64,000 nucleotides of DNA, from positions 292,082,001 through 292,146,000 of the forward strand of contig OZ024740.1 in assembly GCA_964016885.1 (NCBI GenBank), written 5' to 3'. The stretch comes from Eledone cirrhosa (lineage: Eukaryota). Of this stretch, positions 1 through 64,000 are shown in pieces. The position numbers and the translations under genes are program-made. The notes below the pieces were generated by a model that saw nothing but the letters and a program-made list of their open reading frames with translations, made no database searches and was not told where the DNA came from. Each line of letters begins with the position of its first letter. Within the stretch, counting starts at the first letter, position 1.

Positions 1-337
1 AAACTATTTATCTACAAATGCTGATTCAATATTTTGGTTCTTTGGTAACTTTTCCCGAGCGCTTTCTTCATGGATTACAGTCGCCATTACAGTCAACAGG
101 ATGCTTGCTTTGTCTCGACCATTTTCAGTTCTTTCAAGATTTTCTAATGGCTATAAACCCCAAATTATTAGTTTTGCTGTAATTGTTGGTCTTCTAATAA
201 TTACCAACTTCATATATAGCAATTATTTATATCATGCAGGCGGAGAGTTGAAATCTTCAGGTGCACTGACGAATTTTTTACTTAATAGTATGATTTATAG
301 TTATTTACCAGCTGTAATATTGACCATATAATCATTA

Positions 338-1541
338 TCAAATTTTCTGCAAATCAAGTAATATGATGGCTTCATTATACCGAAGCTTTTCTTTAAATGC
401 ATCCAAAGCCACAGATTGCGCTTTTGCAATAAAGTGGTGCTGTGTAAGCTTACAGAATGATCCACACATGATATCAATGAAATCTGCTGCAGTAGCTTCA
501 AGTGATACAAGTGGTGCACCCATTGTTTATATTTAATCATATCACCTTCCTAAAACTCTTGACTATCCAACTGACTATTTTGATACTCTTGTAATGCCTC
601 TTTCCCAGGACACGTTCACAGGCATGCAACATGCTGTTTTATATCCATGCTTTATGAATAAGTTGATCCCGTACAAAGTGCTGACAACTGAATTTCTAAA
701 AATTCACAACTCTGAAAAGAAGCTCAGCAACAAAACCAAATTTCTGTCACATCATCTTCAGAAGTATAAGAATGCATGGTAAAAATTTGAAAACGATAGT
801 GAACTACCCACATGGTCAACTAAGGGCTTCAATAAAGTGGTGCTGTGTAAGCTTACAGAATGATCCACACATGATATCAATGAAATCTGCTGCAGTAGCT
901 TCAAGTGATACAAAATTTGAAAACGATAGTGAACTGCCCACATCATCTTCAGAAGTATAAGAATGCATGGTAAACATTTGAAAACGATAGTGAACTGCCC
1001 ACATGGTCAACTAAGGGCTTCAAATGGTTTTTTTTTGAAATCACACATATTTCAAAAACTTATTGACACTCCCATAATAGTAACTAACATGGTTACTGCT
1101 CAGAAATAAATGGTCTAGTATATGCTAAGTAACAGGAAAACAATTATGGTCGCTTTATCTAGTGTTCCTATTGAGATAGAAATACCTAAAAGAGGCATAC
1201 ATTTGCTGTACGTTTAATACTTGGCAATTTTCAGAGGCCTGTAGATGGAAGAATATACAAAATACATTTGATTTGATACGATATTTGAATTCTACAGAAA
1301 AAGTTAGCCCTAAACACAATATTTCAAAGTAGTGGTTACCTTGTTAAAGAAGAAATGGTTGTCTCAAGTTGGTCCGAGAGGCTCGTTCGGAAAAAAATGT
1401 ATAATTAATAAATATTTGAAAGGCTTACAATTTCAAAACTATCAAAGGTATGATATTTTTCCATCATATAGGTACAGGGGGATCTGAGGGGGTGACTTGG
1501 AAAATTTTTCTGAAACTGGGTGATTTGATATGGAATAACCC
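338..1541 (-). mobile_element. Decayed Sola2-like DNA transposon: one terminus plus transposase fragment
   Basis: Minus ORF 338-523 reads HHFIAKAQS...EAIILLD, and a 1-nt frameshift restores LDFAEN, a motif of this transposase group. The terminus at 1541 reads GGGTTATTCCATATCAAATCACCCAG on minus (GRG-type end), flanked by TATA. Family assignment is from memory. Confidence 0.55.
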
Positions 1542-3163
1542 TATAAGCTGCGAAACATTTGGTTTAATGATATACCCATTCTACCCATGCTCCGTCTTCA
1601 GTCGAAAAACCAAAGTGACAACACTGCTTTCTCTTTCTTCCTTACCCCCATAAATGAGTGCGTGTTCAAAATATTAAATTCTTCACTCTTTACGATAATC
1701 GAACTTATTGATCACTCCCACAAACTCTCACGCGAAAATCATATTGTTAATGTGTACAATAATTCTGAATGACTCATTTATAGACACAACTGTCGAGACA
1801 ATATTCTATTTTCACACATTATAACGATACAACAGTAATGGAAATTTACATTAAAAAGCATTTTCCCCGTTAAAAATGGACAACTAATCAAAGTCAGACT
1901 GTTCATTCAATATATTTATGAATACATTTATAAACCTGTTGTTTCAATGTTCAATAACCGCCCGAGGATCGACAAGAAACTTGAAGTGACAATTTTATTA
2001 GTGAAGATGCAATTTAGGATAAGTTTTATACAATGCAAATTAGAGTCTCTTCAATTATATATACTAATGCCAGCTGAAGTATGGATTTAGACAGATACTG
2101 AACAATGAGTTTCAATGTAGGACACTTTATTCATCTAAAAAGAACGAGAAATATTCTTACAATTTTAATTTCATTAACATTCCTTCTTCTGTTTCTATGT
2201 ATATACACAATGAATATTCCTTTGATACCTTCATTATTTTATCTCATGACCTAGTAGTAGGCTGATGTATTTGAAGAAATGTAAATCGTTTTCTCTCTAT
2301 CTCGGTCCAGACGGACAGGAAGGCGAAGACATTGAGGGAGACGAACTGAAACAACCACTCCACATCGAGCGGCTCGCATAAAATCGTGTACCAAATTCTC
2401 TCGCTCTTCTCCACTTATGATCAATTATGAATACCTACCCATTTGCGTTATCTAAGTAAATCCAATGACAGGACTCCGTATTTGGCATGTCTGATTTACG
2501 ACTGACTATATATTATAACAGCGGGCAGCTATTCTTGTCTGGCACCACTCAGTGATAAGACCTATGATATGAAGAGAACTAACCGATAGACTGGAATCGC
2601 CGGGTATGTCAACTAGCCCATTAACAAAGTAAGGAGGTGGTAACGGCGACGGAGATAGAACGCATGAGAACTAATTTGAATTAACGGCTGGAGTGAAGTT
2701 ACGCCCTTAATGATGCTAAGTAAACAAGTGTGGATAAACATCATATTTCAACCAGGCAGCAGATAGTTAAGACTGAAAACCTCATGGTCGATATATCATA
2801 AAATTACATCATTAATATTTATACAGATGAGAGCTGTCTGATGAAATCGTACCTGAAAGTTTAAAATTACGTAATAAACACCATGAAAAAACGTATAGTT
2901 AGTACGTAACAAATAAAATGTGGGGAAGTATAACCTTAGTGTCTTATACTTTATTATTATACCAATACTTCGTCATACACAGACCGGTGTGATTCTATAT
3001 CATACGAGGAATGGTATACTGATGTTGAGTGCTTAATATTGCTTAAACATGTATTTATTGATCGACGTTTGCGACTACGTAACTACTCAATGATTAATTA
3101 ATACGATATGTATACACACACACACACGCACACACATATATACATACATACATACACACATAA

Positions 3164-3230
<67 letters not shown>

Positions 3231-3280
3231 TATATATACAATATATTAATAAATGGAAACTATATTTATAAAACCATATT

Positions 3281-3346
3281 TATTTTATTATATATATTTC
3301 AAGGGCAACCAAGGCAAATTATGGTGCGCTTTCATCAGATAAAATA
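3281..3346 (-). ncRNA. Type I hammerhead ribozyme, family A (PLE terminal repeat)
   Basis: Minus: TATTTTAT-CTGATGA-AAGCGCACCA...TGGTTGCCCTT-GAAA-TATATA-TA-ATAAAATA. 8-bp stem I, intact core, palindromic stem III. Confidence 0.8.
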
Positions 3347-3463
3347 CAGATTTGTTTTATAAATAAATATTGACATACCCGGAAAAGCTTGTTGAATCCC
3401 AACAAATTAAATATAACCTCTACATATATATATATATATATACACATATATATATACCAAGAT

Positions 3464-3651
3464 AATAATTGTTTCTACTTTAGGCACAAGGCCAGTAATT
3501 ATCCCAGTGTATTACTGGTACTTTATTTTATCGACCCCGTAAGGATGAAAGGCAAAGTTAACCTCGGCGGGATTTGAGCTCAGATCATACAGGGAGGTAA
3601 CTCTATGCTTCAAAGCATGGCGTCCAATCCTCTACCGATACTGCCAATCCA
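3464..3651 (-). mobile_element. tRNA-derived SINE, main family of the window
   Basis: Reverse complement of the 12704-12894 SINE, including the central CTTTGCCTTTCATCCTTACGGGGTCGATAAAATAAAGTACCAG domain. Confidence 0.9.
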
Positions 3652-6275
3652 ATAATAAATGGAAACTATATTTATAAAACCATATTTATTTTATTATATA
3701 TATTTCAAGGGGGACCAAAGCAAATCTTAGTACGCTTTCATCATATAAAATACAAAATTTGTTTTATAAATAATGATATACCCATGGAAATCACACCTTA
3801 ACGGTCCGAAAATTCGCTGGATAGTGGAAACTTATTATGGGAAATTCAAAGTTATGTGTGAATATGCAAATGAATGTATGAACAATTGAAAAAAACCGTT
3901 TATTTAAATTACGCTGGGAGAGGATGAGAAGAAAGAGAGAGCGAAAAAATTACTGTTATGAGATATATAGAAAAATAAAGAGAAGAGAGATATTTAACAG
4001 AAGATGAACTCATATAACGTAAATAAGTCTTAAGTTTATATTAAAGTTACAATTATTTTGTTGTTAGAATTCTAATATAATACAATATAATATTAAGTTT
4101 TATAGGTATAAAGAAAATATATATATATAGAAAAATAGATATATAGAAAAAGTAAATATATATAAAATATATATATAAGAATATATATTGAAAATATAAG
4201 AATATATATTGAAAAGTAAATTGAGAATGAATAGATATAAGTAGAAAATAGATAGAAAAATATAGATAGAAGAATAGATCTATGAATAGAAGAATGGATA
4301 TATGATTGGATATATGGGTATATTCTGTTATAAATAATTGTTTTAATAAGTTATGAGGGATACTGGTTTATATTTATATTTAGAGTAAGTAATTAAATTA
4401 ACTGAGTTAATATGAATATTTATATGTTTTTAATATTTTAAATTGGGAAGATAGTGAAAATACCAATTTTGTTTATTTATTAGTTAGTATGAGACCATTT
4501 TGCCGAAGATATAAGTTTTGAAAGATAAATTTAGCCAGAATTAGTTATTGGTTATATTAAAAAATATTAAAAAATATAAAAAGATATTAGAAATATAAAA
4601 ATATTAAAAAATATAAAAAGATATTAGAAATATAAAAATATTAAAAAAGATTAAAATATTAAAAAATATTAAAAAATATATAATATAAAAGTATTAAAAG
4701 TTCTGGAAAAAATTCAGGAAAAACTTCTGGAAAAAATTTCTGGAAAAAGGTTTTTTTAAATCTCAAAAGATACTAAAAAAAAACTTTAAAAATACTTAAA
4801 CTATTTAAAATGTTAAAAATTATTTTAAAATATTTAAAAATATTAAAAAAAAATATTTAAAAAAAATATTTAAAAAAAAATATTTAAAAATAAAATATAA
4901 AAAAAAAAAAATATTAGAAAATAAATATTTAAAAGAAATATTAAAAGAAAATATAAAAAAATTTTTTTTTTTAAATTTCTAAACAAAATAATTTTTTAAG
5001 AAATAAGTAATTTAAAAAAAAAAGTAATTTTTAAATAAATGAGATATTTTGGAAGTAAAAATAAAAAATGAAAGATTTAAGCAGTAAAGAATAATGATGT
5101 AAAAATATTAAGCAGTAAAGGATAAAGATTTAATAAGTAAAAAATAAGTAAAAATATTAAAATTAAAGTTAAAGTTAAAATTAAAATTTTAAAAAAATTT
5201 ATAAAAATTTATGATCATATATGTATATAATATAAGAAAATTTAATATAAAAAATATTAAAATTAAAGTTAAAATTAAAATTTAAAAAAATGTATGATCA
5301 TATATGTATATAATATAAGAAATTTTAATAAGTGAAAATTAAAGGCATTGGAATATATCGAACAATATGCAGAAAAATTATAAGTGTAATTATATTTCAT
5401 ATATATTTTTAAATGTTGAATTTAGGCGATGTTTACAAGAACTGAATAAATTCATACGCATATTAATAGAGTTCTTACATTTAAGTATGAAGAAAATTTC
5501 CTCAACACACAATTTGCAAAATCTAGATAAAGCTGTGTTTTTGGAGGCAGGTGCTTTTGAAATTACATCCCAAATTAAAGAATAGTCTGTATTTTTAGAT
5601 TTTAAGTTCCATATCAAGTTAGATAGAGAAGTTTAAGATTTTTTTTACCAATATTATTAAACGAGCATTTGGGATTATTGAAACGGGATTTGAAGTTTGT
5701 AGAAGTAGAACCTATATAGTTGAATATATGATCATTAGTTTTGACAGAGCATTTATAGACGACATTTTTATCTAAGCATTTATTTTTTAAAGGAAAGTTT
5801 AGTTTAATTCTACAATTACATTTAGCAGAGTTGATGTTATTAGGAACAGTATTATTAAGTTGGATATTGCTAGAGGTATTAGTGCTATTTTGGTTTAGAT
5901 TTCTATTATTGATTCTATTTATATTTTGTGCTAAGTTCATAGTAGTAGAGTATGATAGTATGTCTGTTAAAGATTGAATGGTAAGTTGAATGGTAAGTTT
6001 CCACTATCCAGCGAATTTTCGGATCGTTAAGGTGTGATTTCCATGGGTATGTCATTATTTATAAAACAAATTTTGTATTTTATCAGATGAAAGCGCACCA
6101 AGATTTTTCTTGGTCGCCCTTGAAATATATATAATAAAATAAATATGGTTTTATAAATATAGTTTCCATTTATTATTATCTTGGAATATTTACTCCAGTA
6201 ACTTGTTGAGTGCTCTATATCAGTTATAAACATTTATGTTTGTCGGAATTCCAACAACTTAAATACAACTCCTAC
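3652..6275 (-). mobile_element. 5'-truncated Penelope-like element with inverted terminal (pLTR) copy
   Basis: GIY-YIG remnant 5390-5960, ~1.5-kb extremely AT-rich 3' UTR, and ~180-bp inverted repeats 3652-3833 / 5995-6178. Each repeat carries family-A hammerhead with a core mutation (ATGATGA, CAGATGA). Confidence 0.8.
5390..5960 (-). pseudogene. Penelope-type GIY-YIG endonuclease fragment, frameshifted
   Basis: CNCR...PLKNKCLDKNVVYKC...YIGSTSTNFKSRF (ORF 5614-5940) continues as IWNLK...CKLCVEE...SCKH (ORF 5390-5617). Confidence 0.85.
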
Positions 6276-6509
6276 ATAAATATATGTATATGTTAGATAT
6301 GTATTATAATTCTCTCCTTTGAATTTCACTCTAAATATAGGCTGCACTGATAATCATCTACTTGTACGTATGCATCATATTTCACTGGTTTTAGTAATTA
6401 GGCCGCAGTCATGCTGGGGTACCACCTTCATTTACTCGATCATATTAACTTTAGTACTTATTCATCAAATAGACATAAATATAGATTCATACATATACAA
6501 GCACACGCT

Positions 6510-6548
<39 letters not shown>

Positions 6549-6562
6549 TATATATATGTATA

Positions 6563-6730
6563 TATACGACGGCGTTTCGTAGTTCCAGTCGACCAAATCG
6601 CACTCACAAAACATTGGTCAACCCAGGCTATAATAGAAGAGACTTGTCCCAAGTGCTGACCAGCGGGATTGAAGCTAGAAACACTTGGTTGCGAAGTGAT
6701 CTTCTTAACCACGAATCCACGCATTCGCCT
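6563..6730 (-). mobile_element. Second tRNA-derived SINE family
   Basis: Minus: GTGGTTAAGAAGATCACTTCGCAACC...TTCAATCCC...CACTTGGGACAAGTCTCTTCTATTATAGCC, with A/B-box-like head and a tail running into (TG)n. Confidence 0.75.
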
Positions 6731-7676
6731 ATATATTCCTTTTACCATTATATCCCTATTTTGTAATTTCTGAATATATAAATATTTTATCAACCTTCTG
6801 CGATGTTTACTTACCTGATATTGAAGGAAAATAATCCAGTCTCACTGACGGATAAAAATCCTGAAATACTATAATTTGGCGTTTCCACAAGGTTACTAAG
6901 GTAGCTGTGACATGATCACAGCTTAAAATACCCATACAGAGATTTATGTATGTTTATTATACAGAAGCATATTGTATATATTTTCATATACGCCTCTGTT
7001 TTAAATTATTTCTATAAATGTATTATTTGCATAAATGGGCTAATTATCAGTTAATTACTACCAGATATTAACTTATTTAATTATCTGGCTGTGGCATTTC
7101 AAACTGTAATAATGTTACAGTTACTTCAGTAATTAGGTGTCAAGGATATCATTTAGTAATGTCTAGAATTACTCACAATGCAACTAAAGCATGCATAGGC
7201 ATGAAGCTTAACATTCTATTCATACGCGTATTTTTTTAGGGACCTTTGCTAAGCAAACAAACACTAACTTCCCACATTTATTCCTAAAAAGAAAATTTCA
7301 ATCCCATATCATCTTAAGTAGAATTTACTTTCTAGAGCTAAATCATATCACGTGAATAATAACCTCTGTAACCTTTGCACCATGGAGGGGGCCTATATTT
7401 TTTGGCTAAAAAACTTACTAAATTATCATTCAGAAAAACAACCCAAAATTGCATCCACAGAAAAATAAAAACAAATTTTCCTAACCAACATCTCACACAT
7501 CTAATAATCATTTATATCTCCAGATCCATGTATACATCTACCAATGTGTTTACAAATTACTATTACTTTTTTCCATTCATGAAATGTTTAATGTATTTGA
7601 TTAATCTCCTAAGAAATAGTTCTTCACTTCCGCCATTATTAATGGTTGTAAATCAATCAGCGTTTACGCCACATTG

Positions 7677-8668
7677 ATCTGTGTGTATATCTGTTGACGT
7701 CGGTATATCTGTTGACGTTGGTATGTCTATTGACATTGGTATATCTGTTGACGTTGCTATAACTGTTGACGTTGGTATATCTGTTGACGTTGGCATGTTC
7801 TATTGACGTTGGTATATCTGTTGACGTTGCTATAACTGTTGACGTTGGTATATCTGTTGACGTTGGTATGCTCTATTGACGTTGGTATATCTGTTGACGT
7901 TAACATATCTGTTGACGTTGGTATATCTGTTGACATTGACATATCTGTTGAGTCGGTATGTTCTGTTGATGTTGGTATATCTGTTGACGTTGCTATAACT
8001 GTTGACGTTGATATATCTGTCGACGTTGGTATGTTCTATTGACGTTGGTATATCTGTTGACGCTGGTATATCTGTTGATGTTGGTATATCTGTTGACGTT
8101 GGTGTGTCTGTTGACGTTGGTATGTTCTGTTGACGTTGGTATATCTGTTGACGTTGGTATGTTCTGTTAACGTTGGTATATCTGTTAACGTTGGTATATC
8201 TGTTGACGTTGGTATATCTGTTGACGTTGGTATGTTCTATTGACGTTGGTATATCTGTTGACGTTGGTATATCTATTGACGTCGGTATGTCTGTTGACGT
8301 TGGTATGTTCTATTGACGTTGGTATATCTGTTGACGTTGGTATATCTGTTGACGTTGGTATATCTACTGACGTCGGTATGTCTGTTGACGTTGGTATATC
8401 TGTTGACGTTGGTATATCTGTTGACGTTGACATATCTGTTGAGTCGGTATGTTCTGTTGATGTTGGTATGTTCTGTTGACGTTGCTATAACTGCTAACGT
8501 TGGTATATCTGTTGACGTCGGTATATTCTCTTGACGTCGGCATACCTGTTGACGTTGGTATATCTGTTAACGTCGGTATACCTGTTGACGTTGGTATACC
8601 TGTTGACGTTGGTATATCTGTTGACGTTAGTATACCTGTTGACGTTGGTATGTTCTGTTGACGTTGCT
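7677..8668 (+). repeat. Minisatellite, ~18-bp unit ATCTGTTGACGTTGGTAT with 19-bp variants
   Basis: About 1 kb of directly visible tandem units with no unique spacers. Confidence 0.95.
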
Positions 8669-8829
8669 GTTTTGTTTTGGCTTCAGTTCGGTCACCATTT
8701 TATCCAGCTTCAGTCCTATTTCACCTTTGTTTCATTATAACTTGACATTCTGGAAATTATTAATCAAACAGCTTCATAGATCTGTAAATATCGATCATAA
8801 AAAAACAACAAAATATTTTCTTCTTGCTC

Positions 8830-9180
8830 TTGCTAGACGAGGCTGGTGTCATCCTAAGCCGGCGAACCAGGAAGCATCATTCTGCCTATAGCCGACCAGA
8901 TCCACCAGCGTCCTCCACTGCTGGCGGATCGTTCCAGCTCCTCTGCATTCTCCAAGGTGTTGTCGAGCTCACAAGATCTTCCCTGGTTACATCTAGCCAT
9001 CTTGTGCGAGTCCAGCCGCGTGGTCTCTTCCAGTCTACAGTCGAACGAGAGTAACGCCCTGGTAGGATGATCTGATGGAAAATGGAGGACATGTCCGTAC
9101 CACCGCATGCGGTGGATAACTATGAGGCGGGAAGCTGTGGGCTAATGCGTTCGCGTACGCAACACTTTGCTGGAAACTAA
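8830..9180 (-). mobile_element. RTE-group LINE 3' fragment
   Basis: RWYGHVLHFPSDHPTR and WKRPRG.TRTRWLD, the typical C-terminus after the RT domain. Confidence 0.7.
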
Positions 9181-9247
9181 GCACACAACACACAACATAC
9201 AAACACAAGATGGTGTAGGACAGAACAAATAAGAAAATAAAAACCTA

Positions 9248-9290
9248 GTCACTGAGGAGGTCACAGAATGTGTGACGAAAGAGCTTTGAC
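9248..9290 (+). ncRNA. Minimal type I hammerhead-like motif
   Basis: GTCA-CTGAGGA-G-GTCACA-GAATG-TGTGAC-GAAA-GAGC-TT-TGAC. Confidence 0.6.
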
Positions 9291-9465
9291 AATATATAAA
9301 CAACCTTCCGGTTTTCGAACCAACGAACCGGAAACTTATAATAAATTGAAGTGAAAGCCAGCAGGTGCGTGTGTTTTTATTGGCAGCATGACCCTCCCAA
9401 AGTATAACAATATCTGTTTTAACACACGTTCAGATAAGAAATCTCGCAAAATAAATTCAAAAACG

Positions 9466-9655
<190 letters not shown>

Positions 9656-9979
9656 TTCCCAGGTCCGATTGGGGGTGGGTGGGGTGTGGGTAACCACAGT
9701 AAGTAAGGTACTCAATTCATAGTAGAGTATATACAATATTTAATATAGAAATGGCTTCTACAGGACTAGATTACTTTCGAATGAAACAGTTCTAGTCATG
9801 TAGAAGCCATTTCTATATTAAGTATTATATATATATGTGTGTATATATATATATTTATGTTAGGTAATTCCGAAGGAAAAGCAAAGGAAAAATGAGTGCT
9901 CTATGTTTAGAACAGAGCTATTTAATTGGAAAGTGAACAACACAAAATATAACCAGATTAATTTTCTATTCCTATTATG

Positions 9980-11198
9980 ATGTGTAGAAGGAAAAGAAAA
10001 ATATCTGGTTCACACCACCCTTCTCTTTAGCTCTCAAAACTAATGTAGGTAGAAAGTTTCTTGAATTAGTAGAGAAACATTTCCCCCATCACCATAAATA
10101 TAACAACATTTTTAACAGAAACTGTGTCAAGATTAGCTATTCTTGCAATCCTTCCATAAAATCGAAAATCACCACCGGAAAAATGGACAGAGGAATCCCA
10201 GGATGTTCATGCAGAAATCCAGGTGAATGTCCTTTGCAAGGCAAATGCAACATTAAATCCGTTGTATATGAGGCAATTATAAGACCTATTAACACCAGCC
10301 AACCTTCTACCGGAGAACGTTATGTGGGCATGATCCAGGATACCTTTAAAAAAGATACTATGCATATGCCGCTTCCTTTCGACACCAGGATAAAAAGAAA
10401 ACTACGGCGCTGGCATATAGGGTGTGGGAGATGAAAGAGCATGGCATCCCATATGAAATTGATTGGTCTATTTTAGACCAATCAAAAGAATATATTAAAG
10501 GCACAAGAAGGTGTACTTTCTGTGTAACAGAAAAATATAGAATTCTACAAAATCTGAAATCTCCCAACACTTGTCTTAACTCTAATTCTGAGGTATTTAA
10601 AATTTGCTCACATATAAGAACTCATCTCCTTTCTCGGCATCAAAAGACCCACCTTGAACACTCTCTCCTTTTCACACATTCAAAACTTATCTTATATTAC
10701 ACCTTGAACACTCTCTCTTGCTTAAAACACTATGGACCTTTATCACACATTTATATGATGCCTTTATTTTATATTACACCTATTTTATTCATTTCTTCAT
10801 TTCCCTTACTTTTACCTTGAACAATCTCTCTTACGTTACCACGAACACTCACTCTTATTTTAAACACCCTTTTTCAACACTTATTTTATTCTATTTTATT
10901 TTTACTTATATTATTCACTTATTGACTTCATCATTTCCTGAACACTATCTTTTATTTTTACCACCATTGCCCTTTACCACATAATTACAACACTGTTATT
11001 TTATATTACACCTAGTTTATCCATTTCTTATTTTACCTTGAACACTCTCTATTATTTTAACCACGAACTTTCTCTTTTATTTTAAACGCTCTGAACTTTT
11101 TTTTATATATTCAACACTTATTTTATTTTATACTTATTTTACACTTATATTATTCACTTATTGACTTCTTCTTTTCCTGAACATTCTCTCTTATTTTA
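9980..11198 (+). mobile_element. Penelope-like element fragment: linker, GIY-YIG and repetitive 3' UTR
   Basis: RKNIWFTPPFS...CSCRNPGECPLQGKC...VYEA...YVGM...WEMKE...CTFCVTEK...LNSNSEVFKICSH, with one frameshift near 10350. Confidence 0.85.
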
Positions 11199-11219
11199 AC
11201 CACCCTGGGCTTTTATCAC

Positions 11220-13452
11220 ATATCCTTTTCCCAACTTGTATCCTGCTCTCACTTTTCGCAGTATAATGGTCAGGGGCATCAGGGCAAGGACAAACAACAG
11301 AGGAGACAGACTATCTCCCTGGAAGATACCTCTCTTGATCCTCACGCCTCCCAATGATTCTCCAGCTGATGTTAACTCTGTTTTCCAGGACTTCATACTT
11401 TTGCCCAACAACTATCTGATGTTATCTGCCACCTTGAAGATCTCTAGGCTTTTGGTGATCCAAGAATGAGGCACCATGTCAAATGCCTTTTTGTAGTCTA
11501 TCCATCCCATGGCAAGATCAGTGTGTCTCCTCTTGCAATTCCTCATTACCATCTTATCAATAAGTAACTAGTCCTTTGTACCACGGGACTTCTTTCGGCA
11601 TCCTTTCTGTTCGTCCGGTAACAAGTTGTTTGTGTGGAGGTGATGGTAGATTTCCTCAGACACAATGCTTGTCAACAGTTTCCACATTACGAACAGACAT
11701 GTGATAGGTCTATAGTTGGTAACATCATTACCCTTGATTCGGTCTTTCATTACCAGAACTGTGGTACCTTTTGTCAACCACTCTGGTACCTCACCTGACA
11801 TCAAGCAGTCATTGAACATGGTTGTCAGTTTCGGGTGGAGGGATGTTACATTTTTAATCCAATACCCCTGCACACCATCTGGGCCTGGTGATTTCCAGTT
11901 GGTTAGTTTTTTGGCCTGCCCCTTAAGAGTTTCAACTGTGATACTCAAATCAGTTTGTTGGTGTGCCTGTTCACTAATTTCCTTTTGTACTGTCTCAATC
12001 CACACTGCCTGGTCATTATGTTTAACATCCTGCTCCCATATTCCTCTCCGGAATGTCTTAGTTTGTTCCGCCTCAGGGATCAAGTCGTTGCCTCTTTCTT
12101 TCCCTTCAAGCTGTCCAAACAACATCTTCTGGTTGTTGTCAAACATGCGGTTCTGTCTATACTGACTGACTCTGCTCTCGTATCGCCTAATTTTTGCACT
12201 CTTTGCTACAATGCGTTGCTTCAGTTCCTCTATGATAATATTTAGCTTTTTCCTCCTAGTTTTGTACTTTATTTCCAGTCTATTTTTAGTGTGTATGGTT
12301 TTTAGTGTCCCATTCAGTAGGGACTCAAGCTTTCCAATGTCATTTCTCATTTCCCTGATTTGACCATTCAGTCGTTTCTTCCACCAAGGTTCTGATCTTT
12401 CTTGTTTGTTGTTTCCTCTCGCTTTTATGCCAAGTAATTTCCTCACCGCATTTGCTGTTGCTTTGAGGATATTGTTGCACTGGTGAAGGCTCCTCGCCTC
12501 AAGGTATGGGATGACTTTGTTTACCTTAGCTGTTGTTTCTTTTAACTTTTTCCTGTCTACAAATCTTAGGTTCATAGGTTTCCCACTATCATTGTTCAAT
12601 TCATCTACCACTAAGTTTAGGATATCAACCAAATCTTGTCCTAGCCCATCAGCATTCATCTCCTCAATGGCCGTATCTTTGTTCCAGGTATTATTTATTT
12701 CAGCAAGGGCGGTGGATTGGCAGTATCGGTAGAGGGTCGGGCGCCATGCCTTGAAGCATAGAGTTACCTCCCTTTATGATCTGAGTTCAAATCCCGCCGA
12801 GGTTAACTTTGCCTTTCATCCTTACGGGGTCGATAAAATAAAGTACCAGTAATGCACTGGGATATTTGCTGGCCTTGTGCCGAAAGAAGAAACAATTATT
12901 TATTTCAGGATTCAGATCAGTGTCTGCTTCGGATGGTTTCTCCGTTCTCTCAACCTCTTCACCTTCATTTCCCACTGGCTCGTTTGCCTGGCATACTCCA
13001 CTCTCCATTTCCAACCTAATCTCTCTGCTCAGTTCCTCCAGTTCCAGCTCGCTTATCCACCCATTAGTTCTTATTACCCGAGCCTGCCCGGCCAATTTTT
13101 GTTCATCTAATTTAAATAGACCAATCTCGTTCCAGATGTTATGCATCCGTTTCCTATAGCCTTTCTCCTTGGGGCTACTCTTCAGGTAACATTGCATAAC
13201 AGTTCTATTCAATTCTTTCGTCCAGTTGGTTCTGGTCCCTTTCCTTCTTCTTCTTCTTCCTCCGACACCAGCAGTATTTGGTTGACAGCCAGGTCCCTGC
13301 TGCTGAGCCAGGGAACACCTGCTGGGTGAGAGTCTGTCACATGACATTCCAGTCTCCACTTCACCGTTATTCGAACTGTTTAGGTTCGACATTTAAACAT
13401 TCTTATCGAGGATTGGTGAATGTATGGTTACATAACCACCGGTGATTTCATC

Positions 13453-13454
<2 letters not shown>
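11220..13454 (-). mobile_element. R4/Dong-like retrotransposon copy lacking its 3' half, interrupted by a SINE
   Basis: Closely similar to 15935-17940. ORF pieces 12787-13392, 11568-12659 and 11196-11411 (GIFQGDSLSPLLF); in-frame TAG at 11568; breaks off before the FMDD motif. Confidence 0.9.
12704..12894 (+). mobile_element. Full-length SINE inserted in the R4-like copy, 14-bp TSD
   Basis: ATTATTTATTTCAG at 12690-12703 and 12895-12908. The empty site is visible in the sister copy at ~17395-17408. Head has A-box (TGGCAGTATCGG) and B-box (GAGTTCAAATCCC). Confidence 0.93.
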
Positions 13455-13479
<25 letters not shown>

Positions 13480-13483
<4 letters not shown>

Positions 13484-14317
13484 GCATTTATCTTGCTTTA
13501 TGTTCATACGAGTTATCACCAAGTCACAACCAGTGACCTCAAGGGACAACAAGGTCTGCCATGTTCAAGAAAGAACATACATACTGACACATGCATCTTT
13601 AGTGTTTAGACTTGTGATGTACTTATATTGACAGAATCTTCCTTAGTATATGGGCAGTTCCCATTAGTACTATCTTTTGTATTTCTCCTATACGCGGGTT
13701 TCCTGGGATTTGCGATAAGTAATCATTAGACCCCTTAGGTATCATTCCCAGAGCGCCTACAACCACTGGTATTGTTTTAGTTCTCAATTTCCACATTTTT
13801 CCAATTTCTATCTCCAGGTCCTTATACTTGCTCAATTTTTCAAATGTTTTTATAGATACATTCTTGTCTATTGGAACGGACATATCAATTAGCAGGCATA
13901 CCCTCTTTTTAAAGTCCTTCAATATTATATCAGGTCTATTTGCATCTATTTTTCGGTCTGTTTGGATGCTAAAGTTCCACAAGATTGAGATGTGATCTTT
14001 TTCAAGTATGGGAGGTGGTTGATGCTCCCACCAATTCTTTTGATGGGGCAGGTCAAAATGCTTACACATTATCCAATGTATGTATTGTGCAGCTCTGTCA
14101 TGCCTGTTTAGGTATTCGGTTGGAGCTATAGGACTGCACATTGAAATTATATGGTCAATGGTCTCTGGTTGTTTTTTGCATACACGGCATAATGGGCTGC
14201 ACCCATTTTTTATTATGTTGGCTTGGTAATTTTTTGTTGGCAGACACTGATCTTGTGCCGATATAATCAGTCCTTCAGTCTCCGATTTCAGTCCAGAGGA
14301 TGCCAACCACTGATGGG

Positions 14318-14318
<1 letters not shown>
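13480..14318 (-). mobile_element. 5'-truncated R4/Dong-like element of a second family (zinc knuckle, RLE, 3' UTR)
   Basis: Open 227-aa frame 13623-14306: CRVC...HIISMC, RPDIIL...IDMSVP...EKLSKY, IPVVVGALG. Flanked by (ATT)n at 13455-13478 and 14320-14380. Confidence 0.9.
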
Positions 14319-14380
<62 letters not shown>

Positions 14381-14463
14381 GTTGTTATTCCTTGAATCTC
14401 AGTCATTGATGTTGGTTAACTGGAAAGTCCGTTGGATTGAATTTCAAGCCACTACCTGCAGCC

Positions 14464-17400
14464 TCAGATATTCAGGACGTATCGGAGGGTTCTTGCTGTT
14501 CCAAGCAAGCATGCCTTTTGAAGCGTTCCAAAAAGCGTGAAGGGGCCGATTTTCTTTAACCATCCCTGGAAACTTTTGGAGATAGTCCCCAGTGCGCCTA
14601 TGACAATCGGGATCACTTTGACTTCATGGCAGTTCCAAATCCTTTTCACCTCCCACTTTAGGTCCTGGTATCGGTTAATTTTCTCCCTCTCCTTCTCTTG
14701 CACTCTCGTGTCGAACGGGCAGGCCACATCCACAATCAGACACGATCTTTTTTCTTTGTCCACAACCACCAGGTCAGGTCTATTGTGTTCCAGTTTTTTG
14801 TCCGTCTGTATCCTAAAATCCCACAGCACCTTCACCTGATTGTTCTCCATCACCGCCTCTGGCCTATGCTCATACCATTTCTCAGAATGTGGTAAATTGT
14901 TTACTTTGCACAGGTGCCAGTGGATCACCCTGCCCATCACATCGTGTCTCCATCCCTTATAGTGGGTTTGGGCTAGGTGTTTACACTCGGACACAATGTG
15001 AGCCACAGTCTCCTCTCTCTCTCCACAGATCCTGCACAGTGGGCTAGCCTCCTCCTTGTAAATATGGTGCTTCAACCACTTCGTTTTGAGGGCCTGCTCC
15101 TGCGCAGCCATTAGCATTCCTTCTGTAGCCTTTTTGAGGTCTCCTCTTCTCAACCAGTTCCATGTCTGTGGATCTCTAAATTCAGTTTTCTCAAAGAAGG
15201 TACTATGAAGGGATTTTCCCTTAAGGCTGCTCTTCCTCCTTGATGTTATTTCCTCCTTGGACATCCCCTGGCCTACTGTCCCCTCCTTCAGTACAGCTCT
15301 GAGCATTGGCTCCTTACTATAGGTCACGTATTTGTATAGGTTGTTTTTCTCCATCTGAACACAGTCCTCTATGCTGATAAGACCTCTTCCACCCTCAGAT
15401 CTCCTTAGGTAGAGTCTATCGACATCACTCCTCTTGTGGAACATGTTGTAGATAGTCAATAGCTTCCTAGTCTTCCTATCCATTTCTTTTTGTTCAGCAA
15501 CATTCCATCTCAGAATTCCCGCACTGTACCTAATAATAGACACAGCTCGGGAATTTACTGCGCTTATGGCATTTCTGCTGTTCAGATGTGACTTCAATAC
15601 GCTCCTTACTCTCCGAATGTATTCAGTTCTTAACAATTCCTTCATTTTTTTGTTCTTTATGCCATCAGCCTCCAGAACGCCCAAATACTTGTATCCTTCC
15701 TCAGAGTCAATTTCCTTTATCATCTCACCTGTTGGTATCTGGATCCCGTTACTTCTGCTCAACCTACCCCTCCTCATCACAATGACTCCACATTTACCAA
15801 TACCAAACTGCATACATATATCACTGCTGAAAATACGGACAGTGTCAACAAGCACATCCAACTCCTTCTCACTTTTCCCGAAGAGCTTAAGATCGTCCAT
15901 GAAGAGGAGGTGATTGATGGTAAGCTCTCCCCTTCCCAACTTGTATCCTGCTCTCATTTTTCGCAGCATGATGGTCAAGGGCATCAGGGCAAGGACAAAC
16001 AACAGAGGGGACAGGCTATCTCCCTGGAAGATACCTCTCTTGATCTTCACGCTTCCCAAGGATACTCCAGTTGATGTCAACTCTGTCTCCCAGGACCCCA
16101 TACTCCTGCCCAGCAACTGTCTGATGTTATCTGCCACCCTGAAGATTTCCAGGCTTTTGGTGATCCAAGAATGAGGCACCATGTCAAATGCCTTTCTGTA
16201 GTCTATCCATCCCATGGCAAGATCAGTGTGTCTCCTCCTGCAATTCCCCATTACCATCTTATCAATAAGTAACTGGTCCTTTGTACCACGTGACTTCTTT
16301 CGGCGTCCTTTCTGTTCGTCCGGTAACAAGTTGTTTGTGTGGAGGTGATGGTAGATTTCCTCAGACACAATGCTCGTCAACAGTTTCCACATTACGGACA
16401 GACATGTGATAGGTCTATAGTTGGTAACATCATTACCCTTGATTCGGTCTTTCATTATCAGAACTGTGGTACCTTTTGTCAACCACTCTGGCACCTCACC
16501 CGACACCAAGCAGTCATTGAACATGGCCGTCAGCTTCGGGTGGAGGGATGTTAAATGTTTAATCCAATACCCCTGCACACCATCTGGGCCTGGTGATTTC
16601 CAGTTGGTTAGTTTTTTGGCCTGCTCCTTAAGAGTTTCAACTGTGATACTCAAATCAGTCTGTTGCTGTGCCTGCTCACCGATCTCGCTCTGTACTGTCT
16701 CAATCCACCCTGCCTGGACATTATGTCTAACATCCTGCTCCCATATTCCTCTCCAGAATGTTTTAGTTTGCTCCGCCCCAGGGATCAAGTCGTTGCCTCT
16801 TTCTTTCCCCTCAAGCTGTCCAAACAACATCTTCTGGTTGTTGTCGAACATGCGGTTCTGTTTATACTGACTGACTCTGTTCTCGTATCGCCTGATTTTT
16901 GCACTCTTTGCTACAATGCGTTGCTTCAGTTCCTCTATGATAATATTTAGCTTTTTCCTCCTAGTTTTGTATCTTATTTCCAGTCTATTTTTAGTGCCTA
17001 TGTTTTTTAGTGTCCCATTCAGTAGTGACTCAAGCTTTCCTATGTCATTTCTCATCTCCCCGATTTGCCCACTCAGTCGCTTCTTCCACCATGGCTCTGC
17101 TCTTTCTTGTCTGTTGTTTCCTCTCGCTTTTATTCCAAGTAGTTTCCTCACCGTATTTGCTGTTGCTTTGAGGATATTGTTGCACTGGTGAAGGCTCCTC
17201 GCCTCAAGGTATGGGATGACTTTGTTTACCTTAGCTGTTGTTTCTTTTAACTTTTTCCTGTCTACAAATCTTAGGTTCATAGGTCTCCCACTATCATTGT
17301 TCAATTCATCTACCACTAAATTTAGGATGTCAACCGAATCTTGTCCTAGCCCGTCAGCATTCATCTCCTCAGTGGCCGTATCTCTGTTCCAGGTATTATT

Positions 17401-17856
17401 TATCTCAGTATTCAGATCATTGTCTGCTTCGGGTGGTTCCTCCGTTCTCAGGACCTCTTCACCTTCATTTCCCACTGGCTCGCTTGTCTGGCATACTACA
17501 CCCGCCATCTCCAAGCCATTCTCTCTGCTCAGTTCCTCCAGTTCCAGCTCGCTTATCCACCCATTAGTTCTTATTACCCGAGCCTGCCCGGCCAATTTTT
17601 GTTCATCTAATTTAAATAAACCAATCTCGTTCCAGATGTTATGCATCCGTCTCCTGTATCCCCTCTCCTTGGGGTTACTTTTCAGGTAACATTGCATAAC
17701 AGTTCTATTCAATTCTTTCGTCCAGTTGGTTCTGGCCCCTTTCCTTCTTCTCCTTCCTCCAACATCAGCAGTATTTGGTTGACAGTCAGGTTCCTGCTGC
17801 TGAGCCAGGGGGCACCTGTTGGGTGAGAGTCTGTCACATGACGTTCTAGTCTCCAT
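14464..17856 (-). CDS. R4/Dong-like non-LTR retrotransposon protein (RT, CCHC, restriction-like endonuclease), 1130 aa
   Basis: Uninterrupted ORF with N-terminal RTNWTKELN...CY...GYRRRM, RT motifs NYRPITCL, WIDYRKAFD, GIFQGDSLSP, FMDD, YKYLG, knuckle CRIC...HIVSEC and RLE RPDL...VDVACP...EKINRY. Confidence 0.95.
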   Translation of the reverse strand: METRTSCDRLSPNRCPLAQQQEPDCQPNTADVGGRRRRKGARTNWTKELNRTVMQCYLKSNPKERGYRRRMHNIWNEIGLFKLDEQKLAGQARVIRTNGWISELELEELSRENGLEMAGVVCQTSEPVGNEGEEVLRTEEPPEADNDLNTEINNTWNRDTATEEMNADGLGQDSVDILNLVVDELNNDSGRPMNLRFVDRKKLKETTAKVNKVIPYLEARSLHQCNNILKATANTVRKLLGIKARGNNRQERAEPWWKKRLSGQIGEMRNDIGKLESLLNGTLKNIGTKNRLEIRYKTRRKKLNIIIEELKQRIVAKSAKIRRYENRVSQYKQNRMFDNNQKMLFGQLEGKERGNDLIPGAEQTKTFWRGIWEQDVRHNVQAGWIETVQSEIGEQAQQQTDLSITVETLKEQAKKLTNWKSPGPDGVQGYWIKHLTSLHPKLTAMFNDCLVSGEVPEWLTKGTTVLIMKDRIKGNDVTNYRPITCLSVMWKLLTSIVSEEIYHHLHTNNLLPDEQKGRRKKSRGTKDQLLIDKMVMGNCRRRHTDLAMGWIDYRKAFDMVPHSWITKSLEIFRVADNIRQLLGRSMGSWETELTSTGVSLGSVKIKRGIFQGDSLSPLLFVLALMPLTIMLRKMRAGYKLGRGELTINHLLFMDDLKLFGKSEKELDVLVDTVRIFSSDICMQFGIGKCGVIVMRRGRLSRSNGIQIPTGEMIKEIDSEEGYKYLGVLEADGIKNKKMKELLRTEYIRRVRSVLKSHLNSRNAISAVNSRAVSIIRYSAGILRWNVAEQKEMDRKTRKLLTIYNMFHKRSDVDRLYLRRSEGGRGLISIEDCVQMEKNNLYKYVTYSKEPMLRAVLKEGTVGQGMSKEEITSRRKSSLKGKSLHSTFFEKTEFRDPQTWNWLRRGDLKKATEGMLMAAQEQALKTKWLKHHIYKEEASPLCRICGEREETVAHIVSECKHLAQTHYKGWRHDVMGRVIHWHLCKVNNLPHSEKWYEHRPEAVMENNQVKVLWDFRIQTDKKLEHNRPDLVVVDKEKRSCLIVDVACPFDTRVQEKEREKINRYQDLKWEVKRIWNCHEVKVIPIVIGALGTISKSFQGWLKKIGPFTLFGTLQKACLLGTARTLRYVLNI

Positions 17857-18059
17857 TTCACCGTTATTCGAACTGTTTATGTTCGATATTTAAACACTCT
17901 TATCGAGGATTGGCGAATGTATGGTTACATAGCCATCTGTGGATCCGCCATTCCACTTGGCCCTTGTGTGGCATTATCACCACGCTGTATACGAACACAC
18001 ATAAACAAACAAACACACAGGCAGAAAGGGCCCCAAAAATGAATAAGCATAAGTTTCAT

Positions 18060-18947
18060 TGTAATGTAGTGTTCGAATGTCTGACTTAGTTTTTGTTTTT
18101 TAAGTTTTAGTTTTTCCCCCCTCTTCTCTGTCCGTCCGCCTGCTTCTCTCTTCATTCTTATTTTCTTTACGTTTTTTGGGGTTTTTTTTTTTGTTTTTGT
18201 TTTTCTCTGTTTGTTTTTCTCGTTTTTTGCTGTTGTTGCTGTGCTGCTTTGGTTTTGTTGTTTGTTTTTTCTTTTTTCTTTTGAGTCTATATATATATTT
18301 TGATGCCTTCCTCTTTTTTAGCAGTAGGGATTCTATAATGTGGTGGCAGCAGCCAGCTTGAAGAAGTGGGAGACTGGCGGCGGTAGCGATACTGAGACAG
18401 TGGTGGTGGTGATGTCGATACCGAGGCAGTGGTGGCGGTGATGTGACCGTATTACTGTAGTGATGGTGCTGTAGCGGTGGTAGCAGTGAAGGAGTGAAGG
18501 GGTGGTGGCGGCGGTGATGGGATAATGGTGGTAATGATGGCCGTAGTGAGCGGTGGTGGTGAAAATGCCGTTATCTGGCTGTTGTGTTTAGTGTACACAG
18601 GTGATGGGGTGGGTGGTGTATCTAGTTTCTGGTGTTGGTGGGTTTGGCTGTTCTATATAGTGTAGACAGAGGAGAGGGGGGGGGGATTCTTCTTCCATTT
18701 ATAGCCATTTTCTTTTTTGGATATACAGTGTACAATACAAAGTTGAATATTTGAATATAACAATATATTTTGGGTCCGAAATTTTTGGGGCTCAAGCCGG
18801 GTGCTTTACGTAGCATTTGTACTAAGAGTTGTTATTTCACAAATGATTTAAATATGTTAAAAATTCAAAACTTACGGGAGCGATTTCATGACCTCCGTCA
18901 CCTCGTGCGTCTTCTTCCCTATATTTATTATTCTTCTTCCCTATCCC
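18060..18947 (-). mobile_element. Possible Tx1-like 5' UTR and decayed ORF1 start directly upstream of the R4 ORF
   Basis: Shares CTTGAGCCC(C)AAAATTT upstream of an AAAA..ATGGC start with the 19014 element, followed by Thr/Pro-rich then Lys-rich low-complexity sequence. Confidence 0.4.

Positions 18948-19013
<66 letters not shown>
18948..19013 (+). repeat. (ATT)n microsatellite between divergently oriented elements
   Basis: Directly visible. Confidence 0.98.
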
Positions 19014-19014
<1 letters not shown>

Positions 19015-19229
19015 GGCGACCTACGTAGTAAATCGTATTATCGTGAGCTCCGCAAAGGTTTGTTATTTTCAGTTGTTTAAAATTTCCATTTATGGAAATT
19101 TTTTATTGTTAACTGTATATAAGTGCACATACATTGATTTCAGAAAAGGACACTCAAAAAGATTGGGGCCTTGAGCCCAAAATTTAAACTTTTTATAATT
19201 ATCAAACAAAAAAATTTCTTTGAAAAATC

Positions 19230-20444
19230 ATGGCCGACTCACAACTGAACCCAGTAGCTGAGAGCCTTCCTCACAAACTAACACCTCACACCGACACCAC
19301 CATTGTAAATATAACTACGTTTGCCAACACTAAAAATATAAACAGTAGCAATATTTTAAATTTGTCTCAGGCAGACATTCATTTCCCGCCATTACCAATG
19401 ACTGCAGGTGTTAAAGCCGCCACCCCACCATCACCACAGCGACAACAGAAACAAAAGAAAAAAATAAATTAACTCGTGATATCGAAATGAATTCAACCAA
19501 ATGAACTCTTCCACACCGAACACCACTGACGCCACCACCACCACAACTTGTGGTGAAGGAACCCACCTAAGGGCTTTCTGCCCTCAGACTAAAAGGTTGA
19601 GGCCACCCCAGTGACTCAACCATCAAAACCACCAGCAACAGAGATGGTAGCAACAACTGTAGCAGCAACAACAGAAGCAACTGTAACAGCAACAACCCCA
19701 GCAACAGTAGCAAAACCAACACCACCACCACCCAACGCGCCAGAGCTAGCACCAGCGCCTACACCATCCACCACGCCACAACCAAAACCAACTGCCGTGG
19801 AGGATTTTCCACTCCCCAGCCTATCACAACTGGAGACAGATTGTGATGACGAGGAGTGGGAAACGGTATCAGGAAAAAAGAAAAAAAGAAACCAAAAAAG
19901 AAAAAATTCTCTTCCCTCCCCCTCCAAAAACAAAATACAGAGGGAAACAAATAAACTATCAAACAAAAAAGTTAGGACAGATATGCCACCATCCACACCA
20001 GCATCACCAACCCCATCACCACAAACACCAACACCATCACCATCATTAACCCCAACACCACCATCACGAACACCACAGAAGTCACCAAAAAGCGAAACAG
20101 AAACAAACCTACAACAAACCCAAACAAAACAAAACAACCAAAACGATACACACTACACAGCATTAAATTTGAACAACAACCAATTATTACACTACATCCA
20201 ACACAACACCAGCATCACAGAAAAAGACGACACGACAACCCAAAAGTTCACACCACCTCCACACATACAAATCACTCGCATCACACAGAAAACGTACACG
20301 ACACTAAAACAAAAATTCCCCAAAGACATCGGAGACTTCCGACAAGCACTCTCCAGGAGGATTTATAAGGACATCCTTCCGGAGGAGGCCACAAGCAGTG
20401 AAAAGGATGGACAAACCATCCTTCCTCTACGAGAAGTAAGGTAA
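19230..20444 (+). pseudogene. Tx1-like ORF1 with its central domain deleted
   Basis: Low-complexity T/P/Q sequence, knuckle remnant CGEGTHLRAFCPQ at ~19549, DDEEWETVSGKKKKR motif. Lacks the ~200-aa region present at 48124-48670 in the other element. Confidence 0.7.
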
Positions 20445-20478
20445 GTGGTTTTTCCCATCTTTTCCACTCAATTTCAAC

Positions 20479-23400
20479 ATGACCTCACTCAGAATAGGCA
20501 GCATAAATGCGCGTGGCTTGGGGTCGTTATGGAAGCAGGGCCACCTGCTCAACGACCTCAGGTCACTAAACATAGATGTAGTGGCCATCAGTGAGACCAG
20601 AATCTCCGAAGCACGGGCCTTCGCACCGATCTTCAGCGGCTACGATGTGTACGCATCTCCCAGCCGTCCTGGATCGGGGGCAGGAGTTGCTGTGCTTTTT
20701 CGGAGAGGTTTGGATCTCGCCATACGGGCCATCTTCCTGGACCCAGAAGGTAAGTTGGTGGTGCTGGACGTGACCAGCGGAGACGGGCAAGCTTTCAGGC
20801 TAGTGGCCGTCTATGTCCCGACGGGAGCAGGGCGGCCTGATTTCTTCAGGCGTCTGGATACCTTTCTTGGAACGTCCCGCTCTTTAGTGTTAGTGGGCGA
20901 CTGGAACGGGATCTTAGATGCACGCTGGGACTGTGTGGGATTAGCGGATAGGGGAGGAGGGTGCAAGAGTCTCACCAACCTGCTCAAGCGTTTTGAACTG
21001 TCTGACAGGTACCGATTGGATTTCCCGAATGTGCCAATGTGGGCTTGGACAAACCGCATCGGGTCATCCAGATCATATCTAGATAGAGTATTTTGTAGGG
21101 AAATAGATAGGTCTAGCATAGGCTGTCCACAATTCAAGATAGTCAGCTACACGGACCACAAATTCGTGATCTGTGTGCTTGACTTAGATAGCCTTCATAG
21201 ACGAGGACCCGGCTACTGGAAGCTAAACGCCTCTTTACCAGCGCGCAAGGCCTACAGAGACCGGGTTAGCGAACTAGTTAAGCGAGCGTTGACGGGGGCC
21301 ATCGTCAACAACAAGTGGTGGTTTGCTCTGAAAAGAGCAATTAGAATAGAGTCCATTAGGTTTAGTAAGGCTTTAGCTATAGAGAAAAATAGAGCAGAGG
21401 GAGAACTAGTTAGAAAATTAGACGAGGCGCTTAGCAAAGGCATCGCGACCGACGTACTTGCGGCGAAATTGGCCCTTGACCAATTCTTCAATGCAAAGCA
21501 CCAAGGCTGCGTTGTCAGAGCTAGGGTGCGTGCTCTCAGACACGAGGGGACGAACGCCGTTCAATGGGCCCGAGTGGCGAAGGCGCGTCGTGGCAACAAA
21601 GCCAAGATCCGGTCTTTGGTGGACCACGACGGGCGTATGCTACTCGATCCCGGGCAAATATGTGAAGCTTTTCAGCGACACTTCGCTCAGCTGTTCGGAG
21701 GCAGCGGCGGGCCGGATCGTGGGATGGACTTTAGTGTCTACCTCGACGGACTGCCGCGGTTCTCGGCCAATGAGGCGGAGTGTTGCGAAAATCCGATAAC
21801 AGCCGCTGAAGTACGAGAGGCAATGACTGGCTGCACAAGGGGTAAATCGCCTGGTTTGGATGGTCTGCCCTATGAACTTTACGTACAGATGCCAGACTTG
21901 TTCGGAGGCCTCTTGGCGGACGTCTACTGCAACTGGCAACAGAACGGGAGAATTCCCAGCTCCGTGAGCCGAGGGGCGGTGGCGCTGCTGAGAAAGGATC
22001 CGAACAAGGGGAATAACAGATAATTTCAAGCCCATAACTCTGCTAAACACAGAGTTCAAGATTTTGGCCAAGGTGCTAGCAAAGAGGTTGGTGCTTGTCG
22101 TCGGTGGTCTGGTAGGAGAGGCGCAGACATGCGCCATTCCCGACAGATCCATCCACGACAACCTCCATCTCATGCGATACACCGTAAAGAGGGTAGCTAG
22201 GGAACCTGGCACGGGTGGGTCCTTGATCAATTTAGATCAGTCGAAAGCTTTCGATAGGTTCGACTATCGTTACCTAGCGGCACTCCTGAAGGCGGCTGGC
22301 TTTGGGTCCGTCTTCAGAGGCTGGATCGCTGCCATGCACAGCGACATCTGCTCTGTGGTGAGAGTGAACGGTCACCTTTCGGAACCGTTCAACATCATGT
22401 GCTCGGTCCGCCAAGGATGTCCCCTCTCGTACGTATTGACTCTCGAGCCATTACTGCACAAACTGGAGACGTTGAGGGGGTCCCGCGCGAACTAGGATGC
22501 GGAAGATCCGTGTCAGCATATGCGGACGATGTCACCGTAGTGGTGTCGAACGCCAAACACATCGAGGCGATCGGCACTACACTAAGAGAATATGAAGCGG
22601 TGCCAGGAGCAATGATCAACCAGGAAAAGTCAGTGGGCCTGCAGCTCGGCACCTGGAGAGGCAGGTCCATGCCGTCCAACAGCATCGTCGGGCGCTGGAT
22701 GGACGGACAGGTTAAATTGCTAGGGGTCTGGTTCGGTCCGGACCTCCAGACGGACAAAAACTGGGACGAGGTGACGAGCAGGGTGGCTTCTCTCACCCAG
22801 AAATAGGCGGAGAGGAAGCTATCCCTGAAAGGTCGAGCGGGGGTGGCTAACGCGTACATTGCGTCCGTCATCTACTACCGCCTGACCGTCGTACCTTGTC
22901 CTAAGCCCCACCTGACTGCGCTGGAGCGTTTGCTCTTTCGCTTTTTGTGGAAGGGACGCGCTCCGATGGTCAGGCGGTCCATCTGCTGTCAACACCCGCT
23001 ACGTGGAGGGCTGGGCGTGCCGTGGCTGATGATGCGCAGACATGCGCTCAGGCTAGGACATCTCCACCTCTTCCTAGACGGTGATCAGGTGTGGTCGCCG
23101 TTTGCTAGACACGTCTTTCCCCAGCTCGTCTCCTTGACGGAGCTGCAGTCCTGGGTCTCGGAAGACCGAGAGGGAGCACAATCGGGCAATGTGATCGGTG
23201 GAAACTCCACCTTGGCGTTCTATAGAGGATTAGTGGAGGGGGAGAGCGACGACGTACTTGGAGAAACTCTAGGCGTCGACGAAAATCAACTAGCCAATCT
23301 CTTCGGAAGGACTTTCGGGCCGGGGCATATGGACAACTTCCAGAAATCCCTGGCCTGGCAGTGCTACCGGAGAGCTTTGCCAGTTCGGGATAAACTCTAC

Positions 23401-23844
23401 AGGCATGGAGGTGCCGTCAGCCGGGTATGTCCGAGATGCGTGCAGGGCGACGAAGCCGTCCTGCACGCACTCGTCCAGTGTCCGAAAATTGCTGACTTGT
23501 GGGTTTATGGCGAACACTTGCTGTCACGTGTAGGACGGGTCCGGCTATCATCTGAGACCATCGTGAGGATTGCCCCGCCCTCTTCCTTTAGCCGGGAAGG
23601 GCAGGCAGTTTTTATCTGTCTGGTGGCCATGGCGAAAGAGATAGTATGGTGGACACGCTTGAAAGGGCTGAAGACGAGCACTTACCTCTTCGGTGATGCC
23701 CTGATTAACTTTTTCAAATTTCATTTGAAAAGGAAAATCAGGGTAGAAAGGGAAGTGCTCTCTTCCCAACATTTTGTTGAAAGATGGGTGAGAGAAGCAA
23801 GAATAGCCCGAGTGAATGGGCCTACTCTGAGTATGTGTCTGTAA
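20479..23844 (+). pseudogene. Tx1-like ORF2 (APE endonuclease, RT, Cys-rich domain), disrupted
   Basis: INARGL, GDWN, YLDR, TDH, KSPGLDGLP, DQSKAFD, RQGCPLS, YADD, CPRC...HALVQC. Frameshifts near 22015 and 22480; TAG at 22804. Confidence 0.93.
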
Positions 23845-24147
23845 ATTAAAGGTGGAAAACTGGGAGAGAGCACTTGCCTTGGTGGTCAGGGTCACTGTGG
23901 CCTTTTACTGGGCTTTCTCCACAAATGTCCTTCCGAAGTCCCTCCCCCCCTATTGGGGAATTATTCATTGTTATTTTTTGTTACATCCTCTGTTTTTGTT
24001 TTTTACACGCAGAAATGCCCATTTGTACCGTCCTGTATTGTCCCGCACTGTCCTTAATGTCTACTTTATGTAAACCCTTGTGGTTAATAAAGAAATCATT
24101 ATTACATATATATTATTATTATTATTATTATTATTATATTATATATA

Positions 24148-24340
24148 AGGGCGGTGGATTGGCAGTATCAGTAGAGGGTCAGACGCCATGCTTTCCAGCA
24201 TAGTTACGTCCCTTTACGGTCTGAGTTCAAATCCCGCCGAGGTTCACTTTGCCTTTCATCCTTACGGTGTCGATAAAATAAAGTATCAGTAATACACTGG
24301 GTAATTGCTGGCCTTGTGCCAAAAGTAGAAACAATTATTA
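24148..24340 (+). mobile_element. Full-length SINE, main family
   Basis: Matches 12704-12894 along its length. Confidence 0.92.
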
Positions 24341-24547
24341 TATATATATATATATATATATAAAGATATCGGTTTTAAAAATATAAAAAGTGGAAAGAAA
24401 TAGGTGGAGAAGTTAAAATAGCTCAAAATACGGCAATTTATTATAATAAACTGCACATAAGGCTATGTATCATACTTCCTTGAAATAATTTTCCAACAAA
24501 CATATGTACAAAATCCTGTTGTGTTAAAAAATAATTACGCATATATA

Positions 24548-25110
24548 CAGTGTTGTGCGTAATTCAGAGACCAGCCAAATCATTTTATTAGGTTAGGCTA
24601 ATATTGAATAAGATACAATTATTACATAAAAATAGTATATTATTACAAACATACAACACAAAGCATTATGCTACAAATTATTTATTTCAAATTAGTACTT
24701 TGATGACCTTTAGTAGCAATTACTGCAGCAATTCTGCGAGGCATTGATTGTACCAAGGAGGCACAATATTCAGGAGTAATGTGTTGTGTCCATACAGTAA
24801 GAATTTTTTTAATTGTAAATCAGTAATTGAGCTCTGATTTAGCTTGGCAACTTTGTCTTTCATGAATTTCCAACAAGTTTCAATTGGGTTTAAGTCAGGA
24901 CTTGAACCTGGTCAAAGTGCCGGCACTTCAATATCAGATTTTCGAAAAAATTGGTTAATGGTTTTTACCCTATGACAAGGAGAACCATCTTGTTGATATA
25001 TCTTGTAACCATGAATCGATAATGGGACCTTTTCTCATATGATTTCCAAATACATGTTTGCATTTACAGTCTTTCCTGCTGGAATTATGGTGAGTGCAGC
25101 TCGTTCATTT
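24548..25110 (-). mobile_element. Tc1-like transposon 3' fragment with one TIR
   Basis: Minus: YQQDGSPCHR, PGSSPDLNPIETCW, SLVQSMPRRIAAVI. End reads TA|CAGTGTTGTGCGTAATT at 24548. Confidence 0.85.
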
Positions 25111-25119
25111 AGGCTTATT

Positions 25120-27884
25120 GATCCCAAACCTAATGAAAAACTCATGTACGTAGATACCAAGTCTAACCACCCTAGATCAACATTAAACTCTATCTCTAAG
25201 GGAGTATCCAATAGAATCTCTAATCTATCCTATGACGTAAACATATTTAGCAAAAACTCGCAATATTATAATATGGCATTAGCTAGATCAGGCCATAATA
25301 TAGAGATCGAGTTCCTACCTACAAAAACACATAGCTACAACATTATTTCGCACAATATGTCCATGAGGAAATTTAGTAATAAGAATAGCAACCACACACA
25401 CACTAATACGGAGGATGCCAACAAAAGTAACCCACACCACAGAAATTGCCATAGTACCATAAAAGGAAACAACTCACCAGACATAAAAAACAAAAATAGA
25501 AGAAGAAATAATACATTTTTCAACCCTCCTTTCAATCTAAACGTCTCTACCAACCTACATAGGGCTTTCTTCTCACTACTAGATAAAAACTTCCCATCTG
25601 GCCACAAGTACCATAGCCTTTTAAACAAAAACACTATTAAAATCTCCTACTCTACTACGCCTAACATAGCATACCACATAGCTAGTAGCAATAAAAGAAA
25701 AATTAATTCTTACTTCCAACAAACTAAATCACAACAGACGATAAACCTTCAAAATAACATTATATCAACTAACCCTAATAACAATAGAAATAATAGTAAT
25801 AGCACTGTAAGCAATAACGCTGGGAACGACAACACCCATAACCATAATCCTATAGCTACCATCCAGACTTCTACACAACATAATAACCGGCAGACTAACA
25901 CCCAAAATAATTGTAACTGTAGATCAAATAGAACCTGCCCTTTAGATAAAAAATGCTTAATCAAGAATATCATATACTCATGCACCGTCACAACTAGCAA
26001 CTCTTCTGAAACCTATATAGGCTCTACTTCAAACTGCTTCAAAACCAGATACAATTCGCACCTCCACTCTTTCAAAAAAACACAGTCTAGCCAACTCCAC
26101 CTCACTGTCTAGCTACATACACTATCTAAAAACTAAAAATAAATCTTATACACTTAAATGGGAAGTGATAGGTAACGCAACATCGTACAAACCACCTAAT
26201 AAATTTTGTAACCTCTGTCTACTAGAGACCCATACTATTATCTTCTCAAACCATAACCTCCTTAATAAAAAATCAGAAGTGTTCGCGCCTTGCCAGCACC
26301 GCTTCCGACACTCCTTCCAAAACTTTAAACCCAATATATAACAATGTCAGACTTGAACCCGTCACCACCTCTAGCAACAAACCTCAAGGGCACACCTTAC
26401 ACCACATCTCCACACTCATTGATCCACTTTAACACAAATAGTGACATCCTCCTTGTACCTTTTACTCTAGAGATATCTCCATGTACATCTACTTTTGGTA
26501 TATTTACCTTCATTTACTTAGACTACATTACACCACTATATAATTAATGTAAACTTTAAGCACGGAATTGGTTGTGCTAATGTTGTTCTGTGTATGGAGT
26601 GCCATCATTGGATAAATGGAAGATTAATTAATTTATTAACATAAAAGAGCTATATAACCTATATGCTGAGTGCAATGAATTATGTACAAGTGATGTATGA
26701 GTTATACATACATGTATGACTTGATGGTAAGATTAGTGACATTGTAAGTGAGAATTGATCTCTGGTCTACCCTAGTGATATTTAACTTTACCATGCAATC
26801 AGACATGCACTGTTCCAAAGCTTACCAGGAGTTATATATAGAAGTGATTCTAATAAAACCCTGCCAGGTTCTGCGGGTAGACTACACTTACAAAGATCAT
26901 TGATTTGGAGATCTGACTCTTCATGTAGAATATTCAGTTGTGGCACTCTATGATAGAAGGTAATCGTCCTAATATGAACACCTTTAGTACTTCTTGATAG
27001 ACTACACTGTAATTTATAAATAAGATACTTAAATGTAGAAACTGATTATAACCTTATATGATAGGGACTCATTTGAGAGACCATTTAATGTACATTAGGA
27101 TAATAAATTTAGTTATAGAAATCAGCTAGTTACCTCCCCTCACGCATTAACTCCCCTTAATCACACACACACTTGCGTAAAATAATACGATGTCAATTCT
27201 CGCAACAAAAACAACCTGCTCTATAAAATTGGATTAAAGAACAACAAGATGTAATATTCTAACATAATTCATCAAACATCCAATATTGAATCATCGTAGA
27301 TTATGTGAAGGACATATAATCTATATATTACGTTTCCTGGATTGTGAAAATGGTGAATACGAAAACCATAACATTGTTTTGCTTCTCATTTATAATATTT
27401 TTAATATTTCTCTACACACAAGCGTCTATATCATACATATAAAAAATACTTTACCAATACAACCCCCATAATACTCTTGATTGCCCGCTTAAAGTGCTTG
27501 TATTACATATAACACCCTGCCGCACTATAATCTTATATAAACTAGACACACGTGCATGCCCCATGTGTAACTATTGCATACACTAACTACTTCAAACTAT
27601 CCTCTTGCTTTATCTTCGTAAACTGCCAATGTTGTATTTTAACTTTAATTTTGTTCTTTGATATGACTTTAATCTTTGAATGTAAATTGCCATGCTAAAT
27701 ATTATAATGGATGTCAACCCACTGTGCATCAATATATACATATGTTTCTGTATGTCTCTTGTGTTGAAAAGGTGGTCATGTATGTAAATAATCATTGAAA
27801 AATTGCTCCGAAGACTCCAAACCTCGGTTTGGAAGAAACAATTGTAAGCGAATAAATGGTTTAAACAGAACTTTGATTCATGTA

Positions 27885-27890
<6 letters not shown>
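25120..27890 (+). mobile_element. 5'-truncated Penelope-like element (RT tail, Asn-rich linker, GIY-YIG, long 3' UTR, terminal hammerhead)
   Basis: KPNEKLMYV..KSNHP, FFNPPF, IKISYS, CNCR..RTCPL..KC..IIY...YIGST...FKTRY; frameshift near 26075, then CNLCLLE...CQH. Hammerhead at 27803. Continuity of the UTR is inferred. Confidence 0.8.
27803..27851 (+). ncRNA. Degenerate type I hammerhead
   Basis: TTGCT-CCGAAGA-CTCCAAACC-TC-GGTTTGGAA-GAAA-CAATTG-TA-AGCGA, with a U-to-C change in the core. Confidence 0.65.
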
Positions 27891-27922
<32 letters not shown>

Positions 27923-29055
27923 CTATGAAAGATTCGAATCCTTCATATTACCATATTCTACTACCCCAAGTCTCGAGTACTTTGGTGAGTAATGGTCTAA
28001 CAGGTTTTTATTGCATCCATTCTGATTTATATCTATATCTATTAAAAAAACTAGCATGTATAATGTGTATATTGATATTATACGCAAGTATATATACATG
28101 TAGATATGATACGTCAAATAAAATCGTAATTGACAATATACACAGAAATTGAACCAACACTGTGTTACACTGTCTTATGTAATCAGTAACGTAATCCATG
28201 ATACATTAAAAAAAGACGATATTATATATAAACTGCATTAGGAGAAAATTAGTGACAGAAAATTAATATGTTATTTAAGCGATCGCCACCGGAAGTGTTG
28301 ACATTTGAAATTTTTAAAGAAGTGAATCTTTAAATAAATAATAAAATATATTTGATCAACAGCCACGAAATTTAGTAGATAAATTATGTAATATTTATTC
28401 AAAGTAATCCAACTTATTTTACTAATGGGATAAAAAATTATAAACCGTATGCAGTCCCGCGCTTCTTACTTTATTATAGTTTAGATTCAATGCGGGAAAA
28501 AGTGGACATAGTCACCTGTAGGAATCATAATTACATTTGCCGGACAACTGAATTACTAAAGTGCGACTGAGCACATATCCGTCATTTTAAAGCATTATCT
28601 GTCAGTCAAGAAAGGTATAGCGGCAGATCTGAGCTCCATCCCCCCCATGCAACTCTGTCCACTTTGTACCGTCTCTAGGGGTTTATGGGCCCAACTTGTT
28701 CGACTATTTAATAGTCAAACATACTTTCAAAATTCAATCTCACTCAGCTCTTCGTAAAACGCTTATTTATTTGTTTACAACTCCTGGCTTATATATTGGA
28801 CTACAATCCTTATTATTCTCTTCTGTTTCACTATTTCTCTCCTTTCTATATTTTCTTTTCTTTGGCTAAGCCGTTGTGTAATTTGTCTAAAGACATAACT
28901 TATCTCTATCTGTTTTATCATGTCCCAATGTGAACTGGAGTCAGTGGTGTCAACATTAATGTACCAAAACCAGGGATTTTCAAATTTTGACTGAGGAGAT
29001 GAGACTGTCCGTCTTTCCGTTGTTTTTTTCATTGTCTATTTTGAATACACACACA

Positions 29056-29189
<134 letters not shown>

Positions 29190-29193
29190 TACA

Positions 29194-29235
<42 letters not shown>

Positions 29236-29409
29236 TTTCATACTTGATGACCCAATATATATATCTTGGATTTATTGTCAGTTGACGTCCATCCATTTTC
29301 GCGTAGATTATTGCTAGATATTCCAATATAATTTGTTTCACACCCACACCATATCAAAACATAGACGAGGTTACCAAATAAATAGATGAAACTCGATTTA
29401 AGTTTAAAA

Positions 29410-29680
29410 TTTTCCCATGGAATGAATCTAAATTTGTCAACCAAAACTTCGTCCAGGACCCCACATCTAAACCAGTCGACTTTGACCTTCCCAGAAAGCA
29501 ATGGGTGTCCCTTAATCGGATCCGCATGACACATGCCAGGACAACTCGTCATCTCCATCGATGGAAAATGAAAGACAGGGGGGGGGGACCCTGACCAGAC
29601 AGTGCTGCATGTTGTTCGGGATTGCCTCCTCAGATGTTTTCTCGGCGGCCTTTAGGCAATCCATAATACTACAAATGATG
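29410..29680 (+). mobile_element. Vingi/Ingi-like LINE 3' fragment
   Basis: QDPTSKPVDFDLPRKQWVSLNRIR; homologous in reverse orientation to ~59720-59982. Confidence 0.7.
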
Positions 29681-31192
29681 CTATAGTCTGACTCATTAAT
29701 CTCGATGAGTCCCTCTAACCATTTACGACAGGAAGAAGAATGTTTTCGTTGTCGTTTGCTCTTTAAAATATATTGATTTCCCAAGATTTTGTTTTCATTT
29801 TTTACCATTAGAAAAGATGGACAGATTCCTATGAATATGATTATAAATTTCAATATTCCTTGGCTTAGCCAATGGATGTGTTTCCTTTCAGTTTATTTGT
29901 TACTGCCCGTAAATCTTGAATATTTATACTTTTCCCTCTTTTTATTCCACCCTTCACTAAACTGTCGGATAATTTTCGGAGAATTAAGTTACTTTGTAAT
30001 GCTATCAGTTTTGGGTTTCTTATTGTCTGATTGGAAACAATTGTGCATATTGGTTTTGCCAAAATAAAAAGAATATGTTCTCGTGTATTAATAAAAATAC
30101 ACTTCTAAATGCATTGATTTTTTTTCTTTCGTTTCTACCCCAATATAGAAACTACGCAATACGACAATTGCAATCTGATCACGCCCGTCGTCCTCATATC
30201 AGTAATTGGGACATATCAGTGTTTATTTTCCCGGATAGGGGATAGTGGAATGGTTTAGTGAGCGAGGTCAAATGTGGTATGAGTCTAGTGAGCGAGGTCA
30301 AATGTTTCCTTACGGATTACGTTTGCCTGAGTTCGGTTCTAGATGTATTTACAATTAAGTCAAAGCAATTGGATATATATGTACATGTATAAGACCGTCA
30401 ATTGCCCTAACCTGAACGTAAATACATCTTGAACAAATCAAAGTTAGTCACGAACTCTAGCAAAAGTAATCCCTAAACCTATATTCAACTTCACTCACCA
30501 GAAGGAAAATTAAAAACCCACACGTCCTTCAAAACCAAATCCCAACACTTCCAGCAAAACAGCTTGCACTAATTACTGGTAAGCGGAGGATGGACGTCAT
30601 AAGGCTGCATCATTGTATTATATGGTTTCTATAATAATCTGCAGCGACTGCGATGCCATTGTGTAATTGAGCATACATCCACACAGAATCAGAGTAAGCA
30701 CCATTCTCTGACCATATACCCCCCAACCAACCTAATCTGACTTGCAAACATCTGCCGAAATGAACCGCAAGCTCAATAACCATAACCTAAACTATACAAA
30801 CCTAAATACTGGAATCACTGATTAACCTAATCCAAACCCTACGCCGCTTAACAAACTGATAAACCTGAGCAAAATAACGAAGTTACAGGCCCAGCGAAGA
30901 AACTGAATGAAGTTACAAGCCCAGCAAATTAACGGAAGGAAGTTACAGCCCCATCAAAGAAATGACCGGTTAGATTCACGCGTAACAATACAAAACCACT
31001 TGCCACCTCCACAAATTATAAAAAATGCATACATGTTAACTATAAACATAATTTCATACGAAAGACAGATTAAAGCAAACCCAGATAACGTGAAATAATA
31101 AAATGAAGGAAACTCTAATCAGAAACCTATTATAAATCAAACAACACAATAAACATTAATTGAAAAGAATAATGCAAAATACTTTTCAGTTT

Positions 31193-31562
31193 ATAATAAT
31201 TGTTTCTACTTTTGGCACAAGGCCAGCAATTATTCCAGTGCATCACTGGTACTTTATTTTATCGACCCCGTAAGGATGAAAGACAAAGTTAACCTCGGCG
31301 GGATTTGAACTCAGAACGTAAAAGGCCATAACTCCATGCTGCAAAGCAAGGTGTCTGGCGCTCTACCGATATTGCCAATAAGGTTTATAATAATGGTATC
31401 AGATATAGGCACAAATCCAACCATTTGCTGGGCAGGAGAAAGTCGATTAAATCATCTCCAGTGGGTTCCTGGTGTTATATTTTATCGACCCCGTAAGGAT
31501 GAAAGGCTAGGCTAACTTGGGTGGGATTTGGAATCAGTACATAAAGGGCCGTAACTCTATGT
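31193..31562 (-). mobile_element. Two adjacent SINEs: main family 31193-31379 and an older variant 31388-31562
   Basis: Both contain TTTTATCGACCCCGTAAGGATGAAAG and the B-box complement. Confidence 0.85.
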
Positions 31563-31879
31563 CACGAATCTCAATTAAAAGCTAAATAAATGTTATTGAA
31601 ATATCATTTCTTCCGAACTCCCTCTGTGTAATTCCACCCAACGATAAAACGAACACGCAAAATAATAGAACCGCTGCCAAATAACTACACGTGTCCCCAG
31701 AAGCCACGAGCTCTAATTCTTCCTCCTTCCGTCCCGACAGCTAATGGTCTACAACCTACATTCTTAGCCTGCAGGTTAGCAAACTTACTAAGAATCCCAA
31801 AGCATCGCCACTCCATATAGGGTTGTTGTTTGGCCAAGAACGGCCAAACAACAACCCTAGCCAAAGATGCATGCATGCG

Positions 31880-32215
31880 TAGTCCCGTAACTCCTGGAGA
31901 AGTCGTAGGGGCACAGTATTGTCATACGGTATTTCTAGGGCATATTTTCAAAAATCTGGTGGAGCCCAATCCTCTCCAGGTCTAAATACAGAAGATTTCT
32001 TCCAGAGAAGGATAGAATGAGTGAGAGAATGAAAGTGAGAAAGAGATATAGGGGAAGAATTGACCCATTACTTGACAGGTACTTTTTTTAATCAACTTCG
32101 AATGGATGAAAGGCGAAGTTAACCGCGGCAGGATTTGAATTCAGAGAGCAGAGAGCCGAAACGAATATTGCAAAGCATTCTATCCGACGTTCCAACGACT
32201 CTGCCAATTCGCCGA
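31880..32215 (-). mobile_element. Long-tailed older SINE variant; partial inverted sister copy at 32825-33065
   Basis: Same central domain (GGATGAAAGGCGAAGTTAACC) with a different ~200-bp tail shared with 32880-33062. Confidence 0.75.
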
Positions 32216-33145
32216 CGCCAGCCAAAGATACCTAGCCAAAATCACACATGACCCAAGACAATACTATCATAACACATATACCACTACGTGCTTCTAATGA
32301 AATCTCTATATAAATTTGAACGATTTCCGTCCGTCACACAATGTGTGTTTGTGTGAATGTATGTGTATTTGTGTGAATGTATGTCTGTGGGTGTGTATTT
32401 TTGTATGTGTGTCTATGTTTTCGCGTTTATATTTACATACTCATACGTACAGTTTTATGCTTTGTTATATTTTAATTCACACTCATGTGTGTATGAATAT
32501 ATTTCACTCACTTTTTTATAATGATTAAGGCTCGATTTTATTCTCTGAATTCTATCTTGACTGTTTTTAGAGACAAGACATATGTTTGATTTTGTATCAT
32601 TCATGACATCCTTTACTTGGAATGTAATATAATAATATACTCATACATATAAATGTATGCATATGCACATAGGCACACGCACGCACACATAGACATACGC
32701 GTCAGCGAATTCCAGTAATATAAATTACCCTTGAACTTGAACATAAACCGTCATATATAAATCTGATGTTATCGATGAACGGAAGCAAAACAATATCAGC
32801 TGATCCCACCTAGGGACCTTAGTATCTGAAGTCAACTTTACCTTTCATCGAAGTCTATAAAAAAAGTACCAATCAAGAACTGGGGTCGATTCTTCCTCTA
32901 TATCTCTTTCACACTTCCATACTCTCACTCTCTATCCTTCTCTAGCAGAAATCTGCTGTCTTCAGACATGCAGAGGGATGCGTTCTGCCAGGTTTTAAAA
33001 TGCCCTAGAAACGCCCTATGTCAATATGGCGCCCCTACGACTCCCTCAAAAGTTACGGGATCACGTATGTGTATATGTGTATCTGTGTATTTTAATATAC
33101 GTAACGATATTTATATTTTCTCGAATATCCAATCATTGTATTTCA

Positions 33146-33250
33146 TAATTGTTTCTATTTTTTGGCACCAGGCCAGCAATTATCTCAGTGCATTACTGGT
33201 ACTTTATTTTATCGACCCCGTAAGGATGAAAGGCAAAGTTAACTTCGGCA
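33146..33250 (-). mobile_element. 5'-truncated SINE, main family
   Basis: 3' half of the SINE consensus. Confidence 0.85.
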
Positions 33251-33299
33251 TTAGATATGAATTTTGTTTTCATGTTAATGGAGCCCCCTGTTGAAATGA

Positions 33300-33794
33300 T
33301 TTGCAGCGTTCAATAAAAAAAACGAACGCCCACCGCGCCCAATAACAACAAATGGAACCCCGCTGCGCCCAATAAAAAAAAACCGGAACCCACGCAGCGC
33401 CAAATATAAGAGAAATGGATTCTCCGCGGCGCCAAATAAAAATCAGAACCCCTGCAGCGCCCAATAAAAAAAACAGACCCGCCGCAGCGCCTAAACAAAA
33501 CGGACCACCCGTCGCGCCACCCCAATGGACCTCACGCGGCGTCCAATAAAAAAACAGCTCCCCGCAGCACTAAATAAAAAACCGACCCCCGTCTAACCTA
33601 ATAAAAAAATGGACCCCTCACTGCGTATGGTAAAAAATAGACGCCCCACCACGCCCGATAAACAGCGGATACCCGCCGCACCCAATAAAAATAACCGACC
33701 TAGAATTGAACCCCGAACCCTGAACCCTGAACCCGAAACCCTGAACACCCACCTTCCCTCGAAACCCGAACCCGAAACCCGAAACCCGAAACCC

Positions 33795-33797
<3 letters not shown>
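33300..33797 (+). repeat. Degenerate ~30-bp tandem repeat followed by an (AACCCG/AACCCTG)n tract
   Basis: Units such as CCCGCAGCGCCCAATAAAAAAAACGGAA up to ~33700, then ACCCGAA-type repeats at 33709-33797. Confidence 0.85.
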
Positions 33798-33864
<67 letters not shown>

Positions 33865-33868
<4 letters not shown>

Positions 33869-33907
33869 TCCTGATGAAGGGTAATGACCCAGAAACATGT
33901 TGATTGT
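33865..33907 (+). ncRNA. Minimal type I hammerhead
   Basis: ACAGTC-CTGATGA-AGGGT-AATG-ACCCA-GAAA-CATG-TT-GATTGT. Confidence 0.75.
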
Positions 33908-34025
33908 TCCTCAATGCCAGTGTTGAACAAACGGATGACGATTTGTCATAGCTTTGACTGGGCCGTTTGTTTACAAACGAATCGATTATTATAATTAATA
34001 TTCGTATAACTCATACTTACATATG

Positions 34026-34064
<39 letters not shown>

Positions 34065-34177
34065 ATATATATATGTGTGTGTGTGTGTTTGTATATATAT
34101 GTCTGTACGTATGCATACTTACATTTATTTATCAGCTGTGCTAGGGTGAGAAATAAAATTCTAATTTCATATATAAA

Positions 34178-35000
34178 CTAGATCACCAGTGACCCGTTGG
34201 GTCACGTTCACTTCACAATATTTTTAAAAAAATCATGTTCACTTAAAAATAATTTTTAAATAATTGAAATATACACAGACATGTATATAATGTGAAATGA
34301 AACTGGGAGGCCCATATATATACGTGTGTGTATGTATATATATTATCGGTGTAAAGAAAGCTAAAATATAAATACTTACTGTACGAACAATTTGTATTTT
34401 CGAAATCACATTCACTTAAAAATATTTCTAAATAGTTAAAATATTGTTTAACAAGAGCAAAAATATAAACATTTACTGTAAAAACAACTCGTATTTTTTA
34501 GTCATATTCACTTAAAAATGTTTTTTTTTTAATATATAATTAAAATATCGTCTGTTTAAAGAAAGCTGAAATATAGATACTTGTTCAAACAACTTGTATT
34601 TTTGAAATCATATTCACTGACAAATCACTGAAAAATATTTTTTTAATGTATTTTTAAAATCCTCTTCACTTAGAAATATTTTTTGAATAATTAAAATATT
34701 GTCTTTATCCGATTTACGCCAAATTTGTTTTATTCTGTTTGTAATCTCATTTCACGGTTATTTTACTCAGAGTATTTTTCCATTACACACCATTTTGGCT
34801 ATTTATGAAGGTACCCGGAAAAATCCCATATCTCGGGAACCCGTGCTTCGATTTGCGCGAAATTTGTTTTATTCTATTTGTATTCCCATTTCAGGGATAA
34901 CTTCCTTCCAAAGTATTTTCCCAATATGCGCCCTTTTGGTTGTATTACATTACAGACAAGCAAGCAAGCAATCACAGAGTTTTAGTATGATATAGATAGA
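34178..35000 (-). mobile_element. Non-autonomous Helitron
   Basis: Minus 5' end A|TCTAT; 3' hairpin GTGACCC-AAC-GGGTCAC followed by CTAG|T; internal ~100-bp subrepeats. Confidence 0.75.
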
Positions 35001-35751
35001 TGTGTGGAACTAATCAGTGAGAGTGAGGTAGAGTTCTGTGGCGTTGACACAGATAAACTGGTTCTCCTACTTAGACTTACATGTGGCAGTGAATACTTAA
35101 ATAATTATGACCATAGCAGTTTCTGCCCCAGTAGACCAATAAGAGGTAGCCCCCACCATAACTTCAATGGCGAAAAAGACTAGGTAGATGGAATTGGTGG
35201 ACCAAAGCCTTACGGACACCCAAGAATAACGATCAGGTGAGAAAAATGACCGCACATACAGTAGGGGCTTGTATTAAAACTACCCGGCACATACAGCAGG
35301 GGCTAGTATTAAAACTACCCGGAATGGACATATGTTTAAATTTAATCTAAATTATAAATTGGTCAAACATACAGAAAATTAAAGCAGTATTGGAAAGGAC
35401 TATACATTTCATAAATGAGAAAAGAATGAGGGGAAAGGCAAGGACTATTAGACAAAGGAAGAAATAAAGGGTGAAGAGAAGAGGACAGATTCTACACCTT
35501 GGTTAGAACGGTGTTTCAGCTGCGGTCAAAATGGCAAAGGCGTTTCCGCCTACAATGGCCAGCGACACCCGCTGCAACAGCCAGCCCACCCTAATATGTA
35601 TTTCTATGGTGAAATGGTTACGTCATTATACCATGGCGCAATCCATGACATGGCACCATCAGATGGCCCACAAGGTAATCAATTTGTAAGGCACTGTAAT
35701 GTATTGATATGGAGACAGACATGCGTTTGATGTTATTATACCAGAGCACAA

Positions 35752-35790
<39 letters not shown>

Positions 35791-35919
35791 CCCTACCTCG
35801 GCCCCAAACGGTTTCGGCTTGTGCGTTCAGCAAGCCTTTTCAAAGCTATACCCACTCTGCATCTCCCCATGTATTGAGTGCTCCCATGATTAGTGGTCTC
35901 CCCGGTCTCAGCACTGCAG

Positions 35920-35987
<68 letters not shown>

Positions 35988-36032
35988 CCCCCTCTCTCTC
36001 TATGTATCTATCTCCCCCCCTCTCTGTATATC

Positions 36033-36113
<81 letters not shown>

Positions 36114-36425
36114 GTAGATACATGCGTACATATATACATAACCTTTTTTTAATGATAATTTCGTATATAAATACATGTTCATTTTCAAGGAAAACCTTTT
36201 GAATGAATTGCCTAAGCATTGACGTAAAGAGTCATTGTTCGGTTGATATACGAAGAAAATGCTCTAAGCTGCAGATTATCTCTTCATTTTGATTAGAGTT
36301 AATCTATGCACAGAGTATACAATGAGAACGTACGGACTAAAAGTAGTTTGATACATCATTCATTGGATTTTAAATGTTCCTATTGTTTTCTCTCTTTTAT
36401 ATTAAGCTATTGGGGTTTTCCAGCC

Positions 36426-36490
<65 letters not shown>

Positions 36491-36778
36491 GTATATGTGT
36501 TTGTGTGTGTATAGTCAGAGGTAGATAGTTAAATTAGTTCATGAACTAATTAACTACCTACCTCTGGCTTCTGTCTTATTTTCATTGTTCTATACACAAA
36601 CACATATATATTTAAATGACTCTGTAACCTGGGTAGATTCTTCTTCGTTGAAACCTTAAGCGTTGGTCACCTACTACAAAAACTACTGGTCACACGGCCT
36701 AATCTCGCTGAAACCATCTTTCCAAGGGTACATCGAGTTCTAACAACGTTACCAGCCCTACCACAACCAGGTGGAATA

Positions 36779-36860
<82 letters not shown>

Positions 36861-37051
36861 GGTTATGCACGAGTGCATTAATGTTTTCCAGGACACAGTG
36901 TTATGTACCGTGTAGTGGAATGTCAGCTTACAACAGAGTGGTGCTCAACGAAATGCAGAAAATAGGTGTATATTCCAGTTTAGCTATATTCCCGGGCGTG
37001 TATAAAGAATTAAAAAGAACAGAAAGATGCAGTAAAAGAGATTTATTCGGT

Positions 37052-37166
37052 TCTTACGTACGTTTCAATAGACATCAATTTGCCTAGATCTCGCTACATC
37101 TATAATATTATATATTTAGTAGAGCATTCGATATCAAATGCACAATCGATCCCATATCATCAGAGA
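37052..37166 (-). ncRNA. Type I hammerhead with a 90-nt stem II region; mutated mirror copy at 37380-37494 (+)
   Basis: TCT-CTGATGA-[TATGGGATCGATTGTGC...GCAAATTGATGTCTATT]-GAAA-CGTACG-TA-AGA. Confidence 0.65.
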
Positions 37167-37175
37167 TTATATAAT

Positions 37176-37363
37176 TGTTTCTACTTTTGGCACAAGGCCA
37201 GTGATTATCCCAGTACATTACTGGTACTTTATTTTATCGACCCCGTAAGGATGAAAGGCAAAGTCAACCTCGGCAGGATTTGAACTCAGATCGTAAAGGG
37301 ACGTAACTATGCTGGAAAGCATGGCGTCCGACCCTCTACCGATACTGCCAATCCACGCACATT
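37176..37363 (-). mobile_element. Full-length SINE, main family, 17-bp TSD
   Basis: TSD at 37159-37175 and 37364-37380. Confidence 0.93.
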
Positions 37364-37538
37364 ATCAGAGATTATATAATCTCTGATGATATGGGATCGA
37401 TTGTGCATTTGATATCGAATGCTCTACTAAATATATAATATTATAGATGTAGCGAAATCTAGGCAAATTGATGTCTATTGAAACGTACGCAAGAACCGAA
37501 TAAATCTCTTTTACTGCATCTTTCTGTTCTTTTTAATT

Positions 37539-38168
<630 letters not shown>

Positions 38169-38408
38169 AGGAGTTGACGGACCCAACATATTTATCAATG
38201 CCAGGACCGGTTGTAACTCAGCGTACTCAATAGGCAATGTAGGATACATTCCAGAGTATACACATAGTTATGCGCTTCAATACAACACACGTAAAACGGG
38301 TGCCTATAATAGTTCCCGGACTCGAGTTTCGGCCACACTTAATGCAGCAGTAGGGTGCACTGCACCCTCTGTCTGCATATATATATATGTACATATAAAT
38401 ATATACAT

Positions 38409-38484
<76 letters not shown>

Positions 38485-38496
38485 ATGTATGTATGC

Positions 38497-38536
<40 letters not shown>

Positions 38537-38702
38537 GCATACATACATGAGCACACACACACATACATACATACTGCTCTGTATACACACATACACACCC
38601 TTATATTAACATACTTTTGCTCATAGCTTCGTACTTACATGCACACACACTCTTTTACTCACATATACACACACATTTCTTCTTAGCTTCGTACGGACGT
38701 AT

Positions 38703-38754
<52 letters not shown>

Positions 38755-38799
38755 ACACAGACACACACAGACACACACACACACATGCTTACGCACGTG

Positions 38800-39125
38800 C
38801 ACAAGTATAGCTCTTTTTACAAACGTTTTTTTTCCATTTCAGGGAGACGTGTTCCATTATCCACTTTTCTAAAAAATAAATCATACACAAAACGGCAGCA
38901 CCAACAGTTTTGCAAGAGATGTCAACATGAATGGACCTGTTATTTTTATCTAAAGACATTTTTTTCCAATTCCAGCCCGCCCGTCCCTTCAATCTCTCTT
39001 ATTTCTCATTCTTTCTTCTGTTGAAGGACTAGCGTCGGAAACGTTAAGACCTTCAAGCGTTAATCTAATATATTCCTTCCATATACTGTACCGATTGTGT
39101 TGTTATTTCTGTTTCCTTTTCTTTT
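38800..39125 (+). mobile_element. Penelope-like 3' end with degenerate hammerhead (39014-39049)
   Basis: RETCSIIHFS...RCQH-like tail, then TCTT-CTGTTGA-AGGAC-TAGC-GTCG-GAAA-CG-TT-AAGA. Confidence 0.55.
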
Positions 39126-39127
39126 AC

Positions 39128-39180
<53 letters not shown>

Positions 39181-39504
39181 AAATAGGATTTCGCTTCAAG
39201 CATAGTTTTATACAATATGTATAAATATTTCGTATCTCCAAAGTTTTAGGAAGCCGTAGCTATGCAAACAATTGTCAGTACTGTGAATAAAGCCCTTATT
39301 GTACAGCCAACCATATTACTCTTATTTCTTGAATTATTATTACTCCAAGTATAACCTACATAGAAATCACCGTGAACTCGCTGCATCACTATGGAAGCGT
39401 CCTGTTGAGTCAAACTAAGCCATACGTTAATACCATCCACAACACGGAGTACTCTAACTGGACTACCTCTAAGTGGACTGCTTATAACGATAACTTGTTA
39501 TCCC

Positions 39505-39567
<63 letters not shown>

Positions 39568-39906
39568 GAGAAGAAAGAAGAATACTACGTGGTTGCACAT
39601 TGGTTACATATGATAAAATTAGTCCTTCGTCAGTGATTTGCCAACCATCATTGATATTTCGTTGCATTAAAAATCATATATCTCAGGTTGGTGCGAGCAA
39701 TAACTAAAAAAAGCTATTGGGACAAGTAAATCGCGTAAAGCGAGTGAGACAAGTAAACAACATAGAAGGATGAAAGCAACGCAAAGATGGGAATAAACAA
39801 GCAACATGGTTATCCGGTCAGCATAAGCTGGGTGGATTTCATGAGCGATCAAGATACAGACCGTCCGACGTGAGTGAGATGTGAGCAAGAAGAGAACCCA
39901 CTACTA

Positions 39907-39953
<47 letters not shown>

Positions 39954-39958
<5 letters not shown>

Positions 39959-40387
39959 CGTGAACCTAATAAACACATATTTGTACTGCCTCTCTGTTTT
40001 TGTTCCCGTCTAAGTTTTAACTATACGATACACGCTCACACGGATTCCACACCACCTTGGAATACCACCTTGACCACCGGCTCAACCCCGATTTAATCCG
40101 CCGTGACAAACCTCTGAACTTTCCTCAAACTCTCCCACAAACCTTTTCTTCCCTTGTTTATTGTTTCCTATTCTATCGTTTTTCCTCCCTTTTCTCTCCC
40201 CACTTTTTTCAAAATGGCTTTCCACCACTCCCACACACACCCTCGGAATTCTCTTCCTGCCCACTTTTCTCCTGATGAAGGGCTTATGCCCGAAACGTCG
40301 TTCCCCACCCCCACCCCACTCTCAAAAGCGTGAACCTAATAAACTCTTATTTGTACTGCCTCTCTGTTTTTGTTCCCGTCTAAGTTT

Positions 40388-40395
<8 letters not shown>
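39954..40395 (+). mobile_element. 370-bp PLE pLTR/retrozyme-like unit with 72-bp terminal direct repeats and a minimal hammerhead
   Basis: Direct repeats 39954-40025 and 40324-40395; C-CTGATGA-AGGGC-TTAT-GCCC-GAAA-CG-TC-G at 40271-40300; flanked by (TA)n. Confidence 0.8.
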
Positions 40396-40465
<70 letters not shown>

Positions 40466-40467
<2 letters not shown>

Positions 40468-41033
40468 CGGACAGACGTTCATCCACGAAACTCGCAAGCC
40501 ACGTATGGTCCCTCAAGGACTCAAGTATAGACTACTCCATTCAATGGAAAGCCATCACTATGTCCAAGCCATACGCAAGGGGAAATCCATCGTGTGGACT
40601 ATGTATTGATGAACGAATAAATATTCTAAAGAGATTATGCAATAGTGAGTGCCTAAACACGAGAAATGAATTCTTCACACGTTGTCCACACGTCTCGAAA
40701 CACCTCTTACATAACTACAAAGCTCCGGATTGAATCACAACAACATCCTAATTTTCTTATCAACTAGAAACTTTTCGGACTTTTGCAGTTATCTCCCTTA
40801 CACCTCGCACGCTTTTTAGTATTGCCTGTGTGAAGTGACGGTTTCTGCGCATGCGCGTTCGTACGGTTGTCCTTCCTGTTCCGTATAACCATGTCCATTA
40901 CGAGCTGAGGATCCGCTAAGGTGAAACAATTGTTCTCGGCATGGTGAACTAACTGTTGTGTAACCACTTCTACCTAACTCGTCCCATGGCCTGAGTGCTC
41001 TACCACTACGGATATTACCTTCCAGTGTTCTAC

Positions 41034-41036
<3 letters not shown>
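40466..41036 (+). mobile_element. Penelope-like 3' end: GIY-YIG C-terminus and hammerhead (40901-40938)
   Basis: STKLASHVWSLK...CGLCIDE...LNTRNEFFTRCPH; CGAG-CTGAGGA-TCC-GCTAA-GGT-GAAA-CAATTG-TT-CTCG; flanked by (TA)n. Confidence 0.85.
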
Positions 41037-41091
<55 letters not shown>

Positions 41092-41095
<4 letters not shown>

Positions 41096-41328
41096 ATGAA
41101 AGGCAAAGTTAACCTCAGCAGGATTGGAACTCAGACCGTAAAGGGGCGTAACTCTATGCTGCAAAGCATGGCGTCCGACCCTCTACCGATACTGCTAATC
41201 CACCGCCCTTAATAATTGTTTCTATTTTTGGCATAAGGCCACCAATAACCCAGTGCATTACTGGTACTTTATTTTATCGGCCCTGTAAGGATGAAAGGCA
41301 AAGTTAACCTCAGCAAGATTTGAACTGC
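41092..41328 (-). mobile_element. Two partial SINE copies, main family
   Basis: 5' half at 41092-41210 and 3' part at 41211-41328. Confidence 0.85.
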
Positions 41329-41738
41329 AAATTATGGCGTGATCATGTCACAGCTATATCAGTTATTGTGTTAGAACGCCAGTCACTGGTGTTTAAGTGA
41401 AATCAATTTCGCATTGTATGCAAATGAACATTCCCTGCAGATATTTTATACGCAAAAAGTATATAATCTATAACTTATTTTTCTCTCAGATCTGAATGAG
41501 TAAACTTCATTGATGGTGGATTTGATCATGAAACACCAGTACCAGGCGTGTCAGACGTCTAACGAGATATTTGTGACTTGATCACAACTTTAAATATTTA
41601 TTGCAAGACTTATCTTCATATGATTAGTTTAGTCATAGTATAACTAATGTTTTTATTGAGGGAGAGGTAGAATAGTTTTCTTTTTTAAGGTATGTTTAAG
41701 GTAGGTGTAATGTGTTTTGTTGTTGAGTTTATAATATA

Positions 41739-42495
<757 letters not shown>

Positions 42496-43669
42496 TTCTC
42501 TGCGTTGATTGATTGATTTATTTTTTGTATTTACCTACGCTGTTTCATTTGATAATATGGTGATGATATATTTTTGACAACCCTGAATTTACCATGAAAA
42601 TATATTGCACAAAATATGATTTAAAACTACACAAGCAAGACTGGGCTTCATGTTAAAATAATCACTAATTAGAAATATACTGAAATTCAGTATAGTCGAT
42701 ACTAATACTGGAGTGCTGTATAGTATGTATAATAGTATTGTTGTATTTATGCAAGTACTTGTAACAAATACTATCAGCAAGGACAATTCAAATAATTTGC
42801 TCTAAACAAAGATTCTTCTTACCCCCATAATGCTCGCCGTGTTTTCAAAACTCTCAAAGGTCGTAAACGTGTTTATCACTCGCCACACGGAATAGCAAAG
42901 GTAGAGAGAATTAGTAATACTAGAAAGACACAATTGATGACTGTAATGATAGCTTAAATGATGCTTTGTCAGTGAACTGTACGTGATGTTTAAGGAAAGC
43001 ATAAGCAATTAAACAAAATGATTAAGTGGAAATTGGGAAAGGTGTATATGAAAACATACTAACTGGCCCTTTGCCGTAAAAAAATTACGGCAAATTGTAA
43101 TATGTATACATAATATAAAACACAGATGTTTGTTTGTTTGTTGGTTGGTTGGTTCCTTCGCATTCACACACGTGATACAAACATACAAACACACAGTGAA
43201 TGTGTGTAGTCAAATCGCTACACATACAAACACACATCTGTGACGAATCTTAGTTTCTCACCCCTCCTTCCTCAGTCATTGCATAGATGTGTATGTATAG
43301 AATAATTATTTGTTGTAGGTGTGTCTGTTTATATATATGTATAGATAGATTCATGTGTGTTTGTAATTCTATTTTCTATGTATCTTTCTAAATAAACACA
43401 TATACACTCACACAAATATTATACATAAATATAATTTACACTAACACACATATACGCACACACAAACACACACATAATCATAACAGCCAAAGCGTGTAGC
43501 CAATTCACTATACATATAGACACACAGATGTAGCGAATATTGGACCCTGCACCCCTTTCTTTCTCAGTTTGTCATAACCCCTTACTTCCTCACACATCTC
43601 CTGTGACGGACAAATACACAACGCATTTTATATTAGTAGAAGATACGATATGTTTATGTATAATAAACA

Positions 43670-43950
43670 AGGACGTTGTAAAGAGAGACATCAACACGGA
43701 GTCCTGGGAGGGCCTCACAGTTGACCGAACACGATGGAGGAGCACACTAAATAAATGCCTAAAGTCAGAGAAGGAGACGTTAATGACCGCAACAGCTGAC
43801 AAGCAGGCCCGGCGAAAGAAGTGCTGCAACTTCAACAGACTAGAGATCATACATAGATGTGGCCTATGTGACAGAGACTGCCAGTCACACATAGGTCTGT
43901 TTAGCCATAGGAGGTGCTGCTCCAGCTGAGCAGACAGCAACTGGGATACA
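43670..43950 (+). mobile_element. RTE/BovB-like LINE 3' fragment
   Basis: INTESWE...DRTRWR...CGLCDRDCQSHIGLFSHRRCC, a terminal C2H2-like finger. Confidence 0.8.
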
Positions 43951-43956
43951 ACTTAA

Positions 43957-44031
43957 GCTGTCTGATGAGATCATGGCACTGGGTACACGGAATCGCGTGG
44001 CCACTGTCGTCATTGAAATATGTATCACAGC
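43957..44031 (+). ncRNA. Type I hammerhead with extended stem II
   Basis: GCTGT-CTGATGA-[46-nt hairpin GATCATGGCACTGGGTACACG-GAAT-CGCGTGGCCACTGTCGTCATT]-GAAA-TATGTA-TC-ACAGC. Confidence 0.8.
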
Positions 44032-44218
44032 CTTATCAATAAAGGACTTTAACATCTGAAACTACTTCGCATTTTCTTATTCTAAATATACTCCGTCATT
44101 TTATGTGGAAAAAGTACGTAGAGTGCTTCAATTGAATTCCATCAACAGCTACCGTAAGTATATATATATATAATTATAAAAATAAATATATATATATGTA
44201 TATATATATATATATGTA

Positions 44219-44276
<58 letters not shown>

Positions 44277-44660
44277 CATATATACATTGTTATACTTTGG
44301 GAGGGTCATAACAATATCGGTTTCAACACACGTTTTCAGATAAAGAATCTTGCTAAACAAATTCAGAAACGAAATATATATCTACGCGCTTATAAATTCA
44401 CCCAGCTTATGCTGACAGAATAACTATGTAGCTTGTGCCCTTCCTATCTACGGTTAGCTTTCCTCTTTGTTGTTTACTTGTCTCACTCGCTTTACGCGTT
44501 TTAATTGTCCTAATAACTTAATTTAGTTATTATTGCACCAACGTGAGGTATATGATTTTTAATGCAATGAAATATCTATGATCGTTGGCAAATCACTGAT
44601 GAGGGACTCATTTTATAACATGTTATCCATGTGCAACCTGCAGTATTCTTCTCCCCATTT

Positions 44661-44723
<63 letters not shown>

Positions 44724-44883
44724 AACGAGTAGGACCCCGACGACTGAGCTCAATCCGTTTCAACGGCTAATTCTGGACGCCTAATTTGGTGCGTTATGGT
44801 CCACCTGGTTCCTTACCACATTTCCTTCGTTATATATATATATATATATATATACATATATATACACATATATATATATATAC

Positions 44884-44976
<93 letters not shown>

Positions 44977-44982
44977 TATATA

Positions 44983-45597
44983 TAGAAAAGATGAATATAA
45001 AATGAAAGTGCTTTTATAAAGGAATTTATTAGGTATTGACATATGTTTCTGTAACAGACGGAATACCTATGTATCGCTGCTTGCGTAATCATATAATGTT
45101 AGCAAGTATTCGATAGCAAATGTATAATCAGTTGTCACTTCTTCAGAGAAATTGGAAAAAAATCGGAAAAATCAAAGTATTTATATTAGTTGTAAGAAAG
45201 GAAGAAGAGAAGGGATAGTATATGACAGATGGCAATTCAATTTGCTGGTAAACAAGTATATAGAAGGTTTTTAATGAGAATACAATGAAATACAATGAAA
45301 TACAATAACAATTCTTATCTAAATAAGAATTTTTGGGAGTGCCTATTTTAATCTATATTTGACCAATTGAACAATGGACAGGGTTGGTCGTTTGGTGTAG
45401 TAGTATTAATACAGATATAAAGTGTCAAGTAATGACAAGAAGTGACAACTGATTATACATTTGCTATCGAATACTTGCTAACATTATATGATTACGCAAG
45501 CAGCGATACATAGGTATTCCGTCTGTTACAGAAACATATGTCAATACCTAATAAATTCCTTCATAAAAGCACTTTCATTTTATATTCATCTTTTCTA
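44983..45597. repeat. ~160-bp inverted repeat with 290-bp spacer, containing a long-stem-II hammerhead-like motif
   Basis: 44983-45143 mirrors 45437-45597. Minus: CTGAAGA-AGTGACA...TGTTACA-GAAA-CATATG-TC, with weak stem I. Confidence 0.8.
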
Positions 45598-45698
45598 CAT
45601 TTTCTCCGGAATATAATTTATACTCGTTGAGCAAACCTACACGTATGCTGTTCATCTCTAACGTGACGATATATTATCACTACATTATTGATAACTTG

Positions 45699-45766
<68 letters not shown>

Positions 45767-45876
45767 CTTGATCACCTTGACCGACCAGTCTGTCGGGCGC
45801 CATTCGGCGCCGCTGGTCACAGCACGTGCTGTTTTAGCCATACGATGACGTCATCCCACTGGCTGGGCGGGCAGGC

Positions 45877-46011
<135 letters not shown>

Positions 46012-46082
46012 TATTGAAGTTTCCTTGTCTGACGAACGAAACCTCTGGTAATGAGGTAATTATATTGTATTGTTTATTATAC

Positions 46083-46131
<49 letters not shown>

Positions 46132-46272
46132 CTAAAAAACATTATGCTCGGTACACTCTCCTAAAGGATGAGGTTCTTTGCATTTGGTAATAAACTGGTA
46201 TTATACTCAATTTATTTATCTTCAATATATATATATACACATTCATTTATTATGGTTTATTATGGTCAGCTT

Positions 46273-46343
46273 TGTTACTCTAAAGTTTCACCTGCGCACT
46301 TACAGGATCACCACTCATGTCTGATGATCCTGTGAGTACGCAC
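46273..46343. ncRNA. Hammerhead split across a fold-back junction
   Basis: Minus 46313-46273: TGGTGA-TCCTGT-AAGTGC-GCAGGT-GAAA-CTTTAGAG-TA-ACA. Plus 46318-46343: TGT-CTGATGA-TCCTGTGAGTACGCA. Confidence 0.65.
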
Positions 46344-46344
46344 C

Positions 46345-47543
46345 CCTAAACTTTCCCCCTCTCTATATCTACTAAACGACATTCTCCAATTATCCCTCTC
46401 TCTATATCTACAACTACCAAATTCTCCCCCACTCTATATCTAACATACAAAACACTCTCCCAATCCCCCCCCTGTATATCATCTCCAAACTCTCCCTCCT
46501 CACCATCTCTATCACACTCTCTCGTAATCGTTCTCTCTCTTTCCAATACAAACTCTCCCCTCTATATCTTTTACGACAAAGTCTCACCCAGTCCCCCTCT
46601 ATACATTTAGGAATATTTATCTCTCCAACCTCCTCGTTATATCTACAAACATTGAAGTGTACCCCCTCTCTATATCTACTATACGACACTCTCTCTCCCA
46701 AACACCGTCTCTATATCAATTACCACCAAACTATACCCCTCTCTATATCTGCCATACATCACTCTCTCTCATTCCTTCTCACTCTATCCATCACTACCAA
46801 ACTCTCTCCCTCCCTATATCTAACAATACCTATCTCTAGCAATCCTCTCACTCTATTCATTACCACCAAACTCTCCCCCTCTCTACATCAACCATACAAT
46901 ACACTTTCCCAATCCCTCTATATATCAATGAGCATCAAACTCTCCCCTTCTCTATATCTACTACACGGAACTCTCTTCCAGTACCCCTCTCTACATCAAT
47001 AAACATCAATCTCTTCCCCTCTCTATATCTAATATACAACACACTCTCCCAACCCCCCTCACTATATCAATGACCACCAAACTATTCCCCTCTCTACATC
47101 GACCATACAACACTCTCTCCCAATCCCCCTCTCTATATAAATTAACACCAAATCTCCCCCTCTCTATATCTACTACAGGGAACTCCCTTCCAATTCCCTT
47201 CTCTATATCAATTTACATCAACCGATCTCCCTCTCTCTATCTACCATACAACACTCTCTCTCATTCCCTCTAACTCTATCCATCACTACCAAAACCTCCC
47301 TCTCTATATACCTATCAATCCTCTCACTCTATTCATTGCCATTCTCTATATTTACCTCTCGGAACTCTCTTCCTATCCCCCCTCTCTATATCAATTAACA
47401 CCAAACTTTCCCTCTCTGTATATCTACTACACGGAACTCTCTTTCAATCCCCCTCTCTATATCAATAGACATTAATCTCTCCTCATCTCTATATCTAATA
47501 TACCACACACTTTCCCAGTTTTCCTCTCTATATCAATTACCAC
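46345..47543 (+). repeat. Degenerate CT-rich minisatellite (~31-bp units, CTCTATATCAATTACCACCAAACTCTCCCCT); resumes at 53245-53310
   Basis: Recurrent CCCTCTCTATATC motif roughly every 30 bp. Confidence 0.85.
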
Positions 47544-47743
47544 TTGATATAGACGTGAATTACTTCGCTCCGGATTTGTACGGATTATTGTAAAAAAACT
47601 GTGAGTTCATTGCTCAATTTAATAGCATTGTTTAGTTTAACCCCTTGCCTGGGCCTTCAGACGTTGAGTCAACTAATTTTCGCCCCTTTCTGGGGCAAAA
47701 TTTTTATTTTCATCTCAAAACTGTGTAGACTTGGTAGTCAGCA

Positions 47744-49536
47744 ATGGATGCCATTTCAACCTCGCACACTGTCGTGAGTGCCACGCCCACTAAGAAAAGT
47801 GGTGGAGGGAAGGTGGGAGTACAAAGCTTGCAGCCTTCCCCCCTCGCATTATCGAAAAACGTTGAAAATATTGAAACCACGAAACCAAACCCGGTAAATA
47901 ATACCAGCACCAACAACAAGAACAATGACAATAGCACCACAACCAACAACTGCAACAATAGCAACACCAAGGAAAACATAAACAATATTACCAACAGTGA
48001 CAACAACAGCAGCAACAAAAAAGACAACAACACCAAAACAACATTCGCACAGACTGTAAAAAAAACGAACTATACACGCCAATAGACATAACAAATGCTA
48101 AACAACAAGACGCAAAACAATTCGTGACTTTTGGCGAAAACGGTGCTTTTAGCATCAATTCTCCACAGGAATTACGTAGAGAGGCTGTCCTGAAAACCAC
48201 AGTTTTCAGGACAATATCGAACGAAACAAGAAAACCAGCTCAATTATCACAAAAAGAAATTGAGCTGGTTCTAAAAGATGCAATGAAGGACTTAACCTTC
48301 ATACAAAAAGGTAAACTGTTTGGTAGCATTTCGGTGCTAATGAACAACCAGTCAACAGCACAAAAGTACTCGATATCGCCCATTGTGTCCACCCGCTTCA
48401 CCTTTTTCCCCACATATAGGGGAAAAAGGACACAAAGAATAAAAATAATGAGTATCACACCAAATGTAAATATTTGGTGGATACTATGTGGAATCATTGA
48501 CTTTGATGAAGACAAGATAATTTCAATAGGAAAGTCCTCCGGAGGTGTATTTGGTGGGACCAGCGTAGAAGTTCTGGTGCAAATGAGCCCAGAACGAATA
48601 GCGAATATCCCACAACGCGTGCCTCTGGACGGGCTAACTTATATAAACATTTCAGTGGGGGGAAGGCGGCCGTCATGTTACCACTGCTTAAGCAGGGGTC
48701 ACCTGAGGGCTGCCTGTCCTCAATTAACGAGTAAAAAAAAAGGCTCTTCTGCCAACCCCGAACACAACAACACAACCACCACCACCACCACCACCACCAC
48801 CACCACCACAACACAGAAAAATAACAACACAAAACACTGTTCCACCCAATCCCTCCCCACCTAAAACAAATACAAAAGCAACCACAACAAAACCCAAAAA
48901 TATACCCCTCCCCAAAAACACGGAAGAGGACTCCGTATCAACGTCACCCAGTGACGACGAGGGAGAACCCTTTCAACAGGTGAAAAGGAAAAAAAAAGGC
49001 ACCACATTAACAAAAATGCTACAAACACACAACCACCAGCACAAACAGAACAAACATCACAAACAAAAAACCCACCCCTCCCCAAAACATAACATACTAC
49101 AAAACGCAAACACGCACAAGAACAACAAACAAAAACAAACACAACACAACAAAAACTCTATACATACATTAACAAGAACAATAAAACTTTAATGAAAGCG
49201 ATAGAAAATAACCCTTCGGTGGAAACCGAAGGGATCACTTTCACCTACGCAGCGAACAAACCGCACCTAATGATGATTAGGGTCCTAACGGAAACCTATG
49301 TAACTTTGAAAAAGAACCACCCAATGCATGTGGGGACCAACTGCACCAAACCACTTAACCACGTCCTATTGAGATGTTTCCCCACCCCCACACCAGACAC
49401 CCACACCCCACCAAACACCCTAATGCCACCACACACTGATGTCCTCACCCCACCACAAACCACCACCCCACCAAACAACCCTTCCAACACCCCCATGGAA
49501 ATTGTGCAGCCTGGTCCCCAGGAGACGAAGAGGTAA
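47744..49536 (+). pseudogene. Tx1-like ORF1 (Gag-like, CCHC knuckle), disrupted
   Basis: Asn/Thr-rich N-terminus, globular region, CYHCLSRGHLRAAC knuckle, SDDEGEPFQQVKRKKK motif; several frameshifts. Confidence 0.85.
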
Positions 49537-49578
49537 GTAATTTCCTTTGCTCTTCCTTTTTAACTCTTCAGCACCAAC

Positions 49579-52500
49579 ATGGCCAATATAAGAGTTGGAT
49601 GTGTGAATGCACGCGGCCTGGGAATGTCCTGGAAACAGGGCAAACTCTTAAATGACCCCAGGTCGCACAGAGTGGATGTAATGGTTATTTGCGAGTCCAG
49701 GATCAACAGCGAGCGCCAACTGGCCCTCATCTTCGACGACTTTGAGATCTACGCATCTCTCTGTCAGCCGAGGGGGGGGGGGTTGTCGTTCTGCTGCGAA
49801 AATACCTGGGTCTTGCCACACAGAAGGTACGCCTGGACCCGGAGGGTCGACTGGTGGTTTTAGACGTCGGCAGTGGTGAAGGTGGAGCTTTCAGGCTGGT
49901 GGCAGCGTATGCCCAATCTGGGACACCGCGACCGGACTTCTTCCGACGCCTGGAGAATTTCCTGGGAACGTCTCGCTCCTTGCTTTTAGTGGGGGACTGG
50001 AATGGTATCCTGGATGTACGTTGGGACTATGTAGGGGCATGTCCCGATAGAGGGCGGTATAACAGCCTCAAACGATTAATCGGCCGATTTGATCTGGCCG
50101 ATAGATATCGACTAGATTTTCCGACTGTGCCACTGCGGACGTGGACTAATCGCAGCGGAACATCTAGGTCGTACCTAGATAGGTTCCTAGTTAGAAATAA
50201 GGATAGGGACATATTAAGCTGTCCACAAATGTTCATGGTTGACTATTCGGATCACAAGTTGGTGACCGGAGTGGTCAACCTTGATAGAACTCATAGACAG
50301 GGACCCGGTTACTGGAAGCTAAACTTGTCTTTACCGACAAACAAAGCTTACAGTAAGCGGATTAGCACACTAGTTAAGCAGCGTTTGACGGGGGAAATTG
50401 TCAACAGCAGGTGGTGGGGATCTCTCAAGAGAGAAATTAGAATAGAATCGATAGGTTTTAGTCGGGAATTAGCATCAGATAGGAATAGAACTGAAAGGGA
50501 TTAACAAATAGAGTAGAAGAGGCGATTAGGAGTGGCAACGTGGCCGGCGTGCTGGCGTCAAGAACGGCCCTAGACCAGTTCTTTGATGCGAAGCACGAGG
50601 GCTGCGTTGTCAGGAGTAAAATACGTGCTCTGGGTAACGAGGGAGCCAAAACTGTTAGCTGGGCCCGAGTGACAGAGGCAAAAAGTGGAAACAAGTCCAC
50701 GATTCGGTCTTTGAAGGACCAGGATGGATGCGTGATCCTTGAACCTGAGCGGATGAGCGCGGCCTTTCAACAGCGCTTTGCACAACTGTTCGGGAGGGGC
50801 GGCGGGCCGGGTGGGGCCATGGATTTCGGTCCATACCTCGACGGTCTGGCGCGGCTCTCGGACGGGGAGGCGAAGTCCTGCGAGAGGCCGATTTCAGCCG
50901 CTGAAATAGGGGATGCGCTGAGCCAATGCAGCAAACGCAAATCTCCGGGTCTCGATGGTCTACCATACGAACTTTATGTAGCGATGCCGGGCTTGTTCTC
51001 CGGTCTCCTCGAGGCGGTCTACTGCAACTGGCAACAGAACGGGAGAATTCCCAGTTCTGTGACCAAGGGCGTAGTTACGCTGGTGAGGAAGGACGAGAAC
51101 AAGGGGGATGACATAGATAACTTCAGGCCCATAACTCTGCTAAACACAGAGTTAAAGATTTTGGCCAAGGTGTTAGCGAAGAGGTTGGCGCTTGTCGTCG
51201 GGAACCTGGTGGGAGAAGCGCAGACATGCGCAATCCCGTCCAGGTCCATACACGACAACCTCCACCTCATGCGATACATCGTAGAGAGGGTAGGGAACGA
51301 ACCCGGCTTTGGTGGGGCCCTGATCAACTTGGATCAATCTAAGGCGTTCGATAGGGTTGATCATCGTTACCTGGATGCGGTGCTCGCGGTGGCAGGCTTC
51401 GGATCCGTTTTCAGGGGCTGGATTGCTGCAATGCACAGCAGCAACACCTGCTCGAGGGTCAAGGTGAACGGCTACCTCTCGGAGCCGTTCCAAATCACGC
51501 GATCCATCCGACAGGGATGCCCTCTCTCCTCCCTCCTGTATGTGCTGGCTCTCGAGCCACTACTGCGGAAGCTGGAGCTGTTGCAGGGCATCCCCTTGGA
51601 ACCGGGATTGCGGAAAGCGGTGTCGGCCTACGCCGATGACGTGACAGTAATGGTGTCGTGCGCCTCGGAAATCGGGCAGATCGGCACCTTACTGGAGGAA
51701 TATGAAAGATTCACAGGAGCTAAGCTGAACCGGGACAAGTCCGTCGGCTTGCAACTCGGGACGTGGAGGGGAAAAACGATGCCCTCCGACGACATCATCG
51801 GACTCTGGACGGAGGGACCGGTGAAGCTGCTTGGGGTCTGGTTCGGACCGGACCTCCAGGTGGAGAAACACTGGGACGAGATAACGGGCAAGGTGTTTGC
51901 ACTCGCCCAGAAGTGGGCCGAGTGCAAACTATCCCTGAAAGGTCGAGCGGAGGTGGCGAACGCTTATATAGCGTCTGTCATCTACTACCTCTTTACCGTC
52001 GTGCCTTGCCCAGAGTAACACTCGCCAAAATGGAGCGCGCGCTCTTCCGATTTCTTTGGAAGAAGCGGGCTCCTTTGGTGAGAAGATCCATCTGCTGTCA
52101 ACACCCTTCGAGCGGAGGGCTGGGGATGCCGTGACTGACGATGCGTAGACACGCATTAAGGCTACGGCACCTCCAGGTATTCCTCAGCCGGTGTGGGCCC
52201 TGTTTGTGAGGCGAGCCTTTCCGAAACTTGTCTCACTCACCGAACTGCAATCCTGGGTCAAGCAAAGACCGACTAAAGTGGGCGACTGGCACATTGAATG
52301 TACCCAGGCGCTCACGGCCCTCTGGCAAGCGGATCCGGCAATCAGTGGAGACTCAACCTCAACATTCTATAGAGGGTTGGTGCGCATAAGTGCGACGATG
52401 CTCTCGGAGAGGCTCTGGGCATGGAGGAAGATGAGCTGGCCAGTCTGTTCGGTAGGACGTTTGGCCCGGGACCGATGGACAACTTCCAAAAGTCCCTGGC

Positions 52501-53001
52501 TTGGCAATGTTACCGAGGAGCTCTACCCGTTCGGGACAAGCTCTACAGACACGGGCCCCCGGGTAGGGACCCCTCGAAGAAGATCTATCCGAGATGCGTG
52601 CGTGACGAGGAAACCGTCGCACACGCATTCGTACACTGCCCGGGCGTTGCTGACCTGTGGGGCTATGTGGAACGACTACTGCCGCGGGTGGGACCAATCC
52701 AGTTGACCACCGAGAAAATTGTCACGATCAAACCGCCTCCCCTTTTCAAAAACGAAGGAGAGGCGGTTTTCCTCTGTGTGATAGCCATGGCAAAAGAAGT
52801 TGTATGGTGGACAAGGTTGAAAGGGCTGAGGTCAGACACCTTTCTCTCCGGCCAATCAACTGGTCTTTTTTTTCAAGTACCACTTTAGAAGAAGGATCAG
52901 AATGGAGAGAGAAGTGCTCTACCCCAGCAAGTTTTATGAAAGGTGGGTGAAAGTAGCGAGAATGGCCCGAGTGAATGGGCCCTCTCTATATATCAGCCTG
53001 T
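49579..53001 (+). pseudogene. Tx1-like ORF2 (APE and RT), disrupted
   Basis: VNARGL, GDWN, SDH, NFRPITLLN, DQSKAFD, RQGCPLS, YADD. Frameshifts near 49775, 50500, 52190, 52385, 52870; stops at 52016 and 52132. Confidence 0.93.
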
Positions 53002-53339
53002 AGGTGAGGGAGGAGAAGAATGAGAAGAGGAAGGAAGCACCCGCTCTTTGTGCTTCTGAAGAGGAGCGTTTCACATTTTTTCGGGGGTGTGTGCGACCCA
53101 TGTCAACGCCCCTCCCTATTGAGGACATCGATTGTTAAATTTAATTTGTTATATGTTTTTTACACGTCTTTTTAAATGTATGTAAACTCCCCCCTTTGTA
53201 TTTGTCCCAATCTTTGATGCCCTGGTGGCAAATAAATAGAAATTTATATCAATTACCACCAAACTCTCCCCCTTTCTATATTTATATCTATCTTTCCAAT
53301 CTATTTCTACATAACATGTACAGAAATTGTGGCGCATAT

Positions 53340-53700
53340 ACAAATAGATGTGTGTTTTGGTAGTTTGGGGAGAACAAATATTATTATTGATTGGAGGAGG
53401 GATGCCCTCCTCCAGTTCCACCGCCCCTGTTCCTACTATCTCAGTGCATTCTACAATTTTAGACACCCTAATGCCTTCATCCCCCGGGGGATGGTAAGGG
53501 AGATGCGCTGGGAGAGCCATTCCATCTCGCGAGATTCACACCTGCGGCTGGCCAGTTCAGCGCCTATGGTGGTGAGTAGGGAGGTAGCCCTAGGGCCAAG
53601 GACATCAGAAGTCTCCACTGCCAAGGGCACGACCGCAAACCTGTCGGAGAGCGACCGGTACTTGGAGAGCGACCGGTACCCGAAGTGCAGCAACATCTTG
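53340..53700 (-). mobile_element. CRE-like RLE LINE 3' fragment
   Basis: FAVVPLAVETSDVLGPRA...REMEWLSQRISLTIPRG; related to 57480-57640. Confidence 0.7.
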
Positions 53701-53790
53701 AACAAAAAATCTGAGGTAATTTCGGCTTGTAAACACCAATTGCATAACACTTTCCTGTATTACAGCCCCACATTATACCCTAACGGATAG
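53695..53790 (+). mobile_element. Tiny Penelope GIY-YIG C-terminal remnant
   Basis: LNKKSEVISACKHQ, matching LNKKSEVFAPCQH at ~26260. Confidence 0.55.
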
Positions 53791-54594
53791 TACGAACAAT
53801 ACGCGGATAATTTACGTCTTGATGTGGTAGCTAAGTATATTTTATGTTTATACCATTACTTATTTGTATAGGTAAGTATACCTTAACCGTATGTTTTGTG
53901 AAGGTACTTATACTTTTTCGTACTTATATATGCTTGTATTTGTTATAGGTGTATATATTATATTATATATACTAGTATATGTGTATATGGTTATGTGTAT
54001 ATGTGTATTATGTGTTTGTGTGCGTATGTGTGTATGCGTGTTTGCACGTATGTAAGGTGTGTATATGTGTACATTGTGGTTTGGTTGACGTACATTTGGT
54101 GAACATATGCGTATTTACCTGTAGGTATGTGTGTGCGTGCGCTATATACGTATTTATGTGTGTATATTTATATACGTTTATATAATTATATGTATACACA
54201 CACACACATATATATATATATATACATATCTTTTTTATGTGTATTTGGTGTATACATTCGTATGTGCGGGTAATGTGTCGCGCGGGTTTATGTATGCGTG
54301 CGCGTGTTTATATGTACATGCATGTATATGCATGCATGGTGGATGTTTTCGCGTTTGCACGTGTATGTACGTATATAGATATGTATATATTTAATTATTA
54401 TTGATTTTAATAACCTCTGTCATTTTCGTTCTACTAATTTATTTACATTATTCTTAACTCTGAAACCGAGAATCATTCGGTTTCCCAAATAGAATATTAG
54501 TCTACAACTTCATTTATACCATAAATGTGGTTTTGTCTTTGCGTGTAATTGTTCTCAACGTTCCACATAACGACGTATTATCTTCGCTTTTTTA

Positions 54595-54695
54595 CGTTCA
54601 TTGCCAGGGAACGTCTTCACGAACCAAAGTATCGTCTTCCTGTTTTCCTTCGGTTGCAACGTTTTTCGAAATATTTACTTCTGCGTTCACAGATT
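54595..54695 (-). repeat. Unclassified dispersed repeat; inverted copy at 63894-63994
   Basis: TTCATTGCCAGGGAACGTCTTCACGAACCAAA...CTTCTGCGTTCACAGATT is reverse-complemented at the window end. Confidence 0.8.
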
Positions 54696-54849
54696 GAATT
54701 TTTTAGCTTTCACCCTTAACGGGATCTTCTGAACTTAAACTTTTAATCTGTTATTTTAATAAATATTTGCTCTACGGTTCTTATATATTTGATATATATT
54801 TATCCTTATCGAGGCCTCTTTGGATTTTAGTTTTCAAATTTATTATTAT

Positions 54850-54905
<56 letters not shown>

Positions 54906-55297
54906 ATGTGTGTGTATTAAAATTTAGCTCCGATATAGCTGTATGCGTACATGTATGGGAATTTCGTATATTTGAAGATATACGGTATGTTTAATAAATA
55001 AACATTTCGAAAGCCTAGCTATGAATCTTGAAACGCAGACAGCCACTGCCATCTAGCGGATTCCAGCAGAAGCAGCGGGGGATAACTGTCTATACGCATT
55101 TCGAGCTCTGGCTATCATCATGACAGTGTTTCCCCTGCTCTCTGGTGGAACTTGGAACAGTTGAAAATATATAGTTTTTTTCGCCTGTGTAGATGGGCTG
55201 ATTAACCTCATTTGCATATGAGAAAATATAATTAAAATTTAGCTCCATCATAGCTGTATACATACAAGTATGTGAATTTCGTTCGTAAATCTAAAGA

Positions 55298-56531
55298 CTA
55301 GCTGAATGACCCGGCGTTGTCCGGGTTACTGCTGTTCTTATTCAGATTAGTAAACAATAAATATGAAAATATATATATTTTTCTCATAATTATTTCAAAA
55401 TATCTATATTTTGTTAATAAAACATCAAAATTGTAATGATTATAGAATTAGAATTGAGAATCTATCAATCTTGAAGCACCCCAGGGTAAACAATATTCAT
55501 TGTATAATATTTTGTTGGTGTCCAAATGAATAAATTGTTGCTGCTTCCAATACGTGAGCAACCAACATAGAGTTGACCGTGGGAGAAACGTTTAGTAGAG
55601 AGATCAAGTCCAACTACCTTGAGGGATTGACCCTGAGATTTGTTAATTGAATAACAAAACTTAGTTTGACTGGAAACTGAAATACAAATGGAACAGCTGT
55701 AGGTATGACAGGAATTTTTAGAATAAAGTCATTTTTTTTCAATATTGTAAACAAATAAGTGTCAACATCCAAAAAAAATATATGGTAATCTCTATTTTTG
55801 TAGGTAGTGTAAATAACCAAATATAAGCAAATGTATTAACTGCTAATTTAACGGTATGAGAATATAAATATAAACGAACACACATACATACACTCACACA
55901 AACATACATTTATAAAAACACACACCGACAGGCATTCATACAAATACACACAGACATACATTCATACAAACACACACATAGAGATTCACCCACGAACAGA
56001 CACACATACATTCACACAAACTTATAAAAATCACACACAGACATACATACATTCGTAAAAACACACACAGAGTTTCACCTCCAGCATTTCGTTATGTCAG
56101 TCGTTACAGAAATGTATGTATACGCACACACAGATACACTCACACACATATGCAGATGTATGTGTAGATATGTGTGTGTGTTTAATTCTCTGTGTATCTG
56201 ATTAAATATTTACGTGAAGATGTGTGTGTATGTAACTTATTAAGGTCTAACGTACATAACGAACGCGCAAACACACAAACACTCACACACATACACATGC
56301 ATATTCAAAATGTGACGTCGTCGTCGTGTTATAAAATATCCGTTTAGTTATAGTTGACTATCGTCGATTATTTTAGACAAAATGTTAGATTGTTTTAATC
56401 CAAATGAAAATAAAAATTACCTGTTGTTAATCCGGGGGTCTCATACTATTACCTTCTAAAATTTGATTTGATTTGGTCGAGCTGTTTGAGAATGCATAAA
56501 GAAAAGACAGACAAAGAATTTTATATAGAGA
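55298..56531 (-). mobile_element. Deleted Helitron retaining the Pif1-type helicase C-terminus
   Basis: 3' hairpin ACCCGG...CCGGGT followed by CTAG|T. Minus 55530-55730 encodes QFPVKLSF..INKSQGQSLKVVGLDL...FSHGQLYVGCSR (one frameshift). 5' TCTATATAAAA. Confidence 0.85.
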
Positions 56532-56630
56532 GTGTTCACACACACAGACAGGCACACAAACACACACACACATATATATATATAACATATATATAATATT
56601 GGCTATCGAAATATATATAAATAGTCGACA

Positions 56631-56751
56631 TTCTTCTTCTTCTTCTTCTTCTTCTTCTTCTTCTTCTTCTTCTTCTTCTTCTTCTTCTTCTTCTTCTTCT
56701 TCTTCTTCTTCTTCTTCTTCTTCTTCTTCTTCTTCTTCTTCTTCTTCTTCT
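56631..56751 (+). repeat. (TTC)n microsatellite
   Basis: Directly visible. Confidence 0.98.
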
Positions 56752-56812
56752 TTAATAGACTAGTAGACCAAAATATAAAATGCAAGAAAGATTAAGAACT
56801 GCCATGGAAATA

Positions 56813-57185
56813 CAGTGTAACCTCGGCTTACGAACGTCTTTCATCACGAACAAATCGGGTCACAAACAATTTTTCCGACCATAAAACGTCTCGGTATACG
56901 AATGGTGTCTCGAGTAACAAACACGCAAGCCGGCAACAACAGTTGGCTACAAGCTAGGAGTATCGGCGGAAAAGAGTCACTTGTTGTGTAGTTAGTGACT
57001 ATAAAGATATGTACTCGTCTTCCACACACAGTCTCTCTTTCTCTCTCTCCCCCCCCCTCCCCTCTTTCTCTCACTGTATTTCTCGCTCAACATTTCGTAT
57101 GGGAAAAACAATTTCGGTTTACGAACATTTCGCTTGACGAATGGCCTTCAGGAACGAATTAATTTTGTAAACCGAGGTTCCACTG
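56813..57185. mobile_element. Tigger/pogo-like MITE
   Basis: TA|CAGTGTAACCTCGGCTTACGAA ... TTTGTAAACCGAGGTTCCACTG|TA. Confidence 0.85.
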
Positions 57186-57479
57186 TACTGAGTATTTTGC
57201 GGGGGTTAACTGCTGTAAGATGGAATCCCTTCTCCTTATAATTTCTATAAAGAATAAGAGAAAGACTACACACCGTGCAACTAGAAAACAATTTGTTGTG
57301 GAAAGATGAATGAAAATCAATAACCACTGTTAGACAGTATTAATTATCATAAAGAACCTGCATACAAGTAATATCCGCACAATTTCTCGTAGATCTATCG
57401 ATCTAGCTATTGGCGGAAAAAAAATAATTTTCTTTTAAAAAAACATGTGATAAAAAAACATGTGATAACCTCGATTATT

Positions 57480-57925
57480 TCCTCTTTGCACCGGTCACTG
57501 TCGAGACCTCAGACGTCCTCGGACCCCATACAGCCGAGCTCTTCTATAAAATCGTCTGATGAAGGAACCACACGAGATGGAGTGGATGTTTCAGCAGATG
57601 TCGCTGGCCATTATCTGCGGAAAGGCATTGCAGTTTTGTCCGCGAGGCGCAACCTATCACCTTCTTCCCTTACTTCTCTCCTTTTTGCGTGATCTCATTG
57701 TCCTTTCTTTTCCCTTTCTTTTCCTCTCATTTACGGCATTTATAGCCCTTTCTCTTAATTTCCTATGCAGTCAGATCTGCCCTTCTTTACACCTACCCCC
57801 CCCCCCTCTGTTTGTTGTTTGATTTTGTTTTTATCCTTTTTTTCTTTTTCTTTCATATTTCCATTAATATTTGTAATGTTATTTATACAACTGTGAATTT
57901 ATTGTCCGTAATTTTATTTTATAAC
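57480..57925 (+). mobile_element. CRE-like LINE 3' fragment
   Basis: FAPVTVETSDVLGP...EMEWMFQQMSLAIICGKA followed by a pyrimidine-rich UTR. Confidence 0.65.
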
Positions 57926-59250
57926 ATGGACTGAGCCCTTCTATTTTCTCCGCGGGACTCAACAGTAAGTAGCACAACTAGGTTTCTTCATAAAATAATC
58001 ATAAAGCTTAAATTTATCTGTGACTATTGATCGGGCTTATAGCATGCAAGTAGCCAGCCAAACGACAAGACACACCCCACAGATAAATCTCATGCAGGTA
58101 GCCGGCCGAATAACAAGACACAACACAGATGAATCTCTTTAGTTATATCATATAATTTTAACGGGCTTAATAAATATTAGTTTGGTAGTATGTAATGGTA
58201 GTGATGAAGTGTGCAGTTGATGAGTGAGTAGCTTGTTGGTCGAGTAATGGCAAGTAAGTGAAGTATGTCTTAGTGAGACGAGAAAAATTTTGCCATGCTG
58301 AAGGAAACAAGTAGTTGTGATCGTTTGTTGTGGTGTGGGTGAAGATGATTTTCACAAATCACATGGATAAGAATTAACAAATGAACAAGACACACACTAA
58401 TTTTAATATTTTTATTTGTAATATGAGTTCAGGGCTGGCTAGCAAGTGTTGTGTCTGTGTGTGGGGCTACACTGCTGGGCTGACCAAACAAGATGTCTGT
58501 CTTTTGCAGAGTCGAAAAGCAGATTGTCTTCGGGAGTCGAAAATAGTTTGTATATATAAGAATTCGGTTGCCCAGAAACATTAAACAGATATCCTTTTCA
58601 ACTGTCCTCTTATCGAACAGTCTGACACCGTGAGCCTCATACAAGAGAACATTATCTAAGTTTGTGACTGGGGTTGTAGGTCACTCTTTTGATGGTTGTG
58701 TGTGGCAGACTAAGAAAACCATTTTGGGAAAATATGTCAATGTTTCGCTACATATTTGCCTAGCTAAGGAACAGACTGTACACCGATGTGCAGAGATGAA
58801 TCATATGGAATACAATATGATCATGGGGTTATTGGATCTTGTTAGACAGAGGAGTTGAGTTTCCTAAAATGTTACAAAGAAAAAAAAAGCAAATGCCAAT
58901 TTCTAAAAAAAAGAAAACCCTTTGTCAATCGACAATACAGTTAGTATAAATTATACAACATACAACTTAAAAGAAAATTTTTTTCTTTCTTTCTTAGCTG
59001 CAAATATATTAATTATTTGCAGTAAACAGCTTCAACAATACCAGCTACAGTTATATGTGAACATGATAAGTGTGTATGGTCCATGGTATACTTTGTGTAG
59101 TTTGACATATTTTCCTTTAGGAGAAACACATCAACATCATGTTGTAATGTAACAAGTTCATAATGAATATTTGAATCATCTGGCATATCAACATTGAGAA
59201 TATAACTGAGTACACAAACTATGTCTTGTTTATTACCATTACATTGTAAT

Positions 59251-59351
59251 CCCGCCGAGGTTAACTTTGCCTTTCATCCTTACGGGGTCGATAAAATAAA
59301 GTACCAGTAATACACTGGGTAATTGCTGGCCTTGTGCCTAACGTAGAAACA
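59251..59351 (+). mobile_element. 5'-truncated SINE with 13-bp TSD
   Basis: ATTACATTGTAAT at 59238-59250 and 59352-59364. Confidence 0.9.
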
Positions 59352-59639
59352 ATTACATTGTAATTCCATTTCCGCCGTGACTTTAGGTAGTTTATACAAT
59401 CAGTCTTTGTTATTTTGAGACACTTCTAATGTTGATTCGCTAACCAGGGCTGACAATCAACGAGACGCCATTTTTTCTGTGGAACTCTTGCTTCTTTGAT
59501 TTAGAATCGTGAGCTTTGGATGGTTTCTTTCATAACTTCACCTAACATTTCTGTACATTTCTAAATGATTTTGAATTTATCTTCATTTCTGCAATTAACA
59601 AGAATTTCTTTGGTTGCTACAGCTATACTTCTCGCTGTT

Positions 59640-60705
59640 CTTCTTCTTGTGTTACATATGCACAATAGTTAGAGAGGCAGGTCGAGATCGGTGAGCCAGA
59701 CCAAGCCGCCATTTGCAGCATTATGGATTTCCTCTAGGCTGCCGGAAAAACTTCTGAGGAGCCAATCCCGAACAACATGCAATACTGTCTAGTCAGGGTC
59801 CCTACAGTCACATACTGAGCTGTCTTTCATTTTTCAACGATGAAGATGATGAGTTGCCCTGGCATGTGTTGTGCGGATCCTATTAAGGGACACTTATTGC
59901 TTTATAAAAAGATCAAAGCCGACTAGTTTAGATGTGGGGTCTTGGACGAGGTCTTGGTTAGCAAATTTGGACTGATTCCATGATCTTCGCCACTCTTCCT
60001 TCAGATCAAAATTATGGTCCTGAAGTGTCTTCATTGATATCCAGAATGGTTTGTGTGATTTTCAGCACATGTTGGGAAGGTTTTCTAGGTTTTCGTGGAT
60101 GGGAAGGTTGGGCTTCGACTTGGTAAGAAGTGCTGCTTAGCGGATCATCTTCTGACGCCGCATGTGAGAAGGAGCTATATGAGAAAGGGTAGGCAGTCAC
60201 TGAGTAGGTATAAATTTCATTGTGCCAGATACTATTCTCATTGCCGAGTTGAGAATGGCGTCAATTTCCTGTCCGGACTGGTGAACAGTACTCTGCAATT
60301 GAGTATGCAGGTGCTAAGCACGCAGTTCGGGGTGTGTACATCAGACCCCAGCTATTTTCTGCTAACTTGCATATGATATTACTACTGGTTATGACCAATC
60401 CGGCAACCCTTTTAGGTGCTCTCGATAGGGTGTGGTTCATTCTTGACGGGTCTACCACAGAAGGAAACTTTGAGTTCCGTCCTAGCTTGTATGGTGCTGA
60501 GATGGAAGGCTGTCACAGGACGATAATAAACAAGAGAGGACACCAGCCTGCACGATTAATTCTTCGCTACGATCTTTGTTAATTCTGACCTTGCTGACTG
60601 TTCCATTATTATGGGTTGTACTGCCCTCACAAGCCACTCGTCTGCTCCTAGTTTTCCAAGAGCCCACCAGATAATGGAACGGGGGCTCTGTCAAAAGCTT
60701 TCTCC
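59640..60705 (-). mobile_element. Vingi/Ingi-like LINE 3' portion, decayed
   Basis: KLAENSWG...RTACLAPAYSIAEYCSPV, then the LNRIR-type C-terminus shared with 29410-29680. Confidence 0.7.
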
Positions 60706-62285
60706 AGGTCTACAAAAGCCAGTAGAGGGGTTTACCTATAGCTAGGTACTTCTCATACAGTTGTCTTACAGGGAAGAGGTCATCTGTGGTACTTTTACTT
60801 GGTAAAAATACAATCTGCATCTCACCTAGGTTAACTCGTTCCCTAATCAGCTGAGGTATGGCTCTTTCAGTGACCTTCATAATCTGGCTAACCAATTTAA
60901 TGCCTCTATAGTTTTTTTTTCTATCTGGACTCTAGATAGAGAAAACTGCTACAAGCGCAAATGTGGTGCTCTAGATTCTAAAGCATCACCTTTGCCTTTG
61001 TTGCAGTTTACGATGATGATGCTACACCAGTCATTGGGTATGGCACCATTTTGTATAACATATCCTTGATTACCTTACTTATGACTTGTACAGCCTGTCC
61101 CTCCTTTTGGGTCGACATGTGACAAACGTTCTTCTTCCTGTGCATTCTCCTCATTCAGTAATCTTTCATAGTGGCACTTCCATGCTACCTTCTTTTCAGC
61201 GTCAGTGAGGGCAAGTTTGCCATTATCATTTCAGACACACTTCAGACACACTTCTCTGCGCTGACATCACAATATTCCCGGACACATTGTCTTGCGATCT
61301 TGAACACCTCACGCCTTTGATCCTCATGCTGCAGAACATGCTTAAATTTATTGTTTTCTGCTTCCCTTCTTGCAAGTTATACTTGTCGCCTTGCTTCTCT
61401 CCTAGCCTTCTAGTAAACTTCTCTACCACCCCCATTTCACCAATCCTTCCAAGCCCATCTTTTGGCCTTAATTGTCTCGTCTACTTTACTTTTCCACCAC
61501 CAAGTCACTCTCCGTCTGCCTAGAGACCTACTCCAACCACAGATTTCATCTGTCGCCTTCAGTAGGTTATCTTTCAGGAACTCCCACTGTTCCTCTATAT
61601 CGTATGTCTCTATTTGCTCTTCCTTACTGTCGAAGGCGTCAGTCAACAAACTTCTAAATTTGTTACTGTTTGATGGGTCTTTTAACTTCTATACTCTTCT
61701 CCTCCAGGTTATCTTCTGTTGCAGGGTTCTTCTAGCTCTGACTATAAGGTCGCTAACTACTAAGTTCTGTTGAGAGGTGCATTCTTACAGTCACTCCATT
61801 TCATCTTCTGGTAAGAATGAAATCTATTCGGCTGGCGTGCTCACCTGATTTATAGGTGATTAAGTAGTTGTATCGTTTTTTGAAGTTCGTGTTACAGATA
61901 AATAGATCATTTGCGTCACAGAATTACAACAGTCTGAAATCTTCATTGTTTCTAGCGCCAAACCCGTAACCCCCGTGGATCCCGTCGAAGCCCTAGCAGT
62001 GTTGCCCCACATGCCCGTTAAAGTCACCTGCAATACGTAAGAGGTCGCTGTCATTTATTTGGGGGGTAGTGTGCATTAGGGACTCATAGAACCTGTCTTT
62101 TATACGTCCAGACTGAGGTGTATATGCAGATATAACTGTCATGGTTGTTCTCTTTAGTACAAGTCTAAGTTTAATTATTTTGTAATTTACTCTTCTTACA
62201 GCAATTACTTTGTCTGCCCATTTTCTGCTGCTAAAATCCCTACTCCACCCAGCCCGTCGTCATCTCACACCAGAACATTTTGTTG
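60706..62285 (-). mobile_element. RTE-clade LINE internal fragment (APE endonuclease to start of RT), heavily decayed
   Basis: ISAYTPQSG, GDFNGHVG, ITYKSG, IEEQWEFLKDNLLKATDEICG...TWWW, NYRGIKL, MQIVFLPSKSTTD. Confidence 0.8.
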
Positions 62286-62342
62286 CATCGTTTTTTTGCC
62301 CACGAGAAATCTACCTGACATTCCCCTCCATCTAATCTTGTT

Positions 62343-62402
<60 letters not shown>

Positions 62403-62427
62403 TCATATATATAGATATATAGATATA

Positions 62428-62496
<69 letters not shown>

Positions 62497-63039
62497 AACA
62501 AGATTAGCTGACATTCCCCTACATCTAATTTTGTTGTACACCACACACACACACACACACACACACTCACTCATATATATATATATATATATATATTGAA
62601 GCAGTGCGCATGTCCGATTCATTTTTACGGATTTCTTTCTTTCGTTGATGTGTTATTTATATATAATAAATGTTCTTTCACACGCACTCGCGCATACAGA
62701 CACACACTGTGTGTGTGTGTGTGTGCGGTGGTGATTGTGTGTCTGTATGCGCGAGTGCGTGTGATAGAACATTTATCTAATATATATTTGTGAAATGGGT
62801 GGTGGTTGAAATTCAGTTGTGCACGGTTAAATGGTAGTAGACGTGGTCGGACGGACATGAAAATATACACACCTATGTAACTTGAAAAATGTGGTCCCTG
62901 GGGCCCCAAAACGGTCTATTTACTATCGCGTTCGGTGAGTTATTTCCCCCTGTTCTAATACTTTTGTCTTATTTACAATTTCATACAAATAAAGCAGTAA
63001 ATAAAGGATTATGAGTTCATGCAATTGACTTATGTTTCG

Positions 63040-63105
<66 letters not shown>

Positions 63106-63439
63106 GAAAATGCTTTAATAAATAAAAAATATCAACTGTAATGTATGTATGCATGTATTTATGTGTTTATATGAGCGGGGATATCCAAGTAAATCTTACT
63201 TTGTGGACAGCTGCCCCTTAGCATAATATTCATGCTAGAACAGCATATATTTGAAAGTTTTCAGGGAGTTGAATTACTGATTTTGGATCGGCAGCTTTAG
63301 CTTTGAAAAAATGAAATGTGCAGTGTAAAGATTTTTTATTATTCCTCCGGGGATGTATCTTCTCTGCCTTTTTCCATCTCTTTCTTTCTCTCTGGAAGAA
63401 ATCAGCCGTAGTAAAACCTAAAAAAATGGTTAGATACAC

Positions 63440-63573
63440 CATGACGCACCGTGCATCACGGTGGAGTTGAAAAGCAGACTCAGAACATGGCGTTGTGTGG
63501 GGGTGGCTCGCAGCCCAATGTTCCAGAGGGAGCAAAAGAAGAAGAAGAAGAAGAAGAAGAAGAAGAAGAAGAA
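63440..63573 (+). mobile_element. RTE-like 3' terminus with (GAA)n tail
   Basis: ...GCAGCCCAATGTTCCAGAGGGAGCAAAA followed by (GAA)n. Confidence 0.5.
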
Positions 63574-64000
63574 GGTGTGAGCTGGAGTCCTATCAAATAT
63601 GTAGGTTGTGTCTTAAATTGAAGGTTTAGTAGAAACAATTCATGTATAGTTTTGTACTTTTCTTTTTGTCATTCATATATAAACAAATCTACTATATAAA
63701 TTGGAAGTGGTCGGACGTTGTATATGTAGGTGTAGTCGGATAAACGTCGAAACGGCTTGGTGGAATGCAGCGAAAATTTACAGTTATGCAGAATGACCCG
63801 AGGAGGCGTTGGGTCGACTTTCAAGCTACAAGCTTCCATGGTTACGGAGAAAATCGATGAAACAGGAATTTCCCATTCAAATTGAACTGAGAGTAATCTG
63901 TGAACGCAGAAGTAAATATTTCGAGAAATGTTGCAACCGAACGAAAACAGGAAGACAATATTTTGGTTCGTGAAGACGTTCCCTGGCAATGAACAGGAAA

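Follow-up and report, generated by a model that had tools for sequence, protein, structure and literature searches.

Splice sites in LINEs are usually regarded as harmful accidents. Splicing of human L1 is reported as detrimental in the accessible sections of PMC5860796. Elements of the Ty1/copia group carry a conserved splice donor near the end of gag, with splicing and U1 roles, according to the available part of PMC5580714. How LINEs with two ORFs come to make much ORF1p but little ORF2p, and by what route ORF2 is reached, is an open question (PMC3894237).

In this study, the ORF1–ORF2 junctions of two LINE families in the window (the whole stretch of 64,000 nucleotides of Eledone cirrhosa DNA that was analysed) were compared with each other and with related elements. 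The comparison suggests that the AGGTAAGT found at the ORF1 stop is a conserved splice-donor motif, probably bound by U1, and that some of the transcripts may be spliced from it to a distant acceptor behind ORF2, thereby yielding an ORF1-only mRNA; we assign this reading a probability of about 0.45.

LINE families in the window

The elements and their coding regions are as follows.

47544..53244, + strand: family-2 LINE of L1/Tx1 type, full-length but decayed, recognised by its target-site duplication, Pfam domains and depth rising towards the 3' end
47744..49536, + strand: ORF1 of family 2, split over several frames, with a CCHC knuckle region and a C-terminal domain common to family 1 and relatives
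49575..49581, + strand: ORF2 start CAAC ATG of family 2, with the ATG at 49579 and a context identical in family 1
49579..53003, + strand: ORF2 of family 2 (AP endonuclease, RT, zf-RVT), interrupted by frameshifts and stops
53231..53236, + strand: AATAAA poly(A) signal of family 2
19015..24100, + strand: family-1 LINE, flanked by (TTA)n tracts

The family-2 LINE is flanked by a 15-bp target-site duplication (47529-47543 and 53245-53259), and its depth climbs from ~4,000 in ORF1 to >200,000 near the 3' end, reflecting 5'-truncated copies; the depth and variant data are contigs from three runs of one sample, which behave as DNA. The Pfam domains follow ORF1 in the order Exo_endo_phos, RVT_1 and zf-RVT, the last above its cut-off in family 1 and slightly below it in family 2 (25.7 bits). 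Among solved structures, the ORF2 profile is nearest to L1 ORF2p (E 7.7e-105; R2 proteins 9e-38 or weaker). The ORF1 of the window copy aligns over 200 aa to those of two relatives, L004 and L024, in which zf-CCHC is above cut-off (E 0.079 in the window copy). An ORF1 with a CCHC zinc knuckle is a feature of the Tx1 clade, and the Tx1 label given to both LINEs by the initial annotation is a tentative fit.

Judged from one copy per family, family 2 is inserted in a 71-bp satellite and family 1 in (TTA)n, and the relatives sit in head-to-tail arrays. Rfam gave no match in the window or in four loci and thus pointed to no snRNA target or ribozyme, and a SINE stretch of the window had no match in G001 or G002. 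An atlas search of the element added only the term 'RT', and a search of metagenome contigs returned a single match of 21 residues, which was not used.

The donor-like motif at the ORF1 stop and its conservation

The donor-like sites of the 5' part are as follows.

49531..49538, + strand: donor 1 of family 2, an AG/GTAAGT-type motif AGGTAAGT with its GT at 49533, overlapping the ORF1 stop TAA at 49534-49536
20439..20446, + strand: AGGTAAGT covering the stop of the family-1 ORF1, ranked 1 of 257 for U1 complementarity
47598..47606, + strand: weaker donor-like ACT/GTGAGT in the family-2 5'UTR, a candidate partner of the spacer acceptor

The AG/GTAAGT at the ORF1 stop is a real motif and is donor-like. 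In family 2, GAG/GTAAGTAA equals the consensus 5' splice site and has the highest U1 complementarity among the 277 GT sites of the element, by a crude score of our own; the rank of donor 1 is only third to fifth of ~365 GT sites in L004, L024 and L036. The 8-mer occurs six times in the window against 2.17 expected, a count reached in 1 of 100 shuffles, and it is near only 2 of the 571 other TAA/TAG triplets of four elements.

AGGTAAGT is kept in 42 of 43 G001 loci, which are tandem copies of one lineage. All eight donor letters are retained despite a fourfold-site identity of 0.48 between the window families and of 0.19-0.30, i.e. saturation, between these families and the G001 lineage. L123, 71% identical to L024, retains donor 1 with indels on either side, and the spacer letters beside the donor differ among close subfamilies. 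Across the clade, the donor marks the end of the structural ORF in three of four lineages, regardless of stop frame; the L121 lineage is without it and has a TAATG stop-start overlap instead, and the decayed copies L043 and L122 have lost it. None of 16 distant junctions has G/GTRAG at the ORF1 end. Retention in a lineage with saturated synonymous sites points to selection on the nucleotides, and selection on the donor-1 motif is supported, more strongly than in the initial annotation, which had suggested it from the two window families. The annotation had also held that the ORF1 C-termini and spacers of these families cannot be aligned; this is true of the spacers and the last 40-65 residues, but the C-termini align at 35% identity over 60 aa (E 1.6e-7).

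In the G001 relatives, the stop lies 1-3 nt 5' of the donor, the ORF2 ATG lies 11-13 nt 3' of the GT, and no AG occurs between donor and ATG. With this spacing, splicing cannot fuse the ORFs, and any partner acceptor must be distant. In every lineage ORF2 retains its own ATG where the domain begins. A TURBS-like TGGGA downstream of the donor in L024 varies among subfamilies and was rejected as a candidate, and folds of the junctions showed no common structure by eye.

Candidate acceptors, the second donor-like motif and their possible functions

The candidate introns and the 3' signals are as follows.

49533..49571, + strand: candidate 39-nt micro-intron of family 2, with a pyrimidine tract, a second in-frame TAA, TTAAC and TTCAG
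20441..20492, + strand: candidate 52-nt intron of family 1, ending in an in-frame AG (20491-20492) within ORF2, 3' of the ATG at 20479
53001..53009, + strand: donor 2 of family 2, a weaker TAG/GTGAG directly 3' of the ORF2 stop, with a counterpart kept in relatives
23990..24012, + strand: pyrimidine tract plus CAG in the family-1 3'UTR, the top acceptor of the element, 3572 nt from donor 1

What is new here is that the relatives keep another donor motif, located at the ORF2 stop or shortly after it, together with an acceptor in the 3'UTR. Donor 2 (G/GTRAGT) is found at the ORF2 stop or 14 nt 3' of it in 7 of 7 aligned rows and in L122, and 40 nt 3' of it in L121; G/GTRAG occurs in 2.4-4.7% of 50-nt windows as background. 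A 3'UTR pyrimidine tract with YAG is the top acceptor in family 1, L004, L036 and L121 and the third in L024, and is retained in 7 of 7 aligned rows. In the family-2 copy, no 3'UTR acceptor stands out, and the AG that closes the 39-nt stretch ranks best. Since 3'UTRs and spacers are generally T-rich in these LINEs, composition can yield acceptor-like sites.

Under the preferred reading, U1 snRNP would bind donor 1, and in part of the transcripts this donor would be joined to the 3'UTR acceptor and ORF2 removed. The spliced product would be an ORF1-only mRNA of the kind that Ty1/copia elements make for gag, and the unspliced RNA would serve as copying template, from which ORF2p could be made from ORF2's own ATG via termination-reinitiation. 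Placement of the junctions at stops may reflect the rule that nonsense-mediated decay spares transcripts whose junction is no more than about 50 nt from the stop. A fuller version, in which the whole of ORF2 is an alternative intron, is speculative and noticeably less probable; here the stop-pinned donors would compete for one 3'UTR acceptor, giving ORF1-only and bicistronic mRNAs beside the unspliced template, and the spliceosome would set the ORF1p:ORF2p ratio, comparable to copia gag. Several observations stand against the removal of ORF2: no spliced retro-copies were found, 65 of 65 ORF1 ends in G001 preceding an endonuclease match; the aligned array units retain the donor-2 stretch; L121 is without donor 1 and family 1 without a clear donor 2.

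The short introns would have another consequence, the initial annotation having proposed that excision in family 2 leads in frame into ORF2. The parts that it named (AG/GTAAGT with GT at 49533, a pyrimidine tract, AG at 49571 and 39 nt in frame) are all present. A 39-nt intron in family 2, or a 52-nt intron in family 1, would remove the ORF1 stop and produce an ORF1-ORF2 fusion protein. In both families the first AG (49570-49571 in family 2) keeps the reading frame, a coincidence of about 1 in 9 for independent cases, and in family 2 the 39 nt are bounded by the best donor and the best acceptor of the element. At 49549, C instead of G in ~97% of the DNA-contig depth makes the pyrimidine tract purer, and donor and acceptor are unchanged among the 40 of 531 variant places listed. 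Introns of 43-56 nt in human and 40-50 nt in fly exist, as far as the available parts of PMC4463651 and PMC5762160 state. Fusion is nevertheless impossible in relatives bearing the same motif, and the branch geometry is poor. The A of the only yTnAy in the 39 nt is nucleotide 31, which places it 30 nt from the donor, behind the pyrimidine tract and 8 nt from the end (5 nt in family 1), against a mean branch position of -14 for fly ultra-short introns in the accessible part of PMC5762160; the TTTAAC taken as branch-like thus has a non-canonical 3' splice-site layout, and no branch point lies upstream of the tract at a workable distance in the 39-nt stretch. The annotation's shared donor and acceptor are only half borne out: the donor lies over the stop in both families, but the acceptors are non-homologous, one being 5' of ORF2 and the other within it. 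CAAC ATG is retained in both families, and pyrimidines make up as large a part of the final 30 nt (0.73 and 0.80) as they do in distant LINEs that have no donor (0.60-0.83). Because a spliced RNA could itself be copied in full, intron-less copies would be expected to spread; the 15 of 304 joints listed include none, a weak point. Protein searches with the N-terminal part of ORF1 among longer proteins and with the ORF1 C-terminal alignment gave no relatives or fusions; the ORF2 search among proteins of 901-2570 aa gave 14 matches of 912-1368 aa with no ORF1 part in the 8 examined, weak evidence from gene calls on DNA; and scans of viral contigs gave no match. Fusion is therefore improbable, and a short ORF-fusing intron as conserved function is not upheld, since in relatives the stop precedes the donor, no AG comes before the ATG, and donor-less spacers are pyrimidine-rich too. 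A U1 site or splicing to a distal acceptor, the caveat already attached to the proposal, is more convincing.

The most serious competitor, though still unlikely, is docking of U1 without splicing, which would guard the full-length transcript from premature cleavage/polyadenylation or termination, or aid processing. It accounts for a strong donor without a usable nearby acceptor, fits the indifference to stop frame and the absence of spliced retro-copies, and has a precedent in the U1 role in EVD described in the consulted part of PMC5580714. One to five A[AT]TAAA hexamers lie 5' of the donor in the A-rich ORF1 of all six elements, but AATAAA/ATTAAA within ORF2 3' of the donor occurs in none of the six (expected 0.26-0.55 each), so the obvious target of U1 protection is missing; the siting of both motifs at stop codons and the conserved 3'UTR acceptor are also left unexplained. 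About as doubtful as fusion is a translation signal, i.e. a strong stop context, multi-frame stops or a reinitiation element that merely resembles a donor. The motif is always at a stop, TAAG/TAA-G-TAA closes two or three reading frames, the change between GTAAGT and GTGAGT at the end of ORF2 is also one between TAA and TGA, and the TAATG overlap of the donor-less lineage looks as if one coupling device had replaced another. However, a stop would require neither the exonic AG/G nor the terminal GT, yet both are retained, and in L121, L004 and L024 the second motif is found 14-40 nt past the stop, with no downstream ORF to couple. Least probable is a functionless sequence, inherited or due to chance. 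Shared ancestry of the three lineages, the sister lineage without the motif, the two decayed copies that lost it and the 8-mer arising by coding chance inside family-1 ORF2 (20748) would suit it, but the eight letters kept through the fourfold divergence, the varying spacer letters beside them and the distant junctions without G/GTRAG argue against it.

With coordinates this exact, existing cephalopod-type transcriptomes would allow a cheap test. Once inserted into introns, high-copy elements might also capture host exons through strong donors on their sense strand.

Comparison with known systems

A search of mainly open-access literature listed no paper that describes a conserved splice donor at the ORF1 stop of a LINE. 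Human L1 shares with these LINEs the L1-group architecture, splice signals in sense RNA and a second in-frame stop in the spacer (here in family 2), its inter-ORF spacer being 63 nt with two in-frame stops; unlike here, the splice sites described for it and for SpIREs lie in the 5'UTR and ORF1, and the accessible sections of PMC5860796 mention no conserved donor at the ORF1 stop. The short distance from the ORF1 stop to the ORF2 ATG resembles the UAAUG coupling of SART1 and the termination-reinitiation of L1 (PMC3894237, PMC5972666), and SART1-like TAATG overlaps are present in L121 and three distant families. Such coupling requires no splice donor, and explains the ORF2 start but not the motif. 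Drosophila TART is likewise a non-LTR element that forms head-to-tail arrays and has spliced transcripts, but its introns are in antisense transcripts in the part of PMC1636488 available, whereas the present signals are on the sense strand at ORF stops.

The closest likeness is to Ty1/copia (Arabidopsis EVD and Drosophila copia), as described in the available sections of PMC5580714: a U1-matching donor conserved close to where the ORF for the structural, RNA-binding protein ends, and two RNA forms, predicted here, one spliced for the structural protein and one unspliced as template, with U1 possibly guarding the long RNA. These are LTR elements with a single gag-pol ORF, and their splicing is established by RNA and mutants; EVD has a short intron with premature termination, and fly copia an intron of ~3 kb. 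The LINEs of the window, known from sequence, are in contrast two-ORF non-LTR elements with the donor at a true stop and a second donor at the ORF2 stop. If the preferred reading holds, a donor kept by selection at the ORF1 stop, together with its counterpart at the ORF2 stop, would represent a LINE that uses the spliceosome or U1 on purpose, thereby converging on the copia strategy.

ORF1 stop of the two window families

The LINE under study (family 2, 47544–53244, +) is a full-length decayed copy with a 15-bp target-site duplication, inserted in a 71-bp satellite; frameshifts and stops interrupt both of its ORFs. Its ORF2 matched endonuclease, RT and zf-RVT domains; the nearest solved structure was L1 ORF2p, and the label Tx1 is provisional. 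Contigs from three runs of one sample covered 30/30 bins of the element, and their depth climbed toward the 3′ end, as in a high-copy, 5′-truncating family. The microsatellites and kinds of repeat in the window suggest an octopus-like cephalopod as host; thirteen recently active L1-Tx1 families are described for O. vulgaris (PMC13282606). The relevant features of family 2 and of the second window LINE (family 1, 19015–24100, +) are as follows:

49531–49538 (+), family-2 donor motif AGGTAAGT, GT at 49533
49534–49536 (+), family-2 ORF1 stop TAA, ending the last ORF1 frame
49570–49571 (+), first AG of family 2, 39 nt from the donor and in the frame of the ORF2 ATG (49579)
53231 (+), family-2 AATAAA
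20439–20446 (+), family-1 donor motif AGGTAAGT over the ORF1 stop

Motif, GT, stop and 39-nt in-frame AG of family 2 all lie where the initial annotation had placed them. Its claim that family 1 carries the same donor and an in-frame acceptor held for donor and frame; the first AG there, at 52 nt, falls inside ORF2, 3′ of the ATG at 20479. The ORF1 C-termini, described as not alignable, do align in their C-terminal domains (35% over 60 aa, E 1.6e-7). The window holds the 8-mer six times, where 2.17 occurrences would be expected (at least six in 1/100 shuffles). It was found near 2 of 571 further TAA/TAG triplets of four elements; for the whole window the figure was 8 of 4394, both junctions counted in. 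By a crude U1-complementarity score devised for the present analysis, the junction donor ranked first in both elements, out of 277 GT sites (family 2) and 257 (family 1).

Several neighbouring features were recorded. The satellite (142-bp dimer; 46662–47543 and 53245–53280) flanks family 2 with the 15-bp duplication and is possibly its specific insertion target. A short CCCTCCC..TATT motif, possibly an RT recognition element, lies in the 3′UTRs of both families (23940–23956, 53108–53124) and of lineage A, a lineage of related LINEs on assembly G001 (L004, 3190–3210). The short family-1 ORF1 (19230–20444, about 1.2 kb) did not match the N-terminal half, which bears the knuckle, in family 2 or relatives; it probably reflects an internal deletion or else belongs to another type of ORF1. 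An ORF1-like low-complexity stretch (17925–18800, −), lying back to back with the 5′ end of family 1, gave no blast match to either family. RT elements at 14464–17889, 11568–13392 and 13623–14318 (all −) are, as family 1 is, associated with (TTA)n tracts: an open 1141-aa single-ORF element (RVT_1), a second, broken copy into which a short repeat intrudes, and a 3′ fragment related to them; the C-terminal part of the 1141-aa element resembles a restriction-like endonuclease of Dong/R4 type. Fragments at 25015–26112, 9988–10820 and 40107–40733 resemble Penelope-type GIY-YIG endonuclease tails, and a Pfam search of 25015–26109 gave no match. An 18-bp/73-bp tandem array of 54 copies occupies 7685–8666.

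Conservation in related lineages

Related junctions were taken from animal DNA contaminating bacterial MAG assemblies. Lineage A is about 40% identical to the window LINEs in endonuclease, and 42/43 of its loci carry TAAG/GTAAGT, 7 nt and then ATG; these 42, arrayed in tandem within one assembly, were counted as a single lineage, and the three compared were 91–94% identical. Their ORF1 stop is the TAA 5′ of the donor, as set by intact 633–709 aa ORF1s, which have a C-terminal motif in common with the window families. Letters directly 3′ of the motif differ between subfamilies. Locus L123, 71% identical to L024, reads TAG GAG/GTAAGT, 5 nt, ATG, and the motif survives indels on either side. Two decayed copies have lost the donor, by one change (L043) or deletion (L122). 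Fourfold-degenerate sites are identical at 34/71 between families 1 and 2 and at only 8–13 of 41–43 between these and lineage A. Because these sites are so diverged, the retention of 8/8 motif letters in lineage A, in a different frame, is hard to explain neutrally; a neutral motif is very improbable, and the proposal of selection gained support.

The three L121 copies lack the donor and have a TAATG stop-start overlap; in a tree, L121, lineage A and the clade of the window families formed a three-way polytomy. G/GTRAG was present near the ORF1 stop in 0/16 distant L1-group junctions (L125 was excluded as too short); a weaker A/GTGAGT lies at a stop in L230 and A/GTAAGT within ORF1 in L089. 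Since the L121 lineage and the distant junctions are without it, donor 1, the motif at the ORF1 stop, marks 3/4 lineages of a single clade.

The G001 contigs C3–C19 (L002–L044, L121, L134–L153), of a GTDB genome labelled Arenicella, hold at least 65 head-to-tail LINE copies in 6.4–6.9-kb units, with subfamilies mixed and some copies 5′-truncated. These copies are host contamination, and their arrays are a sign of a LINE inserting beside itself. A tandem array with a 2188-bp unit and two tRNA genes (L145, G001:C2) is likely host DNA too. In another MAG, G004 (C5, C46, C57, C68; L199–L230), many intact, diverse L1-group LINEs cluster in the same orientation, several with TAATG overlaps and others with T-rich spacers.

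Candidate functions of the donor

The initial annotation proposed a 39-nt intron fusing ORF1 to ORF2. The first AG is in frame in both families, the best donor of family 2 faces its top-ranked acceptor (AG at 49571), and a purer pyrimidine tract at 49549 occurs in about 97% of contig depth. However, splicing in lineage A and L123 would leave the ORF1 stop, and no AG lies 5′ of their ATG. The sole branch-like A is at position 31/39 in family 2, 3′ of the pyrimidine tract, and at 47/52 in family 1; published work gives an average of −14 for ultra-short fly introns of 40–50 nt (PMC5762160) and name validated human introns of 43, 49 and 56 nt (PMC4463651). CAAC ATG is retained in both families, and the domain starts within 8 residues of the ORF start in 59/62 relatives with a recognisable start, a weak point as gene callers force Met. 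The pyrimidine tract is not diagnostic of an intron, because the pyrimidine share of the 30 nt 5′ of the ATG, 0.73 and 0.80 in the window families, is 0.60–0.83 in five distant donor-less junctions; L210 and L225 have tracts and no AG at all. The signals and frame stand; fusion is unlikely as a function conserved across relatives, and lineage-specific use has a low probability. Docking of U1 without splicing is doubtful, and no poly(A) hexamer lies within ORF2 in six elements, which weakens a pure protection role. A translation signal is improbable.

A similar motif, donor 2, lies at or behind the ORF2 stop. In lineage A, 7/7 aligned rows, two of which are almost the same, have G/GTRAGT, as does L122; in five rows the motif overlaps the stop, and in L004 and L024 it lies 14 nt 3′ of the stop. 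L121 has CAG/GTAAGT 40 nt 3′ of the stop, family 2 has TAG/GTGAG immediately 3′, and family 1 has no clear donor there; G/GTRAG occurs in only 2.4–4.7% of 50-nt windows. A pyrimidine tract with YAG follows 168–264 nt 3′ of the ORF2 stop, 5′ of the poly(A) signal, ranking as first acceptor in family 1, L004, L036 and L121 and third in L024; the family-2 copy lacks it. Joined to donor 1, it would delimit a candidate intron of 3.6–3.7 kb, and family-1 ORF1 is computed to run on for about 20 codons to a new stop.

Proposed distal splicing and known systems

Beyond the motif, its position, conservation, twin and acceptor-like site, all directly observed, we tentatively propose (probability about 0.45) that donor 1 is spliced to a distal site behind ORF2. 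U1 would bind donor 1, and some RNA would be joined to a site 3′ of ORF2, yielding ORF1-only mRNA. As a general rule, junctions close to stops evade nonsense-mediated decay, and such mRNA would escape likewise. Unspliced RNA would serve as copying template, with ORF2 begun by reinitiation, a mechanism reported for SART1 and L1 (PMC3894237, PMC5972666). No spliced retro-copy was found in G001, where an endonuclease match follows 65/65 ORF1 ends. This counts against the proposal, although such an absence would be expected of an RT-less, ORF1-only mRNA and is less expected under donor-2 splicing. Also against distal splicing, PMC5860796 judges splicing of human L1 to be detrimental.

The literature listings searched name no work describing a conserved donor at the stop codons of a LINE; TART introns are on antisense transcripts (PMC1636488). 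In Ty1/copia, a conserved donor close to the gag end gives an mRNA for gag alone, and U1 additionally holds back premature termination (PMC5580714). This serves as the model for donor 1, a real, clade-restricted LINE cis-element whose putative function is likely akin to that of the copia donor.
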